Below, one piece after another: positions 1 to 64,000 of a stretch of 64,000 bases of DNA. How positions within the stretch are numbered: the first letter of the stretch is position 1; every line of letters starts with the position of its first letter. The stretch is taken from the IMG/VR virus record IMGVR_UViG_2687453603_000006; one strand, given 5' to 3'. The translations under genes were made by a program, and so were the position numbers. A model generated the notes under the pieces. That model made no database searches, was not told the DNA's origin, and saw nothing but the letters and a program-made list of their open reading frames with translations. The stretch comes from an uncultured virus (IMG/VR IMGVR_UViG_2687453603_000006) (taxonomy: Duplodnaviria; Heunggongvirae; Uroviricota; Caudoviricetes).

Positions 1-1539
1 TTAGAGAAAATTTACTTTTATTTTTGCTTCATTTTCGTCTGTTCGATCAACTATTATTTCTTTTATAAGAGTTTTATAGAAACGATTTATTTCTTTTTCT
101 GACTCAGCTGATTGAACATCACTTAGCAATCTTTCAATTTTAGTTTTCTTAATGCTATTATTTACTGTTTTAGCATTATCAATTTTCATCTTAATTGCTT
201 CTATTTCTTTTTCTTTTTCATCAATTTCTTTTTCTTTTTCTACTTTTAATTCAATAGAGTCTTGTTCATCATATAGTCCAATTAAGAAACCTTGAACAAT
301 TCTATTCTTTGCTTTCTGAATTGTTTCAAGTTCATCTTCTTTTTTCATTAATTCTTCTTTTAATTCTTCTACTAAATCTTTATTTTCATTTTGGTCTAAT
401 ACACTATCAAGATAATCTTTAACTTGTAGAATAACTTCTTTAAGTGTCTCATAGACAACATTATATGATATACCTTTATAAATTGATGAGTCTCCATGTT
501 TGTTTTTCTTAGGGAAAAGATACAAGTCATCATCTGTACCTTTTTTACCTTGTGTTACTCTCATTGTCTTTCCGTCTGGTGTCTTACATAAACCAGTTAA
601 CGCATATGTTCTCACTTCTGATCCTTTGTGAGATTTCACGTTACATTCAAAGTATTGTTTTATTCTATCAAACTCTTCTTTTGAATATAATGGTTGATGA
701 GCATTATAAACTCTTCTCCACTCTTCTTCTGGCAATCTTCTGTAAGGTGTTGTAACTCTAGTTTTACTCTTTGAAGGTTTTTTATTTCCAACTGATTTAT
801 TATAAACAATATTACCAACATAGACTTCATTTTGAAGTATATTTGCTATTGATGATGATCTCCATTCAGTAGCTCTTCTTGGTTTGATTTTACGTTTATT
901 CAATTCCCAAGCGATATCAGATGTTGATTTACCTTCAAAGAAAAAGTCCTTAATCATTATTACTACTTTAGCTTCTTCTTCCGATGGTGTTAATTTTTTA
1001 GTGGTCTTATTTACTATATATCCATAAGGTGTTACAGAGTTTACCCACTGTCCTCTACTTTGAGCTAACTTTTTACCTTCTCTCATACGTTTATTAATTT
1101 GTTTGAATTCAAATCTAGCAAAGAAACCTTTAAATAGAATTATCTCTTCATCTGACTCATTGTTAGCGTCCAATACTTGATAAGGAGACTCAACAACAAT
1201 TAATGTCTCTGACACTTTCATAGAGTATAGTATTCTATCGTTATCTGTACCATTACCTCTAGATAATCTGTCTAAGTCTACAACTAATACAGCGTCATAT
1301 AAATTCTTCTCAACATCAGTAAGTAGTTTTTGCATTACTGGACGATCATCAATAGTTGAACCTGAACCAATTTCTTTATATAACTCATAGCTCCAATTAT
1401 TTAATTCACATCTATTTAATAATCTAGTTTTATGGTTATCTAACTCACTTTCATCTTCTCCCCTAGATAATCTTAAATATACAGCAACATGTTTGATTTC
1501 TTCTTCTATATTATGGAAGTTATGTTCATTAGTTCTCAT
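1..1539 (-). CDS. Large serine recombinase (phage integrase)
   Basis: VYLRLS catalytic Ser motif, DLDRLSR, TPYGY recombinase domain, C-terminal coiled coil; 512 aa. Confidence 0.93.
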   Translation of the reverse strand: MRTNEHNFHNIEEEIKHVAVYLRLSRGEDESELDNHKTRLLNRCELNNWSYELYKEIGSGSTIDDRPVMQKLLTDVEKNLYDAVLVVDLDRLSRGNGTDNDRILYSMKVSETLIVVESPYQVLDANNESDEEIILFKGFFARFEFKQINKRMREGKKLAQSRGQWVNSVTPYGYIVNKTTKKLTPSEEEAKVVIMIKDFFFEGKSTSDIAWELNKRKIKPRRATEWRSSSIANILQNEVYVGNIVYNKSVGNKKPSKSKTRVTTPYRRLPEEEWRRVYNAHQPLYSKEEFDRIKQYFECNVKSHKGSEVRTYALTGLCKTPDGKTMRVTQGKKGTDDDLYLFPKKNKHGDSSIYKGISYNVVYETLKEVILQVKDYLDSVLDQNENKDLVEELKEELMKKEDELETIQKAKNRIVQGFLIGLYDEQDSIELKVEKEKEIDEKEKEIEAIKMKIDNAKTVNNSIKKTKIERLLSDVQSAESEKEINRFYKTLIKEIIVDRTDENEAKIKVNFL

Positions 1540-2122
1540 CTATAATTCCACCTCTTATTCCATTCTTATTCAAAGTAAATGTAACTGATAAATCTATCTC
1601 ATCTTCAATATCAACATCTGTTGCTATCCATTGATTTTTATTTACAGCTTTTACGTTATATTTATTTAATACATCATAAACACTTTTATTTGATAAATTA
1701 GTAAGTTTCACAATATCAGAAGTAGCATGTGTTTTTGCTAATTCAATTATTCTCTCCTCAACCTCTTCTGTAATCTTACGTGTAGGTCGATGTAAATCTA
1801 ATTGAAATAATTTCTTCTTAATAGAAGTACGTGACCTTCTAGGTAATAGTTTCATTAATTCTGGCCACTCAATATCATAATTATCTTTTAGTATTTGTTC
1901 CTCTTCTTCTGACCAACGTTTAGAAGGTTTAACGTGTTTCTTTTTTGTTTTAAACATGTAGTCATACTTTGCACGTACTTGTTTATTTGTTCTCTTTGGA
2001 AAGAAGTCTGCTATATCATTTAAAGTAATATTTTTTTCGTATAATTTTTTAAGTAGATCTTCTTCTGAAGAAGTCCAACGATTAAATGTTCTTTTACTTT
2101 TATCACTCATTTTATAATTCAA
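1529..2122 (-). CDS. Myb/SANT-like repeat DNA-binding protein
   Basis: Repeats RWTSSEEDLLKKLY and RWSEEEEQILKDNY plus a third HTH-like segment; overlaps integrase start. Confidence 0.65.
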   Translation of the reverse strand: MNYKMSDKSKRTFNRWTSSEEDLLKKLYEKNITLNDIADFFPKRTNKQVRAKYDYMFKTKKKHVKPSKRWSEEEEQILKDNYDIEWPELMKLLPRRSRTSIKKKLFQLDLHRPTRKITEEVEERIIELAKTHATSDIVKLTNLSNKSVYDVLNKYNVKAVNKNQWIATDVDIEDEIDLSVTFTLNKNGIRGGIIDEN

Positions 2123-2311
2123 CCCCTATTCATAATATATATTTATATTATACCCTAAATACAAAAGAAAACCACCTAGACAGGCGGCTTAATTTAATTT
2201 ATTATATTTTAATTCCATTGAGTGTATGTATTTGTTCTTGTGTTACGTTAATATGTATATTTTTAAGTTTATCCTTCACTTTCTTGGAAAACTTTACTGA
2301 TTTTGTTTTAC

Positions 2312-2917
2312 TCATATTTTCTTTTCCTTCCATTTACTACATGAGTACATAAGAGTACCTTCATCGAGTGAAATTTCTTCTTGTATTTTATTTTCTAATG
2401 CTTTCTTTAGAATAGAACATGATCCACTTCTATACCTTGTACATCTTTGACAACCTTCTAGGAAGTCATTATATTCGTCTTCCTTATCAAAAATTCCATT
2501 CCAACCAGTTTGAGTGAAAGTTAGCTCTACTCTAGGGTTGCTTGGTTCAATATATACTCTATTAAATCTAGGTACTACTTTCTTATCATTGTCAAACACT
2601 AAACCAGAAGCTTCTATTGAGTCATTTAAAGTCTTCAATGTGTTATCTAAGTCAACATTAACTCTAGTAACATATGCTTCTATATCCATATATATGTAAT
2701 GATCCTTAGTATATTCATAGTCCCAATCAATATTGACAGGTAAAGACATCTGACGTTCAACGTTAATCATAATGTCCTCTCTATTTTCCTTACCAGCTTT
2801 AGACAAGATTTTCTTACCTGTAAAACGTCCTCCAGAAAACTGTTGTACATAAAGCTTATTCAATGAGGTAGGTAGTGGTAACGATAATCTACATTGTAAA
2901 GGCATGTTTATCACCAT
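2312..2917 (-). CDS. rusA: RusA-family Holliday junction resolvase
   Basis: LPLPTSLN, DLDNTLKTLNDS, DNDK, NPRVEL motifs; Cys-rich C-terminus. Confidence 0.8.
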   Translation of the reverse strand: MVINMPLQCRLSLPLPTSLNKLYVQQFSGGRFTGKKILSKAGKENREDIMINVERQMSLPVNIDWDYEYTKDHYIYMDIEAYVTRVNVDLDNTLKTLNDSIEASGLVFDNDKKVVPRFNRVYIEPSNPRVELTFTQTGWNGIFDKEDEYNDFLEGCQRCTRYRSGSCSILKKALENKIQEEISLDEGTLMYSCSKWKEKKI

Positions 2918-3314
2918 TTTTAGTTAAGTTTTCTTTAATTTGTCTAGATAAATCAAAATTAGCATTAGCTACTTGTTTATTACTTAATATATTCGTACTT
3001 CTGTTTAAAGGCTTTTGTTTCATACCATTTCTTGATCGCTCAATTTCAGAAGTCACTTTATTAGCAAAGTCATCTTCACCTAACGGTCTTCCTTTATCTA
3101 TGTCAATGCCACGCATATCATCTTTAAATGTAACTTGTAAGTTAATAGTTTTAGTACCATGTAAACCTTCAGTATATGTATGTATTACTTCTTTAATATA
3201 ATTATCAGAATTAAGAGCTAAAGACTCGATTGAGTCAATAGCTAATCTAATTTGTTCTCTTTTAAATTTATCAGAATTCATATTAATAACCTCTCTTACG
3301 TTTTGCTGCTTCAA
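2889..3314 (-). CDS. Hypothetical phage protein
   Basis: ORF coupled to neighbours; true start probably at MNSDKF. Confidence 0.65.
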   Translation of the reverse strand: MKQQNVREVINMNSDKFKREQIRLAIDSIESLALNSDNYIKEVIHTYTEGLHGTKTINLQVTFKDDMRGIDIDKGRPLGEDDFANKVTSEIERSRNGMKQKPLNRSTNILSNKQVANANFDLSRQIKENLTKNGDKHAFTM

Positions 3315-4029
3315 TTTGTCTATTTAATTCTTTTTCGATAAGAGGCTCTGGTTTATGATTTGCTTCCCAACCAGCTGGTTTCATAATTTTCTTAGTAACT
3401 GGATCAATAATTGGTTTACCATCTTCTCCAAGTTTTGCCATATTAGCTTTTTGAATGATTTCAAAGATAGGCTTAGGGTTCACACCAGTTTCTACAATAG
3501 AACCATAGTTGATGTAATTGATATCATTAAGTGCGTCTGTTTGATTTAATAAGATTTCTGAGCTCGGGAATTCTCCTTTACCGAAACATTTATTCTTAGC
3601 CTTGTGAATTGAATGAATTAATTCATCAACTAATTTCTCTGTTTCATGCTCATTACCAGCCACAGATGACCATAAGAATTCTACTAACTCTTCCACTAAG
3701 TAATCAGCTCTTTGTGCTGCTCTCTCTTTACTAATTGGCTGAGGAACTTCTGCTACTGGGTGTCCAAAAGTCTCATGGAATTTCTTTACATCAAAGTATG
3801 GAGCATAAGGTTTCTTCTTTTCATTAGTAGGCTTGAATGGTCTAACGTTCATAATTGGTACTTTGATCAATTTAGTAGTACGTGTATTATTTTCTTTATT
3901 TTGATCAACAATAACTTCTACTAAAAGCTCTACACCTTTATTATTTTTAAATTCTCTTCCAATTACTTTTCCATATTGCTTAGTTACTGTGTCGATTACG
4001 ATTTGTCCTTTTTTAATTTGTTGAAACAT
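3283..4029 (-). CDS. All-alpha NTP pyrophosphatase (MazG/PRA-PH-like)
   Basis: DVKKFHETFG, EELVE, DALNDINY, ANMAKLGEDGKP..KIMKPAGW motifs. Confidence 0.8.
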   Translation of the reverse strand: MFQQIKKGQIVIDTVTKQYGKVIGREFKNNKGVELLVEVIVDQNKENNTRTTKLIKVPIMNVRPFKPTNEKKKPYAPYFDVKKFHETFGHPVAEVPQPISKERAAQRADYLVEELVEFLWSSVAGNEHETEKLVDELIHSIHKAKNKCFGKGEFPSSEILLNQTDALNDINYINYGSIVETGVNPKPIFEIIQKANMAKLGEDGKPIIDPVTKKIMKPAGWEANHKPEPLIEKELNRQIEAAKRKRGY

Positions 4030-4041
4030 ATGAATTCTCCT

Positions 4042-4281
4042 TTATTGTTTATAAATTTGTTGATTGTGTATTTTTAAATATAAATCTCTTAGTTTTGCTT
4101 TGTGATATGCTTTAAAGCACATATTCTTAATTCCTTTTAATTCGTTCAATTGCTTGATTGCATAAAATATTTTCCTATCCAATATTCTTACTGATATTTC
4201 ATCAAGCCCGTGAGTACGTTTTTCGTACTCATAGGCAATGAAAATTCCTTCGATAATTTTCTTCAGTTTATTTTTCTCCAT
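4042..4281 (-). CDS. Hypothetical protein
   Basis: ORF with RBS in operon. Confidence 0.6.
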   Translation of the reverse strand: MEKNKLKKIIEGIFIAYEYEKRTHGLDEISVRILDRKIFYAIKQLNELKGIKNMCFKAYHKAKLRDLYLKIHNQQIYKQ

Positions 4282-4296
4282 GATATGTATACTTCC

Positions 4297-4545
4297 TTAT
4301 TTGTTCTGCTCTTCGTCTACAAATTTCATAATTTCACCTTGTCCAACTTTTGTAGCAACTTTCTCACCATTAACGAACTTAACCATAGTTGGTGTTGACA
4401 TAACCATATGCTCTGCTGCTAATTCCGGGTTCTCAAAAACATCTTTATATTCAAACTCAAAGTTCATTACTGGTAAAATTCCTTTTAAGTTTTTACATGG
4501 CATACAAGTTGGTGATCCAAATAATAAGTATTTTGTTTCGTTCAT
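4297..4545 (-). CDS. Thioredoxin/glutaredoxin-like redoxin
   Basis: CMPC motif, STPT cis-Pro loop; downstream of nrdEF. Confidence 0.85.
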   Translation of the reverse strand: MNETKYLLFGSPTCMPCKNLKGILPVMNFEFEYKDVFENPELAAEHMVMSTPTMVKFVNGEKVATKVGQGEIMKFVDEEQNK

Positions 4546-4585
4546 AATAGAAATCTCCTTTAATATATTAGTTTATTATTATAAT

Positions 4586-5188
4586 TTATTTCTTTAAGAT
4601 AAATTCTTTTAAAGCTTTCACACGTTCCATACACTCGTCTTCATTAGTATGAGTAGTAGTAATAGTGTAATCTGCTTCAAATGTATCTATATAGCCTTCA
4701 GTTTCATGAGTTAAATCTGTAATATCAAATTCATCATTAATTGCTTCCATTCTTTGAAGTCTTACTGCGTCATCACATTCAACCTTAACAATGATAAAGT
4801 TATTATCCTTACAGAATTGATATTCATTAGGTTGTCTTAAATCTGTGATAACATTGATCGCATTCTTAAATAGAGAACTAAAGCTTTTACTACGGTTAAT
4901 ATTATCTGCTGCCATTCTTACCCAGATGTCCTCATCTTGAGTTCTCATAGTTTGTCCAAACCATTGATATAAATGTCTAGGCTTTTGACCATCAGTAAAT
5001 TTATTAGGGAATAATTCTTGTGCATATTCCTTTAATGCGTCTCCAAAACCAAACATTACTACTCTTGTATCACTATCGTCTTCAAAAGCTTTTATTAATT
5101 GTTTTGCTACTGTATCTTTGCCCGAACGCATTTTACCTGTTAGGGCAATATTAATAGTATTGTTGTTAGTTGGTTGTAATAAAATCAT
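4586..5188 (-). CDS. Deoxynucleoside monophosphate kinase
   Basis: GKMRSGKDT P-loop, FGDALK, ITDLRQPNE, HETE. Confidence 0.85.
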   Translation of the reverse strand: MILLQPTNNNTINIALTGKMRSGKDTVAKQLIKAFEDDSDTRVVMFGFGDALKEYAQELFPNKFTDGQKPRHLYQWFGQTMRTQDEDIWVRMAADNINRSKSFSSLFKNAINVITDLRQPNEYQFCKDNNFIIVKVECDDAVRLQRMEAINDEFDITDLTHETEGYIDTFEADYTITTTHTNEDECMERVKALKEFILKK

Positions 5189-5215
5189 GGTTTTATTCCT
5201 CTCCTATTAATTACC

Positions 5216-6238
5216 TTATTGTAAGAATTTGTTAGATAACTCGTATGAAATAACGTTGTTGAAATCAAAGTCTTTATCACGTAAAGGTACTTGATTTAAT
5301 GCTAATGTATAACCATCACCTTTAACTGAGAAGAAGTCATGGTTAGTTGTATCTGTTCTCAAACCATTTTCTACAATAGGGTTAAATGGCTCTGGGTTAA
5401 ATACTGTCTCCCAGCCTAAGTTCATTAAAGCACGATTACCGTTATATTGAATGTAACGAATAACGTCTTCAGTTAAACCTAACTTATCGTATAATGAAGC
5501 TGCATATTCAACCTCATTGAAGTAAAGTTGATCAAATAATTCCATTAACTCTTTACGAATATCTTCTTGTTCTTCTTTACTGAACTTTTCAAAGATAACT
5601 TGAGCTGCATATCCTGTACCACTACCATGAATAGTTTCATCTAAGATAATCTTACGAATGATTTCTCCACTGTGAACCATTTTACCTTGTCCAGCTAAAT
5701 ATAATGGATAGTAGAAACCAGAGAAGAATAAGAATGACTCTAAGAAGATTGATGAAGCCATTGCTACATAAATTTCACGATCAGTAGGGTTTGGTTTAAG
5801 TAATTTATAATAGTTAGTTGTAATCAATTTTGTCTTTTTATTTAGATATTTATTTGCTGGTACCCACTCTTTTAAGTAGTAATGCGTATCTTTTCTCTCA
5901 AGTAGTGAAGTAAAGATATGTGAATACGACTTATGATGAATATTCTCCATCATAGACATAAATGCAAATACTCCTCTCCAAATCTCTTCGGGATAGTGGA
6001 AAGCCAATAAAGGCATTCCTTCAGTTCCCTGTGTTGTATCTAAACCTGTTAAACCTGATAGTGCTTTAACATAAGTTTCTTGTTCATCCGCAGATAATGT
6101 CTTCCAAACACTTAAATCTTTAGAAGGTTTAAATTCCTCTTCAGTCCACATTTGTTTTACATTTTGTTTCCAATAGGTTAACGCTATTGAATTATCTTTG
6201 TCCCAGTTTGTTGCTCTTGCTTTAATTTCTCTTGTCAT
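5216..6238 (-). CDS. nrdF: Class Ib ribonucleotide reductase beta subunit
   Basis: ENIHHKSY, ESFLFFSGF, DETIH, NHDFFSVKG. Confidence 0.96.
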   Translation of the reverse strand: MTREIKARATNWDKDNSIALTYWKQNVKQMWTEEEFKPSKDLSVWKTLSADEQETYVKALSGLTGLDTTQGTEGMPLLAFHYPEEIWRGVFAFMSMMENIHHKSYSHIFTSLLERKDTHYYLKEWVPANKYLNKKTKLITTNYYKLLKPNPTDREIYVAMASSIFLESFLFFSGFYYPLYLAGQGKMVHSGEIIRKIILDETIHGSGTGYAAQVIFEKFSKEEQEDIRKELMELFDQLYFNEVEYAASLYDKLGLTEDVIRYIQYNGNRALMNLGWETVFNPEPFNPIVENGLRTDTTNHDFFSVKGDGYTLALNQVPLRDKDFDFNNVISYELSNKFLQ

Positions 6239-6282
6239 TATATGTATATCTCCTTATTAGGTAGTTTTGTTTTTAATATGTA

Positions 6283-9200
6283 TTAAACTGCACAACTTGT
6301 ACATTCAGCGATACTGATAAGTTTGTTTCTTGTGTAATAGAGTGATTTAAGTCCTCTATCATGTGCATATGCATATAATCTTGCTAGTTTGTTTGTTTCA
6401 ATCTCACTGTTAACAAATAAGATTGTTGATACACCTTGATCTATCCACTTCTGAGCTACTGCCGCTACATTGATGATATGTTCTTGAGGAATATCAAATG
6501 CAGTTGGTGAATAGAACCACATTGTTTCTGGTGATAAGTAAGGCATTGGATAATAAGTTTCTGAGTTACCATATTTACGTTTCTCTACAACATCTACAAC
6601 TGGTGTTAATGCTGATGAACAGTTTGTGATGTAACTTATTGATTGTGTCCTTTATGTTCAGTTAAGGTCGTTAATCTTAACCCGTCAATTTTTGACAGCT
6701 TATATTTTCATATAAGAGCAGACTATATCACAACTTACTTTGAAGTAAGCCATCTCCCGCTTCCACTCACTTGAGTGTACTTCCCGCAACGGAATAGTCG
6801 TTGAACTCTCCTTTTAAGTATTTCATACACTTAAAAGGTTTAGCTGCGTATTACCCAATCTTTAAGATTATTACACTTTGGTACTTAAAGCTCTAAGGGT
6901 TTCTTCGCAATTCAAGAGATTTATCAATAATATTTATTTATTACCGCCCTAATCAATAAGGTGCAATGGACAATCTGTATGAGTTATATAAACCATTCTT
7001 ATCAACTTCTCTAGCTAAACGTTGCCAGTCTTCTTTAGTAGGAATGTAAATACCTTTAAAGATTTCTTTAATTTTTGGAGTAATTGGTTCTACATTCTTA
7101 GTTACACGATTGTTTTTATAGAAGTATTCTCCAAACTCTTTATCATCTTTAGCTTTATAATCTGTTTGATCAAAACCATAGAATTTGTCATTTCTTTCAA
7201 CTGCAATCTTCATTGACTCATCTAATGAATAGTAGTCCATCATCATGCAGTAAACATTAAGTAAATCAAGTGACTCTTCTGAACCATATCTAATTTTGTT
7301 TTTAGCACACATACTATGGAATGACATTACACCTAAACCAACTGCTCTATTGTTTTTATTTGCTTTATGAACTGTTGGTAAGTGTTCGATACGTGAATTG
7401 TTAGCTACAAACGTTAAAGCTCTCATTCCAGTACGAATTGACTCTTCAATTTCTTTCTCTTCGATTGATTTAACCATATTAAGAGAAGCTAAGTTGCAGA
7501 TAATATCTTGACCTAATTCATCTTGTTCGTTGTAATCTTTAATATCTGAAACATGCATGTATTGGAAGATCTCAGTACAATTTCCTGTCACAATTCCATT
7601 GAAGATTAATGAGTGATAATCTTCTTGTGTGGTATCATAAACATCTTCTTTACCAATATATTTAATTTCAGTAATTTCGGCAGTAAAATCATGTTTCGGT
7701 TTTCTACTATTTGGTCGCAATGTTAAGTTAAAAATCATTGCTTTATGTATATCTTTAGGTTTCAAAGCTACTTCTTTCATAAACAAATCTCTTGAGCTTC
7801 TGTCTTGAATGCTAATTTTATATGTATTTTGAACTTTGTACTCTTTCATGCCGCCATTACCATCTGGTAATAAGCTTATCTCTCTCTCACTTTGATATAT
7901 TGATGAATACACACCGAGATTTAACAGTTGCATTTGAATATCTCTTGCTAATTCTTCACTGATTGTTGTCAATTCGATGCTCATTGCTTTATATTTTTCA
8001 TTTGTATTTACGCAAGCATCCATTTGATATAAGCCAGATAAATAAGCAGTTATTGTATTTTTTGTAGCATTTTTTAATAAGTTTGGAAATCGCAATTTAG
8101 TCTCTCTGTTAAATCCAAATCTAGATAATATTTTGTATAGCTCAACACTGCTAATTGTTAATTTTTGTAGTTCTTTATTTTCAACAAATTTAGGATGTAA
8201 GTTTGCACTATGATGTAAAAACTCATTTTTATTTCTATATTTATCTATAATATAAGCTACTAATTCTTCAATAGTTTCTTTAAGATATTGCTTCTCGTGA
8301 TATAGATAAATTTTAACTGAACCGTCTCTTCCAAATGTCCCATCTCCAGCGATAAGCCCCATCAAGAATGCTAATTTTGGATCATGAAAATCTCCATAAC
8401 TTCCATTACCAGATTGAACTAATAGCTTATCTCCTACCTCTAATTGATTTAACTGAACTTTTTCAATTGAGTCGTTTATTTTTCTATAATATTTGTGCCA
8501 TTCGGTAGATTTAATTTTAAACCCTTGTTTAGTAGTAATTTCATAAATTTCAGCTTGTTTAGCTGTAAGTTGCATTGGAATAGCATTTACGATATCAGTA
8601 CCTTTATTGTTAATATCATAATTCTTAGTTCTATTATCAATTACTACTTTCAAATCTTCTTGACTTTCATACAAGTCTTTGGCTTTCACATAACCTTTTT
8701 CAGTTAATAACTCAGTGTCTCCAGTAACACATAAGTTAGACATTTTGATTTCTCCAAGCTCATTTAAAGCATGGTTTTTGTTTGCGTTATCTTTATACAT
8801 GATATAAGGATAACCAGATTGTAATTGAATTTGAGCGATCAGATTTAACATTTCTCTGGCATTAATTTTGTGTTTGATAACATTCTCATTCTCAACGAAC
8901 TTGTCATACCAATCATTGATATTAATATCATCTAAGATTACATCTTTACCGAACTCTTCTTGAATTGAGTATGGTTCAAACATATATAAGTCTTTGTCTT
9001 CCTTTGCTAAATCAAAGAATAATGAAGGAACAATTAAACCGATTGAAAGTGTAGCTAAACGTGTATCTTCATCTGCATTAACTTTCTTAGTGTTTAATAA
9101 CTCAATTACGTCTGAGTGGAAAATGTTTAAGTAAGCAGCTCCAGCTCCAGCACGTTGTCCTAATTGATCAGCATAACTAACTTCACCTTCAATTAATTTA

Positions 9201-9862
9201 GCAACTGGTACAATACCTTTTCCTACATTCTTAACACCTTTTAATGTAGCACCACGACCTCTTAATCGTGTTAGGTTAACTGCTACACCACCAGCAATCT
9301 TACTAGCTTGTGATACTTGACTTCTAATGAAGTTGATAGAGTTTAATGTGTCATCCATTGTGAATAAGTAACAAGAAGCTAATTCTCCACGATGTTTACG
9401 ACCAGCATTTAAGTATGTTGGAGTTGCTGTTTGTACTGTTTGAAGTGTATGTGCTTTAATGTATCTCTTAGCTAAGTCAACATCTCCACCAGCTAAATAT
9501 AGAGAAACGATTACGTTATGTTGTTCAAAGTCTTCAAGCCATTGTGACTTATCTCTAGTTTTTAATGCGTATGTATCATAGAATTTGCTTGCTGCCATGA
9601 AGCTTTGGAATTCAAAGCCGAATGAATAAGCATAGTCTAAAAGTTCTAATAATGTTTCTTCACTATAATCTTTAAATACATCAATGTAGTAATCTTCTTC
9701 TACTAAGTAACGTAATCTTGCAATCTGATTTGAGAATTGTTTTGTTTTACTCTTAATGTGTTCTAAATATAACTCAATTGCTTCTTTGTCTTTCGATAAG
9801 CTAAGTTGCCCTAACTCATCTCTTCTCATAATTTCATTGTTTTTTTCGATCCATTTACTCAA
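6283..9862 (-). CDS. nrdE: Class Ib ribonucleotide reductase alpha subunit; exons 9862-6959 and 6648-6283; contains intein
   Basis: TPTYLNAG, SNL-C-TEI around intein; splicing restores IAP|TQSISY; C-terminal CTSCAV; mature protein about 705 aa. Confidence 0.95.
6649..6958 (-). ncRNA. Group I self-splicing intron (310 nt, no ORF) in nrdE
   Basis: Exon ends CCU, P1 pairing with UAGGG; P AAUUGCGAAGAA, Q AAUACGCAGC, R GUUCAACGACUA, S GAUAUAGUCU; terminal G; removal restores frame. Confidence 0.92.
7580..8731 (-). mobile_element. Intein with LAGLIDADG homing endonuclease in NrdE (384 aa)
   Basis: Starts CVTGDT, ends VYD...IVTGN followed by Cys+1; LMGLIAGDG and YLSGLYQMDA motifs. Confidence 0.95.
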
Positions 9863-9883
9863 ATCAATTACCTCCTAATATTT

Positions 9884-10330
9884 TTATATTTCATTTCTTA
9901 AATAATCTTCAAATTCTGCTTCAGACATTAATCTAATTCGTTTAATATCTTCAATAAACTTTCTTCTATTTTCGTTCATCTTATCTAAAAGTTGATCAAT
10001 ATCTCTCTTCTCAGCTAAACCATCTAGATAATCAGATACTTGTTGATTTACACCAGGCTCTTCATCACGTTCTAATAAACCAACGTTACCGTCAGTGTAA
10101 TCTCTATCTACTGTCTTAGTAGTTGTACTTGTAGGCGTGATTACTTCATATGAATTACTTTGATCCAATAGTTTCATACTATATAAGAAGTAAAGCGTCT
10201 GAGTAGCTGCCTGTAAATCTTGATGTCTATTTCTTTTCCTTAAATTGTCTTTAATAATATCATCTTGCATATCAAAGACTATTCCAAATTGTTTATCGAA
10301 CATATCATTAATTGTTTTCTTATGTCCCAT
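9884..10330 (-). CDS. Hypothetical protein between nrdI and nrdE
   Basis: 148 aa ORF, start overlaps nrdI stop. Confidence 0.7.
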   Translation of the reverse strand: MGHKKTINDMFDKQFGIVFDMQDDIIKDNLRKRNRHQDLQAATQTLYFLYSMKLLDQSNSYEVITPTSTTTKTVDRDYTDGNVGLLERDEEPGVNQQVSDYLDGLAEKRDIDQLLDKMNENRRKFIEDIKRIRLMSEAEFEDYLRNEI

Positions 10331-10755
10331 TACATCACCCTTCCTTTAATATAATCGACTAACTTATTTACATCGACCATATTTCCAGCTAGTTCATACT
10401 TTCCGATCAACTCTACGTTAAATCGTTTCGAAATCGTATCTCCAGCTATTGCAAAATTAGTTCCCCAATTACGATTGCCAGACGACATAACTGCAATCAA
10501 ATTATTTTGGTTTGTTTCATTTTCTAGAAAAGTTTCTACTGGTGCTGGAACCTCTCCAAAGTCATATGTTGGTGTAATTAACACATATGAATTATTTATT
10601 TCTAATGGTTCATCTTTTATTCTATGCACATCTATTTGAATTTGCTCCAGAACTTTCTCCATAAATCGTTCCGTTTGTCTTGTGCGAGAATAATAAGCAA
10701 GTGATAGTTTACTAGGTACTGAAATGTTTTCTCTTTTATCCACTGCACTATTCAT
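10330..10755 (-). CDS. nrdI: RNR flavodoxin NrdI
   Basis: YYSRTRQTERF, TPTYDFG, SSGNRNWG, ELAG. Confidence 0.93.
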   Translation of the reverse strand: MNSAVDKRENISVPSKLSLAYYSRTRQTERFMEKVLEQIQIDVHRIKDEPLEINNSYVLITPTYDFGEVPAPVETFLENETNQNNLIAVMSSGNRNWGTNFAIAGDTISKRFNVELIGKYELAGNMVDVNKLVDYIKGRVM

Positions 10756-10943
10756 CTTCCTTTTATTATATTTTATTTCTTATCATAAAAATTGTAATCT
10801 AGATTTTCTAAGAAATCTTCTGTTGTATGTATAGCTTCATTGAAGTCTTGCGTATTGTCATATGTATCATTGTCTTCCAAATAATCGAATGTTGCGTTTT
10901 TGTATGCTGCTTCTAATGCGTTCATTAAATATTCCTCACAGTA

Positions 10944-11645
10944 TCAAATTATTTTAACTTCAACTTCTTTTTCGTTCTCATGTGCATAGTTTAATAAGAA
11001 TTGTAATTTATATCCATCAACGGTTACTTCTTCACCATTGAATTTACCACTCATTTGTTTCATAAAAATACTTTCCACTGCTTTTTCAACTAACTCAATA
11101 TCTATGCGTCCTTCTTCATCACTTGGAATTGAGTCTTGATACTGTTCCTTAGTATTTTCATCAGTTATAGCAATAACTACTGCTCCATCGTACATATTTC
11201 GTTCAGCTTGTACAGTTAGCACTAAATTTTCACTACTAGTAACTCGATCAGAAATATATTTTTCATTTCCTTCTTTAATTGCTTCTAAGATTTCAATTAC
11301 TTTATCAAAAGCAATGATTGAAGCTACATTAACTGACTTGATCATATTATCAATTAATTCTTTTAATGTTTCAAATTCTAATGGCTCATTATTACCATAT
11401 GAGTTATATTGAACTCTTCGGAACACTTTGCCTTCATGACTTGGACTATCTAATTGAATATGAACTTCCTTATCATTTAAACCTGTTGCTTGAAGGTCAA
11501 ACTCTCCTTCTTCCCACTCTTTAACTGCGTGTAATTTCTCATACAATTCCCCAATTGGAGTCTCAGTATTCAATGTGGTTTTAAACCAATCAATTGCCTC
11601 TTGCTCGTTATCAAATCTTAAACCTTCATTTGTATAAACTGGCAT
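10944..11645 (-). CDS. Hypothetical acidic phage protein
   Basis: 233 aa ORF with RBS. Confidence 0.7.
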   Translation of the reverse strand: MPVYTNEGLRFDNEQEAIDWFKTTLNTETPIGELYEKLHAVKEWEEGEFDLQATGLNDKEVHIQLDSPSHEGKVFRRVQYNSYGNNEPLEFETLKELIDNMIKSVNVASIIAFDKVIEILEAIKEGNEKYISDRVTSSENLVLTVQAERNMYDGAVVIAITDENTKEQYQDSIPSDEEGRIDIELVEKAVESIFMKQMSGKFNGEEVTVDGYKLQFLLNYAHENEKEVEVKII

Positions 11646-11656
11646 TTAGCTTCCTC

Positions 11657-12166
11657 CTATTTAATTAAGATATTCTGTTTTACTTCAATTTCAGCATAAT
11701 CAATAGCTTCCTGTTCTTCAGTTGGTAAACTATTGTAGTATTTCTTGAATGCTACTTTATCAACTTTCTTCTCAACTTTTTCAGTGATATATTCTTGAGG
11801 TAATTTGCTTTCATCTTTGATGTTCATAACTTTACTATTTCTAATTGAAACAGTTAATGTTGGTGAAGCAACTTTCTTCATATCTAAGCGTGACATTTGA
11901 ACTAAGCCATATTGTTTTAAGTTATCAATATTTCGTTCAGCTTTCTTCTTGAGTTCATCAAGTGCCTTCTTACGCTCACTAATGACTTTTATATCATCTT
12001 GATACTTTTGAATTACTTTACCGATGTTGATGACTTTACCTTCTGCACTTTCTTGAATAGACTCTAACGTGTCTTTCATTTCCTCAAAAGAATAGTCATT
12101 TTCTTCCATAAAGTTGATCAAGTTTTGGTATTGATCAGCGTAATCGTATAACTTCATATCTTCCAT
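11657..12166 (-). CDS. Siphovirus Gp157-family protein
   Basis: MKLYDYA, DTLESI, coiled coil, DESKLPQEY, KVDK pattern. Confidence 0.8.
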   Translation of the reverse strand: MEDMKLYDYADQYQNLINFMEENDYSFEEMKDTLESIQESAEGKVINIGKVIQKYQDDIKVISERKKALDELKKKAERNIDNLKQYGLVQMSRLDMKKVASPTLTVSIRNSKVMNIKDESKLPQEYITEKVEKKVDKVAFKKYYNSLPTEEQEAIDYAEIEVKQNILIK

Positions 12167-12259
12167 TTTGTTCTCTCCTTATTAAACATTGAGTAAGGAG
12201 TTGTAGATTAATTTACATAAAATTTACATAAAATTTACGCTCAATTAACCTACTTCATA

Positions 12260-12288
12260 ATAATACCTTCTCGCTTAATCAATGTCAA
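12260..12288 (-). promoter_or_regulatory. Sigma-A promoter upstream of gp157-like gene
   Basis: TTGACA-17 nt-TATTAT on - strand. Confidence 0.75.
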
Positions 12289-12295
12289 CTGATTT

Positions 12296-12898
12296 TTATA
12301 TTTTATTTCTTATTTTTGAGTAAACTTTTGCTAATACAAAACATGTAAGTAATAAACAAATATTAGCAACTTCTGTAATAATAATATGTATAGAAACACC
12401 TGTTAAACTAAAGATAGTTACTAGCAATGATAAACCTATTGCAAAGAATAAGTACAATAACGGGTTAGCTCCTTCACTTGTTTTCTTCCTAATAAAGTGA
12501 ATGATTTGATCAATGTAGGCTAACACAATTGAAACTGTTGCCACTGTTTGACTTACTTCTAATGATAGATGGCTAAAGATTACAAGTGCTAATAGTATGT
12601 ATAGTAATGAGAATAGGATCGCAATTGGTTTTTCCATTCTCTTAAAATTGAGACAAATTACAATAATAAGTGCTACACCAGCATTAATAAACTGTCCTAA
12701 ATAGATATACCATTCAGCATTACCAGTTCGCAGTACATTTAATAAGCTAAACAAAGTTGAAAAGCTTACTAAGTACCAAAACATAGATGATATTCCTGTA
12801 ATATTTTTGGAATAAAATATTGATTTTAATTGATTATAATACGCAGTCACAAATATCAAAACTACTAGTAAATTAAGGGTTAAAAGTAAAGCTGCCAT
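12296..12898 (-). CDS. PQ-loop/SemiSWEET-like membrane protein
   Basis: About 7 hydrophobic helices; repeats AYYNQLKSIFYSKNITGIS and AYIDQIIHFIRKKTSEGAN. Confidence 0.7.
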   Translation of the reverse strand: MAALLLTLNLLVVLIFVTAYYNQLKSIFYSKNITGISSMFWYLVSFSTLFSLLNVLRTGNAEWYIYLGQFINAGVALIIVICLNFKRMEKPIAILFSLLYILLALVIFSHLSLEVSQTVATVSIVLAYIDQIIHFIRKKTSEGANPLLYLFFAIGLSLLVTIFSLTGVSIHIIITEVANICLLLTCFVLAKVYSKIRNKI

Positions 12899-13128
12899 TA
12901 TTGTCCATGCTCCTCTAACGTTTGTTTCGCTACTTTGTTACTTAATAGCAACGTAGTTAAGACACTATATCCAATTATTGATTGATAAATTACTTCTTTT
13001 TGAGAGATAGCAGTCTCTACTAAATTTGTTCTTATCAACATAAAGATTTCAAAGAAACCAAATGTTAAAGTAAAGAATATAGCTCCAAAGAATATTGAAC
13101 CTATGATTGTTAAACAAAGTCTTTTCAA
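12898..13128 (-). CDS. Small membrane protein
   Basis: Two hydrophobic segments. Confidence 0.6.
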   Translation of the reverse strand: MKRLCLTIIGSIFFGAIFFTLTFGFFEIFMLIRTNLVETAISQKEVIYQSIIGYSVLTTLLLSNKVAKQTLEEHGQ

Positions 13129-13141
13129 AATTAATTCTCTC

Positions 13142-13324
13142 CTATCTATATAAAATTGTTCCGTTATAACCTGTAAATACTTTTGCGTTCTCTTGAATAT
13201 GATTGTACATAACTTCGAATGCTGGGTTTGGTACTAGTTGAATAACTTTATTGTTGTTGGTTTGTACTGCTGTCATGTGGCTATTTTTCTTGTATTTTAA
13301 TCTTACTAATTGTTCTTTATCCAT
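13142..13324 (-). CDS. Hypothetical protein
   Basis: 60 aa ORF in operon. Confidence 0.55.
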   Translation of the reverse strand: MDKEQLVRLKYKKNSHMTAVQTNNNKVIQLVPNPAFEVMYNHIQENAKVFTGYNGTILYR

Positions 13325-13326
13325 TG

Positions 13327-13695
13327 CTAATTTCCTTTCAAGAATTTCTTAATAAACACATCTATTTGATTGGTTCTTCTTCGTTTATCTTCTTGAATAT
13401 GATCCATTTCATTATTACGCTCTTCTAATTGCTTTTTGATTTCATCAAGATAATATGTATTAAAGTTGATATTCTTCTTCATTAATTTAGATACAATACC
13501 ATTTGTCATAACAATACTTACTGGCAACTCACATTTGGTTGTGAAATCTAAAGTAACTTTACTTTTATATTCATTAATATGTACTCGTGATAAATTCCAT
13601 TTCTCATTGATAGGATAATCATTTTTGTATTCTGTCATTAATTTTTCTACTGCTTCATAAAATAGTTCCAAATTCTTCATTTGTCTGCCTCTCAT
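13327..13695 (-). CDS. Hypothetical protein
   Basis: ORF in operon; start probably MKNLELF. Confidence 0.6.
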   Translation of the reverse strand: MRGRQMKNLELFYEAVEKLMTEYKNDYPINEKWNLSRVHINEYKSKVTLDFTTKCELPVSIVMTNGIVSKLMKKNINFNTYYLDEIKKQLEERNNEMDHIQEDKRRRTNQIDVFIKKFLKGN

Positions 13696-13712
13696 TATTA
13701 TATTTTATTTCT

Positions 13713-14711
13713 TTACCAATTAAATGCTTTTTTCAACGATAAGAACACTGTTTTAAGATGTAACTGATTGATCACTCCACCTACAACATCATAAGCTGTA
13801 CTAGGTTTGAAGTTACATGCCTCGACATGTTTATATAATTCATCTGGCATTTCTTGTAATCTCCAATATTCTCTAGGAGAATAGAACCTTAATACACCAT
13901 CATTTATTGTTCCTAAAGTCTTACCACGCATGATTGTTTGACAAGCTTTAACCTGTACTCGTCCTCTTCTAGCTTTAGAAGTAACATAAGCTAAGTCAAT
14001 TCCGTCTCCATTATTTGCGTATAAATATCCTTTCTTAGTACCATTTTTAATTTTATAATCGTTCTCATCTTTACCAAGTATAAGATGACTATGTATATGT
14101 TCGTTTGCGATATCTGGTTGATCATTATTTTCTAAGTATGTTTCTAAATGTTTAGGTTCCCTTGTTAAATCAAGAAACTCAAATTTACCATTGTCTATAT
14201 CTTTTCTAATAGATATTGAAAATAAACGTTTTCTCTTTTGAGCTGAACCTAATTCATGTGCATTTAGAACTTTATAATATGTATTGTAATTTAAGCTATC
14301 AAGCTCATCCATATAATTTTGGAAGTTAGGCATGTTTTTTCTACTTATTGCGTCTGGAACATTTTCCCAAACTATCCACTTAGGCTTACATTCTTCCATT
14401 ATCCTGACTGCTTCCCACATCAGAGCTGATCGAGTATCTGAACCTTTAAGTCCTCCACCTTGCTTACCAGCCCTTGTGAAGCTTTGACATGGACTACCGA
14501 ATACTAGTAAGTCTACATCTAAATCTTTTGCTGAGACGTTTCTAACATCTCCAAGATTTTCACTTTCTTTTTTATTATGTAATTTACAAAATAGTTGAGT
14601 AGCAGTTTTTCTTGTTTCACTAAAACCAACAATTTCATGCTCAATTCCTAAAGTGTTTAGGGATATTGAGAAGCTGCCTACTCCACTAAAAAGTTCTAAT
14701 ACTTTAATCAA
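13713..14711 (-). CDS. DNA cytosine-C5 methyltransferase-family protein (variant motif X)
   Basis: LELFSGVG (I), GSPCQSF (IV), WENV (VI), QKRKR (VIII), REYWRLQ (IX); motif X reads VVGGVI instead of GN(S/A)(I/V). Confidence 0.9.
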   Translation of the reverse strand: MIKVLELFSGVGSFSISLNTLGIEHEIVGFSETRKTATQLFCKLHNKKESENLGDVRNVSAKDLDVDLLVFGSPCQSFTRAGKQGGGLKGSDTRSALMWEAVRIMEECKPKWIVWENVPDAISRKNMPNFQNYMDELDSLNYNTYYKVLNAHELGSAQKRKRLFSISIRKDIDNGKFEFLDLTREPKHLETYLENNDQPDIANEHIHSHLILGKDENDYKIKNGTKKGYLYANNGDGIDLAYVTSKARRGRVQVKACQTIMRGKTLGTINDGVLRFYSPREYWRLQEMPDELYKHVEACNFKPSTAYDVVGGVINQLHLKTVFLSLKKAFNW

Positions 14712-14725
14712 GTATGTTATCCCTC

Positions 14726-15421
14726 CTACTTAACTGCAATTATTCCTACAAAGTTGTTCCATTTAAACCAAGTATCTATATCCTTAAAACCAGCTTCTTC
14801 AAGCATTCTTTTATTTTGTTCTAAGGTTAAAGGCTTTAATACTCCTCTAATTGATTGAGATTTCTTGATCACTTCTTCATAAGTCAAACCATTCTCAAGT
14901 TTAAAATCATGATATATTTGGTTCATGATTTCATGTGATTGTACAAATTCTCCATTTACTTTCTCAACAAGGATAAATGCTCCACCTTTATTCAAACCTT
15001 GATAAACATTTTTTAGTATCTTTTCTCTATCCTCAATATTTATAAATTGCAAAGTTAAAATAGAAGTAATATATGAAGCATTTGTGAATTTAAAATCTTG
15101 CACGTCTTCAGATAATATTTTGATATTGTCATTATCAGCGTCATTCATAGCTACTTGGTTCATATAAATAGAATTATCAATTCCAATATAATTAGCATTA
15201 CGTTTTAGTATATTGCTCATGCCTTTTAATAAATTACCGGTTGACGATCCTATATCATAGACATTTGTGTCATCCTCAACGAAGAAACCACCGATAATTT
15301 TAACAATCTTATGTATCTCTTTATAGAATGGTACAGATTTTTCTACGTGTTCATTAAATTCATTAGTCGTTTGCTCTGATTTAAATGTCCACTGAAAAGG
15401 GTTATAATTCATCTTCCTCAT
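14726..15421 (-). CDS. CmoA-like (carboxy-SAM synthase family) SAM-binding protein
   Basis: WTF..., SVPFY, VYDIGSSTG, IDNS, TLQF, YQGLNKGG..VEK, HDFKLENG, AGF...WF..NF match E. coli CmoA along its full length. Confidence 0.85.
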   Translation of the reverse strand: MRKMNYNPFQWTFKSEQTTNEFNEHVEKSVPFYKEIHKIVKIIGGFFVEDDTNVYDIGSSTGNLLKGMSNILKRNANYIGIDNSIYMNQVAMNDADNDNIKILSEDVQDFKFTNASYITSILTLQFINIEDREKILKNVYQGLNKGGAFILVEKVNGEFVQSHEIMNQIYHDFKLENGLTYEEVIKKSQSIRGVLKPLTLEQNKRMLEEAGFKDIDTWFKWNNFVGIIAVK

Positions 15422-15593
15422 CTCCGAACCAAGCTTGTAATATTTCTAAGTTTTCTGTGTCAATGTACAAATTTAAATCATGATATGTATAGTGTCCTAC
15501 AACATTTCTATCTGGAAAACCTAAGTCTTCTCCATTCCAGTCTGCCCGCCAGTGTAGCCTACTCCAGTCAAAGTCCTCTGGGTTATCAAACAA
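15402..15593 (-). CDS. Small acidic hypothetical protein
   Basis: 63 aa, overlaps both neighbours. Confidence 0.6.
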   Translation of the reverse strand: MFDNPEDFDWSRLHWRADWNGEDLGFPDRNVVGHYTYHDLNLYIDTENLEILQAWFGDEEDEL

Positions 15594-16197
15594 TTAGGCC
15601 ACTTCCAAACAAATCTAATCTATGTAAAACTTGATCCCAAGTAATAAAACCTTCACCATTAGTAGCTTCCAATACCATTCCATATACGAACTGGTTAGTT
15701 GAAAATTCAGCACGGTCTGGATCAGTATAAGGTTTCCCGTGTCCTTGTCTAATGTCCGAACAGTAACATAGAACAGGTTTATTTAATATTTTTTCTTGCT
15801 TGGAGATTTCGTCTTGAATTAAATCATAAGCTTCTGTTTTGTCTCCATATTCATCATGTTTTATTTCTTCAGATAAGACACTCAATCTATCAATTGTTTT
15901 TTGAGCTTGTTTCTTCATTCCAATAATAATTCCAAGCTCAGAAATTGTTCCTAAACCTTCATTTAAAACATCAAGAACATAGATATCTGATTTTTCCATT
16001 GCGGTAAAATCATTCTTTAAAATTCTCTCGGCCAAACCTTCTTGAACTGCATTAGACTTATCATTAATAGATTTGTCTTGGTGAGGGCTATAAGGTTTTA
16101 CTCCCTCAATTGCTTCAACTTGGTTATGTTGTTTTTCTCTATAATCAACCATTGCTTCATTAAGAATATGGCCAGCTAGATAAATTACTTTCTCCAT
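15586..16197 (-). CDS. Nucleoside 2-deoxyribosyltransferase/nucleotide hydrolase family
   Basis: IYLAG, YSPH, D..AMEKSD, GTISELG, NQFVYG; start adjusted to MEKVIY after RBS. Confidence 0.82.
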   Translation of the reverse strand: MEKVIYLAGHILNEAMVDYREKQHNQVEAIEGVKPYSPHQDKSINDKSNAVQEGLAERILKNDFTAMEKSDIYVLDVLNEGLGTISELGIIIGMKKQAQKTIDRLSVLSEEIKHDEYGDKTEAYDLIQDEISKQEKILNKPVLCYCSDIRQGHGKPYTDPDRAEFSTNQFVYGMVLEATNGEGFITWDQVLHRLDLFGSGLIV

Positions 16198-16390
16198 AAG
16201 TTCTCTCCTTTTTAATAGCTTTTTGATTGTTTCCACCTAGTATGTAACCAATACTACTTTCATATATGTATCTGATAAGTTCCTTTCTATCAGCGAATAA
16301 ATCTCCATTAAGTATGTATATCTTTTGATCCTGATAAAGTGGTGTTCCATAATAACTAATGTCGTAAATTTCTTGCGTTAAGATTTCCAT
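16160..16390 (-). CDS. Hypothetical protein
   Basis: ORF in operon. Confidence 0.55.
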   Translation of the reverse strand: MEILTQEIYDISYYGTPLYQDQKIYILNGDLFADRKELIRYIYESSIGYILGGNNQKAIKKERTYGESNLSSWPYS

Positions 16391-16641
16391 TAGTCTTCAT
16401 CACTTTCACTCTCTAAGAATTCAATTTGTTCTTTAAGTTCTTTATTCTCCATTCGAAGATATCCATAATCTACTGATAAAGCATGATACTTGTCTTGATA
16501 TGTACCAACATCTTCTTTTTTAAGCCATTCAATATCTTCAATCAGTTCGCTAATAGTGTCTATCTTGCCAATAGCTTGCATAATTTTTAATTGATCAATA
16601 ATATCTTGTAAATTTAATGGTCTATTGTATTTAACCTTCAT
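16390..16641 (-). CDS. Hypothetical protein
   Basis: ORF with RBS. Confidence 0.6.
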   Translation of the reverse strand: MKVKYNRPLNLQDIIDQLKIMQAIGKIDTISELIEDIEWLKKEDVGTYQDKYHALSVDYGYLRMENKELKEQIEFLESESDED

Positions 16642-16663
16642 ATTAATTACCCCTTTTTATATA

Positions 16664-16978
16664 TTATTTTTTCTTGAAATCGAGCTGCTCAAAAGTAATA
16701 TCTCCAGTTGAACTTTCTATTAAAGCGTATCTTAGGAAGTCATGAATACAAATAGTGTAAACATTTTTCTCTACATCTGGATATTGTACAACTTCTTCAA
16801 TATCTATATCATCTACTGTGATATTATCTAACTTCTTAATTGTTTCAGCGAGAAGTTTTTTGTTTGATTGGTTCCAGTAGTGCTCTGGCAATCTCGCTAA
16901 AAGCCTTCCCATTTGATTTGTTTCAACAACAAATTCTTTAATACCTTGCTTATTTAGGTTCGGTAACATCTTTGTCAT
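16664..16978 (-). CDS. Hypothetical protein
   Basis: ORF in operon. Confidence 0.6.
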   Translation of the reverse strand: MTKMLPNLNKQGIKEFVVETNQMGRLLARLPEHYWNQSNKKLLAETIKKLDNITVDDIDIEEVVQYPDVEKNVYTICIHDFLRYALIESSTGDITFEQLDFKKK

Positions 16979-17237
16979 TCTCTCCTTTTAATTCTTTAAT
17001 TTGCTCATCTAAGTCTGCAATCTCTTGTGTCATGTCAGTAATGATTTGCTCTGATGAAATTCTTGAAGAGATTAATTCAAAGATAAGTTTTGAAGTAGTT
17101 TCTTTATCCCACTCTCTTTTAGTTAATGAGGTATTATTTTCTGTATAAACAATGTCTTCGATGTTATTGTCAGCCTTTGAGATATAAATTTTAAAGCTGA
17201 TCAATTCAACTACATAACTATCTTTTTCTTTATTCAA
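16950..17237 (-). CDS. Hypothetical protein
   Basis: ORF in operon. Confidence 0.6.
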   Translation of the reverse strand: MNKEKDSYVVELISFKIYISKADNNIEDIVYTENNTSLTKREWDKETTSKLIFELISSRISSEQIITDMTQEIADLDEQIKELKGENDKDVTEPK

Positions 17238-17496
17238 TTACTTTCTCCTCCAAGCGTTTAATCTTAATGTTATTTGTCTTTAAGATTTCGTTAATTCCTT
17301 CTAAGTCAAAGTCATCTAGAACAGGCTCTCTAGTAATGACAATATCTTTTGTATGTTCAGTTCCATCAATATATGTATTAATAATCATATGTGTATATTC
17401 GTTTTCATCTTTCGTGAATTTGAAATCTACATCATGTGTTTTGTTTGCTTTCGCTATGTATAATTGGTTATATGCTACTTTATATAATTTACTCAT
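17230..17496 (-). CDS. Hypothetical protein
   Basis: Start at MSKLY after GGAGAG RBS. Confidence 0.6.
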   Translation of the reverse strand: MSKLYKVAYNQLYIAKANKTHDVDFKFTKDENEYTHMIINTYIDGTEHTKDIVITREPVLDDFDLEGINEILKTNNIKIKRLEEKVIE

Positions 17497-17506
17497 TTTC
17501 TCTCTC

Positions 17507-17680
17507 CTAAATTTTTTGAAGCATTTCATCCGACTTAATGCCAATGAATTCTAGTGCTTCTTCCATTCCTTCTCCAGATTGTAGTGCTTCTTCAGCTTTG
17601 TCATAAAACGTTGTTAACATTGTTGCGATTTGTTCACGATGCTTTAAATATTTTTCATATTTCATTTGTTCGTAACTCAT
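17507..17680 (-). CDS. Small hypothetical protein (57 aa, MSYEQMKY...), not in ORF track
   Basis: Translated by hand; AAGGAG RBS upstream. Confidence 0.6.
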   Translation of the reverse strand: MSYEQMKYEKYLKHREQIATMLTTFYDKAEEALQSGEGMEEALEFIGIKSDEMLQKI

Positions 17681-17795
17681 ATCTGTCTCCTTATTTAATT
17701 ATTTAGGGAGCTTATCAAATGAAGCCAACGTTACTAACAAACTCCCTATTTTTATATATTATTTCTTGTTGAAGAGAAAATTAAATTTTCTCCTA

Positions 17796-18188
17796 TTATC
17801 TCTCACAAGTGATTACTTGTTTGTCCTCAGTTGTAAGATACATTGTTTTGTGATCATCACTAAACTTCACATTGAATGTTGCTTCTGGCTCGTCTTCCAT
17901 ATTCACAACCAAGAAGTATTCATCTGTTTTACCATATCTTTCGATTTCGTATGTACCATACTTAATATCAGTGCCATCTGTATTTTCACTATCAACTTCT
18001 CCGTCTTTATCGAAAGTAATATATTCTTCAGTGTCAGTTTCCCAAGAATTCACTATGTATTTACTTTCATCACTAAAAGGTTTAATCACTGCAATTAATA
18101 TGATAATTAAAAGCGATATTGCAATAACTATTGAAGATACTGTAATCAGTTTCTTTTTGTTATTAGTTGTTGTATTCATGCTCTTCAC
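17796..18188 (-). CDS. Membrane-anchored extracellular protein (moron-like)
   Basis: N-terminal TM helix, beta-rich acidic domain, TATAAT upstream. Confidence 0.65.
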   Translation of the reverse strand: MKSMNTTTNNKKKLITVSSIVIAISLLIIILIAVIKPFSDESKYIVNSWETDTEEYITFDKDGEVDSENTDGTDIKYGTYEIERYGKTDEYFLVVNMEDEPEATFNVKFSDDHKTMYLTTEDKQVITCER

Positions 18189-18265
18189 ACTCTCTTATAT
18201 AATTTATGTCTTAATTATAAGTGATGTTCTTATAGATTACAATACTATATTTTATTTTTTATTAA

Positions 18266-19564
18266 TTAATTTAAGCTTACTTCATCTTTATCGTTTCTTA
18301 CCATTTTGAATACAGGGAACCTCAAGCTTTCCCCACCTTTATCATTCTTACTTTCTTCAAAATAGCTGATTTCAACGATTTTACCTTCAATTAAGTCTTT
18401 TTGTTCCCAGAATAACTTTCTATCTTTATCTGAGAAACCTGAACCTACACCTAACTCATAACCTTTATAGTCTACTACAATGTTTCCTACCTTATTACCT
18501 CGAACATGTTCTTCTACACGTAAGCAACGTAAATCAACGGTATGGAAAGTCTTAAACTTTAATAAAGATTTAGTTCTTTTTGCTTCATAATAAGCGTCAA
18601 TTTCATCTAACATTGATCCTTCAAAGCCACTGTCTTCCAATTTCTTTTGTACAGATTGAATTTCAGCCATGTCATTACCGATATAATGAATAGGTACAAT
18701 ATCAATAACTTTTGGATCAATAACTTTTAATTGTTCATAGAACGCTAATAAATTATCTCTACGCTCTTTGAATTTAAGTTTTGATTTACCTTCATAAAAC
18801 TCTTCTAAAGGCATATTATCAAACATCACAAATTTAATGTCTGACTTGTCACCTTTAACTCTCAAGATTTTTGAAGTAATTCTGAATAATTCATCATTAG
18901 GAATACTTTCAGTTTCATCAATCGCAAGTAATTCACCGTCAAACATCATAGGTGTATTTGTCTGCTCATAATACTTGTTAAATAACGCTTCAATTTCTTT
19001 CAAATCATCAATCGTTTTCCCACTACGTCCAAAGATTTGAACGCCTTTATCATTAACTAATACTACTGATCGTACACCATCAAGTTTAGTTGATTGTGCA
19101 TACTGTACGTTTGGTTTAAGTTTTCCTTCAAACTTGCTTCCCTTTCTTACATCAAATTTAAAGATAAAACCTTTACCGAATACTTTATTAATTGTTACTT
19201 TTGAAATACCAATCGGATAATCTTTGATAATAATACCTTTAACCATATCGGCAACATCAGTACCAAATACTTTTCTAGCGTTATTAATCATACCTTTAGC
19301 ATATGCTATATCTTTATCCTTACCAGAATTATTACTTCTTAGATATTCAAATAGCTTCATTAAATCAATATTATTAATCGTCATTGGGTTAATTGGTTTA
19401 GCAATTTTCTTACTTGAGATACCAGTTACGATCAAATCATCAAACAAGAATTTTAGTGTCTCAGTTAATAATTCATTATCCTTGTGTTTTCTAAGGATAT
19501 TTTCCTTACTAGTTTTACTGTTAGTGTTTTTGATTTCTTGTAAGATTTCGTATAGCTCTTGCAT
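18266..19564 (-). CDS. ATP-dependent DNA ligase
   Basis: KLDGVR, FDGEL, FEGSML, LLKFK, VGSGF, SLRFPVF. Confidence 0.95.
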   Translation of the reverse strand: MQELYEILQEIKNTNSKTSKENILRKHKDNELLTETLKFLFDDLIVTGISSKKIAKPINPMTINNIDLMKLFEYLRSNNSGKDKDIAYAKGMINNARKVFGTDVADMVKGIIIKDYPIGISKVTINKVFGKGFIFKFDVRKGSKFEGKLKPNVQYAQSTKLDGVRSVVLVNDKGVQIFGRSGKTIDDLKEIEALFNKYYEQTNTPMMFDGELLAIDETESIPNDELFRITSKILRVKGDKSDIKFVMFDNMPLEEFYEGKSKLKFKERRDNLLAFYEQLKVIDPKVIDIVPIHYIGNDMAEIQSVQKKLEDSGFEGSMLDEIDAYYEAKRTKSLLKFKTFHTVDLRCLRVEEHVRGNKVGNIVVDYKGYELGVGSGFSDKDRKLFWEQKDLIEGKIVEISYFEESKNDKGGESLRFPVFKMVRNDKDEVSLN

Positions 19565-19573
19565 ATTATCCTC

Positions 19574-19906
19574 CTATGCTGCTAATACTTCCTCAAGCTG
19601 ATTTTTATACTCATCATATTGAGGTAAGTATTCTTTAAACAGCTCTAATTTTTCCTCGTAGTATTTTAACTCTTTACTTTTTCCAGTGTTGTTGCATTCA
19701 TCTCTGAGTTGTAAGTTATTAATAATTGTGATAACGCAATTCATATATGTATGACACTCTTTACTCATTCTTTTAAGATATTGAAGTTCCTCTATGTTCA
19801 TGTTGTTTACTCCATAGTCTTCGATCATTTCAATTTCTTCTTTAAGTGCTAATATTTCATTATGTTTATCAATGTTTAATACTTTCATTTTCCTATCCCC
19901 TTTCAA
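19574..19906 (-). CDS. Hypothetical protein
   Basis: ORF upstream of ligase. Confidence 0.6.
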   Translation of the reverse strand: MKGDRKMKVLNIDKHNEILALKEEIEMIEDYGVNNMNIEELQYLKRMSKECHTYMNCVITIINNLQLRDECNNTGKSKELKYYEEKLELFKEYLPQYDEYKNQLEEVLAA

Positions 19907-20026
19907 ATATCAATTATATAAGTAATCAATCTTTGTTAAGTCTTTAGGTGTTAAATTAAGTATATCACATTTTTATGTATTTTTAAATGTTTTTATATAT
20001 TTTATTTCTTAAAAATTCAGATTTTT

Positions 20027-20407
20027 TTAAACTGCTGATCCTTCTAAGATTGCTAACGCTTCTTTAGAGAAATTATTTTTCCAGCCATTCCCTTTTAAAT
20101 AACGTTTTACTCTCTTTTCTCTCTTTCTTCTTAATGCTTTAAGTTTTTCTTCTCCTCCAAGTTCAGCAAAGGCTTCTAGGTATTCGTGTCTACGATCCTT
20201 CCAACAACGTCTCGCTTCTAAAACTTTTTGTAATTCTTTGCTTAGGTAATAACCTTGATAAGCATTCATGTTTCTAGTTTCAATGTCGTGAAGTATTCCA
20301 CTCACTTGTTTATCAGCTTTGGAAATTTCTTTACTACATACTTTTAACTCCTTTTGTAAGTTCTCCAAATCTTTTTCCAAACGTAGCATTATGTTTACCC
20401 CTCTCAT
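20027..20407 (-). CDS. Basic coiled-coil hypothetical protein
   Basis: 126 aa ORF with RBS and its own promoter. Confidence 0.65.
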   Translation of the reverse strand: MRGVNIMLRLEKDLENLQKELKVCSKEISKADKQVSGILHDIETRNMNAYQGYYLSKELQKVLEARRCWKDRRHEYLEAFAELGGEEKLKALRRKREKRVKRYLKGNGWKNNFSKEALAILEGSAV

Positions 20408-20519
20408 ACTTTTATCTCCTTTTTATATTTTATTTCTTATTGCTGAGTAAAATATACCATGTGCATATCTTACTCGTCAATAAGATTTTTAACTTTTTTT
20501 AAATTTTATTTCCTCTAAT

Positions 20520-23500
20520 TTATAAATAATCTCTCTCTAATTTATATCTAAGTACACCATCTTTAGAAATGCTTTCGATCAGCTTAGTTGAAGATGAAGT
20601 CGATGTGTCTTTATACTTCTTAGATACAAATTGTCCTCCACGTCTGAAGCCACTAAATATTAATTTATTCCCCTTCTTAAACCATGACTCTTCTACTACG
20701 CTTCCATTGAGCTTGCTAGTCTTGTCATAGTAAGAGAAGTTTCCATGATATTTAATTGTTACAACTGAGCCATCAGTAGCAAGAATAGTTACTGACTTCT
20801 TAGGTGCGTTTTTTGCAATAACTGTACCAGCAATATTAACAATTTCATACTTAGGCATTTCTCTACCCTTAAATTTAAATACATCTGTTACTACTGGATC
20901 AACTGGTAATTCTTTAAAATCAGTAATATCATAAGTCTCTTTGTTTACATTGTATAACTCATGTTTATGGTAATAGAACGATAATGTCTCCATTTCCCAA
21001 GATGAATAATTACCTAATGCATGTTTTTTCCAAGCTTCGTTTAATACATATCTATTTGCTAATTCAATAGGCTTATCTGTCTTCAACCATTCTTTTAAAT
21101 CTTTAGTTTTCTTATCGAAGATTTTTTTGAATTCTTTTTCGTCTACTTCATAATGGCTTCCTACTACATTAACAATAGCTTCATTACCAATTAAACGATC
21201 ATAAAGTTCAGTATCTTCTACTTTAAAGATTTTGTGTTTAGTTTTACTCTTACCTGTTTGAACTTTTCTTAACACTTTATTCTTGATGTTTTCTCTTAAT
21301 AAGACTAATTCATATTCAGGTCGCTCACTAAGAATATCTGCTTCAAGTAACAATTTAATATTTGCTAAAGTTAAGTTAGTCTTCAAGTCTGTTATGTATT
21401 TAACCACGTCCATCATAATCTTTTTACGTTCACCAAATTCATCTAACATACCAGATTTAACAATAGAAATTAAATGTTTGTTAGTAATTAATTTGGTATC
21501 GTATAACTTAGTTAACACATCATCTAGTGAATGATATGGACGATTTGCAATGATATGATCCACTATTTCATTATTGATATTCTTAACTGGTTTTAAACCA
21601 TAGACAATAGCATTATGTTCCACATCTGGACTAAATTCTAATGTAGATTTATTAATAGAAGGCAACTTGACTGTTACGCCATTCTCTTTCATCTTACCAA
21701 TACCATTAGCAATCTTTTCGTAATCAATATCTTTACTATCAGTTGATATTGAGTCACTATCTACATTTAAGCATGCAGTTTGCCAGTAAATTCGTGGGAA
21801 CCTTCTATTCAATTCTAAGTTTTGAATACCAATAACTGAATAAGCAGTTGTATGTAATAAACTGAAACTATATGAGAATTGCATTGCGAACTGGACATTC
21901 CATACATAATCTAAGAATACTTCTCTTGCTCCACACTCTTTACCCTTAGAATAAAACAGAGATTTTATTTGGTCTAAAGCCGAACCTTTAGGCTTAGCAA
22001 TGGCCTTTCTGAGCTTATTTTGCTCTAAAATAGTGAAGTTAGATATCCTATTGTCCGCAGATAGCCCCATTGAGTTTTCTTGAGTAATGTTTAAGCCTTT
22101 ATCATGTAATAAATGCTCTTCCATAATCTTAATTTCTTCTTCATTTAAACCAAATTCACGCATTTCTTTGTACCATTCGTTAATATCATTCTTATGACGA
22201 ATGTATTTATCAATAGGTTGTTCTTCTCCATCAGACTGTAATCTCATTAACGAGTTTGCTGCACAGAATTGTTCAAATGTTTCTGGTTGTACCCTCTTCA
22301 AAGTTGTTTGTCCAATCTCAGTTTGGAATTGGAATAAATCGTTAATTTCTCCAGTTGAGGCTAACTCAAAGTATTCATTACTCTCTAAATCTAAATTCTT
22401 AGGGTGCAGCAAATCACTAAAGTTTTCTCTAAGTGATTTTGTATTATCAATTAGTCCATCTTTAGATAATAATTCTAATGTTGCTCTAATTCTATCTAAG
22501 TTCTCTACACTTAATAAATCGAATTTTACTCCGCCCATGTATTCTGAGTCAGATAAATTATATTGAGTTACATGAACATCTCCACCAGAAGCAGTCATGA
22601 TCGCATTATTCTTATAAGCTTCATCATTAAAGATAATTACACCACCAGCGTGTATACCTCTTCTAGTTACTAAACCTTCTAGTTTCATAGCAGTTTCAAG
22701 TAATCTAGGATATTTCTCCATTTCATTTTTGAATTGAGTATCTGGTTTTCTATCTTTATCTAGGTTTCCATAGAGTGTATCTTTAATACTCCATTGTTGA
22801 CCACGTTCAACTTTAATAAATGAACCTAAATATTGTGCTTCTGTATCTGGGATATTTAAACCACGAGCTGCCATTTTAATTGCAGATTTAGCACCTTCAG
22901 TTCCATATGTACATACATTTAATACTCTATCTTCACCATAATGTTTCTTTAATGCACTGATAATACGTTGACGCTTAGAACCTTCACAGTCTATATCTAT
23001 ATCCATTTATACCGTTACTTTCGTAATACTTTAACACTGTTTTAAACAGTCGGTCTAGACTATATCTCCATTAATTAACTTAATGTAAATGCACTTCCAG
23101 TAGTGACAAAATCTACTGTACTCCCAATAGGGATAGTCGTTGCACCTTCCACATATAAGTGGCTTGGCACAGTATTCTCAGCTATCTATTTTAAAATAGA
23201 CCTTAGAGTCTCTTAGTCAGTGGCTTCGTCCTTTTTAAATGTCATTATCTCCTTGTAAGGCTTGAATGACGGTCTTATTCAACTGATACTGTTAGCACTT
23301 ATAATTAAATAAGCACACCGTTTTGTCATACGTTCACATTTAATACCCAATCATTTAGGTAATTCTGGTCGCTCTTTAGTTAAATGTCTCCAATGAGGTA
23401 AATTATTATATTTTAAAGGGTTGATTTGAGTAATGCCTAAAAGGTAATTTAATAAGAAACCAGCACCAGAGCCCCGTCCGGAACCGACTAAACTATTACC

Positions 23501-24787
23501 ACCACACTCATCATCTTGCCACATAATATTCACAATCTCTCTACAAGTTAAATAATATGAACTCATAGTTTGGTTTAATTTATGACTAATACCAATGATT
23601 TCACTTAATTCATCATCAATACGTTTTAATATTTGATGGAATTCCTCTCTACCAATACCTTTATAATGTAACTCTTTAAAGTAACCTTTTTCGATTAAGT
23701 AAAGTAAGTATTGATCATCTATCTTATCTGAATTTGCTAAGTATTTAATATGTTCATATGTATCATAAGCTTTACTAAATATGTGAGATAATTCAAATTC
23801 TGGAATTGTAGACTTAGGAATAATCGAAGTATGATTAATGTCATATACTTCTACCTTGTCATAAATCTTCTCAGTATTCTTAATAGCTTCCTCAACGATT
23901 TCTTCAGATAGATAAGACATTTGTTTCTTCATTTCATCAGTACTATGCATATAACAATAGTAATAAAATTCATCAACTTCTCTGTCTCCTTCTTTTGAGT
24001 TTAAGAATACTCTATGAACATCTCTGTCTTCTGGTCTTGCATAATGAGTGTCATTAGCTACAATACATTTCAAACCAGTTTCATTAGCTAAGTTAACTAA
24101 ATGCTTATTACAATAAATTTGTACTTCACTTTCGGCTGGTTGTAGTTCTACATAGAAATCATCTTTACCAAATGTCTCAATGCACCAATGTAATTCTTTT
24201 CTGGCTGCATTATAACAGTTAGCTATTTCTTCAGATGAAGAACCATTTTCCTCAGCCGCTTTCATTTGCTGTAATTGAATATTAACGCTTGAACCAATAC
24301 AAGCTGTCGTAGCCATGATCGTTCCTTTATATTCTTCACTTGTAGCCACACTTCTTAAAAATTCTTTAGTAGTTGGTGTTCTCTCCATCAAACCTGTAAA
24401 GAAACTATTCTTCCAAGCTTCACTAGATAACTTGCTTAATGCCTCAAAACCTTTTCTATTCTTAGCCATTAAGATGAAATGAGGGAATTTAGTTACTCCT
24501 CCGCCGACATAGTTGTCTCTAACCTCTTCTAAGCTATCAACTAAATATATTTCGTTACCCAAGACTAATTTAAAACTTTCATCTACTATATTTTGTTCCT
24601 TTAGAGATTTTAATTCTCGTATCATTTGTACTGCACTTGATAAACTCTCATGTTCAGTAATAGCTAAACCATTATAACCAAGTTTACTTGCTGTCGTTAA
24701 TAATTCTTTTGGTGATGTAATAGCGTCAATAATTCTAAAGTTAGAAAACATTGTATGGTTATGTAAAGCCATTCTTTTCTTACACAC
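20520..24787 (-). CDS. dnaE: DNA polymerase III alpha subunit (DnaE-type); exons 24787-23357 and 23003-20520
   Basis: PHP domain (HNHT, AITEH, NDTHY), GSGRGS, spliced ELP|DIDID, HAGG, KFDLL; spliced product 1304 aa. Confidence 0.93.
23004..23356 (-). ncRNA. Group I self-splicing intron (353 nt, no ORF) in dnaE
   Basis: Exon ends ACCU, P1 with AAAUGAUUGGGUA; R GUGCAACGACUA, S AGAUAUAGUCUAG; terminal G; removal restores PDIDID. Confidence 0.9.
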
Positions 24788-24799
24788 AATTTATTCCTC

Positions 24800-25174
24800 C
24801 TAGTTACTATTTTTAACGTATTCTAAATATTCCATGCTTGTCATACTACTAGTTTTTAAACTCTTTTCGATCATATCAACTTGCTCTTCACTTAATTCTT
24901 TAGGTTTATCTCCTTGTGTTCCAGTTATAATAAAAGAACCAACTAAATCACTTGGTGGCAGATTATCACCTTTAAAAGCTACTTCTGTAATATGAGTATA
25001 CTCTCCTGTATCTAGTGCGTTTTCATTAACCCAAAAACCAATACTAATTCGTTTATGCCCTAAAGTAATAGCTGAACCATTTAAGTTATTGATTACAACA
25101 CTTGCAATTTCTTCTCCTTCTTCCAGTTCTATTCTTTCTAATGATTTTTTATTTTCGTCATATTTTAAAATCAT
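24800..25174 (-). CDS. DUF3846-like hypothetical protein
   Basis: FWVNE...LVGSFIITG...LSEEQV pattern; start adjusted to MILKYD after GGAG. Confidence 0.55.
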   Translation of the reverse strand: MILKYDENKKSLERIELEEGEEIASVVINNLNGSAITLGHKRISIGFWVNENALDTGEYTHITEVAFKGDNLPPSDLVGSFIITGTQGDKPKELSEEQVDMIEKSLKTSSMTSMEYLEYVKNSN

Positions 25175-25343
25175 ATTATCACTCCTTCTTTTATTATTAT
25201 ATTTTATTTCTTGAAGTAAGTAAATAATTTTTTTGGTACATTTAAGAATAATTTTAGGACAGTTAAGAAAAAAATAACATAATTTTTTTATATTCTGATA
25301 TCTTTTCTTCTGCAAGTTACTTTATTCAAAGGAGAGAATTATT

Positions 25344-25790
25344 ATGACAATCTTATCAAAATTATCTAAAGGAATTGCAGTTACAGCTGTTGCTACTGGA
25401 ATTTCACTTTCACCTATCGCAAGCTCAAATATTTCTCATGCTGCTACTGAAGCAACTTCTACAACTCAAAACAACAGTGCAGCTGGTCAAATGAGTAAAG
25501 TCGGAGAACATGACGCTCAATTTAATTTAAACAAAAATATTACATATGATGTTGATGAAAACGGAATTGCTACTTTAACTGATAAAAACAACGGTAAAAC
25601 TGAACAACTCCCTTACAGTGCTAAAGATAAAGATGGTAAGGATGTTACTTTAGTTTATTATGAAGAAAATGACAAGCTATTTGTACACGCACAAGAAAAA
25701 TCATCTGAACGTGGATGGAAAAAATGTGCAGCTGGTATAGCTGGTGGAGCAACTACTGGAGCGACTACTGTTGGCTTAGCTGGAGCAAGT
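25344..25790 (+). pseudogene. Secreted protein with bacteriocin-like Gly/Ala-rich C-terminus, truncated by resistance insert
   Basis: Signal peptide (SHAA), GWKKCAAGIAGGATTGA.. region; abrupt switch to foreign GC-richer DNA near 25790. Confidence 0.6.
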
Positions 25791-26363
25791 GCCGTTACTT
25801 TAACACCGCCGCTAGCCATGAGCTTATGCTTCCTTTAGGACACTGTCCCAACAGACACTTTTTAAAGTATGCTGCACTAATCCTTATTTTTCACAGCATA
25901 GCGCAATGACAGACAGCCATGTTCTGCATTCTCTGTTCCCTGCAATTCCAAATCAACTTTTTCAGATAACAGAAGGTTATCAAATAGTTGTTTTTCTTTA
26001 TTACCTACAAAACATGGTGATATCACAAGACTGATTTCATCAATAAGTCCGTTTTCTAATAATTTGTTGGTTAATCCACCGCCACTGTCTGTCCGCATGT
26101 ATTTACACCCATATTGCTCATGCAGGATCTGAAAGGCTTTTTCATAGTCCACATGATCATTTCCTGACACAATATATGGGTAATGCCTTTCCTCCAAATA
26201 ATTCAAATATTCCTTCGGAGTGGCAGTTGATACCAGAATGACAATTTCCTTCAGATATCCAAGATTTCTTAAGCAATGAAGACTTCTCAAGATACCTCTG
26301 CTGTCAGGTATGACTCCTATTGGTCTGGGGTCCTCCGGGCTTGTTATGATTTTCTCAAAATCA

Positions 26364-27687
26364 GATAAAGTCCGTATAATTGTGTAAAAGTAAAAAGGCC
26401 ATATAACAGTCCTTTTACGGTACAATGTTTTTAACGACAAAAACATACCCAGGAGGACTTTTACATGACCCAAGTACATTTTACACTGAAAAGCGAAGAG
26501 ATTCAAAGCATTATTGAATATTCTGTAAAGGATGACGTTTCTAAAAATATTTTAACAACGGTATTTAATCAACTAATGGAAAATCAACGAACAGAATATA
26601 TTCAAGCAAAAGAATATGAACGAACAGAAAACCGACAAAGTCAACGAAATGGCTATTATGAGCGCAGCTTTACGACACGTGTAGGCACGCTAGAATTAAA
26701 AGTACCCAGAACACGTGATGGCCATTTTTCACCCACAGTGTTTGAACGTTATCAACGAAACGAAAAAGCCCTCATGGCTTCAATGTTGGAAATGTATGTA
26801 TCAGGCGTTTCAACTCGTAAAGTATCAAAAATTGTGGAAGAACTTTGTGGTAAATCCGTCTCTAAGTCCTTCGTTTCTAGCTTAACAGAACAGCTAGAAC
26901 CTATGGTTAACGAGTGGCAGAATCGTTTATTATCAGAAAAAAATTATCCTTACTTAATGACCGATGTACTCTATATAAAAGTACGAGAAGAAAATCGAGT
27001 ACTCTCAAAAAGCTGTCATATAGCGATTGGAATAACCAAAGATGGCGACCGTGAAATTATCGGCTTCATGATTCAAAGTGGCGAAAGCGAAGAGACCTGG
27101 ACAACATTTTTTGAATACCTAAAAGAACGCGGTTTACAAGGTACGGAACTCGTTATTTCTGATGCGCACAAAGGATTAGTCTCTGCCATTAGAAAATCCT
27201 TCACCAACGTAAGTTGGCAAAGATGCCAAGTTCACTTCCTAAGAAATATCTTTACCACCATTCCTAAAAAAAATTCAAAATCTTTCAGAGAAGCTGTTAA
27301 AGGAATTTTTAAGTTCACAGATATTAACTTAGCGCGTGAGGCTAAAAATCGATTGATTCATGATTATATCGATCAACCAAAATATTCAAAAGCTTGCGCA
27401 TCATTGGATGATGGATTCGAAGACGCCTTTCAATATACCGTACAAGGAAATTCCCACAATCGACTAAAGAGTACCAATCTAATTGAACGACTGAATCAAG
27501 AAGTACGCAGAAGAGAAAAGATTATTCGCATCTTCCCCAATCAAACATCAGCCAATCGCTTAATTGGAGCCGTTCTTATGGACCTACATGATGAATGGAT
27601 TTATTCTTCAAGAAAATACATCAATTTTGATAAGTAGAAATGGTAAAAACATTGTATAGCATTTTACACAGGAGTCTGGACTTGACT
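26364..27687 (+). mobile_element. IS256 (left copy)
   Basis: GATAAAGTCCG... to ...GGACTTGACT ends, 1324 bp. Confidence 0.97.
26465..27637 (+). CDS. tnp: IS256 transposase
   Basis: MTQVHFTLKSEE..., 390 aa. Confidence 0.97.
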   Translation: MTQVHFTLKSEEIQSIIEYSVKDDVSKNILTTVFNQLMENQRTEYIQAKEYERTENRQSQRNGYYERSFTTRVGTLELKVPRTRDGHFSPTVFERYQRNEKALMASMLEMYVSGVSTRKVSKIVEELCGKSVSKSFVSSLTEQLEPMVNEWQNRLLSEKNYPYLMTDVLYIKVREENRVLSKSCHIAIGITKDGDREIIGFMIQSGESEETWTTFFEYLKERGLQGTELVISDAHKGLVSAIRKSFTNVSWQRCQVHFLRNIFTTIPKKNSKSFREAVKGIFKFTDINLAREAKNRLIHDYIDQPKYSKACASLDDGFEDAFQYTVQGNSHNRLKSTNLIERLNQEVRRREKIIRIFPNQTSANRLIGAVLMDLHDEWIYSSRKYINFDK

Positions 27688-27773
27688 CACTTCTCACTTC
27701 CTTTATTATTTTTCATTTTTTTAAACTATTTAATACTAATGTCTTTTATAATAGCTTTTCATATATTATATAA

Positions 27774-29213
<1,440 letters not shown>

Positions 29214-29612
29214 TTATTTATCACCTTTTTCATAATCATATACATATACTATTTCATCTTTATAATCATTTTTACCACCTAATTTTTCATATACATGGCA
29301 AGCTCTAGGATTACCTTTATCAGTTATTAAAAACATTTCAGAACAACCAATCTCTTTAGAATATTCCTTAATAAAAGATAATAATTTTGAACCATAACCT
29401 TTGTCTTGATAGTTAGGTAACATTCCTATTGAGTGTAAATAAAACATTGTTTTTCCATCAGGTCTTAAAAGTGTATAGCAATATGCAAATCCTATAATTT
29501 TATTATTTTCTTTAGCTATAAACCCAAATGAACTGGTATCATTAAGAAATCCTTTTAAATTATCAATATCAAAAACCATATTATCATCAATTAAAACTTC
29601 TTCCATAAACTC
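29214..29612 (-). CDS. GNAT acetyltransferase orf of Tn4001 (5' end abuts IS256)
   Basis: YQDKGYGSKLL acetyl-CoA motif; standard position upstream of aacA-aphD. Confidence 0.85.
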   Translation of the reverse strand, partial: EFMEEVLIDDNMVFDIDNLKGFLNDTSSFGFIAKENNKIIGFAYCYTLLRPDGKTMFYLHSIGMLPNYQDKGYGSKLLSFIKEYSKEIGCSEMFLITDKGNPRACHVYEKLGGKNDYKDEIVYVYDYEKGDK

Positions 29613-30936
29613 AGTCAAGTCCAGACTCCTGTGTAAAATGCTATACAATGTTTTTACCATTTCTACTTATCAAAATTGATGTATTTTCTTGAAGAATAAA
29701 TCCATTCATCATGTAGGTCCATAAGAACGGCTCCAATTAAGCGATTGGCTGATGTTTGATTGGGGAAGATGCGAATAATCTTTTCTCTTCTGCGTACTTC
29801 TTGATTCAGTCGTTCAATTAGATTGGTACTCTTTAGTCGATTGTGGGAATTTCCTTGTACGGTATATTGAAAGGCGTCTTCGAATCCATCATCCAATGAT
29901 GCGCAAGCTTTTGAATATTTTGGTTGATCGATATAATCATGAATCAATCGATTTTTAGCCTCACGCGCTAAGTTAATATCTGTGAACTTAAAAATTCCTT
30001 TAACAGCTTCTCTGAAAGATTTTGAATTTTTTTTAGGAATGGTGGTAAAGATATTTCTTAGGAAGTGAACTTGGCATCTTTGCCAACTTACGTTGGTGAA
30101 GGATTTTCTAATGGCAGAGACTAATCCTTTGTGCGCATCAGAAATAACGAGTTCCGTACCTTGTAAACCGCGTTCTTTTAGGTATTCAAAAAATGTTGTC
30201 CAGGTCTCTTCGCTTTCGCCACTTTGAATCATGAAGCCGATAATTTCACGGTCGCCATCTTTGGTTATTCCAATCGCTATATGACAGCTTTTTGAGAGTA
30301 CTCGATTTTCTTCTCGTACTTTTATATAGAGTACATCGGTCATTAAGTAAGGATAATTTTTTTCTGATAATAAACGATTCTGCCACTCGTTAACCATAGG
30401 TTCTAGCTGTTCTGTTAAGCTAGAAACGAAGGACTTAGAGACGGATTTACCACAAAGTTCTTCCACAATTTTTGATACTTTACGAGTTGAAACGCCTGAT
30501 ACATACATTTCCAACATTGAAGCCATGAGGGCTTTTTCGTTTCGTTGATAACGTTCAAACACTGTGGGTGAAAAATGGCCATCACGTGTTCTGGGTACTT
30601 TTAATTCTAGCGTGCCTACACGTGTCGTAAAGCTGCGCTCATAATAGCCATTTCGTTGACTTTGTCGGTTTTCTGTTCGTTCATATTCTTTTGCTTGAAT
30701 ATATTCTGTTCGTTGATTTTCCATTAGTTGATTAAATACCGTTGTTAAAATATTTTTAGAAACGTCATCCTTTACAGAATATTCAATAATGCTTTGAATC
30801 TCTTCGCTTTTCAGTGTAAAATGTACTTGGGTCATGTAAAAGTCCTCCTGGGTATGTTTTTGTCGTTAAAAACATTGTACCGTAAAAGGACTGTTATATG
30901 GCCTTTTTACTTTTACACAATTATACGGACTTTATC
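29613..30936 (-). mobile_element. IS256 (right copy)
   Basis: Inverted copy of left IS256, 1324 bp. Confidence 0.97.
29663..30835 (-). CDS. tnp: IS256 transposase
   Basis: Same 390 aa protein as left copy. Confidence 0.97.
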   Translation of the reverse strand: MTQVHFTLKSEEIQSIIEYSVKDDVSKNILTTVFNQLMENQRTEYIQAKEYERTENRQSQRNGYYERSFTTRVGTLELKVPRTRDGHFSPTVFERYQRNEKALMASMLEMYVSGVSTRKVSKIVEELCGKSVSKSFVSSLTEQLEPMVNEWQNRLLSEKNYPYLMTDVLYIKVREENRVLSKSCHIAIGITKDGDREIIGFMIQSGESEETWTTFFEYLKERGLQGTELVISDAHKGLVSAIRKSFTNVSWQRCQVHFLRNIFTTIPKKNSKSFREAVKGIFKFTDINLAREAKNRLIHDYIDQPKYSKACASLDDGFEDAFQYTVQGNSHNRLKSTNLIERLNQEVRRREKIIRIFPNQTSANRLIGAVLMDLHDEWIYSSRKYINFDK

Positions 30937-31159
30937 CAAAATCAGCCTCTGTTTCAGCAGGATATTTTTCAAATGCAGTAAAAACAGTATTGGACCCAAA
31001 CAGCACCGCATCCGAATGAATTCCCCCGGCAACCTGGTAGTAAACTTCCGGATTATCAAAGCCTTTAATGCGGCCATCAAGGCTAATTTGTGTGTGCATA
31101 ATTATCTTTGGTTTCATATTTTTCAATCCTCCTTTTTGATAGTAGAATATCATAATACA

Positions 31160-31177
31160 CTGACAGCTGTATGTCAG
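31160..31177. promoter_or_regulatory. Palindrome CTGACA-N6-TGTCAG, probable WYL-regulator site
   Basis: Inverted repeat directly upstream of a -10-like hexamer of the ribD-like gene. Confidence 0.55.
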
Positions 31178-31227
31178 CAGGGGATATGAAACCTTACAAA
31201 AAATACATAACAGACCAATCGCTTTCT

Positions 31228-32180
31228 CTAAATCAAGTTTAGGCAGTGATTCGTAATTTGTGCCAGGTGTTTACGGGTTATGCATTTTAATTCATCAGGT
31301 TGGACTATTTCAATGCCTGATCCATATTCAATCAGCTGCTTGCTCAATATCTCAAAGGAATCTGTCTGGAATTCGATTTCCATTTTACTTCCCAAATCGG
31401 TTTCTTCAAGGAAGCCGAGAGAATACCTGTTCTTGATAGAATTGTATGTCTCCCCTTTTTCAGCTCTAAGAATTACATTATATAGTTTTTTATATGAAAG
31501 CATTTGTTTTAATATTTGTTCCAAAGAGCCATCATGGCTTTGACAGAGCTCTTCTTCTATGCAAATGCTTTTAATCCGATCCACACGAAAATTCCTATAT
31601 TCATTTCTTAGCCTGCAAAACCGATTAAGTACCAGTTCTGTTCATAAAACCCCAGTGATATAGGCTCTATCATTCTGCTTTCCGGTTCTTGCCCTCCTGA
31701 TGCAGGATATTGAATTGATATTACCCTTTTATTGCAGATTGCAGTCTGAATTGCTGCAATAACGTTATCCGCCAATGTATTTTTCTGTCCAGATGTGCTG
31801 TACACGTTAATACTGTTCTCCAACTCCTGTGCATAGTTTTTTTCACCATGCTTCAAAATAGATTTGATTTTATACATAGCTGAATCAAAATCCTTTATAA
31901 ATGATTCATCTCCATGGCAATTTAAAAATTTCCCTGCTGTAATCAATGCACCCACTTCCGCCGCTGTAAACATTACCGGCGGAAGTAGGAAGCCCTCTAC
32001 AAGAAAATATCCTTTTCCGGCCTCAGATCCAATTGGTATTCCGGCTTCTTCAAGTGTCCGGATATCTCTGTAAACTGTCCTTAAGCTTATATTAAATCGC
32101 TGTGCAATTTCTTTGGCAGGAATTATTTTTTTTGATTGCAGCTGAATAAGAATAGAGGTTACTCTGTTAATCCTGTTCAA
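31228..32180 (-). pseudogene. YafY/PafB-like HTH-WYL regulator, frameshifted
   Basis: HTH SLRTVYRDI, WYL motif; other frame continues CRLRNEYRNFRVDRI; 1-nt loss in run at 31617-31620. Confidence 0.85.
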
Positions 32181-32401
32181 ATTTTATTCCTCCTCTGTGA
32201 CTTCCATAAAAAGTATATCCTATGCGTTCTTAAGCTAGCTGCTGTTAGTGCTTCTCATTGCACCCTGGTTATAAAAGCCATACTCACAAACCTCTTCACC
32301 AAAACTCTTTACATCTCTAATATAGAACTCTATCTAGCGAACTTTTAGAAAAGATATAAAACATCAGAGTATGGACAGTTGCGGATGTACTTCAGAAAAG
32401 A

Positions 32402-32446
32402 TTAGATGTCTAAAAAGCTTGTAGTTAAAGCTTTTTAGACATCTAA
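32402..32446 (-). terminator. Inverted repeat downstream of aphA-3
   Basis: TTAGATGTCTAAAAAGCTT / AAGCTTTTTAGACATCTAA. Confidence 0.7.
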
Positions 32447-32455
32447 ATCTAGGTA

Positions 32456-33250
32456 CTAAAACAATTCATCCAGTAAAATATAATATTTTATTTTCTCCCA
32501 ATCAGGCTTGATCCCCAGTAAGTCAAAAAATAGCTCGACATACTGTTCTTCCCCGATATCCTCCCTGATCGACCGGACGCAGAAGGCAATGTCATACCAC
32601 TTGTCCGCCCTGCCGCTTCTCCCAAGATCAATAAAGCCACTTACTTTGCCATCTTTCACAAAGATGTTGCTGTCTCCCAGGTCGCCGTGGGAAAAGACAA
32701 GTTCCTCTTCGGGCTTTTCCGTCTTTAAAAAATCATACAGCTCGCGCGGATCTTTAAATGGAGTGTCTTCTTCCCAGTTTTCGCAATCCACATCGGCCAG
32801 ATCGTTATTCAGTAAGTAATCCAATTCGGCTAAGCGGCTGTCTAAGCTATTCGTATAGGGACAATCCGATATGTCGATGGAGTGAAAGAGCCTGATGCAC
32901 TCCGCATACAGCTCGATAATCTTTTCAGGGCTTTGTTCATCTTCATACTCTTCCGAGCAAAGGACGCCATCGGCCTCACTCATGAGCAGATTGCTCCAGC
33001 CATCATGCCGTTCAAAGTGCAGGACCTTTGGAACAGGCAGCTTTCCTTCCAGCCATAGCATCATGTCCTTTTCCCGTTCCACATCATAGGTGGTCCCTTT
33101 ATACCGGCTGTCCGTCATTTTTAAATATAGGTTTTCATTTTCTCCCACCAGCTTATATACCTTAGCAGGAGACATTCCTTCCGTATCTTTTACGCAGCGG
33201 TATTTTTCGATCAGTTTTTTCAATTCCGGTGATATTCTCATTTTAGCCAT
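32456..33250 (-). CDS. aphA-3: Aminoglycoside phosphotransferase APH(3')-IIIa
   Basis: MAKMRISPELKKLIEKY..., 264 aa. Confidence 0.98.
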   Translation of the reverse strand: MAKMRISPELKKLIEKYRCVKDTEGMSPAKVYKLVGENENLYLKMTDSRYKGTTYDVEREKDMMLWLEGKLPVPKVLHFERHDGWSNLLMSEADGVLCSEEYEDEQSPEKIIELYAECIRLFHSIDISDCPYTNSLDSRLAELDYLLNNDLADVDCENWEEDTPFKDPRELYDFLKTEKPEEELVFSHGDLGDSNIFVKDGKVSGFIDLGRSGRADKWYDIAFCVRSIREDIGEEQYVELFFDLLGIKPDWEKIKYYILLDELF

Positions 33251-33342
33251 TTATTATTTCCTTCCTCTTTTCTACAGTATTTAAAGATACCCCAAGAAGC
33301 TAATTATAACAAGACGAACTCCAATTCACTGTTCCTTGCATT

Positions 33343-34009
33343 CTAAAACCTTAAATACCAGAAAACAGCTTTTTCAAAGTTGTTTTCAAAGTTGGCGTAT
33401 AACATAGTATCGACGGAGCCGATTTTGAAACCACAATTATGATAGAATTTACAAGCTATAAGGTTATTGTCCTGGGTTTCAAGCATTAGTCCATGCAAGT
33501 TTTTATGCTTTGCCCATTCTATAGATATATTGATAAGCGCGCTGCCTATGCCTTGCCCCCTGAAATCCTTACATACGGCGATATCTTCTATATAAGCGTA
33601 CCGGTTCCAATTTTTTCGCAGTTTAACTTTTCCGACGCATTTATCGTCTTGGTAGTAAAGATATATTATCTTATCAGTATTGTCAATATATTCAAGGCAA
33701 TCTGCCTCCTCATCCTCTTCATCCTCTTCGTCTTGGTAGCTTTTTAAATATGGCGCTTCATAGAGTAATTCTGTAGTAGTAAAGATATATTATCTTATCA
33801 GTATTGTCAATATATTCAAGGCAATCTGCCTCCTCATCCTCTTCATCCTCTTCGTCTTGGTAGCTTTTTAAATATGGCGCTTCATAGAGTAATTCTGTAA
33901 AGGTCCAATTCTCGTTTTCATACCTCGGTATAATCTTACCTATCACCTCAAATGGTTCGCTGGGTTTATCGATATCTTTCAGGTGCCCTGCTTTCATTTC
34001 TGTAATCAC
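33343..34009 (-). pseudogene. sat4: Streptothricin acetyltransferase Sat4, inactivated by 124-bp internal tandem duplication
   Basis: MITEMKAGHLKDID...; 667 bp = 543 + 124; frameshift. Confidence 0.93.
33652..33899. repeat. 124-bp tandem duplication (33652-33775, 33776-33899)
   Basis: Direct comparison; both copies run GTAGTAAAGATAT...AATTCTGTA. Confidence 0.93.
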
Positions 34010-34642
34010 TGTTCCCGCCTCTCTTCTATATCAGCGGCATATGTGCTATCCAGGCAGCCGGTTTTACCAGTGTATTTTTTATACATGTCCCTGGTATATT
34101 TTGTTATATTCCTATCATACTCCGGATAGGCATAATGAAGCCTTTCCGCCACCTCACCGGATACCGCCCTGAACAATTGATGGCATAGAAATAATGCTTC
34201 CCATATGTTTTCATAGGAATCCATCCGGTAGGTGGACAAAAGTTTCTCCCACAAATCCTCGGATATATACCTTTCAATAAACTTATAGTTCTTGCCTACA
34301 CTTAATTTAAAGCCTGTTTCGATGCCGACCTTCCATGATATCATTCTCAGCAGCTCATGGCGAACAATCTGATTAAAATGATCAATAGCAAATAAAATTT
34401 CCTTACGGCACAATCCTTTAATAACATAAGGTGTTACATTCCAAAATTCATTGCAGCAATCATCATACTCCCTTGCGCTTGGCTTTCTTACATGATAATC
34501 TATATCAGTCGGAACTATGTCCCTTTTAATTCTACAATCTTTATCAATTAGAACCTTTATTAATTTATCGCCCTTTAGGTAATTATCTAACTCTTCCAAG
34601 GGCAATAAGGTAAGATCAATTTTATTGTAATCATCAAATAGC
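34006..34642 (-). pseudogene. aadE: 5'-truncated aminoglycoside nucleotidyltransferase ANT(6)-Ia
   Basis: LFDDYNKIDLTLLPLEELDNY...EERREQ; N-terminal part absent, junction to AT-rich DNA near 34642. Confidence 0.9.
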
Positions 34643-34756
34643 TATAATAGATTTAGAGGTAAAGAAATTAAATACATTGAAGAGCAGAAAGATTTTACAA
34701 AAGAGTATTTTAATAAAAATGATTTAAATAAAGAAAGATTCAACTCTCACAGATAG
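34643..34756 (+). pseudogene. 3' remnant of a + strand gene cut by the resistance insert
   Basis: Open frame YNRFRGKEIKY...FNSHR* begins at the junction with no start codon. Confidence 0.45.
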
Positions 34757-34855
34757 TCTCTCCTCTTTTATAATTTTTACTTAATTATATTATAATGCAA
34801 TTTTAGAATTTTTATATAGTTTTACAACTTATTTATTATACTAGCTATTAGTTTA

Positions 34856-35578
34856 TTAATTAATTTTTTCTATTTTAACTTTAGGATCGGTATTAGCATT
34901 TTCTATATCTTCTACACTTTTTGAAGTTGTCGCTTCATACTCATCTCCCTTTTTATGCCAATTGTAAATAGTTGTTTTCATTCTTACCTCATCATAATTT
35001 TTAGGCACATCATCCCAACGTAAAGAAGTTAGCCATTGATCAAAATCTACTTTAATATCAATCTTATCAAAGTTTAGCATTAAATCAGCTTGATTATATT
35101 CGTTACATTTGTTTTCAATTTCAACAATTGTTTTACCATTTTCGTCATATGCGTGTATCTCTGGCTTAGAATAATAATCTTTATTAATTTTACCTTCTCC
35201 ATACATAGAGTCCATTATTGCTGGCTTCAATTCATCTTCAATTTGTTTATATTTTGCTCTTTCTTGTTCTTCTTGTTGATTTTTCAATTCAATAGAATTC
35301 TCTTCTTCTTGAGTTAATTTTGACTCTTCTTCTGATGGATCATCTAATTCCTTATCGTGAATTTTATCCATTCTCTTATTATATTCTGCTACTTCAGAGT
35401 CAGATAAAGCTTCTACATCACTCGGAGTTAATTTTTTAACTTCATTATCAGACATTTCATTAATTTCTTTTATATTCCCACCAATTTCCATCGTACAACC
35501 TACAAATAATAAAGCAATAATAGTTATTATAGCTAATGTTACTAATCTCTTCTCTAAACTTTTTTTACTCTTATTCAA
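34856..35578 (-). CDS. Putative lipoprotein (moron-like)
   Basis: Basic N-terminus, hydrophobic helix, lipobox FVGC. Confidence 0.7.
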   Translation of the reverse strand: MNKSKKSLEKRLVTLAIITIIALLFVGCTMEIGGNIKEINEMSDNEVKKLTPSDVEALSDSEVAEYNKRMDKIHDKELDDPSEEESKLTQEEENSIELKNQQEEQERAKYKQIEDELKPAIMDSMYGEGKINKDYYSKPEIHAYDENGKTIVEIENKCNEYNQADLMLNFDKIDIKVDFDQWLTSLRWDDVPKNYDEVRMKTTIYNWHKKGDEYEATTSKSVEDIENANTDPKVKIEKIN

Positions 35579-35651
35579 TTTTTTCCTCCACTATAACTTA
35601 ATACTTATAGATTACCAAAACTATTTTACATTTTATAGTTAATTTTATAAA

Positions 35652-35681
35652 AACGCCTAGTAGTTAATTCTACTAAGCGTT
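35652..35681 (-). terminator. Stem-loop after metallophosphoesterase gene
   Basis: AACGCCTAGTAG..CTACTAAGCGTT inverted repeat with adjacent A-run. Confidence 0.55.
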
Positions 35682-35686
35682 ATCTT

Positions 35687-36487
35687 TTATATATTGATTA
35701 CTTTTAAAGCAATTGTCTCATTACTCAATTCACCTTTATAACCAATTGCATTGGTATAAAACGAACTGCCTATATCATAATCTCCTCTTTCATGCACATG
35801 ACCAAAAAAATTTATTGGAGCAATATGTTCGTCAACTTTGCATAAGAAACTTCCATTTGATCCATCATGTAAATGTAGTTTATGACTATAAGTCATTAAT
35901 AGTGGATAATGAGAAATAAACAAATCTGGTTTAAACTCTTTAATATCTTCATATGATTTCATATCCATACTGTTTAAGTCGTTTACTTTATTTGGGATAT
36001 ATCTACTATCATTCATAAAACCATTATAGAAACTAATCTCTTCTTCTGTATTAGGCTTACTCGTCATTGTACAACCAGCAATTCTTAAACCTTTGTATAT
36101 ATCAGTAACCTTGTTAACAGCACTATGTAATAATACTACACGCTCATTATCTGCCAACATATCATTTAATTCTATAATTCTATTTAAACTATTAGCCTTG
36201 TATCTTCTCATTTGTGTTTTACTAATTAAATAGTAATCATGATTTCCTAACACAACATATACTTTATTGAAATACTTTGAGAATACTTCAATAGTTAACT
36301 TACTAATACTATTGTGATGTGAAATATCTCCAGCAATCACTAAAATCTCAGCTTCTAAACATTCTTTTTCACTTTTAGAGAATATAGTATTAATAAATTC
36401 TTCTATCTTTTTTCTGTTTTTATGTTCGTTATTATTAAATTTTATCCAGCTATCAATATGTAAATCATTTAAATATGCTATTTTCAT
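35687..36487 (-). CDS. Calcineurin-like metallophosphoesterase
   Basis: DLH, GD, GNHD, SHY, GHVH. Confidence 0.88.
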   Translation of the reverse strand: MKIAYLNDLHIDSWIKFNNNEHKNRKKIEEFINTIFSKSEKECLEAEILVIAGDISHHNSISKLTIEVFSKYFNKVYVVLGNHDYYLISKTQMRRYKANSLNRIIELNDMLADNERVVLLHSAVNKVTDIYKGLRIAGCTMTSKPNTEEEISFYNGFMNDSRYIPNKVNDLNSMDMKSYEDIKEFKPDLFISHYPLLMTYSHKLHLHDGSNGSFLCKVDEHIAPINFFGHVHERGDYDIGSSFYTNAIGYKGELSNETIALKVINI

Positions 36488-36490
36488 ATT

Positions 36491-36985
36491 TTATTCGTTC
36501 TCCTGTATAAAATTTTCATTTAATATTTGTTTTAAATATTGCAATATATGTTTACTAATATATTTCTTGCTTTTATGTTTAACTTTAGGTATCGCTCGCT
36601 CTAATAATAATTCTATATTTGTATTAATATAATCAGTGGTATAACCAATAATAAGAAATTCTAATTCTCCTTTTGTTCCCAAAAAGTCCATGTATAATGG
36701 GTATTTGAATTCACTTATATGAACACGCTTGGTTACGTTTGTTACACGTACTTCTATCGTCTCTTTTTTGTAATTTTTAACGTTGATCGTTATCAAATGC
36801 TTAATGTATGTATGATTTTTATAAAAATCTTCTAAACTTTTAAAATGGTCTATTTTTCTATATTCTAATTCATATCCTTCATTAGTAACTGTTTCAGAAA
36901 TTTCTTTTGCAATTTTCTTACTGTCCACATATCCAAGAACTTCATTTCGTTCTTCCTCACTGTTTGATAACTCTATAAGATACAT
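36491..36985 (-). CDS. Hypothetical protein
   Basis: ORF with RBS. Confidence 0.65.
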   Translation of the reverse strand: MYLIELSNSEEERNEVLGYVDSKKIAKEISETVTNEGYELEYRKIDHFKSLEDFYKNHTYIKHLITINVKNYKKETIEVRVTNVTKRVHISEFKYPLYMDFLGTKGELEFLIIGYTTDYINTNIELLLERAIPKVKHKSKKYISKHILQYLKQILNENFIQENE

Positions 36986-37041
36986 AATTTCCTCCTTAAA
37001 TTAATAGGTATCAAGCCACAACTTGATACCCTTATTTTTAA

Positions 37042-37311
37042 TTACATGCGTTTTTTAGCGTAATCACTATATTTAATTGTCTTATCTAATGGATATTTTG
37101 CTTGAGAATAAAACATTATAGCTAAAGCAACAATTGGTGAAACCATAACTAGATGTTCATAATTAAATAAAAATCTGATTAAATCAATAATATTATCTAA
37201 AGCCATGACACTTAAAACTAATACTCCAGCGATCACAATAAATAAAGAGAACTTATAAAATAAACTTTCCTCATTCATAATTTTTGAAATAAACTTAATT
37301 ACCTTTTTCAT
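37042..37311 (-). CDS. Small membrane protein
   Basis: Two hydrophobic helices. Confidence 0.6.
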   Translation of the reverse strand: MKKVIKFISKIMNEESLFYKFSLFIVIAGVLVLSVMALDNIIDLIRFLFNYEHLVMVSPIVALAIMFYSQAKYPLDKTIKYSDYAKKRM

Positions 37312-37735
37312 CTTCTGCCACTACCTCTCCTAATCTATTAAATACGTTTTCTAGTGCTTTATAACGTGTTTGCAAATTGTCATATTTATTTTCTAAAGCC
37401 TTGATATATTCCTCTTGAAGCTTCATTCTCTTATCTTTTAAACTTTCTGTTGCTTGGTCTAATGTTTGAATAATAAAAGAAGACACATAAGTTATAAATA
37501 AATAAATTACTGTTACTGCAAAAACAATTTTTAAATAAGTGTCTAAATCATATAACCAAAAATTAACTATAAATATAATTGACGCAGTTATTACTGATAA
37601 AGCTAAAACTAAATATGTATCTCTTTTTCTATACTTAACTTCTTTATATTTTATTCTTTCAATAATTCTCATTAGTGATCCAGTAAACTCATAAGTAATA
37701 ATCACAATACTCAAAAACTCTAATATTTCTAACAA
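37295..37735 (-). CDS. Membrane protein with coiled-coil tail
   Basis: Three hydrophobic helices. Confidence 0.6.
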   Translation of the reverse strand: MLEILEFLSIVIITYEFTGSLMRIIERIKYKEVKYRKRDTYLVLALSVITASIIFIVNFWLYDLDTYLKIVFAVTVIYLFITYVSSFIIQTLDQATESLKDKRMKLQEEYIKALENKYDNLQTRYKALENVFNRLGEVVAEDEKGN

Positions 37736-37787
37736 TATTTAACCATCCTTTTATTATATGTTATTTCTTTCGTAAAGGATAAAGGCA

Positions 37788-38183
37788 TTATTTACAATGC
37801 CTTTTGATCCAATCTGCAATATCTTCAAGTGTAAGAGTTTTATCCTCTACCACTTTTAAAGTAAATTGTACCGCTTCGTCTTGAGTACAATTAAAATTAA
37901 TCTTATTTAACTTCAAGAAAATAACCATAGATGTAAAAGCTGTTCTCTTATTCGCATTAAAGAATGCATGTTTTTGAGCTATATTTCTGTATATAAAAGC
38001 CGCTTTTCTCTCGATTGTTTCATATAGTTCAACTCCACCAAATGATTGTTTAACTCCTTCAATAGTAGCATTAAGAACCTCTGGAACTTTAACACCAACT
38101 TGTTCTTTAGGTGAGAGTTCTTGAATTGCTTTTACATTAATGGCAATTACTTGTTTTTCAGTTAAATATTTAATGTTTTGCAT
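37788..38183 (-). CDS. doc: Death-on-curing (Fic/Doc) toxin
   Basis: HAFFNANKRTA Fic/Doc motif. Confidence 0.9.
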   Translation of the reverse strand: MQNIKYLTEKQVIAINVKAIQELSPKEQVGVKVPEVLNATIEGVKQSFGGVELYETIERKAAFIYRNIAQKHAFFNANKRTAFTSMVIFLKLNKINFNCTQDEAVQFTLKVVEDKTLTLEDIADWIKRHCK

Positions 38184-38413
38184 TATATGTCAACCAACTT
38201 TCTCAGAGCTTGGTTATACTCAGTGAATGTTTCATCCAACAATTTGAAAAACTCTTCGTCTTCGTTTACCTCCTTTTCAATGGTTACTTTATTATCTTCA
38301 ATATTAAATTTAAGATTGTCACCATTTGTAACTCCGAGTGCTGCGATCACTTCTGTTGGTACAGAAACAACTGAACTATTGCCAGCTCTTCTTAGTTTTC
38401 TTGTAGTAACCAT
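38183..38413 (-). CDS. AbrB/MazE-type antitoxin
   Basis: RKLRRAGNSSVVSVP swapped-hairpin motif; coupled to doc. Confidence 0.88.
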   Translation of the reverse strand: MVTTRKLRRAGNSSVVSVPTEVIAALGVTNGDNLKFNIEDNKVTIEKEVNEDEEFFKLLDETFTEYNQALRKLVDI

Positions 38414-38588
38414 TTGCAGACCTCCCTTAATTTTCCTTTTTTTATTCCTACTATTTTTCTAATTTTCCATTTACATATCAGTGTTCTATTCTTCATCCAG
38501 ATTCCTTTACTTTTCATGTTTCAGTCACATTAATATGCAAATGATTAACTACAAATATAAGTATACATGTATATACATATATACACAA

Positions 38589-39110
38589 CTATTTTCTTAG
38601 AATTTTTTCTATAAATTCGATCAACTCATCAAAACTAATTGCAATTTTACCAGTAAAATCATAATCAACGTTGATATGATAACCTGTTTCCATAAAGTCA
38701 GAATGAATATGACCATGAATATTATATAAATTTTTTCTTCCAATTAAAGTTGGATAGTGGCTTAAATAATATCTAACTCCATCACGTTTAATCATATCTG
38801 CATACTTAACGGTAATACCTTCTTGTTCAAACAACTTAATCATTTTTCTATGATCGTGATTACCAGCAATCAAAATCATCTTTTTATAATTTAATTGCTT
38901 TAATATTCTCTTAACATCTTTTGGTTTCATATTAAAAAAGAAATCTCCAATATTATAAACTATATCGTCTTTAGTGATTGTTTCATTCCATAGCTTAATT
39001 AAACCTTCATTCATCTCTTCAACTGAATTCCAATACTTTCCTCGTGTCTCTTTTTCATATTCCAAAATATTTGAGTGACCAAAATGTAAATCTCCTACAA
39101 AGTAAATCAT
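38589..39110 (-). CDS. Metallophosphoesterase
   Basis: GDLHFGH, GDF, GNHD, SHYP, HGHIH. Confidence 0.88.
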   Translation of the reverse strand: MIYFVGDLHFGHSNILEYEKETRGKYWNSVEEMNEGLIKLWNETITKDDIVYNIGDFFFNMKPKDVKRILKQLNYKKMILIAGNHDHRKMIKLFEQEGITVKYADMIKRDGVRYYLSHYPTLIGRKNLYNIHGHIHSDFMETGYHINVDYDFTGKIAISFDELIEFIEKILRK

Positions 39111-39793
39111 TATTTATCCTCACTTTCTTTTGGAAATTTGTAAGGGTTTGAAATAAACTTACTATTTATTTCTTTCAGTTCTTCTTCTCTTATATTTAAA
39201 TCGGTGTATAAATAATCACTTATGTAACCTAGTAATTTTCCAATAGTCTCACTAAATTTATTAGTGTAGTTATTAGAATTGATATGTATATTTCCTTCAT
39301 TGTTTAATACTGAATTCTTACTTAGAGGTTCAAAATCTATCAAAGTATTTCCAGCATTTAGATAACAAATCTCAATTTTCGGTTTGTTAGTATCATAATA
39401 AGCAGAAAAAATTAATGAATAACCATTGTGAGAAATTACTTTTCCTTTAGAATTTGTTTTATTATAGAATTCTTTATCATTTAATTCCTTAATCTTATTC
39501 ATCAATGTCTTTAATGGTTTTTGTTGTTCTTCTTCATACTGTAATTTCGATGTAACATATTTTTCCAAGCGTGCTGCACACTTATCAAAGCTCACTTTAC
39601 TTCTAGCAGAAGTAAATAACCTACGCTTTTTATTAAATAAATCTATTGTGTAATTAACTTCTATATGATCCTCTTGACATCTTCTCAATTCACTTTCTTG
39701 GACAACAAAACCTTGCTCAATTAATTTTAGTGTTTCTTTTCCATAATTTATTTTCTCCATTATCCAACCAACTCTCCCACTATTTTTTCGCAC
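39110..39793 (-). CDS. Hypothetical protein
   Basis: ORF in operon. Confidence 0.65.
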   Translation of the reverse strand: MRKNSGRVGWIMEKINYGKETLKLIEQGFVVQESELRRCQEDHIEVNYTIDLFNKKRRLFTSARSKVSFDKCAARLEKYVTSKLQYEEEQQKPLKTLMNKIKELNDKEFYNKTNSKGKVISHNGYSLIFSAYYDTNKPKIEICYLNAGNTLIDFEPLSKNSVLNNEGNIHINSNNYTNKFSETIGKLLGYISDYLYTDLNIREEELKEINSKFISNPYKFPKESEDK

Positions 39794-40098
39794 TTACTTT
39801 CAATCAATGGTCTAACTTCATTCTCTTCTGAGTCGGCTAACTCTATTGGAATTTGATCAAATAAATCGTAAATTTTTCTAATTAATGATAACTCTTTTGA
39901 GTCATCTTCATATTGTTCAAAGTAGAGGATAGCTTCTAACGTTCTATCTTCTTCTAATAGTGTATAACTAGGTTCAAATTCACCATGTTTGAATATACCT
40001 CTAACCTTACTAAAAGAAATTATATATCCGTTTTCCTTAGTAAAAACATAATTAATTTTAGTTAAACGATTACTCATCATTTCCAACCTCCAACTCAA
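39760..40098 (-). CDS. Hypothetical protein
   Basis: ORF in operon. Confidence 0.6.
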   Translation of the reverse strand: MSWRLEMMSNRLTKINYVFTKENGYIISFSKVRGIFKHGEFEPSYTLLEEDRTLEAILYFEQYEDDSKELSLIRKIYDLFDQIPIELADSEENEVRPLIESKCEKIVGELVG

Positions 40099-40798
40099 TT
40101 AATGGTAATTCAATATCTCTATAAACTGCCCCAACATCGCATAACAACACATCATTATGCTCTTCAACTGTTCCTGTGATCGTTGGTGTGTGTCCACATA
40201 CATGAATATATCCGTCATTTCTTTCCGCAAAATCTCTTGACCACAACAACTCATTAACTGTTTGCTTTCTCACATCTTTATAATGAATGCCACCAGAATG
40301 AGTAAATATGTATTTTCCTTCTCGATGATATAATTTTGAATTACACATAAGGATATCAAATTTTCTATACTCTTCTGTTTTCTTCAAAGCTTTTACTTCT
40401 TCTACAAACTTTTTAAAGTATTCTGTATAAAACATTTGATTATCTTCTTCAAAAGACTTGAGCGGTTTCGTATCTATTTGATAGGCTTCAAGTGTTTCAA
40501 TACAGTATCTTGCAAACCACTCGACACCATATATATCTAGAGTTTCAATACTTCTCATTGACTCCCAGAAAGCCATATCATGATTACCTAATAAAGTAAT
40601 AATATTGTCGTCATTAGATTTCAAATTAAATATATAATTAATTACTCTATTCGACTGTTTACCACGATCAATGTAATCTCCTAAAAAAATAATTAAGTCA
40701 TCATTAGTACGTTTATCCAATATCTTGTCCATCAACCTAAGTAATTTATCATATTCCCCGTGAATATCTGGAACTACAAATACTTTTCTAGTCATCAA
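40070..40798 (-). CDS. Ser/Thr protein phosphatase-like metallophosphoesterase
   Basis: PDIHG, GDYIDRG, GNHD, THSG, GHTP. Confidence 0.88.
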   Translation of the reverse strand: MMTRKVFVVPDIHGEYDKLLRLMDKILDKRTNDDLIIFLGDYIDRGKQSNRVINYIFNLKSNDDNIITLLGNHDMAFWESMRSIETLDIYGVEWFARYCIETLEAYQIDTKPLKSFEEDNQMFYTEYFKKFVEEVKALKKTEEYRKFDILMCNSKLYHREGKYIFTHSGGIHYKDVRKQTVNELLWSRDFAERNDGYIHVCGHTPTITGTVEEHNDVLLCDVGAVYRDIELPLIELEVGNDE

Positions 40799-41016
40799 TA
40801 CTTCACTCCTGTCGCAAAGTATTCTTCAAATTCATCTTTATCTGTAACTTCTTTAACATCATTATATTTTAAAATTTGAGCAATTCTTCTAGAAGCGTCT
40901 TCTAAATCTAACGTTAAGTCATTATAAATACCATGTTGATGAAACTCTTTCATTCTTTTCCATAGCATATCGCTTACCATCTTTAATGAAACGCCACCAT
41001 TTGTTAATTCAGCCAT
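40795..41016 (-). CDS. Hypothetical protein
   Basis: ORF with RBS. Confidence 0.6.
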   Translation of the reverse strand: MAELTNGGVSLKMVSDMLWKRMKEFHQHGIYNDLTLDLEDASRRIAQILKYNDVKEVTDKDEFEEYFATGVKY

Positions 41017-41035
41017 GTTATTTCTCCTCTCTTAT

Positions 41036-41221
41036 TTACATTCCTACGTGATATTCTCCTTCATGTACTAATACTGAAATCTTTTCATCTGAATATGTAT
41101 TAAGGTAATCAATCAGTTGTTGTAATTCTGTCTCTCCAGTGATTTTTGTTACCTGTCTTATTACTTCAGCAAACGTTTTATAATCAAATTCTATGTTAAA
41201 TGCATTACTCATTATCTTCAT
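41036..41221 (-). CDS. Hypothetical protein
   Basis: ORF in operon. Confidence 0.55.
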   Translation of the reverse strand: MKIMSNAFNIEFDYKTFAEVIRQVTKITGETELQQLIDYLNTYSDEKISVLVHEGEYHVGM

Positions 41222-41747
41222 ACCCTTTCGTTAATGCTTTATTATGAGCTTGCACTTCAACCTTGATTAAATTACCTGTTGTGATTAAATTTTGAATTAA
41301 GTATGAAAACTGATCAATTTCAGATTGAGTGAATTCAATTTGATATGTATTACTATTTTTACAACCGAAGAAAATTTCTCCACGATTATGTTTATTAGTT
41401 GGACGTGTTGATAAATTTAAATAACCTTTATACTTAGGTAAACATCCTAAAATTAAGTAATATTTTTTCTCTTCTTTTCTTTCTTCAATAGGAGTTTTTG
41501 AATATGAAAGAAGTGCTTCTGTTAATAAATTTTTCTTATCAATACTTAAATCATCAAAATCTATATAATTCGTACTAAATTTAAAAACATCTGTTTTACT
41601 TACAACGCCATAAACTTCATTTTCATCTTCATTTGTAATATAAAGCTGTTCTTTTCTACCTGATGAATAATAAGGATATATCACATTTTCTTCTACTAAA
41701 TATAAATTTATTTCTTTTAATTTCTCTTTAAATTCTGTTGTTTTCAT
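41205..41747 (-). CDS. Hypothetical phage protein
   Basis: YSKTPIEER.EEKKYY and FTQSEI patterns common in Firmicute phage proteins. Confidence 0.65.
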   Translation of the reverse strand: MKTTEFKEKLKEINLYLVEENVIYPYYSSGRKEQLYITNEDENEVYGVVSKTDVFKFSTNYIDFDDLSIDKKNLLTEALLSYSKTPIEERKEEKKYYLILGCLPKYKGYLNLSTRPTNKHNRGEIFFGCKNSNTYQIEFTQSEIDQFSYLIQNLITTGNLIKVEVQAHNKALTKGYEDNE

Positions 41748-41761
41748 TTTTCTCTCCTATT

Positions 41762-42034
41762 TTATAAAAGTCTTCTGTTTCCTAATGAAGCTAAAATATT
41801 TAACGCTTCACGTTTTAATTGCATTTCTCTTTCAATCTCTAGTGCTTTAAGTTCTTCATATGTATGTTCTCTTTCAAAACCAATAATAAATTTTCTACCA
41901 TTGGTTTCATGGCAGCGATAATCTAAAACATTATCTCCATTATATTTAAGTATTTCGTCAACTATTTGATTGATGACTGTATCATCCAATTTAGCGTAGT
42001 CAATTATAAATTTATGGTCTTCGATTATTTTCAT
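41762..42034 (-). CDS. Hypothetical protein
   Basis: ORF with RBS. Confidence 0.6.
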   Translation of the reverse strand: MKIIEDHKFIIDYAKLDDTVINQIVDEILKYNGDNVLDYRCHETNGRKFIIGFEREHTYEELKALEIEREMQLKREALNILASLGNRRLL

Positions 42035-42059
42035 ATTTTATTCCCTCTCAAGATAAAAT

Positions 42060-42215
42060 TCAGATTTTATTCAAATGTAAGTGATCTGTTTTCACAAAAT
42101 CGACTGGAATTTCGACTTCATCATTTGCTTCTAGGTACACTAATAAACTTTCTACTGCTTTCTTTACTAATGCTAATGCGGTTACAAACATAACTAGTTT
42201 AATTAAATTCTTCAT
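42060..42215 (-). CDS. RinB-like small protein (51 aa), not in ORF track
   Basis: MKNLIKLVMFVTALALVKKAVESLLVYLEANDEVEIPVDF...; ANDEVE.P.DF resembles staphylococcal phage RinB. Confidence 0.6.
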   Translation of the reverse strand: MKNLIKLVMFVTALALVKKAVESLLVYLEANDEVEIPVDFVKTDHLHLNKI

Positions 42216-42496
42216 AATTGTTTTTCTCTCATTTCTTTATAAAATTTATCTACATCAATACTAAAATCTTCTTCAATTTTTTTAATAATATCCAAAGCAT
42301 TTTGATCTACTTGTTCTTTTAACATTCTTCATGCGTCATACATCATATTAGTATCACTATATTCATCAATCATGGTGAAGAAATCTTCTGATTTCATAAA
42401 TATACTTTCTTGATCATCATCAGAAAATGGAGTAAAATCTGACGTAATTTGACAAGCGTCTTGTGATTGATACCAAAAGTCTACATCATAAGCCAT
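42212..42496 (-). pseudogene. Phage gene with in-frame TGA at 42329-42331
   Basis: MAYDVDFWYQ...YDA*RMLKEQ...; frame continues to a stop coupled to the next gene. Confidence 0.55.
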
Positions 42497-42511
42497 ACAA
42501 TTTCTCCTTCA

Positions 42512-42697
42512 CTATTTTAATCTGCCATTCTCTACATCTAACATTGTTTCTCTGAGCATTAATGCTGCTCTTTGAATTCTCGCTTTCGATACTCTTTCGT
42601 AAGAATAAGATAAATTAGGTTGTACTTCTTTTCTTTTTTCTAATAATCTTAAATACTCTTTCGTTAACATAATTAAAATATCTATTGGTTGTTGCAT
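42512..42697 (-). CDS. Hypothetical protein
   Basis: ORF with RBS. Confidence 0.6.
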   Translation of the reverse strand: MQQPIDILIMLTKEYLRLLEKRKEVQPNLSYSYERVSKARIQRAALMLRETMLDVENGRLK

Positions 42698-42874
42698 TTT
42701 ACTTCCTCCTCAAGTCTATCCTCATAAATTTTTATTACTTTATTAATCTGCACAACCGCTTTATTAAGCTTTATGATTTCTTCAGTATTCATATAAGGTT
42801 TCGTCATACTAATGAAATCAACTGAAGCGTCTAAATTCGATAATATTTTGTCGATTTCCATAACCTATATCTCT

Positions 42875-43375
42875 CTAATTATTTTCGTATTTCTCTTTTA
42901 GCTCTAAATATCTTTTATACTCTAATTCCTTTTGATATTTCTCTTCAACTTCTTTATATTTATTATGTTTGAAATCTTCATATTCTTTTAAAGCTTCTTG
43001 ATCAATAAAAGGTAATTTCTCTTTTGTGAAGCTTCCTTCAAATCTGATTTCATCTCTAATAAATTTATGTATAAAGTCTTCTTCACTTAAATATGCTCTC
43101 TGCATAGCGTCAATATCTAATAAATCGCATTCTTCTTTCATATATTCATCTACACCTAAGCAATAAGTAACTATCTTCTTACTCTTTGTTACTAAAATAA
43201 TTGCTGGTAAACCTAATTCAGTATTCACACTTAACGCTGCATAAAAGATGTGATCAATTGTTTCTCCTTCAATATTTGAAATTAGTGGTTCATATGTATA
43301 TTCTGGTTTAAATACTTTATTTTCCAACTCTTTTTGAATTTGATATGCTGACTTCATATTAATTCTCTCCCTCAT
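42875..43375 (-). CDS. Hypothetical protein
   Basis: ORF in operon. Confidence 0.65.
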   Translation of the reverse strand: MRERINMKSAYQIQKELENKVFKPEYTYEPLISNIEGETIDHIFYAALSVNTELGLPAIILVTKSKKIVTYCLGVDEYMKEECDLLDIDAMQRAYLSEEDFIHKFIRDEIRFEGSFTKEKLPFIDQEALKEYEDFKHNKYKEVEEKYQKELEYKRYLELKEKYENN

Positions 43376-43559
43376 ATTTTCTTGTATTCCAAGCTTTTAC
43401 TAACTTACTTACTCTATCAGTGTCCATGTAAAGAAAAGTAGATGGTTGTAACTTACATTTGCTATTTGAACACTCGATCAAAGCTTTCTTAAAAGAGTAA
43501 CGTATTCGTGCTTCTCCGTTACAAAATGGACATGGTTTTAATAACATTTGTTTCAACAC
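43359..43559 (-). CDS. Lar-family restriction-alleviation-like zinc finger protein
   Basis: LKPCPFCNGEA...C...C...AWNTR. Confidence 0.75.
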   Translation of the reverse strand: MLKQMLLKPCPFCNGEARIRYSFKKALIECSNSKCKLQPSTFLYMDTDRVSKLVKAWNTRKYEGEN

Positions 43560-43759
43560 TCCAATTCATTCAGTATGCTTTGACTAAGAACTTTACTCCC
43601 TACTGCAAAACGATAATCTTTTCTTATATTTTCATTCTTATTCAAAAGGTAAATTTCAAACGGGTTAACCTTCAAGTTAGATACTTCTCCAAACACGTTA
43701 TCCATATCAAATTGTTTATTTTGATTTAATTCATTTACTTTCATACATAACTTCTCCAA
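43553..43759 (-). CDS. Hypothetical protein
   Basis: ORF in operon. Confidence 0.5.
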   Translation of the reverse strand: MEKLCMKVNELNQNKQFDMDNVFGEVSNLKVNPFEIYLLNKNENIRKDYRFAVGSKVLSQSILNELEC

Positions 43760-44010
43760 CTAGAATTGACTAAAAGTCTTGTTTCAACTCTTAAAATTAA
43801 ATTCTTTAATTCAGTCAAAGTTTCAAACTTTTGTATGTCCGTCAGTTCTTCATCTTCTACTAAATTTTTCAATAGTTTGCAGCTTGTTTTATAATTCGAA
43901 GAACTGTTCTCAAGCTCTTCAGTCAAGAAACTATCTACTATATCTAAAGCTTTTTTATATGCTGCCACTAAGTTATTCCTCCTCAAAACCTTTCGTTTCA
44001 ATCTCAACAC
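43741..44010 (-). CDS. Hypothetical protein
   Basis: ORF in operon; start uncertain. Confidence 0.45.
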   Translation of the reverse strand: MLRLKRKVLRRNNLVAAYKKALDIVDSFLTEELENSSSNYKTSCKLLKNLVEDEELTDIQKFETLTELKNLILRVETRLLVNSSWRSYV

Positions 44011-44239
44011 TTTTTAAAAACTTATCTATTTGTTCTCTGATTTCTTTTCCACTAAGGTTATTAGGTTCATGTAATGTATGTGCCTTAACAATATTTAATT
44101 CAAATATTACACTAACAAATAAATCTGTTAACTCTTTTATCTTTTTACAAGCTTCATTATCTAAATTTGTTTCTCGATGAAATCTAATACCTTTTGTTAA
44201 AATATCTTTCGTCATATTAACGTCTAGTTTAATTTCCAT
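43973..44239 (-). CDS. Hypothetical protein
   Basis: ORF in operon. Confidence 0.6.
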   Translation of the reverse strand: MEIKLDVNMTKDILTKGIRFHRETNLDNEACKKIKELTDLFVSVIFELNIVKAHTLHEPNNLSGKEIREQIDKFLKSVEIETKGFEEE

Positions 44240-44432
44240 TTTTACTCTCCCTTATATATTGTTCTAATTGCTCTTCCAAACCTTCCATCTGTTGCATGAT
44301 CCCACACCATGCGTCCAATTCAGTTAAAGCATAATCATCTAAACCACTAATATTATCAGCTTTTTCGTAATCTCTAATCTGCATAGACAAACCATTTCTC
44401 AAGCTCATCCACATCTGTTTGTAATTTTTCAT
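44229..44432 (-). CDS. Hypothetical protein
   Basis: ORF with RBS. Confidence 0.6.
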   Translation of the reverse strand: MKNYKQMWMSLRNGLSMQIRDYEKADNISGLDDYALTELDAWCGIMQQMEGLEEQLEQYIRESKNGN

Positions 44433-44450
44433 TTTATAACCTCTCTCTTT

Positions 44451-44702
44451 TTATTCTTTTGTCTTAGGATAATATTTATCATATTCACTAAAATAAGTTT
44501 GTAACCATTCTAATCTAATATTAGTTTCTTTTAGCTCAATATCTGATAAGAATGTGAGTAACTGAGTTATCTCTCCTAATAGAATTGCTGCTTCAATTGT
44601 TTCATTCATTTGTTTACTTCTTTTACTTAGCTTCCATGTTACTAACATATGCATTCTCTCTAGCTTATTAGAAACATTATATAGTAATTCTTGTTTGTTC
44701 AT
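44451..44702 (-). CDS. Hypothetical protein
   Basis: ORF with RBS. Confidence 0.6.
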   Translation of the reverse strand: MNKQELLYNVSNKLERMHMLVTWKLSKRSKQMNETIEAAILLGEITQLLTFLSDIELKETNIRLEWLQTYFSEYDKYYPKTKE

Positions 44703-44765
44703 AGTCTTTTCTCCTTATGTATTTTACAATTGGTTACAATCTTATATATGTTTTAATCAATATTA

Positions 44766-44954
44766 CTAACGTACTCGTTCCAATCTCTTATGATAAAAAG
44801 GTAGAAGATCATAGAAAAATCTGGCCTCTGTTTTGTAATAAAAATATTTCTTATGATACTTACCATTATTATCTAGCCATACTACATTCCATTCACTCAT
44901 GCTAAATGTATCTGTAAGCCCTCTAATTATTCCTAACATTTTCCAACACCTCAT
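44766..44954 (-). CDS. Hypothetical protein
   Basis: ORF downstream of a repeated element. Confidence 0.5.
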   Translation of the reverse strand: MRCWKMLGIIRGLTDTFSMSEWNVVWLDNNGKYHKKYFYYKTEARFFYDLLPFYHKRLERVR

Positions 44955-44975
44955 ATTTCTTTTTATATGTTATTT

Positions 44976-45209
44976 CTAATTATGTTTAGTAATTTGATTA
45001 ATTACATCTTTCATAGTTTTATCTTTTAGTTCATCAGACGTATATACTTTCATATCATGTGTTTCTACTTTAAGTGTCTCCTCATCATGATCAATATATA
45101 TCTCTAATGATCCATCTTTAAGATGAAACACTAGTTTATCTTCACTGATATCCATTCCTTTGTCAGATAATTTCTTTAAAGCTTGATTAATAAAATTTGG
45201 TTTACTCAT
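44976..45209 (-). CDS. Hypothetical protein
   Basis: ORF with RBS. Confidence 0.6.
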   Translation of the reverse strand: MSKPNFINQALKKLSDKGMDISEDKLVFHLKDGSLEIYIDHDEETLKVETHDMKVYTSDELKDKTMKDVINQITKHN

Positions 45210-45230
45210 TATATTTCTCTCCTATACAAC

Positions 45231-45455
45231 TTATTCTTTATTGTTTTCCTCTAGTTCAGTAATTCTATCTTCAATAAACATCATTACATCTTCATCAGAA
45301 TACAAATCGCTGTTTTTGTAAACTTCAATGATTTTATCTAACACTTCAGCTTTAAATTTAAATTCTTTTGCTTCTTTTAATAGTTTTTCGTGCTTTTCTT
45401 GAAGCTGATCTACTTCATTTTCTAATTGAATTCGTCTTCCTAATAATTTATCCAA
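45231..45455 (-). CDS. Coiled-coil hypothetical protein
   Basis: ORF in operon. Confidence 0.55.
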   Translation of the reverse strand: MDKLLGRRIQLENEVDQLQEKHEKLLKEAKEFKFKAEVLDKIIEVYKNSDLYSDEDVMMFIEDRITELEENNKE

Positions 45456-45460
45456 TATTA

Positions 45461-45808
45461 TTACTCCTCTTTATTCCACTTTGAGTTCTCTTTAAGAAGT
45501 CCAGATTTCTTCAACTCCTCATTTAAACAACGTTCATTTTCAAACCAGACTTTCGCTAAATATCTACCAAACGAGTCACTTTTATGTGACTGAATATAAA
45601 TATCTTTATTTTCTACACAACTTCTAGTAAACTGTGTTGCTTCCTTATAATTTGTTTGACTTCTCTCTGGAGTATCAACTCCAAGCAATCTCACTCTACG
45701 TTTTCCATATGTATTAAAACCAAAATCAATTACAATATCTAAAGTATCTCCATCTATTACTTTCGTGCATTTAGCTTTATATGTATAAAGGTGTTCTCCT
45801 ACTTTCAA
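45461..45808 (-). CDS. Thermonuclease (SNase) family protein
   Basis: VIDGDT, VRLLGVDTPE, DSFGRYLA. Confidence 0.88.
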   Translation of the reverse strand: MKVGEHLYTYKAKCTKVIDGDTLDIVIDFGFNTYGKRRVRLLGVDTPERSQTNYKEATQFTRSCVENKDIYIQSHKSDSFGRYLAKVWFENERCLNEELKKSGLLKENSKWNKEE

Positions 45809-46215
45809 CTTTCTCCCTCCAACAAATGCGGTGTCTCGTAAATATTCCCCACCACTTCAGCATGTTTAATTACTGCTCTCGGCTTTAAATCTCCAATCAC
45901 AAATGCCATTTCTTCTTCAATATATTCAACTACATATAAACCATTGATATCCATTCCTACTTTAATATTTAAATTATCAATATCTTTTGTCTGTAAAGGA
46001 TGATTATCGACTTTAACAATATCTCCTTGATAAATAGGTTGACCATTTTTATCAGTCTGAGCTGTTGGATATAACAATTTAAAATTTCTAACTAAAACTT
46101 TTTTCTCTCCATAAATTGAACCATCATTTGCTCTGATCCATTCGTCCTCAATATGTAAACTTTGAACAAACCACATTCTTTTCTCTTCTTCATCCCAAAC
46201 CTTCATTGGTAACAT
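45805..46215 (-). CDS. YopX-family protein
   Basis: KVWD, DKNGQPIYQGDIV, EVVGNIYETPHLL. Confidence 0.85.
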   Translation of the reverse strand: MLPMKVWDEEEKRMWFVQSLHIEDEWIRANDGSIYGEKKVLVRNFKLLYPTAQTDKNGQPIYQGDIVKVDNHPLQTKDIDNLNIKVGMDINGLYVVEYIEEEMAFVIGDLKPRAVIKHAEVVGNIYETPHLLEGES

Positions 46216-46254
46216 TTTTTATTCCCTCTCTTCTCAATTTAATATATGTATTTA

Positions 46255-46548
46255 CTATTCTTTTAGTTGATCAATATGTGCTTTTACTTCTTGAGGTGTC
46301 AAACCTTCTTTTGCTGGAACCCACGCTAACGTTCCATGACCACCAAAATGAGCAACTGTTTTTCCATTTGAAATAAACCATTCTGCTGCTGCACGCATTA
46401 CATCATTAGTAGCTATACGTCTATTGTTTGTGTCCATCGCTCCATCATCTTTTGTACGTGTCATGTAAATATCTCCAGTTATCGCTGCTACAACTAATTC
46501 TATATTTTCATATGCCATAATTATTTCACCAATTCTCCTTTTTTCCAT
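46255..46548 (-). CDS. Hypothetical phage protein
   Basis: ORF; probable start MAYENI. Confidence 0.6.
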   Translation of the reverse strand: MEKRRIGEIIMAYENIELVVAAITGDIYMTRTKDDGAMDTNNRRIATNDVMRAAAEWFISNGKTVAHFGGHGTLAWVPAKEGLTPQEVKAHIDQLKE

Positions 46549-46892
46549 ACTAATGTTAAATTTGTATCGTCTTCCATAAGATAAACAGTATCTTCTTTAT
46601 TTAAATCAATGTTTTCTATTCTTTCGTTTATTAATATTTCTGGTAACGTTCCGTCATATAATGTTAGAATTTTAGGAAGTAAAGTCTCTTCAGTTATTTC
46701 TTCTTCAGTCTCTATAATAAAAACATCTTCACTACTAACGCTTTCATATAGTTGAACAATTCCATACTGATCGAAATACACTGTATCTAAACCCTTAATA
46801 CTCTCATATCTCTTATCTTTGATGTTGTTGTCCCACGCCCAATTTATTAGTTCGTATAAATTCATTTCAATCTTTCTTTTTAGTTTAACCAT
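46521..46892 (-). CDS. Staphylococcal phage-type hypothetical protein (paralogue of next gene)
   Basis: EMNLYELINW, F.IETEEEITE.T, LVWKKGEL. Confidence 0.7.
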   Translation of the reverse strand: MVKLKRKIEMNLYELINWAWDNNIKDKRYESIKGLDTVYFDQYGIVQLYESVSSEDVFIIETEEEITEETLLPKILTLYDGTLPEILINERIENIDLNKEDTVYLMEDDTNLTLVWKKGELVK

Positions 46893-46894
46893 AA

Positions 46895-47332
46895 TTATTC
46901 ACCTATAATTTTTCCATTTTTCCAAATCAAGATATGTTCTCCATCTTCTTTAACTAGATGAAATGTTTTTACTAATGAAATAACTTCATCATCTAAAACT
47001 TCTTTAATACTTGTGTTTTCATAAATCTCTGAGTAAGTATTAGTTTCCGTGAAATTAGTATAGACTTGTAATAATACTGGTATAACTGTATTTTCACTAA
47101 TTACCTCTTCAGTTTCTACAATAAAAATATCTTTATCTGTAACACCTTCATCAATTCTTACGCCATGTCCATCGGTACTAAATTGAACAGAACTTCTTTC
47201 CATAGTGCCTAATCTTGTTTCGGAAATAAAAGTTTTACTTTCAACTTTTTTTGTATTATTGAAACCCCACTCAATCAATTCTGGTAATGTCATTTCCTTT
47301 TTAGTTACTACTTTTTGCATAATATGTATCAC
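46895..47332 (-). CDS. Staphylococcal phage-type hypothetical protein (paralogue of previous gene)
   Basis: EMTLPELIEW, FIVETEEVISENT, LIWKNGKI. Confidence 0.7.
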   Translation of the reverse strand: MIHIMQKVVTKKEMTLPELIEWGFNNTKKVESKTFISETRLGTMERSSVQFSTDGHGVRIDEGVTDKDIFIVETEEVISENTVIPVLLQVYTNFTETNTYSEIYENTSIKEVLDDEVISLVKTFHLVKEDGEHILIWKNGKIIGE

Positions 47333-47495
47333 TCCTATTTATTTTTAAAATACCTCTTATATGAATAAGGTAGACAATCGTGAAAGTATTTCGCTTTTGC
47401 TTTACTGGTAAAAACTTCTTCATGTAATATCATTGTTTGATCATCTAAGTAAATCACCTTATATTTCATTTAATCACCTTTTATATGTTATTTCT

Positions 47496-47771
47496 TTAGT
47501 CTTCATATAATTCTTTAATTTTAATTGTTAACCTCAAAAAATCATAATCATTCTCTATATCATATGGTAAATCAATTTCTTCCATCACATTTTCAACTAA
47601 TGAAACTGAAGGTGGATCATCAAAACCATAATTTCCCCAACTAACCGTTACTTCTTTTTCGCAACCGGCAATTTCTTCTTTAATTTCTCCTACAATTTTT
47701 TGTTTAACCTCGTTATATTTATTTAAGCCTTTAGAATGTGCATACTCTCTTAAATCATCTTTGATACTCAT
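47496..47771 (-). CDS. Hypothetical protein
   Basis: ORF with RBS. Confidence 0.6.
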   Translation of the reverse strand: MSIKDDLREYAHSKGLNKYNEVKQKIVGEIKEEIAGCEKEVTVSWGNYGFDDPPSVSLVENVMEEIDLPYDIENDYDFLRLTIKIKELYED

Positions 47772-47783
47772 CTTTATTTCCTC

Positions 47784-48002
47784 CTAATTGTTTATCTTAG
47801 TCGCACTAAGTAAACTTTTTAATTTTTGTTTTTCATCTTCAAGTAATGACCAAGCAAACTCTAAAGATTGTATTCTCATATAATTTTTGCTTCCTACTTC
47901 ATATTTATTTTCTTTTTCTAACATCTCATGAATAGCTTGTTTAGCCTCATCATGCATTAAAATAACGTCCATTATTTCCATATGATCACTCCTATTTAAC
48001 AA
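47784..48002 (-). CDS. Hypothetical protein
   Basis: ORF in operon. Confidence 0.55.
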   Translation of the reverse strand: MLNRSDHMEIMDVILMHDEAKQAIHEMLEKENKYEVGSKNYMRIQSLEFAWSLLEDEKQKLKSLLSATKINN

Positions 48003-49029
48003 AACCTTCAGTATTTATAAACTCTGTTAAAGCACTATCACTCATTAATGCCATATCAATAATGTAAAAGTCTTCTCCATTTTTCATAATATCAATTGAA
48101 TATTGACCTTCTAAATCAATGTTTTCAATTAATTTACTGATTTCTTTTTGCAGTTTGTTTACATGTTTATTGTATTCATAGTTTAACTTTTCTTCTTGTG
48201 ATAAATAAGTGAGATAGTCTCTTCTCATTTGTTCATCACTCATACGTTTTAAATGATTTTTCAGTAGAACTGGGTGCCAGTATGGTGCAGTACCTATAAC
48301 TTCATTTGTATCAAAATCAACAAATGTACGATATTCTGTTCTAAGTGGCATTCCATTATAAATTGTAGGGTTTTCTTCTACGTCTTCTATGTATTCTCTT
48401 GCTACAATATCAACACTCATTCCCGCTCCAACTTCCATAGCAAAATTGTTGATCACTTGGAAATACTCTCCCATCTCTAATGGTTCAGTACATCTTGCAT
48501 TATGATATTGAAACTTCGAACTAAATGTTCCTGTTTTTATAAAATATGTTTTATCTTCTTCCAACTCTAATAACTTAAATATTATTTGATTAAAAATTTC
48601 TCGTGACTCTTGAGTAGTGTCTTGATAATCTAATCTAATAAATTGAGCTAACTCTACTGGTAATCTCTCTACTTTTGTTTTAGGTACTTTGAAGAAATCT
48701 TGTTGATCAATTGCTTGTTTAAGTTTAGGAAACCAATTGTAAAGTGAGTTTTTATTATCACAAAACTCTTCATACAATTCATCATCTAATGAAGCAACTG
48801 ATTTCATTCTGGAAGATAAATGATAGAACTTTTCTTCTCCTGTATTTTTATATCGCTCTTCCATCTCTCTCATCATTTCTCTAAATTCTGCGTCCATACC
48901 ATACTGTTGCGATGTTCCTCTTGCAAATTGGATCGGCATTTCTTTTAGTAATGAATGTTGTTGCTTTAGTTCTTTTTGATTTTCAGATTGAAATAGCTGC
49001 AATTCTTGTTTTGTAGGATAATAGCCCAC
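47992..49029 (-). CDS. ATP-grasp-like protein
   Basis: YFIKTG..SSK, AREYIE, EYRTFV, SIDIM...FYIID motifs. Confidence 0.6.
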   Translation of the reverse strand: MGYYPTKQELQLFQSENQKELKQQHSLLKEMPIQFARGTSQQYGMDAEFREMMREMEERYKNTGEEKFYHLSSRMKSVASLDDELYEEFCDNKNSLYNWFPKLKQAIDQQDFFKVPKTKVERLPVELAQFIRLDYQDTTQESREIFNQIIFKLLELEEDKTYFIKTGTFSSKFQYHNARCTEPLEMGEYFQVINNFAMEVGAGMSVDIVAREYIEDVEENPTIYNGMPLRTEYRTFVDFDTNEVIGTAPYWHPVLLKNHLKRMSDEQMRRDYLTYLSQEEKLNYEYNKHVNKLQKEISKLIENIDLEGQYSIDIMKNGEDFYIIDMALMSDSALTEFINTEGFVK

Positions 49030-49285
49030 TTTAACCGCCTCCTTTTCTTAACTACGTTTATTATATTTTATTTCTTTTTAGGCTTCAATACTTTTTTGAT
49101 TTTTTATAATTTATTTTTAATACCTATATTCACCTCCATTTATTGATTTTATATTCTGCATATTATACAATTGTATAGGCTTTTCTCCTCTCGCATTTTA
49201 TCCTCTTTTATTGTGTAGTTACTATTAAAAGTACATATAATGTGAGGCTTGCTCTGACTGATAACTTAACTGTTCTCAGTCTTTT

Positions 49286-50023
49286 TTATTTTGCTACTTT
49301 GACCTTTTTATCTGAATAATGTTTTCTTAAATTCCATTCATATTCTTCAATGGTATTATCCAAGTGCATTAAATAGATATTACTATTTTCAAATAATTCA
49401 ACGATTTGCTCTAGATTTTCTAAAGAATTTTCATGAACTGGACTATTATTTAATGAGAAATCAAGATAAATGCTACTTACATTTTTATAAATCATACTAA
49501 TAAACATTTCTTTTAAGTCGTCATAATTGTTTATATCACCAGAATAAATCAATTGACGATCATTCTCTGTTTCTTCTAATACAACCGCAAATGCTTTCAA
49601 TGTATCTACATGATTTACTTCATAAAATGTTATATTAATAATCTCATCTATATCTAAAGTATTATTATGATGGCTATGTATATTAAACATCTCATTGGTA
49701 ACTCCACTAGCTAATAAGATTGTGATAAGTGAACTCTCAATTTCTTTGGCACAAAAGATATCCAATTTATTTCCTAAAGCAAAGTAACTGTATTCTACAA
49801 ATGTACCGACACTACCAATGTGATCGGTATGTGTATGAGTAATGATTAAATTAATAGTTTTGCTTAAATCTAATTTTCTTCTTAGAATTTCATTAAATAC
49901 TGTTGATCCACAGTCAATAATGTAGATACTATCGTCACTTTCAAAATACCCTGATGTGTTACCATACTCAACTGAGTTAAAAGCTGAGCCGAAACCTAAC
50001 ATTTCTAATTTAAAATCTTCCAT
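49286..50023 (-). CDS. Metallo-beta-lactamase-fold hydrolase (Apyc1-like candidate)
   Basis: LGFGSAF, IDCG, THTHTDH, VNH, YSGD, VH, LMH. Confidence 0.85.
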   Translation of the reverse strand: MEDFKLEMLGFGSAFNSVEYGNTSGYFESDDSIYIIDCGSTVFNEILRRKLDLSKTINLIITHTHTDHIGSVGTFVEYSYFALGNKLDIFCAKEIESSLITILLASGVTNEMFNIHSHHNNTLDIDEIINITFYEVNHVDTLKAFAVVLEETENDRQLIYSGDINNYDDLKEMFISMIYKNVSSIYLDFSLNNSPVHENSLENLEQIVELFENSNIYLMHLDNTIEEYEWNLRKHYSDKKVKVAK

Positions 50024-50128
50024 AGTAATTTACCTCTTCTTTATAGTATCTTGTTGATTAGTAATTCTATAATTAGTATAAAGTAAACTTCTATAAAATA
50101 CAATATGTTTTTATATTTTATTTCTTAA

Positions 50129-50155
50129 TAAAAAAAAGAGTGGTTTCCCCACTCT
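50129..50155 (-). terminator. Intrinsic terminator after replication operon
   Basis: AGAGTGG/CCACTCT stem followed by U-run on - strand. Confidence 0.7.
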
Positions 50156-50216
50156 CTAAACTTTTAGACTATTAAATTCCGTATTTGAAGACTACTTTAT
50201 TCAAAAAGTTAAATTA

Positions 50217-51983
50217 TTAAAATGGTAACTCATCTTCACATAAATAATTCTCAACATGATCCTTTGCGTCACTAATTGAGTATTCTTCAATCATTAATTG
50301 AGGAGTATTCATCCCTCTAAATGAGTTTACACTCGCTGTGCAAATCAAGTCAAAGTACATAATATCTGGTGCAGTAACGATTTCATTCTTTTGTTCTTCT
50401 TTAAGGAAAAACTTAACACAATCAATTCCATTGACATTAATTTTCAGTGTATTACCAGTTTTACCAATTAATTTTATATTTTCTTTTCTAACTAAAATAT
50501 TTTTTAAACGAATTAATGGTTCATCAATTCCATTACACCACATATCTTTATTGTTAGCTAAGGTATGAATAATATTGCTATCTAAGTTATTTGTCCATTG
50601 AAAGTCCGCTTCATACTCAATATCAGATAAGTTAACATCTATAAGTTCACTTTCAATAGCTTTTAAAACTTCTAAAGCGTCTGATACATGAAACTCTACA
50701 CCAAAAGCATTGGCATGGCCTTTACAAGTGAATAAACCTGTATCAGTTAACATTTTATTTAAATCTGGAATAGGACTATTATTTATATTACGACCTGAAC
50801 CTTTAAAGTATTCCCCTATTCTTTTAACCATTAGCACTGGTCTACCATATTCTCTAGCTAATTTCATAGCAATTAAACCATTTAAACCATTATTTTCAAC
50901 AATACCAGTTGAATTAACAATTAAGATTTTATGCTTATCTGATCCTTTTTCTTTAATGCGTTCTTTAATCTTATCTAATACTTCATTTTCTTGTTTCTTT
51001 TGTCTACGTTTAACTGCCATAGCACGTAGATAGGCTTCTTCACTTATATGTAAGTCCATTTTCTTACGTTTATTATGTATAGTATAATCAAATTCGCACA
51101 TACCATGAATTACTTGTGTTAACTCATCTTGTGTTCCCATTCTAAATACTGCATTGATTGTTGGTGCTACATTGAAACCAATATCTTTAGCATTTAAATC
51201 GACACCTTGCTCAAGATTACTACTTTTATTAATAATCATTTTTAACATTAAACTATCAATATTTTCTTTTCTTAAACCATCTCTCATCATATAGTATGCA
51301 CCTAAATCATGAGCAAAGTTTGCCCTATCCGCAACTAAACCAATTGCAGCTAAGTCTTTTAAGTTTACTGTTAAATCTGTTCCTAAAAGCTCACAATAAG
51401 CTACACAGAATAAATATGTCATTGCTGAACCAGTTAAAGCTTTGTTTTCAAATTCATCACTTAATTGGTTGTTTATAATAATAGCTTTACTATCTTTGTT
51501 TTTTGGTGCTAAGTGATGATCAATAACTAATGTATTAATACCTTTATTATATAATTCTTCGTGTTGCTCAAAGTCTGAAGACGCTGAGTCTGGAGTAATC
51601 AATATATCCCCACTTGTCATTCCATGTTCTAATACTCTTTCAATATTAATACCATGAGACTTATTTAGTGGAGGAATAACAATAATACGCTCTTTATCAA
51701 ATTGTAACTGTTTAGTTAAGAATTTATACATTATTGAGCCACTAGCTAAACCATCTTGGTCAGCGTCAATTAATATACCAATCTTAGCATTGTCATCATC
51801 AATCTTACTCTTTAACGATTTAACGCCTTCTTCAATATCTTCTAATTTCTTCCAATCTGGTTGCAATTCTTCAGTTGGGCTTATATATTTCTCATAATCT
51901 TCTTCCTTAATACCTCTATTAGATAAAATATACTCAAGAGGATCAAGGTTCGGAGTATACTCTCCTTTAAGCTTTACTTTCAT
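50217..51983 (-). CDS. recJ: RecJ-like DHH ssDNA exonuclease
   Basis: DADQDG, TPD, IDHH, GLVAD, GSGR, GHANAFG. Confidence 0.9.
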   Translation of the reverse strand: MKVKLKGEYTPNLDPLEYILSNRGIKEEDYEKYISPTEELQPDWKKLEDIEEGVKSLKSKIDDDNAKIGILIDADQDGLASGSIMYKFLTKQLQFDKERIIVIPPLNKSHGINIERVLEHGMTSGDILITPDSASSDFEQHEELYNKGINTLVIDHHLAPKNKDSKAIIINNQLSDEFENKALTGSAMTYLFCVAYCELLGTDLTVNLKDLAAIGLVADRANFAHDLGAYYMMRDGLRKENIDSLMLKMIINKSSNLEQGVDLNAKDIGFNVAPTINAVFRMGTQDELTQVIHGMCEFDYTIHNKRKKMDLHISEEAYLRAMAVKRRQKKQENEVLDKIKERIKEKGSDKHKILIVNSTGIVENNGLNGLIAMKLAREYGRPVLMVKRIGEYFKGSGRNINNSPIPDLNKMLTDTGLFTCKGHANAFGVEFHVSDALEVLKAIESELIDVNLSDIEYEADFQWTNNLDSNIIHTLANNKDMWCNGIDEPLIRLKNILVRKENIKLIGKTGNTLKINVNGIDCVKFFLKEEQKNEIVTAPDIMYFDLICTASVNSFRGMNTPQLMIEEYSISDAKDHVENYLCEDELPF

Positions 51984-51985
51984 TA

Positions 51986-53107
51986 CTAGTCCTCATTTCT
52001 AATTTGTTTTAAAGTTAAAATATGTTTATCCACTTTCATCATCTCTTCTAATTCACTCTTAGTAGCGTCTAAAGGACTATCTTTATAATTCAAGACACTG
52101 TTAGTATCTGTTAGATGATAAGTTTGAATATAGGGAGCAAAAAGCTTTCCTATTTTCTTAACTTTCTTCATATACTCATCGAACTCTGGTGTATCTACTT
52201 GCATATATTCTTTATCAATAGCAATAATCACTTCTTCAATACCAAGATTTAATAATAATTCGGCTTGATATTTACTCATGTTACTGCCACAAATAGCTAC
52301 AACAAAATTATCCTCTCCATAAAAAGTATCAGAAAATAGGCAAGATTTTTCTCCTTCTACAATCATTGCTTTCTTTCGTTGAATGATTGCTTCTTTATTT
52401 TGATATAAACCATATAAAGCATATCCTAAGGGATGGTTATAACCTGTATCATTTATATAAGTTGGTATGTATTTTGCTTTTTTAACGAATTCTTTATCCC
52501 AATTTCGACTTCTTATTCCAATAAGATTACCCTCATGATCGTGATGAGGGATAACCGTTTGAAACATTTCTGGGTAGAATTTTATTTGATATTTTTCCAT
52601 TGTTTCTAAACTTATCCCAGCTTGATACCAAGCTTTAGGATAAATTTCATCAAAATATGTAAGTATTCTTTCATTATGTATCTTCAATTGAGGTTGTACT
52701 TTTTCTTTTTTCTGTATTTTGTTCAACCAGTCCCAATCATGTATCTTTTTAACACTCTTTTGTATACCTTTAACCTTGCTAGTCAGATTAATGTTAATTT
52801 CAAGTATTTTTCCTAAAGTTGTAATACAATCAATAAATGAATGAGCTTTCCCTTCCATTTTTAACCGCTTCTCTATTAGTGTGAATACATCGAATGATCC
52901 ACAACCTGTATAACAGTGAAACAATTGAGTTTCTGGATAATAGTACAATTTATGTGAACCACCTGTTTTATTGTGACAGATAGTTTCGGCTATTATTTCA
53001 CCATTTTTCCCTTCAGTTCCTTCTGCGTTATAATACGCTAATACTTTTTCGATATCATGATTAGTTAGTGATGATTTGAATTTATCTTTATCAAACATGA
53101 TAACCAC
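51986..53107 (-). CDS. DNA primase (Zn finger + TOPRIM)
   Basis: CH...HCYTGC, VEGEK, IAIDKE. Confidence 0.85.
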   Translation of the reverse strand: MVIMFDKDKFKSSLTNHDIEKVLAYYNAEGTEGKNGEIIAETICHNKTGGSHKLYYYPETQLFHCYTGCGSFDVFTLIEKRLKMEGKAHSFIDCITTLGKILEININLTSKVKGIQKSVKKIHDWDWLNKIQKKEKVQPQLKIHNERILTYFDEIYPKAWYQAGISLETMEKYQIKFYPEMFQTVIPHHDHEGNLIGIRSRNWDKEFVKKAKYIPTYINDTGYNHPLGYALYGLYQNKEAIIQRKKAMIVEGEKSCLFSDTFYGEDNFVVAICGSNMSKYQAELLLNLGIEEVIIAIDKEYMQVDTPEFDEYMKKVKKIGKLFAPYIQTYHLTDTNSVLNYKDSPLDATKSELEEMMKVDKHILTLKQIRNED

Positions 53108-53114
53108 CTTCTAA

Positions 53115-54647
53115 CTAAAATGGTAATGCTTCTTCTACTTTTAACTCTCGCTCTGGAACATTTAATAACTCATCGTTATCATTAGTCATGAATAAATCTT
53201 CCATTCGCATTGTGTCAAAATCTATGTATAAATATAATTTTCCTTTAAACTTAGAATGTCGGTTTTTGTATATGTGCCAAATCATATTAGGTTTCTTCTT
53301 AATACCTTTAGCTAAGAATTTTTCTATTACCTTATCGTCTTCTTTAGTTGGTCTAGTCATAATACAAGCCTTTGTAAATTTATCGGCCATATTCTTTGCA
53401 CCACGTAAAACGTTTTGGTCAAGTTTCTTACTATGTTGAATTTCTCCACTAACTTGAGTAGACGTAGACAAATGGAAATTATATTCTTTTGCTAATTCCG
53501 CCAAACCAGCAGCAAAGATACCTAAAATCATATCTTCACGAGTAGTCATTCCTCTTGTTTTACTAGCGATGTCCATCATAATTTGGAAGTTCAAGTGAAT
53601 ATAATCAAAGAATACATAATCAACATCATACTGTAATGCATACTTTTTAATGATAGTGTTGATTGTGGTAGGATCAAACTTAGGTACATATTCAATATAG
53701 AATGTTTGGCACTCGTTTAAGTCCTTAATAGACTGCTCAACAATTCCAACTTCTTCATTCGTTAAATCAAAATCACGAATTCTCTCTTCTTTTACACCAG
53801 ATATATAAGCCCATATTGTCGGTTCTAGCTCATCTTGTTCCATCTCTGTTGTTATGTATAATACTTTCTCAGCTTTACCTTTATCTTCCCACTGTTCAGT
53901 TTCCCAGTTATACCAACGATTAATAGCTAAATCAGTTGCTTCTCCTAAAGATGTTCTTGATTTAAATGTATTGGTAGCAGCTGAACGTAACATAGAAGCA
54001 CCTAATAGATTACCTCTAAAAATACTATTTTGAAGTTTTCCACAGGTTGTTACACCATATTGAGCAGCATTTTTAAACGAGTGGAATAAATCAATACCAT
54101 TTTCACCAGCAAAACCTCCATCAGTTTCATAACCGATTTTAAATTTACTAGCAAAATCATTCACTATTCTTTCATAGTGATCAATAATGTCATCAACTGA
54201 CATCTTTTCAAATCTCATTTGGAATGCCTCATTCTCTTCTCTATTGTCTGAGACTTCATATACACCTTCTAACGAGAAACCTTTGTCTACTACATCTCTA
54301 AGTAATGAAAACTTTCTTATTCTTGAAGCGTAACGATGGTATGAGTCAGTGTTAGCTAACGTCTCTTCTATACTGTATAAGAAATCAATACCATCATTCT
54401 CATTGTAAATTTCGTATAAGTTATCATAATGACTTAAAAACTCATCTATATTTGCTGGAGTAATTGTAGTTAGTCCATCTTGATATAAATTATAAATTGC
54501 AGCAAAGATAACTTGGTAAAACTTGGTTTCACCTTTTATGTAAAAATCACTTCTATCTAACTTGATAGAATTACTTTCTAATAATTCTGGCTCTTTCATT
54601 AAACAAGCTAATGCACTACATATAGCTTTGGTTGGAAACAAGTTCAT
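53115..54647 (-). CDS. DnaB-like replicative helicase
   Basis: AATNTFKS (variant Walker A), TTEM, FFDYIH, STQ, KNR. Confidence 0.85.
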   Translation of the reverse strand: MNLFPTKAICSALACLMKEPELLESNSIKLDRSDFYIKGETKFYQVIFAAIYNLYQDGLTTITPANIDEFLSHYDNLYEIYNENDGIDFLYSIEETLANTDSYHRYASRIRKFSLLRDVVDKGFSLEGVYEVSDNREENEAFQMRFEKMSVDDIIDHYERIVNDFASKFKIGYETDGGFAGENGIDLFHSFKNAAQYGVTTCGKLQNSIFRGNLLGASMLRSAATNTFKSRTSLGEATDLAINRWYNWETEQWEDKGKAEKVLYITTEMEQDELEPTIWAYISGVKEERIRDFDLTNEEVGIVEQSIKDLNECQTFYIEYVPKFDPTTINTIIKKYALQYDVDYVFFDYIHLNFQIMMDIASKTRGMTTREDMILGIFAAGLAELAKEYNFHLSTSTQVSGEIQHSKKLDQNVLRGAKNMADKFTKACIMTRPTKEDDKVIEKFLAKGIKKKPNMIWHIYKNRHSKFKGKLYLYIDFDTMRMEDLFMTNDNDELLNVPERELKVEEALPF

Positions 54648-54668
54648 ATTTTCATATCCACCACTTTC

Positions 54669-55193
54669 TTAGATTTCTAACATATTGATCGTTTTATGTT
54701 TTCTACGTTTGTTTTCTTTTGTCTTTTTAATTGTTACGACTTTAGTTTCTGTTTCTTCTATTTCTTTATGTTGTTTTTCTATTCGTTTTAAATTCTTATA
54801 AAAGTCTGAGGCCTCATCATACACATATGGTACAATTCCAATTCCTCTTGCATTCTCTGTTGAATGATTTTGTATATTAAAAAAGTAATCTAGCGTTAAT
54901 GCAATGGCTTTATATCTGTAACCATATTCTTCATGCAAGTTTTTTATTTGTTTTAGTATTAAGCCTGTTGGTTTTTCTATATCAAATAGCTCTAATATAA
55001 AATCAATCAGTTCTTTTCTCTCTTGTTTATCTCTCTCTTTGATTATGTCCTCTTCGGTTTTGTTTTCTTCAATTTCGATCAAATGTTCTTCTAAGCACTC
55101 TTCATGCCAGTATCTTCGACCTTTTTTAATCATACCGTCTTTGTTATCTTCTTCTTTACAATGAGGACACTTAACTAGTCTAGCCATAAGCAT
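54669..55193 (-). CDS. SPbeta YorH-like protein (possible helicase loader/initiator)
   Basis: CPHC..H..C zinc motif, GIGIVPYVY; position upstream of helicase. Confidence 0.6.
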   Translation of the reverse strand: MLMARLVKCPHCKEEDNKDGMIKKGRRYWHEECLEEHLIEIEENKTEEDIIKERDKQERKELIDFILELFDIEKPTGLILKQIKNLHEEYGYRYKAIALTLDYFFNIQNHSTENARGIGIVPYVYDEASDFYKNLKRIEKQHKEIEETETKVVTIKKTKENKRRKHKTINMLEI

Positions 55194-55263
55194 TCCACTT
55201 CCTCGTTTAAAAGTAGTCCAGTAACTCTAAAGCTACTGGACTTCATAATTACATCACTTATTT

Positions 55264-56232
55264 CTATAAATTTTCGTTTAATTCATCAATCAAGATAGAT
55301 ACTGCTTCAACTTGACGTTCTTTCAAGTCAGCTACTTTAACATCTACACCGAATGTATCTTCCATAGCTTGTGTAAATTCTTCTAATCTATCTGCTTTCA
55401 GATAAGTTTTTCCTAATTCTGTTAATTTTTCTTTTAATTCTCCAAAGTCTAATTCTTCAGATTTAGTATTCTCAACGAACTCATCATATGAAACTGTTGT
55501 TCCACCTTGTTGTTCTTCACGTTCAATACCTTTAATAACTGCTTTTTCTAAGTTCTCAGCAGTGAATGGTTCAATTTTGTTAGGCATTAAGTCAAATCTA
55601 GAACGTGCGAAGAATTCTTCTGTTTCACGAACATATCCAGTAGATAAAACAACATTTCCATCTTCATCAACGCCATTAGACTTGATATAAACTGTTATAT
55701 CAACTAAGTCTCTTACAATACCCATTGAACGACTATCACCAGCCGGAATAATTTGATCAGTATTCTTATCTACTGAAGTGTGACCAATGAAAACCACTGT
55801 ATATCCACAAGAAGTTAATTTATCAATTTCTAACCAGAATTCTTCTTTGTAGTTTGACCATAAGCCGAAACCACCATTACCACTTGCAATATCCTTCGCA
55901 CCATGTGCATTTGCTACATATTTCTGACAGTACATAGAAGCAATATCTACTGTATCGAAAATGATTGTATCGTATAACTCACGGGCTTTATCTTTATCTT
56001 TACCTGTAAATTGTTTGTTTAATTTTTTGAAGTCTGACCATTTTGTAATATAGTTAAAAGGAATACCAGAAATTGCGTTCAAACCTTTTTCAAAACCTAA
56101 GTAGAATGGTTTACTTAATTTTGTAGCGTTCAAAGTCTTACCTACCGAGTTTGATCCATATAATAAAATCGTTTTTCCTTCTAAACCTTTTGGTACTACT
56201 GATAATGTTGGACTAAAAATATCTAATGACAT
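55264..56232 (-). CDS. AAA/RecA-like ATPase (Sak4/YorG-like)
   Basis: YGSNSVGKT, FEKG, IFDT, FIGH, ARSRF. Confidence 0.85.
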   Translation of the reverse strand: MSLDIFSPTLSVVPKGLEGKTILLYGSNSVGKTLNATKLSKPFYLGFEKGLNAISGIPFNYITKWSDFKKLNKQFTGKDKDKARELYDTIIFDTVDIASMYCQKYVANAHGAKDIASGNGGFGLWSNYKEEFWLEIDKLTSCGYTVVFIGHTSVDKNTDQIIPAGDSRSMGIVRDLVDITVYIKSNGVDEDGNVVLSTGYVRETEEFFARSRFDLMPNKIEPFTAENLEKAVIKGIEREEQQGGTTVSYDEFVENTKSEELDFGELKEKLTELGKTYLKADRLEEFTQAMEDTFGVDVKVADLKERQVEAVSILIDELNENL

Positions 56233-56354
56233 ATGTATATCTCTCCTATTGTGTTTTTTATTGGTATTACTAGGGAGAATTGCTCTCCCCAGTTTTTATA
56301 TTATGTATGTTATTTCTAGATAAAACTGTGATTTTATTCGATGATTAGAGATGA

Positions 56355-57314
56355 TTAAAATGGTAAATCGTCATCATCAATTTCGATTGTTGGTTTAGCA
56401 GCTTTAGGTTTGCTAGTTGCTACACCTTTTTTAACTTCTGTTTTCTTAGTTCCATTAGTAGAAGCTTCTACTTCTGTTTTCTTATCTTCGTATTTTTTGT
56501 TTGCTTCTTTAATTTCTTCTTCAGTGATGTATTTTGGATCATCCTCATCTTCAATTGGAATAATACCTTCAACTAATAACTTACGTTCTACTTCACGTCT
56601 AGTATCAACAATTGCTTTACCGATACCAGCTGATGATGAGCGTTCTACTTGTTCAACGATGAATTTATTAATAATTAATCCTTGTAAGATAAGTGATTGA
56701 CCTAATTCAACTTCATCTTCGATCCATTCAGCTACGCCATACTCATCATTAGCAGTGAATTCAAATGGATGTGCTTGTCCTCTATAATCAATTGTTGCTG
56801 CTTTGAATGTTACTTCATCAGTTTCTTCTTCATTCTTAATAACACGTTGTCCTTTTGAAATTAAGTAAGTTTGTAATGTGAATTCTGCACCAAATTGAGC
56901 ATTTTCAACATCTTTTACACGATTAACAAAACGAGCTTCAATTTGATTAGTTTCAACAACTTTTTCTGCTTTATTTTTATACATATTAATAGACATTGAT
57001 CCATTTACGTTAACAACTGTTGCTTCTGCGTCTTCTCCAGCTTTATTTTCTGAAATGTCTTCAATTGATACATATTCTTTTTGCATTGTTTCAATTGCAG
57101 AATAACTTTTATTTTCAGTTTTAACACCATCACGCTCAAAATGTTTAACTGCCATCATTTTAGCTGTGTGTGTTTCACCTTTACCAGTTTCAATTCTTAA
57201 TGTAGCAATTTTCATTGGGACTTTTTTAGCTGTTACTAAATCTGTTACCTCTAATGATTTTAATGTTCCTGTCACGCTTACTTTGTTTTCGAATTGTTTT
57301 TTAGTTTCTGCCAT
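56355..57314 (-). CDS. Phage single-stranded DNA-binding protein (YorF-like)
   Basis: NKVSVTGTL OB-fold start, DDDDLPF acidic tail. Confidence 0.75.
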   Translation of the reverse strand: MAETKKQFENKVSVTGTLKSLEVTDLVTAKKVPMKIATLRIETGKGETHTAKMMAVKHFERDGVKTENKSYSAIETMQKEYVSIEDISENKAGEDAEATVVNVNGSMSINMYKNKAEKVVETNQIEARFVNRVKDVENAQFGAEFTLQTYLISKGQRVIKNEEETDEVTFKAATIDYRGQAHPFEFTANDEYGVAEWIEDEVELGQSLILQGLIINKFIVEQVERSSSAGIGKAIVDTRREVERKLLVEGIIPIEDEDDPKYITEEEIKEANKKYEDKKTEVEASTNGTKKTEVKKGVATSKPKAAKPTIEIDDDDLPF

Positions 57315-57357
57315 AATTAAATCTCTCCTAGTACATTTTATTATTATATTTTATTTC

Positions 57358-58038
57358 TTATAAGTTAGATAAATATTTTTGTTCTTCAGCTTCTAATTCT
57401 TCAGGTGATACTGCGTTAAAATCTTCGTCTGAGCCAGATCTCGGAGCCTTATAATACTCATTTGAACCATTATACTCTTCATCGGTATATTCAAACTCTA
57501 CTCCAGTTCCTTCAACCTTATCAGGTATCTCAAGCTCTTCGATTTCTGGATAATCGTAATTATCATAATCTGTTTGACTTACATTTAATAAGCCATCAAA
57601 TACTCTATCAACTACAATTGCTTCATCATCTCCATGTTCAACAATCGCATGACCTGTACTCATGAACGCATTAATAATAATCGCATAATCTTGATCGTCA
57701 AGTCCATATAAATTGTCTCCATCACATGTTACAGCATTTGCAGTAAATACTACGTTACCATGTGCTAAATAATTTTCATTAATAAGTATATTAGGTAAAT
57801 TCCTTTGAGCTTTCAATGGAATTTTAACTAATTCGTCTTGTTCGGTATAAAAGTCTCCTCTTGGTTCATTAAACCAAACAAAGTAATCTCCTATTTGCTC
57901 AACCATCACTACATCTCCAACTTGAGAGCGGATAAAAGTTTCTTTATCATTTATTTTATTCAAGTCGTAATCAATAACGGTTTTATCTGAGTCGCCAGAT
58001 TTAGCGTCTCCTCTGGGTTTTACAACAATAAATTTCAT
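57358..58038 (-). CDS. DUF3846-like protein with acidic tail
   Basis: IVVKP, VWFNE, HGNVVF, GLDDQD. Confidence 0.5.
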   Translation of the reverse strand: MKFIVVKPRGDAKSGDSDKTVIDYDLNKINDKETFIRSQVGDVVMVEQIGDYFVWFNEPRGDFYTEQDELVKIPLKAQRNLPNILINENYLAHGNVVFTANAVTCDGDNLYGLDDQDYAIIINAFMSTGHAIVEHGDDEAIVVDRVFDGLLNVSQTDYDNYDYPEIEELEIPDKVEGTGVEFEYTDEEYNGSNEYYKAPRSGSDEDFNAVSPEELEAEEQKYLSNL

Positions 58039-58055
58039 GATTTCAATTTTCCTCC

Positions 58056-58544
58056 TTATGTTGCTGGTGTAAATACATCGAAGTAATCATAAGTCTGAAA
58101 AATTCCGTTTAATTCTTTAAATTTTTTAATATATGTATCTACTGGGTTTGTGATCGTTGATACTTCTCCATTAGCTGCAATAATCTTATCGTAATATCCG
58201 ATAACTTCTGCATATTTACTAATCTTAGATGAGATTTCAGTATCAAATTCATTTTCAATTGTTGATGGCTCTGCTTCTTCTACTGTTGGTTCAGTATCAA
58301 GTACCTCTTGCTCTCCATCGACAATAACTTCCTCATCGTAACCATCTCCGATTAACTCATCATTAATATCTGAGTCATTCACAGTGCTTATATAAGACGG
58401 TTCTGAATGAATTAGTTCTTGTTCAATCATTCGTGATAAATCACTAAATGCTGTTTTTCTCAAGAACATTACTAAATCTAACACTCTTCCATTCATACTA
58501 CCAAAATCGGTTTGAACCGACACATAACTTGTCTTTAAGTCCAT
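58056..58544 (-). CDS. Acidic hypothetical protein
   Basis: ORF with RBS. Confidence 0.65.
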   Translation of the reverse strand: MDLKTSYVSVQTDFGSMNGRVLDLVMFLRKTAFSDLSRMIEQELIHSEPSYISTVNDSDINDELIGDGYDEEVIVDGEQEVLDTEPTVEEAEPSTIENEFDTEISSKISKYAEVIGYYDKIIAANGEVSTITNPVDTYIKKFKELNGIFQTYDYFDVFTPAT

Positions 58545-58559
58545 ATAAGTTTTCCTTTC

Positions 58560-58853
58560 CTAATGATATTGTAAACCTAAATCAGTTTTGTATTCTTTGT
58601 TACTATAAACCTTAGCGTCACTAACATTCAAATCATATTCGATCACTGAAGTTCGTTCACTAGGATCACTCATTTGATACACTTTAATATGTTTCTTCAT
58701 GAGTTGAAAAATACTTTCCATAGCTTCGTCTTCAATTTTCGTCCAATCTCTTTCAGTTAGCTTACCAAAGGGTTTGTCTCTAGTAACTCGAACACTGTAA
58801 TTTGCCATAAGCAACCTCTCTTTATTATATTTTATTTTTTCATGATCGCTCAT
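58560..58853 (-). CDS. Hypothetical protein (first gene of replication operon)
   Basis: ORF downstream of consensus-like promoter. Confidence 0.6.
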   Translation of the reverse strand: MSDHEKIKYNKERLLMANYSVRVTRDKPFGKLTERDWTKIEDEAMESIFQLMKKHIKVYQMSDPSERTSVIEYDLNVSDAKVYSNKEYKTDLGLQYH

Positions 58854-58862
58854 GATTTCAAA

Positions 58863-58902
58863 TTACAATAATTATTGTAACATCAAATCAGGAGCGTGTC
58901 AA
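58863..58902 (-). promoter_or_regulatory. Sigma-A promoter with overlapping 18-bp palindrome
   Basis: TTGACA-17-TACAAT; TTACAATAATTATTGTAA at 58863-58880. Confidence 0.75.
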
Positions 58903-58966
58903 CAACCTTATTATATTTTATTTTTTATGTATTCCCTATATTGATTTATAGGGTTTCAATCTACAT

Positions 58967-59998
58967 TTATAACTCTTTAAAAGTTACATTGTAGTTGAGT
59001 AATAATGCGTCTTTATGTTTCTTAGCTAGTGCTTTATAAGTATACATAGGAGAATATGCATGGACAGATAATTGATATCTATCAACAACATATTTCATAT
59101 CTTCAATACTAACTTGATTGTTTTGATCAGCCATCTCACTTAAATAATAAATAATACCAGAATTCATCATAGTTAATACCGAAGATATTTCTCCATCAGT
59201 TATTTCTTTTAATAAATTCATTTTTCTATAAACATATTGCTTATCCACTTTTGCGTCATCATATTTAGTTGTCGCAACATTTCTGAACACATAATCTCCA
59301 TCTAAAATTACTCTATGGCTTGTTCTTGATGTACTTTCACCGTTTTTAAGATAATAATCTTCTTGCATATATGCTCTCTCTAAAGCCTTGATTAAAGTGG
59401 CAGATACATCCAATGTTCTAGTTGATATACTTTGATCGCTATTTATACTTCTTAGTTCGATTTCATAAGTATTATTAGGTTTTGGTTTGTTTTTTGCTTT
59501 TTTAACATCTTGAATTTTTAAATTACTAATTTCACTATAAGTATTTCCATTTAGTCCTTCAAATAAAGCTAAATATAGAGCATAATCACATTCGTTTGCT
59601 ACATTTTTTAAAGAGATATCAAAGTTATTTTTAGAAAAGTATTTTAATTTATGTTTAGCTAAATAATTATCAAGCTGACTATACATAAACGTATTATATA
59701 GATTTATATTGCTAGACTTTTTACCTGTTTTAATCGCATAGTCACAATATCTTCTTGCTTGGTTAAGGTATGTAACTAAGGTATTTCTCTGTGCAGTATT
59801 AATACTAAATAACAAAATTTGAATTTCATTATCTGTAAAATTATATAAATCTTTATTTAATTGTTCTTCTAATTGTTTACTTCTCCTAAAAAGTGATCGG
59901 AAGTTCGCCCTGTTTTCCTCACTAATAGTTGATAAGAACTCATCTTTAAAAAATTGATTGTAGTAATTCATACTCTTTCCCCCTATGTCTCCTTGCAC
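58967..59998 (-). CDS. Catalytically degenerate tyrosine-recombinase-fold protein, YopR/MrpR(SroF)-like repressor
   Basis: EEQLNKDLYNFT, ALFEG..G..YSEISNLK, NSG; no catalytic R or HxxR; third gene of a YopP-Q-R-like trio. Confidence 0.75.
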   Translation of the reverse strand: MQGDIGGKSMNYYNQFFKDEFLSTISEENRANFRSLFRRSKQLEEQLNKDLYNFTDNEIQILLFSINTAQRNTLVTYLNQARRYCDYAIKTGKKSSNINLYNTFMYSQLDNYLAKHKLKYFSKNNFDISLKNVANECDYALYLALFEGLNGNTYSEISNLKIQDVKKAKNKPKPNNTYEIELRSINSDQSISTRTLDVSATLIKALERAYMQEDYYLKNGESTSRTSHRVILDGDYVFRNVATTKYDDAKVDKQYVYRKMNLLKEITDGEISSVLTMMNSGIIYYLSEMADQNNQVSIEDMKYVVDRYQLSVHAYSPMYTYKALAKKHKDALLLNYNVTFKEL

Positions 59999-61266
59999 AA
60001 TTCTAATACTTTAGAATACGTTTCTTCCTTGACCAACTTTTCCTTTGTGTTTTGTAAAGTGAAATTGAAATCATTATTTTTAAGGTATTCTTCCAATTTA
60101 TCCAATAAATGAAGATATTCATCAACATCATTGTTGTATTTTTCTTTAAACAATTTAATAAATGCGTATACATAATATTGAGATTTCAAAGTGTTTGAGT
60201 ATTGTTTTAACTCGTTAACTCTTGAAAGTATTTTGCTAAGTTTCTCAGCAAGAATAACTTCTTCTTTTCTACTATTTAAAGTATACATATCATCTATAAT
60301 ATTAGTAAGATTATTGAAAGTTATCAATGATTTATCATTTTTTAATCTTGATCCTGTATAAATTAAATAACTAAATTCATGATCCGAATTTTTAATTGCT
60401 TTTACTACTTTTGAAGCTCGATTTTCTAATTGCATTTCACTTATTCTATTTTTAGACCACGCAGTTGCTTTTGAATGTTGAGCTTGCCATTTGATTGCTT
60501 CAGAAGTGGTGAAGTTACTAAATACTACGTTGAATTCAAATTCGATCATAGGGTTTTCACGTAATGCTCTTTGAACTGCTAAAAGTCTGTGGAAACCATC
60601 TAATACATCTATTCTTGTATCTTCAGTGACTATTAATGTGTACGTTGAGTTATCGTAAATCAATTCATCACCTACACTACTAGTCGTTGGAGCAGCGTTT
60701 AAATAGATTGTACTTTCTTTAAGACTATCATTTAATAAATGGTTTACCATTTCTCTAACATTTCTCTCGTTGATATTAGGTGTTTTTATTATTTCACCAG
60801 TTCGTATTTCCAATTTTGCTTCTCTTTGAATATCAAAATTATAATTAATAATACCACTATTCATGAATGCTCCCAGCTCTTTTACCGACATTTTCGTACT
60901 GTAAACGTCATTTACTGGTAGAGTTGGTGTAAATTCATAAGGTAAAGTAACTTCATCAGCTTTGTTATACGCTAAAAAATCGTATTGTTTGGCTTCTTGT
61001 TGTTCTCCTTTTGGTATATAATCTTCAAGCATTTCTTCTCTTCCGAGAACTTTAAAAGCTTCCATAATATACAAAGTAATCAATCTTAAATCAGTTGTAT
61101 CAAAGAAGTTTCTATCCAAGTCTCTTGAAGTAAATGAATAAGTTAGCCCTTTTGGAATTTTATAATTATTTTCCATATTTGTAGCAATTTTCTCGATTGC
61201 TGTATCGTCTTTTTGGTTTCTTAATTCTGAAACAATATTGATCAATACATCTTCTTTATTCATCAT
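59983..61266 (-). CDS. ParB/DndB-like (DGxHR) protein, YopQ(SroE)-like
   Basis: YNFDIQR, VLDGFHRL; synteny. Confidence 0.72.
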   Translation of the reverse strand: MMNKEDVLINIVSELRNQKDDTAIEKIATNMENNYKIPKGLTYSFTSRDLDRNFFDTTDLRLITLYIMEAFKVLGREEMLEDYIPKGEQQEAKQYDFLAYNKADEVTLPYEFTPTLPVNDVYSTKMSVKELGAFMNSGIINYNFDIQREAKLEIRTGEIIKTPNINERNVREMVNHLLNDSLKESTIYLNAAPTTSSVGDELIYDNSTYTLIVTEDTRIDVLDGFHRLLAVQRALRENPMIEFEFNVVFSNFTTSEAIKWQAQHSKATAWSKNRISEMQLENRASKVVKAIKNSDHEFSYLIYTGSRLKNDKSLITFNNLTNIIDDMYTLNSRKEEVILAEKLSKILSRVNELKQYSNTLKSQYYVYAFIKLFKEKYNNDVDEYLHLLDKLEEYLKNNDFNFTLQNTKEKLVKEETYSKVLELCKET

Positions 61267-61286
61267 TTTCCTCCTTACTAAATTTC

Positions 61287-61375
61287 TATTTTCATTTTTT
61301 TATATTTCATTTTTTCGATTTTTGTTTTTTAGATTTTTGTTTTTTAGATATTCATTTTTTGGTTTCTATTTTTCG
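61287..61375. repeat. Degenerate 15-bp tandem repeats (about 6 units)
   Basis: GATTTTTGTTTTTTA x2 exact (61317-61346), flanked by ATATTTCATTTTTTC and GATATTCATTTTTTG. Confidence 0.7.
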
Positions 61376-61561
61376 CATTCTTTATTTTATGTTTCAAAAG
61401 AATACCTACAATTTTTATATGTTTTCTCTTACACGTATTATATCATATTACTGTTTTAGAAATAAACTAAAAATACACATATTCTTTATGATATTTTAGT
61501 AATATAATTCGTAAATAGCATAATAAATTTCATTAAGTGATATAATACATTTTCCATGTTG

Positions 61562-62614
61562 TTACTTAATTTTATTCAATTCGGTTTTAACTTGAAGTTG
61601 AATAGCTTCTGGTAATGATTTTAACACTTCAATTAGTTGATCCTTTTCAAAATTATTAAAATCTACATCTTTAACTCCAGTTGCGAAGTTATTAGATACT
61701 GCTCCTTTAAAAGCTTCTTCATTATCAGCTATATAACGTTGAGTAGTTTCCATGTTACTATGGCTACCAACATTCATGGCTACTCTTATATCCTTTGTGC
61801 ATTCATATGCGTATGTTACTGCACCTTTTTTAAAACTATGGAATGTTATATTTCTATTTTCCCAACCTAAAGACTTTTTAGCCCTATTTAACATGTCAGT
61901 TCTATTTTTTCCTGAGAAATTAAAGATGTTATCAGTTAAGTTAAGTTGATCGAATTTTAAATCATTGTGCATATTATCATAAAACTCACGACTAATGACT
62001 TTAGTATAAGCTTTTTTACCTTTATCGACACCTTTAACAATCACTTCATCTTCTTTAATAACAAATGACGCTTTAGTTAATTTATTTAATGCTTCTGCAC
62101 GCACTCCAGTATCAAGTGCTAATAAACAGTAGTAATACTTATCTAAAGCTTTTCTATTCTCATTATCTTTGATCCAATTTATTAAAGCATATGCCTCTTC
62201 AAGTGATAAAGCTTCATACGAATTATTAGTTGTTTTTAATTTAGATAACTGATTAATGATATTAATATCAATATTATAACCATATGATGAAAGATATTTA
62301 ATGAACTCTTTTAAAGCACACATTTTACGATTGATTGTGCTAGCACTTAATTTCTTCTCTTCTAATAAGTATGAGCGATACTTAACAATATTATTTCTTG
62401 TAAAAATCATGTACACAACGTCAGCTGCACTTTCATTATTACAATTAAAATATTTGAAGAATTGTGCTACGTCATCTCTATATGCAATTTTAGTTCTCTC
62501 TGAATTGATACCAACTTCATTTGAATAGTTCTCGATCAACTCAGTTAATTTCATATTAAAATGTGTTACCTTTTGATTTAATTCTACTTTTGATAAAGCG
62601 TTCATTTGTTTCAT
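61562..62614 (-). CDS. Tyrosine recombinase-family protein, YopP(SroD)-like
   Basis: DTGVR, KG, HSFK (HxxR to HxxK), HS, TTQRY. Confidence 0.82.
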   Translation of the reverse strand: MKQMNALSKVELNQKVTHFNMKLTELIENYSNEVGINSERTKIAYRDDVAQFFKYFNCNNESAADVVYMIFTRNNIVKYRSYLLEEKKLSASTINRKMCALKEFIKYLSSYGYNIDINIINQLSKLKTTNNSYEALSLEEAYALINWIKDNENRKALDKYYYCLLALDTGVRAEALNKLTKASFVIKEDEVIVKGVDKGKKAYTKVISREFYDNMHNDLKFDQLNLTDNIFNFSGKNRTDMLNRAKKSLGWENRNITFHSFKKGAVTYAYECTKDIRVAMNVGSHSNMETTQRYIADNEEAFKGAVSNNFATGVKDVDFNNFEKDQLIEVLKSLPEAIQLQVKTELNKIK

Positions 62615-62703
62615 CTCCTTAACTTAATTTTATTATATATTATTTCTTAAATACTTTCAATACCTCTTTTCATTTTTCTTAAATTTTATTTCTTAACTAT
62701 ATT

Positions 62704-62856
62704 CCCCGTGAATTTCTCATTCGCTGTTATATAGCGATATTTCTGAAAACCCCTGTGGAATTTTAGGATCGCTGTTATATAGCAATATTTTTCGTTCCCC
62801 AACCATTTCAAAAAAAGCCACCCATCGCAAACCCAAACCCCCCCACCCATCGCAAA
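62704..62856. repeat. Paired palindromic direct repeats plus C-rich repeats
   Basis: TCGCTGTTATATAGC(G/A)ATATTT at 62721 and 62769; CCACCCATCGCAAA at 62818 and 62843. Confidence 0.8.
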
Positions 62857-63296
62857 AACATCGAACACGATACAATTATTTATATATATTATTATTTTCT
62901 TTCCATTTTGTCTGTTCGCTGCTTTGATCTCGCTACTACTTCACCACTTTAAAATATAGTATCATGATTTAATTAATATATATGTGCTATTTTATGATCT
63001 CAATTGTATATATAACTGCATTAATACCATATAACAAAGCCATTTAATTATTATAATACGCTTATATATAACGTTTATAGCGTCATTTTAAGACTTTTAA
63101 CGTGTTTTAATGGTACTTATACACATATTTTTATATGGCTTTTATAGGCTCTTAAATGGCCATATAAAGCATATTTATATAATAAAATACGTGTTTTATT
63201 TTAAATTATGATTGTGTTAATAGCCTTGAAACACTAGGCAAAAACGCAAAAAATAAAACGCCTATTATAAAATATAATAAGCGTTTTACTTTGTCA

Positions 63297-63725
63297 TTAT
63301 TCAATTAATTCATATTGTGAACCGTATTTTATTATAAATTCTTTCTCACTCATTTTTTTACCGTCAAAGCCACTGTATAGATGGCGTTCGTCTTTGTGTG
63401 CTCTTTCCGTGTGGTAGTTTTCATATAATCGCATGGCCTCACTTGTAGTTAATAAATAAGTTGTATAACTTTTCCTAACTTCTGCCGCTTTCATTAGTCC
63501 GCTTTTAAAGTCTCTTACACATGTATTAGCTGGCAATTGATAAATTATTTCACATTCTTTAAATGTCATGACTTGCGTCAATGATTTTCTTAATTTAAAA
63601 AAATTAATGTGTTTATTTTTAAGATCGTATAATTTTGTAAATCGTTGAAATGGTTCCCACTTCATCCCGTTTGTGTCCGATCTCTTGAAATTTGAAACGC
63701 TATTTTTTTTGATATATTTTTTCAT
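63297..63725 (-). CDS. Putative helix-turn-helix protein
   Basis: VMTFKECEIIYQLPANTC..RKS..TYLLT..AM.RLY pattern. Confidence 0.55.
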   Translation of the reverse strand: MKKYIKKNSVSNFKRSDTNGMKWEPFQRFTKLYDLKNKHINFFKLRKSLTQVMTFKECEIIYQLPANTCVRDFKSGLMKAAEVRKSYTTYLLTTSEAMRLYENYHTERAHKDERHLYSGFDGKKMSEKEFIIKYGSQYELIE

Positions 63726-63786
63726 TGCTTTTTATCTCCCTTAATGATCAATTATTATTTTATTTATGAAACGATCAATATATAAA

Positions 63787-63809
63787 TATCTAGCCGCAAA
63801 GGCTAGATA
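63787..63809. terminator. Hairpin TATCTAGCC-GCAAA-GGCTAGATA
   Basis: Perfect 9-bp stem. Confidence 0.5.
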
Positions 63810-64000
63810 ATTGTATATGTGCTTTTAATTTGTCCGTTTTCTGTTTCTTCCGTTTTTATACATATCTTATATTTATATATATCTTTCAATTGCTTATTAA
63901 TTTCTTTCATGATGTTTAATTGATATTGTGAAAAATCATAATTAATATATTTAACACCATATGAAAGCAATTTTAAAATGTGCGTGGCTGCTTTATCTTT

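Follow-up and report, generated by a model that had tools for sequence, protein, structure and literature searches.

We propose that a cmoA-like gene and the gene beside it, which encodes a C5 cytosine DNA methyltransferase (C5-MTase), carried by a Staphylococcus SPbeta-like prophage, form a phage carboxy-SAM (Cx-SAM) module with 5-carboxymethylcytosine (5cxmC) as its predicted product. We put the probability of this reading at about 65%. The C5-MTase, termed Gly-type here for the glycine at a key column of its motif X, is probably the 5cxmC writer, a function that we infer from the match to a characterized phage system and from comparisons within its clade. Both lines of evidence support the suggestion of the first-pass annotation that phage-made carboxy-SAM feeds a coupled C5-MTase. 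That annotation also mentioned reports of cmoA-MTase pairs in other phages, rightly so: CmoA and CmoX of Synechococcus phage S-B43 were shown experimentally to make 5cxmC (Yang et al., Nat Commun 2025, PMC12783734). A system of this kind is thus already published (2025), and what is new here is a different enzyme lineage with Gly at motif X. This is where the novelty had been expected, and the published CmoX census (5,615 sequences) was chosen by SPPC plus Arg350 (PMC12783734), both of which are absent here.

In the window, i.e., the whole stretch of 64,000 nucleotides that was analysed, the module and its neighbours all lie on the minus strand according to the ORF list. The C5-MTase ORF (332 aa, TTG start) occupies positions 13713-14711 and the CmoA-like ORF (231 aa), predicted to be an SpCmoA-type carboxy-SAM synthase, positions 14726-15421; the likelier cmoA start is the ATG at 15412, which yields 228 aa as in the annotation of KT429160. 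The cmoA stop precedes the MTase start by 14 nt (14712..14725, minus strand), the spacing given in the first-pass annotation and now borne out by the ORF coordinates, and an AGGAGG Shine-Dalgarno sequence overlaps the stop codon of cmoA. The two genes would be read as a translationally coupled module. No terminator-like sites were found between 12800 and 17800, and a promoter scan returned 25 sites against 28.5 in shuffled sequence, i.e., no excess. Contigs from RNA libraries covered the stretch in three of four runs (three studies), with some spanning the cmoA-MTase junction. Since such contigs may stem from DNA and cannot prove a single transcript, we do not claim expression. The same prophage also bears resistance genes.

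Two further ORFs adjoin the module. An acidic ORF of 63 aa (15402-15593, minus strand) overlaps both neighbours and has no family match. It resembles a 60-aa ORF immediately upstream of cmoA at another locus, L012 (29% over 52 aa), and no ORF is annotated at its position in phage F1. Because this likeness is weak (E = 0.011), the ORF was not counted in the module, and its belonging there is doubtful. Next to it lies an ORF of the nucleoside 2-deoxyribosyltransferase (NDT) family (216 aa, 15586-16236, minus strand; PF05014 with 37.7 bits vs. a cut-off of 28.8, phrog_1817 with 1e-78). The idea that this enzyme recycles modified nucleotides found no support: the F1 homologue is located at 60,191-60,808, about 20 kb from the cmoA/MTase module, and the complete provirus G002 contains none. 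The NDT gene is a neighbour, and its membership in the module is not supported.

The CmoA-like ORF matched E. coli CmoA (4GEK) over its full length (residues 10-231, E = 1.7e-33) and phrog_4752 (1.5e-80). The Cx-SAM contacts Y39, D62, G64, S66, D89, F137, and E164 (E. coli numbering, contact list from PMC3663124) are all kept. At the R199 column, we found Ser188 with Arg192 four residues on; the E. coli-type Arg199 salt-bridge residue is absent, and the form of this feature found in SpCmoA, the CmoA of S-B43, is present. The first-pass annotation had cautioned that, with this substitution, the product could differ. The residues were read correctly, but the caveat falls away because SpCmoA, whose fast synthesis of Cx-SAM is proven (PMC12783734), has the same four-residue shift of the arginine, with Glu at the R199 column and Arg at +4 in the alignment. 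A cationic residue at +4 was found in 120 of 124 aligned relatives, SpCmoA among them.

These data bear on the idea that the CmoA-like enzyme makes some other SAM derivative and that the MTase transfers another group. The Ser at the R199 column would fit, as would the score on TIGR00740, which at 157 bits stays below the equivalog cut-off of 193.3 bits; the CmoA homologues of KT429160, F1, and G002 reach 153.8-165.9 bits on the same model. Against it stand the validated SpCmoA, the layout common to nearly all aligned relatives, the conservation of the remaining cofactor contacts, and the cmoY homologues that go with this CmoA subclade. We regard another product as very improbable.

The module shares the CmoA fold and cofactor contacts with the E. 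coli CmoA/CmoB pathway for tRNA cmo5U, and differs from it by the relocated cationic residue, the score below the equivalog cut-off, and the lack of CmoB. CmoB (TIGR00452) was not found in KT429160, a complete phage genome 98% identical to our sequence, nor in F1 or G002, which extends the earlier remark that cmoB is missing. Likewise, no cognate restriction enzyme had been seen in the window, and a Pfam scan of 47 of its ORFs recognized none (a weak negative). We rejected MT835562, which has the nearest relative of this cmoA among the collected phages (43% identity), as a phage DNA-modification context, because bacterial genes surround its cmoA, namely those for a TonB-dependent receptor, for methyltransferases of the PEMT family, and for ABC exporters, and a C5-MTase is not among them.

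The C5-MTase scored 173.7 bits on PF00145 (cut-off 22) and 167.2 bits on TIGR00675 (cut-off 100.65). Its best sequence match in the PDB was M.HhaI (1.5e-26), and the AF2 model (pLDDT 91.9) was closest in Foldseek to M.MpeI (4dkj, TM 0.79) and M.HhaI (TM 0.77), with the CmoX structure 8yf3 only at rank 24 (TM 0.64). Codon by codon, the motifs read F8-G10-G12, E32-T33-R34-K35, P74-C75-Q76 in the context G72-S73-P74-C75-Q76 (GSPCQ, not SPPC), E116-N117-V118, R160/R162, and G311-G312, in agreement with the first reading of kept PCQ/ENV/RxR, GG for GN, and ETRK for E(I/T)D. G312, in the motif X codon pair at 13776..13781 (minus strand), occupies the column of HhaI Asn304, MpeI Asn374, and SpCmoX Arg350. 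Pairwise alignment sets it against Arg350 (VGG vs. VGR), and 70 of the 120 listed homologues have the Asn of AGNSI at its position.

A Gly clade is formed by the query together with 36 of these 120 sequences, which are at least 54% identical to it. Every clade sequence that reaches the motif X column, 37 with the query counted, carries Gly; the other listed homologues have Asn (70), Lys (4, C-terminally cut), or a gap (10, nine of them outside the clade and one in the truncated clade member P0036). The next relatives, at 42-48% identity, have Asn at the key column. Further, 13 positions are specific for the clade, grouped in motifs I, II, IV, VI, and X and in the TL loop of the target recognition domain (TRD). 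In this loop (CQT[IL][ML]R), codon R262 (13926..13928, minus strand) is an Arg in 36/36 clade rows, Thr in 6/6 sister rows, and Thr or Cys in 72 of the 76 more distant rows; TLTA is read at this site in the Arg-type enzymes linked to CmoA. In motif II, codon R34 (14610..14612, minus strand) reverses a charge, being Arg in 33 of 36 clade rows and Asp in 74 of 76 farther ones (E-T-R-K vs. E-I-D-K). R262 is a candidate for a relocated carboxylate contact, judged from its position in the alignment: it corresponds to HhaI A253, beside Y254, when anchored on the T-L dipeptide, where the HMMER pairwise alignment is offset. The other candidate contacts were likewise placed by motif-anchored alignment.

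With S-B43 CmoA-CmoX-CmoY, the module shares a phage cmoA beside a C5-MTase homologue, the absence of CmoB, the loss of the motif X Asn, a CmoA subtype with Arg at +4 in place of R199, and CmoY homologues in relatives of the module. The query phage, in contrast, lacks the ligase and is a temperate SPbeta-like phage of a Gram-positive host, Staphylococcus. Its enzyme differs from SpCmoX in sequence (24% identity in a MAFFT pair, 17% over the Foldseek alignment), in reading GSPCQ for SPPC and Gly for Arg350, and in falling into a separate tree clade. Lacking SPPC and Arg350, it is not a CmoX by the definition of PMC12783734; it does share with CmoX the linkage to a phage cmoA. We therefore describe it as a predicted DNA cytosine-5 carboxymethyltransferase that would be analogous to CmoX and not homologous in lineage.

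In the phylogeny, the Gly clade was monophyletic (SH-aLRT 100) and fell together with GN enzymes (98), well away from the canonical CmoX clade; it is a clade of Staphylococcaceae phages among ordinary GN-type methylases. An AU test rejected a single clade for all CmoA-linked enzymes (P = 4.7e-10; 24 of 52 rows, LG+G4), with the group defined by genome context and the tree already viewed beforehand. The rejection argues for several independent recruitments to cmoA, each accompanied by loss of the motif X Asn. Among the GN-type C5-methylases of Bacillales phages, ORF138 of Psychrobacillus phage Perkons, a sister enzyme (47% identity), has a near-collinear TRD (RRGRVQ...QTL...) and the same type of neighbourhood, beside ribonucleotide reductase genes. 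It differs in its canonical EIDK, TLTC, and AGNSI, and no CmoA was found in the complete Perkons genome by a search whose positive controls were matched.

Linkage to cmoA sets the Gly clade apart. The MTase queries fetched 238 loci (78 viral, 80 genome, and 80 metagenome), and cmoA lay within the flank at 5/5 Gly-clade loci vs. 0/233 non-clade loci. Conversely, the best 80 viral cmoA loci contained 57 C5-MTase ORFs in 56 loci, with Arg (52) or Gly (4) at the key column and Asn in none; one ORF could not be aligned. Independent contexts of the Gly clade are few: the Staphylococcus SPbeta-like lineage (L010, L011, and L013), phage F1, L012, and L170, where L010-L013 and L170 are the five loci counted above. 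A search of genome contigs with the MTase alignment gave no clade member (best match 39% identity), and the metagenome search gave one, L170. Logan assemblies are the source of most clade members; in these, the longest contigs are equal in length for six MTase/CmoA cluster or member pairs (P0006/P0128, P0027/P0130, P0028/P0143, P0002/P0142, P0245-P0246/P0136, and P0243/P0129); this is only a hint that MTase and CmoA share a contig. At L012, the Gly-type gene is separated from cmoY by an Arg-type MTase, and cmoA can thus be accounted for there without the Gly enzyme. We also considered Staphylococcus phage SPbeta-like 2 (MT955612), which covers 36% of the query and apparently lacks cmoA and the MTase, as a case of co-loss, and rejected it because scaffold gaps, three in number and of 100 N each, account for what is missing.

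Phage vB-SscS-F1 (complete genome, 90,130 bp), with its module at 39,041-41,559, has a cmoA and a Gly-type MTase that are 51% and 62.5% identical to ours, respectively, and a cmoY homologue with 35% identity to SpCmoY (E = 7e-40). The Gly-type enzyme gives the only PF00145 match of the whole genome and is its sole C5-MTase, and a ligase needing 5cxmC therefore has no other supplier. CmoY homologues are also present at L012 and in G002. The staphylococcal CmoY-like proteins read SGGNGS where SpCmoY has SGGVDS, and for this reason we refer to them as putative ligases. No CmoY homologue was detected in KT429160, which likewise has one PF00145 match, or in G001, while the controls F1 (self-match) and G002 (E = 2.6e-35) were matched; additionally, no Asn_synthase match was obtained among the window ORFs scanned.

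Linkage and the F1 genome bear on the rival view that the enzyme is an ordinary SAM-dependent orphan methylase making 5mC, with CmoA draining host SAM or feeding RNA modification and the Gly simply tolerated. A SAM drain would blunt SAM-dependent defences, and CmoA-mediated SAM depletion is raised, as a question left open, in the S-B43 paper (PMC12783734). Every catalytic motif is canonical, the GN-type methylases to which the enzyme is most closely related have nearly the same TRD, and HhaI N304A variants retain methyltransferase activity (PMC3526304). An orphan methylase, however, leaves unexplained why cmoA accompanies all five Gly-clade loci recovered by the MTase queries and none of the 233 others, why none of the 57 C5-MTase ORFs near viral cmoA keeps Asn, and why 13 concerted clade-specific changes cluster near the cofactor pocket. 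It also provides no partner for the F1 cmoY homologue, for which the Gly-type enzyme is the only possible one, and there is no CmoB-like RNA enzyme in KT429160, F1, or G002. We consider this view unlikely.

How a Gly-type enzyme could handle carboxy-SAM is suggested by studies of the same column in other enzymes. In SpCmoX, the residue at the HhaI-N304 column is Arg350, which touches the carboxymethyl group (structure 8YF3), and the enzyme takes Cx-SAM only; its R350N variant is dead with both cofactors (PMC12783734). The same column decides carboxy-SAM use in M.MpeI N374K and M.MedI N377K. These variants gain a Lys, whereas the Gly clade has no cationic residue there. When M.MpeI N374 was subjected to saturation mutagenesis, CxSAM use was best supported by a cationic side chain (PMC13288465); a bare Gly is therefore no obvious solution, and a cationic contact, if there is one, must be provided by another site. 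In M.HhaI, a SAM-dependent methylase of a restriction-modification system, N304A was the single change with the strongest space-opening effect for extended cofactors (PMC3526304), and it shifts the preference from methyl to larger groups. The HhaI variants (N304A, Q82A/Y254S/N304A) were made for synthetic propargylic cofactors, while the Gly of the clade is natural, invariant, and linked to a Cx-SAM synthase.

Since the HhaI N304A variants still methylate, the Gly-type enzyme might use SAM, or both cofactors. In the latter case, 5mC and 5cxmC would occur as a mixture, at a ratio set by how much of the SAM pool CmoA converts. The key column lacks a cationic residue, and in HhaI Y254S/N304A methyl transfer is 27-fold slower and not abolished, with AdoMet binding 4-fold weaker (binding measured in a C81S background; PMC3526304). 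Wild-type M.MedI weakly carboxymethylates, and N377K still methylates (PMC12015181). The natural SpCmoX, on the other hand, accepts a single cofactor, and the pocket of the clade, with R262, Q316, and H318 invariant and found in no other group, looks tuned, not just loosened. A mixed product thus appears about as improbable to us as the orphan methylase.

For the carboxy-SAM module, which we prefer, the following course is proposed. The CmoA-like enzyme would convert SAM and prephenate from the host shikimate pathway to carboxy-SAM, as judged from its homology to SpCmoA and EcCmoA. By ordinary covalent catalysis with Cys75 and Glu116, the C5-transferase would then move the carboxymethyl group to C5 of cytosine in its recognition sequence. 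Where the published CmoX holds the cofactor carboxylate by the motif X Arg, the clade Gly may instead open the pocket, as in engineered HhaI N304A, and the carboxylate would, speculatively, be held by R262, Q316, R34, or H318. With no CmoY ligase in the window or in KT429160, 5cxmC would be the final mark in this phage, and the relatives F1 and L012 probably extend it to the amide. The likely benefit is a mark other than 5mC by which phage DNA would escape restriction in the host; as CmoA converts SAM, competition from SAM would fall as well.

A bolder reading, which we offer tentatively and hold to be less probable than the module itself, takes the Gly-type enzymes as a second, mechanistically distinct natural class of carboxymethyltransferases. 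They would have arisen independently from SAM-dependent methylases and would pick carboxy-SAM by a space-opening glycine together with a relocated contact. The carboxylate contact would then lie outside motif X, at R262 and perhaps at Q316, R34, or H318. Nature would thus have come upon both routes of the engineers, the cationic (N374K) and the space-opening one (N304A). In staphylococcal SPbeta-like prophages, 5cxmC without extension would be the terminal mark, and the chromosome of the lysogen might possibly be marked with it as well.

If the proposed function is true, the published census is incomplete: as it picked SPPC and Arg350, whole lineages would be missed, and the signature of 5cxmC systems would need widening to a lost motif X Asn beside cmoA. 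There would be a second structural way of choosing the cofactor, of use for the design of orthogonal DNA-labelling enzymes because the TRD of the clade is near that of ordinary methylases and the cofactor pocket alone differs. Further, Staphylococcus phages would join the carriers of 5cxmC. Their hosts live with people and animals as commensals and opportunists, and the traffic of phages and plasmids among these bacteria is shaped by restriction, both modification-dependent and classical. The cultured lytic relative vB-SscS-F1 and the inducible SPbeta-like prophages make this prediction tractable.

We examined the cmoA-like gene and the motif-X-variant C5-methyltransferase (C5-MTase) gene on the minus strand of the window, and ORF coordinates and codon reading confirmed the first-pass annotation that 14 nt separate the cmoA stop from the TTG start of the C5-MTase gene (13713-14711). 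The C5-MTase scored above the cut-offs of PF00145 (173.7 vs 22 bits) and TIGR00675 (167.2 vs 100.65 bits). AGGAGG overlaps the stop codon of the cmoA-like gene (14726-15421), whose true start is probably the ATG at 15412; this codon has GGAG 9 nt upstream and gives the 228-aa product annotated in KT429160, a complete Staphylococcus SPbeta-like phage genome. Window positions 13000-16500 are 98.2% identical to two S. epidermidis phages, KT429160 and PhiSepi-HH3. Upstream, also on the minus strand, lie a 63-aa ORF (15402-15593) without a family hit, for which we found only a weak positional counterpart, and a gene of the nucleoside 2-deoxyribosyltransferase (NDT) family (15586-16236; PF05014, 37.7 bits). 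A scan of 12800-17800 yielded no terminator-like sites. The suggestion that the NDT enzyme belongs to the module found no support, because its homologue in phage vB-SscS-F1 (F1) lies about 20 kb from the module and the complete IMG/VR provirus G002 has none; it is therefore not a conserved module part.

Elsewhere in the window, a drug-resistance island is located inside the prophage (26465-34605). Transposase ORFs of the Mutator family (IS256-like), identical to each other (26465-27637, plus; 29663-30835, minus), flank a bifunctional GNAT+APH ORF (27774-29213) and a GNAT ORF (29214-29660). The island also holds a further APH (32456-33250) between an HTH-WYL regulator (31608-32180) and a streptomycin-adenylyltransferase-like ORF (34006-34605) matching profile positions 106-278 of 279 only, and GC increases to 0.37-0.40 over the 30-34 kb stretch. 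The 969-aa ribonucleotide reductase large subunit (6953-9862) contains an intein with a LAGLIDADG domain, and DNA polymerase III alpha is encoded in two pieces, by ORFs about 340 nt apart (23351-24787, PHP and NTPase domain start; 20520-23006, remainder), as in the KT429160 annotation. An MBL-fold ORF (49286-50023) was sub-threshold for anti-Pycsar Apyc1 (32.1 vs cut-off 50 bits), and a DndB-like ORF (59983-61266) beside MrpR-like and tyrosine recombinase genes likewise scored below its own profile's threshold (25.8 vs cut-off 29.1 bits).

Carboxy-SAM (Cx-SAM) systems of the CmoA-CmoX kind are already published. Synechococcus phage S-B43 encodes CmoA, which produces Cx-SAM, the C5-MTase homologue CmoX, which writes 5-carboxymethylcytosine (5cxmC) at GC sites, and CmoY, which ligates glycine onto the carboxymethyl group (Yang et al., Nat Commun 2025, PMC12783734). 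Arg350, which occupies the column of HhaI Asn304, sits on the carboxymethyl group in the CmoX crystal structure, and R350N is inactive with either cofactor; the census of 5,615 CmoX candidates required an SPPC motif and Arg350 (PMC12783734). A term search of the main text of that article returned no mention of Staphylococcus or SPbeta. For the window, we propose, with a probability of roughly two in three, a carboxy-SAM synthase paired with a DNA cytosine carboxymethyltransferase of an independent, arginine-less lineage, with 5cxmC as the end product here.

The CmoA-like protein matches E. coli CmoA (4GEK) across residues 10-231 (E 1.7e-33). Arg199 of the E. coli enzyme forms a salt bridge with the carboxylate (PMC3663124), and Ser at this position had been taken as a caveat that the product could differ. 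This concern was dispelled: window 14846-14860 encodes S188..R192, and the same layout, without Arg or Lys at the R199 column and with Arg or Lys four residues later, is common to the validated, fast S-B43 enzyme (SpCmoA) and was found in 120/124 aligned CmoA sequences. Three sequences (E. coli, Erwinia phage Y3 and an Alcaligenes phage) have Arg199 with Glu at +4 and one has both cationic sites; in this alignment the two states look mutually exclusive. The other contacts (Y39, D62, G64, S66, D89, F137, E164) are conserved. That the enzyme makes a different SAM derivative is thus very improbable, even with a TIGR00740 score of 157 bits, under the 193.3 cut-off.

Codon reading of the C5-MTase gave F8/G10/G12, E32-T33-R34-K35, P74-C75-Q76, E116-N117-V118, R160/R162 and G311-G312. 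Among solved structures its closest sequence match is M.HhaI (E 1.5e-26), and the 20 chains matching at E <= 1e-5 do not include S-B43 CmoX (SpCmoX, 8YF3). An AlphaFold2 model built from 21 clade sequences (pLDDT 91.9) placed M.MpeI and M.HhaI first in Foldseek (TM 0.77-0.79) and 8yf3 at rank 24 (TM 0.64, 17% identity). Pairwise alignment sets VGG opposite VGR of SpCmoX. CmoX as defined in PMC12783734 needs SPPC and Arg350, whereas the window enzyme has GSPCQ and Gly312, which by sequence places it outside that definition.

A homologue search returned 464 sequences at E <= 1e-20, and the key motif X column (HhaI Asn304, SpCmoX Arg350, window G312) was read in the best 120 of these and the query. 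Glycine occurs in 37 sequences, the query and 36 homologues of at least 54% identity (YDV[VI]GG[VAML]IN.xH[LM]); this Gly clade includes members from S. chromogenes, S. gallinarum, S. pseudoxylosus and phage F1. Among the best 120 homologues, 70 have Asn (AGNSI), 10 a gap (nine outside the clade and its truncated member P0036) and four Lys, all C-terminally cut. Thirteen residues mark the clade, each fixed to at least 90% within it and rare in the rest of this sample (S13, R34, F71, A121, T144, L154, R262, P289, D308, V309, G312, Q316, H318); they map to, or close to, motifs I, II, IV, VI and X or the T-L loop of the target-recognition domain. One member, P0029 (locus L170, 294-1310), has SKC in place of the catalytic SPC and Leu at the R34 column, and may be decaying or divergent.

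M.HhaI suggests why a glycine might serve at this column: there, the transferable group is crowded by Gln82, Tyr254 and Asn304, and N304A brings the largest gain for extended cofactors (PMC3526304). These data also bear on a dual-cofactor enzyme, which we consider unlikely here: HhaI Y254S/N304A binds AdoMet more weakly by a factor of 4 and AdoHcy by a factor of 60 (binding measured in a C81S background) and transfers methyl 27-fold more slowly (PMC3526304). Counting against glycine, saturation mutagenesis of M.MpeI showed that CxSAM use is favoured when a cationic residue replaces N374 (PMC13288465). R262 is invariant in the Gly clade, with T, C or A (TLT[TCA]) in relatives, Arg-type enzymes and SpCmoX; anchored on the T-L dipeptide, we infer that it adjoins the HhaI Tyr254 equivalent. 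R262 and Q316, one helical turn past G312, are candidates for holding the Cx-SAM carboxylate.

We checked gene-pair conservation and motif X co-variation, as the first-pass annotation had proposed, from both sides. The MTase alignments recovered 238 loci (78 viral, 80 genome, 80 metagenome), five of them with Gly-clade enzymes: L010, L011 and L013, from a single Staphylococcus lineage, L012 and L170. A flanking cmoA was present in 5/5 Gly-clade loci vs 0/233 others. The key column was readable in 36/158 viral and genome loci (Asn in 30, Gly in 3, misaligned in 2, a gap in 1), the sole gap being the second MTase of L012. Conversely, within 6 kb of cmoA in the best 80 viral cmoA loci we found 57 C5-MTase ORFs, spread over 56 loci, with Arg at the key column in 52, Gly in four, one not alignable and none with Asn; 24/80 loci were MTase-less and 24/80 had a CmoY-like ORF. 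This linkage speaks against an ordinary 5mC methylase beside an unrelated CmoA, to which we assign a low probability.

A record filed as 'Bacteriophage sp.' (MT835562.1, 1-12678) looks bacterial. Its CmoA-like gene, 43% identical to that of the window, is accompanied by genes for a TonB-dependent receptor, a pair of ABC exporters, two membrane methyltransferases of the PEMT family and two saccharopine-dehydrogenase-like proteins, whereas a C5-MTase is lacking; carboxy-SAM may serve a small-molecule or lipid pathway there.

ORF138 of Psychrobacillus phage Perkons is a sister of the Gly-clade enzymes (47% identity) with EIDK, TLTC and AGNSI, and CmoA was absent from the complete Perkons genome in a search that was positive for KT429160, F1 and G002. 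Perkons carries three tandem C5-MTase genes (locus L332, 4040-6993) beside ribonucleotide reductase genes, the third alone showing Gly-clade kinship.

The module of F1 (host Mammaliicoccus sciuri; complete genome, 90,130 bp) comprises cmoA (51% identity), a cmoY homologue (PF00733; E 7e-40 and 35% identity with SpCmoY) and then a Gly-type MTase (62.5% identity). Since the whole genome has one PF00145 match, a ligase acting on 5cxmC has no other supplier than this MTase. In L170, 24 nt separate cmoA from the Gly-type MTase. L012 counts against the carboxymethyl reading: its genes run cmoA, cmoY, Arg-type MTase (GFPCFA; ERAGRTV), Gly-type MTase, so the Gly enzyme is unneeded to account for cmoA. 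The complete KT429160 genome has a single PF00145 match and no CmoB, and a CmoY search that matched its positive controls found none in it. The staphylococcal CmoY homologues (L331, 5183-5998; L012, 2320-3120) have the PP-loop SGGNGS vs SGGVDS in SpCmoY and SGGIDS in Erwinia phage Y3; judging from this motif, their ligase activity or chemistry may be different. G002, of SPbeta size (136,534 bp), carries a cmoY homologue and a cmoA of 49% identity, and its only C5-MTase reads GFPCQG and has Arg within an unusual motif X (RRPSRSV), by these motifs a third CmoA-linked MTase type.

In an IQ-TREE quick tree of 52 natural sequences (LG+C20, SH-aLRT as only support), the Gly clade was monophyletic (100), joined its sister sequences of the GN type (98) and, together with these, fell among methylases of the GN type (99). 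Canonical CmoX enzymes (SPPC/Arg) formed a clade distant from it (98), and Arg-type enzymes took three separate positions. Forcing all CmoA-linked rows into one clade cost 120.7 log-likelihood units (24/52 rows, LG+G4; AU p 4.7e-10, in a test made after tree inspection). With a single CmoA-linked clade rejected and Arg-type enzymes at three places, we infer that C5-MTases were recruited to cmoA on several separate occasions, the Asn being replaced each time.
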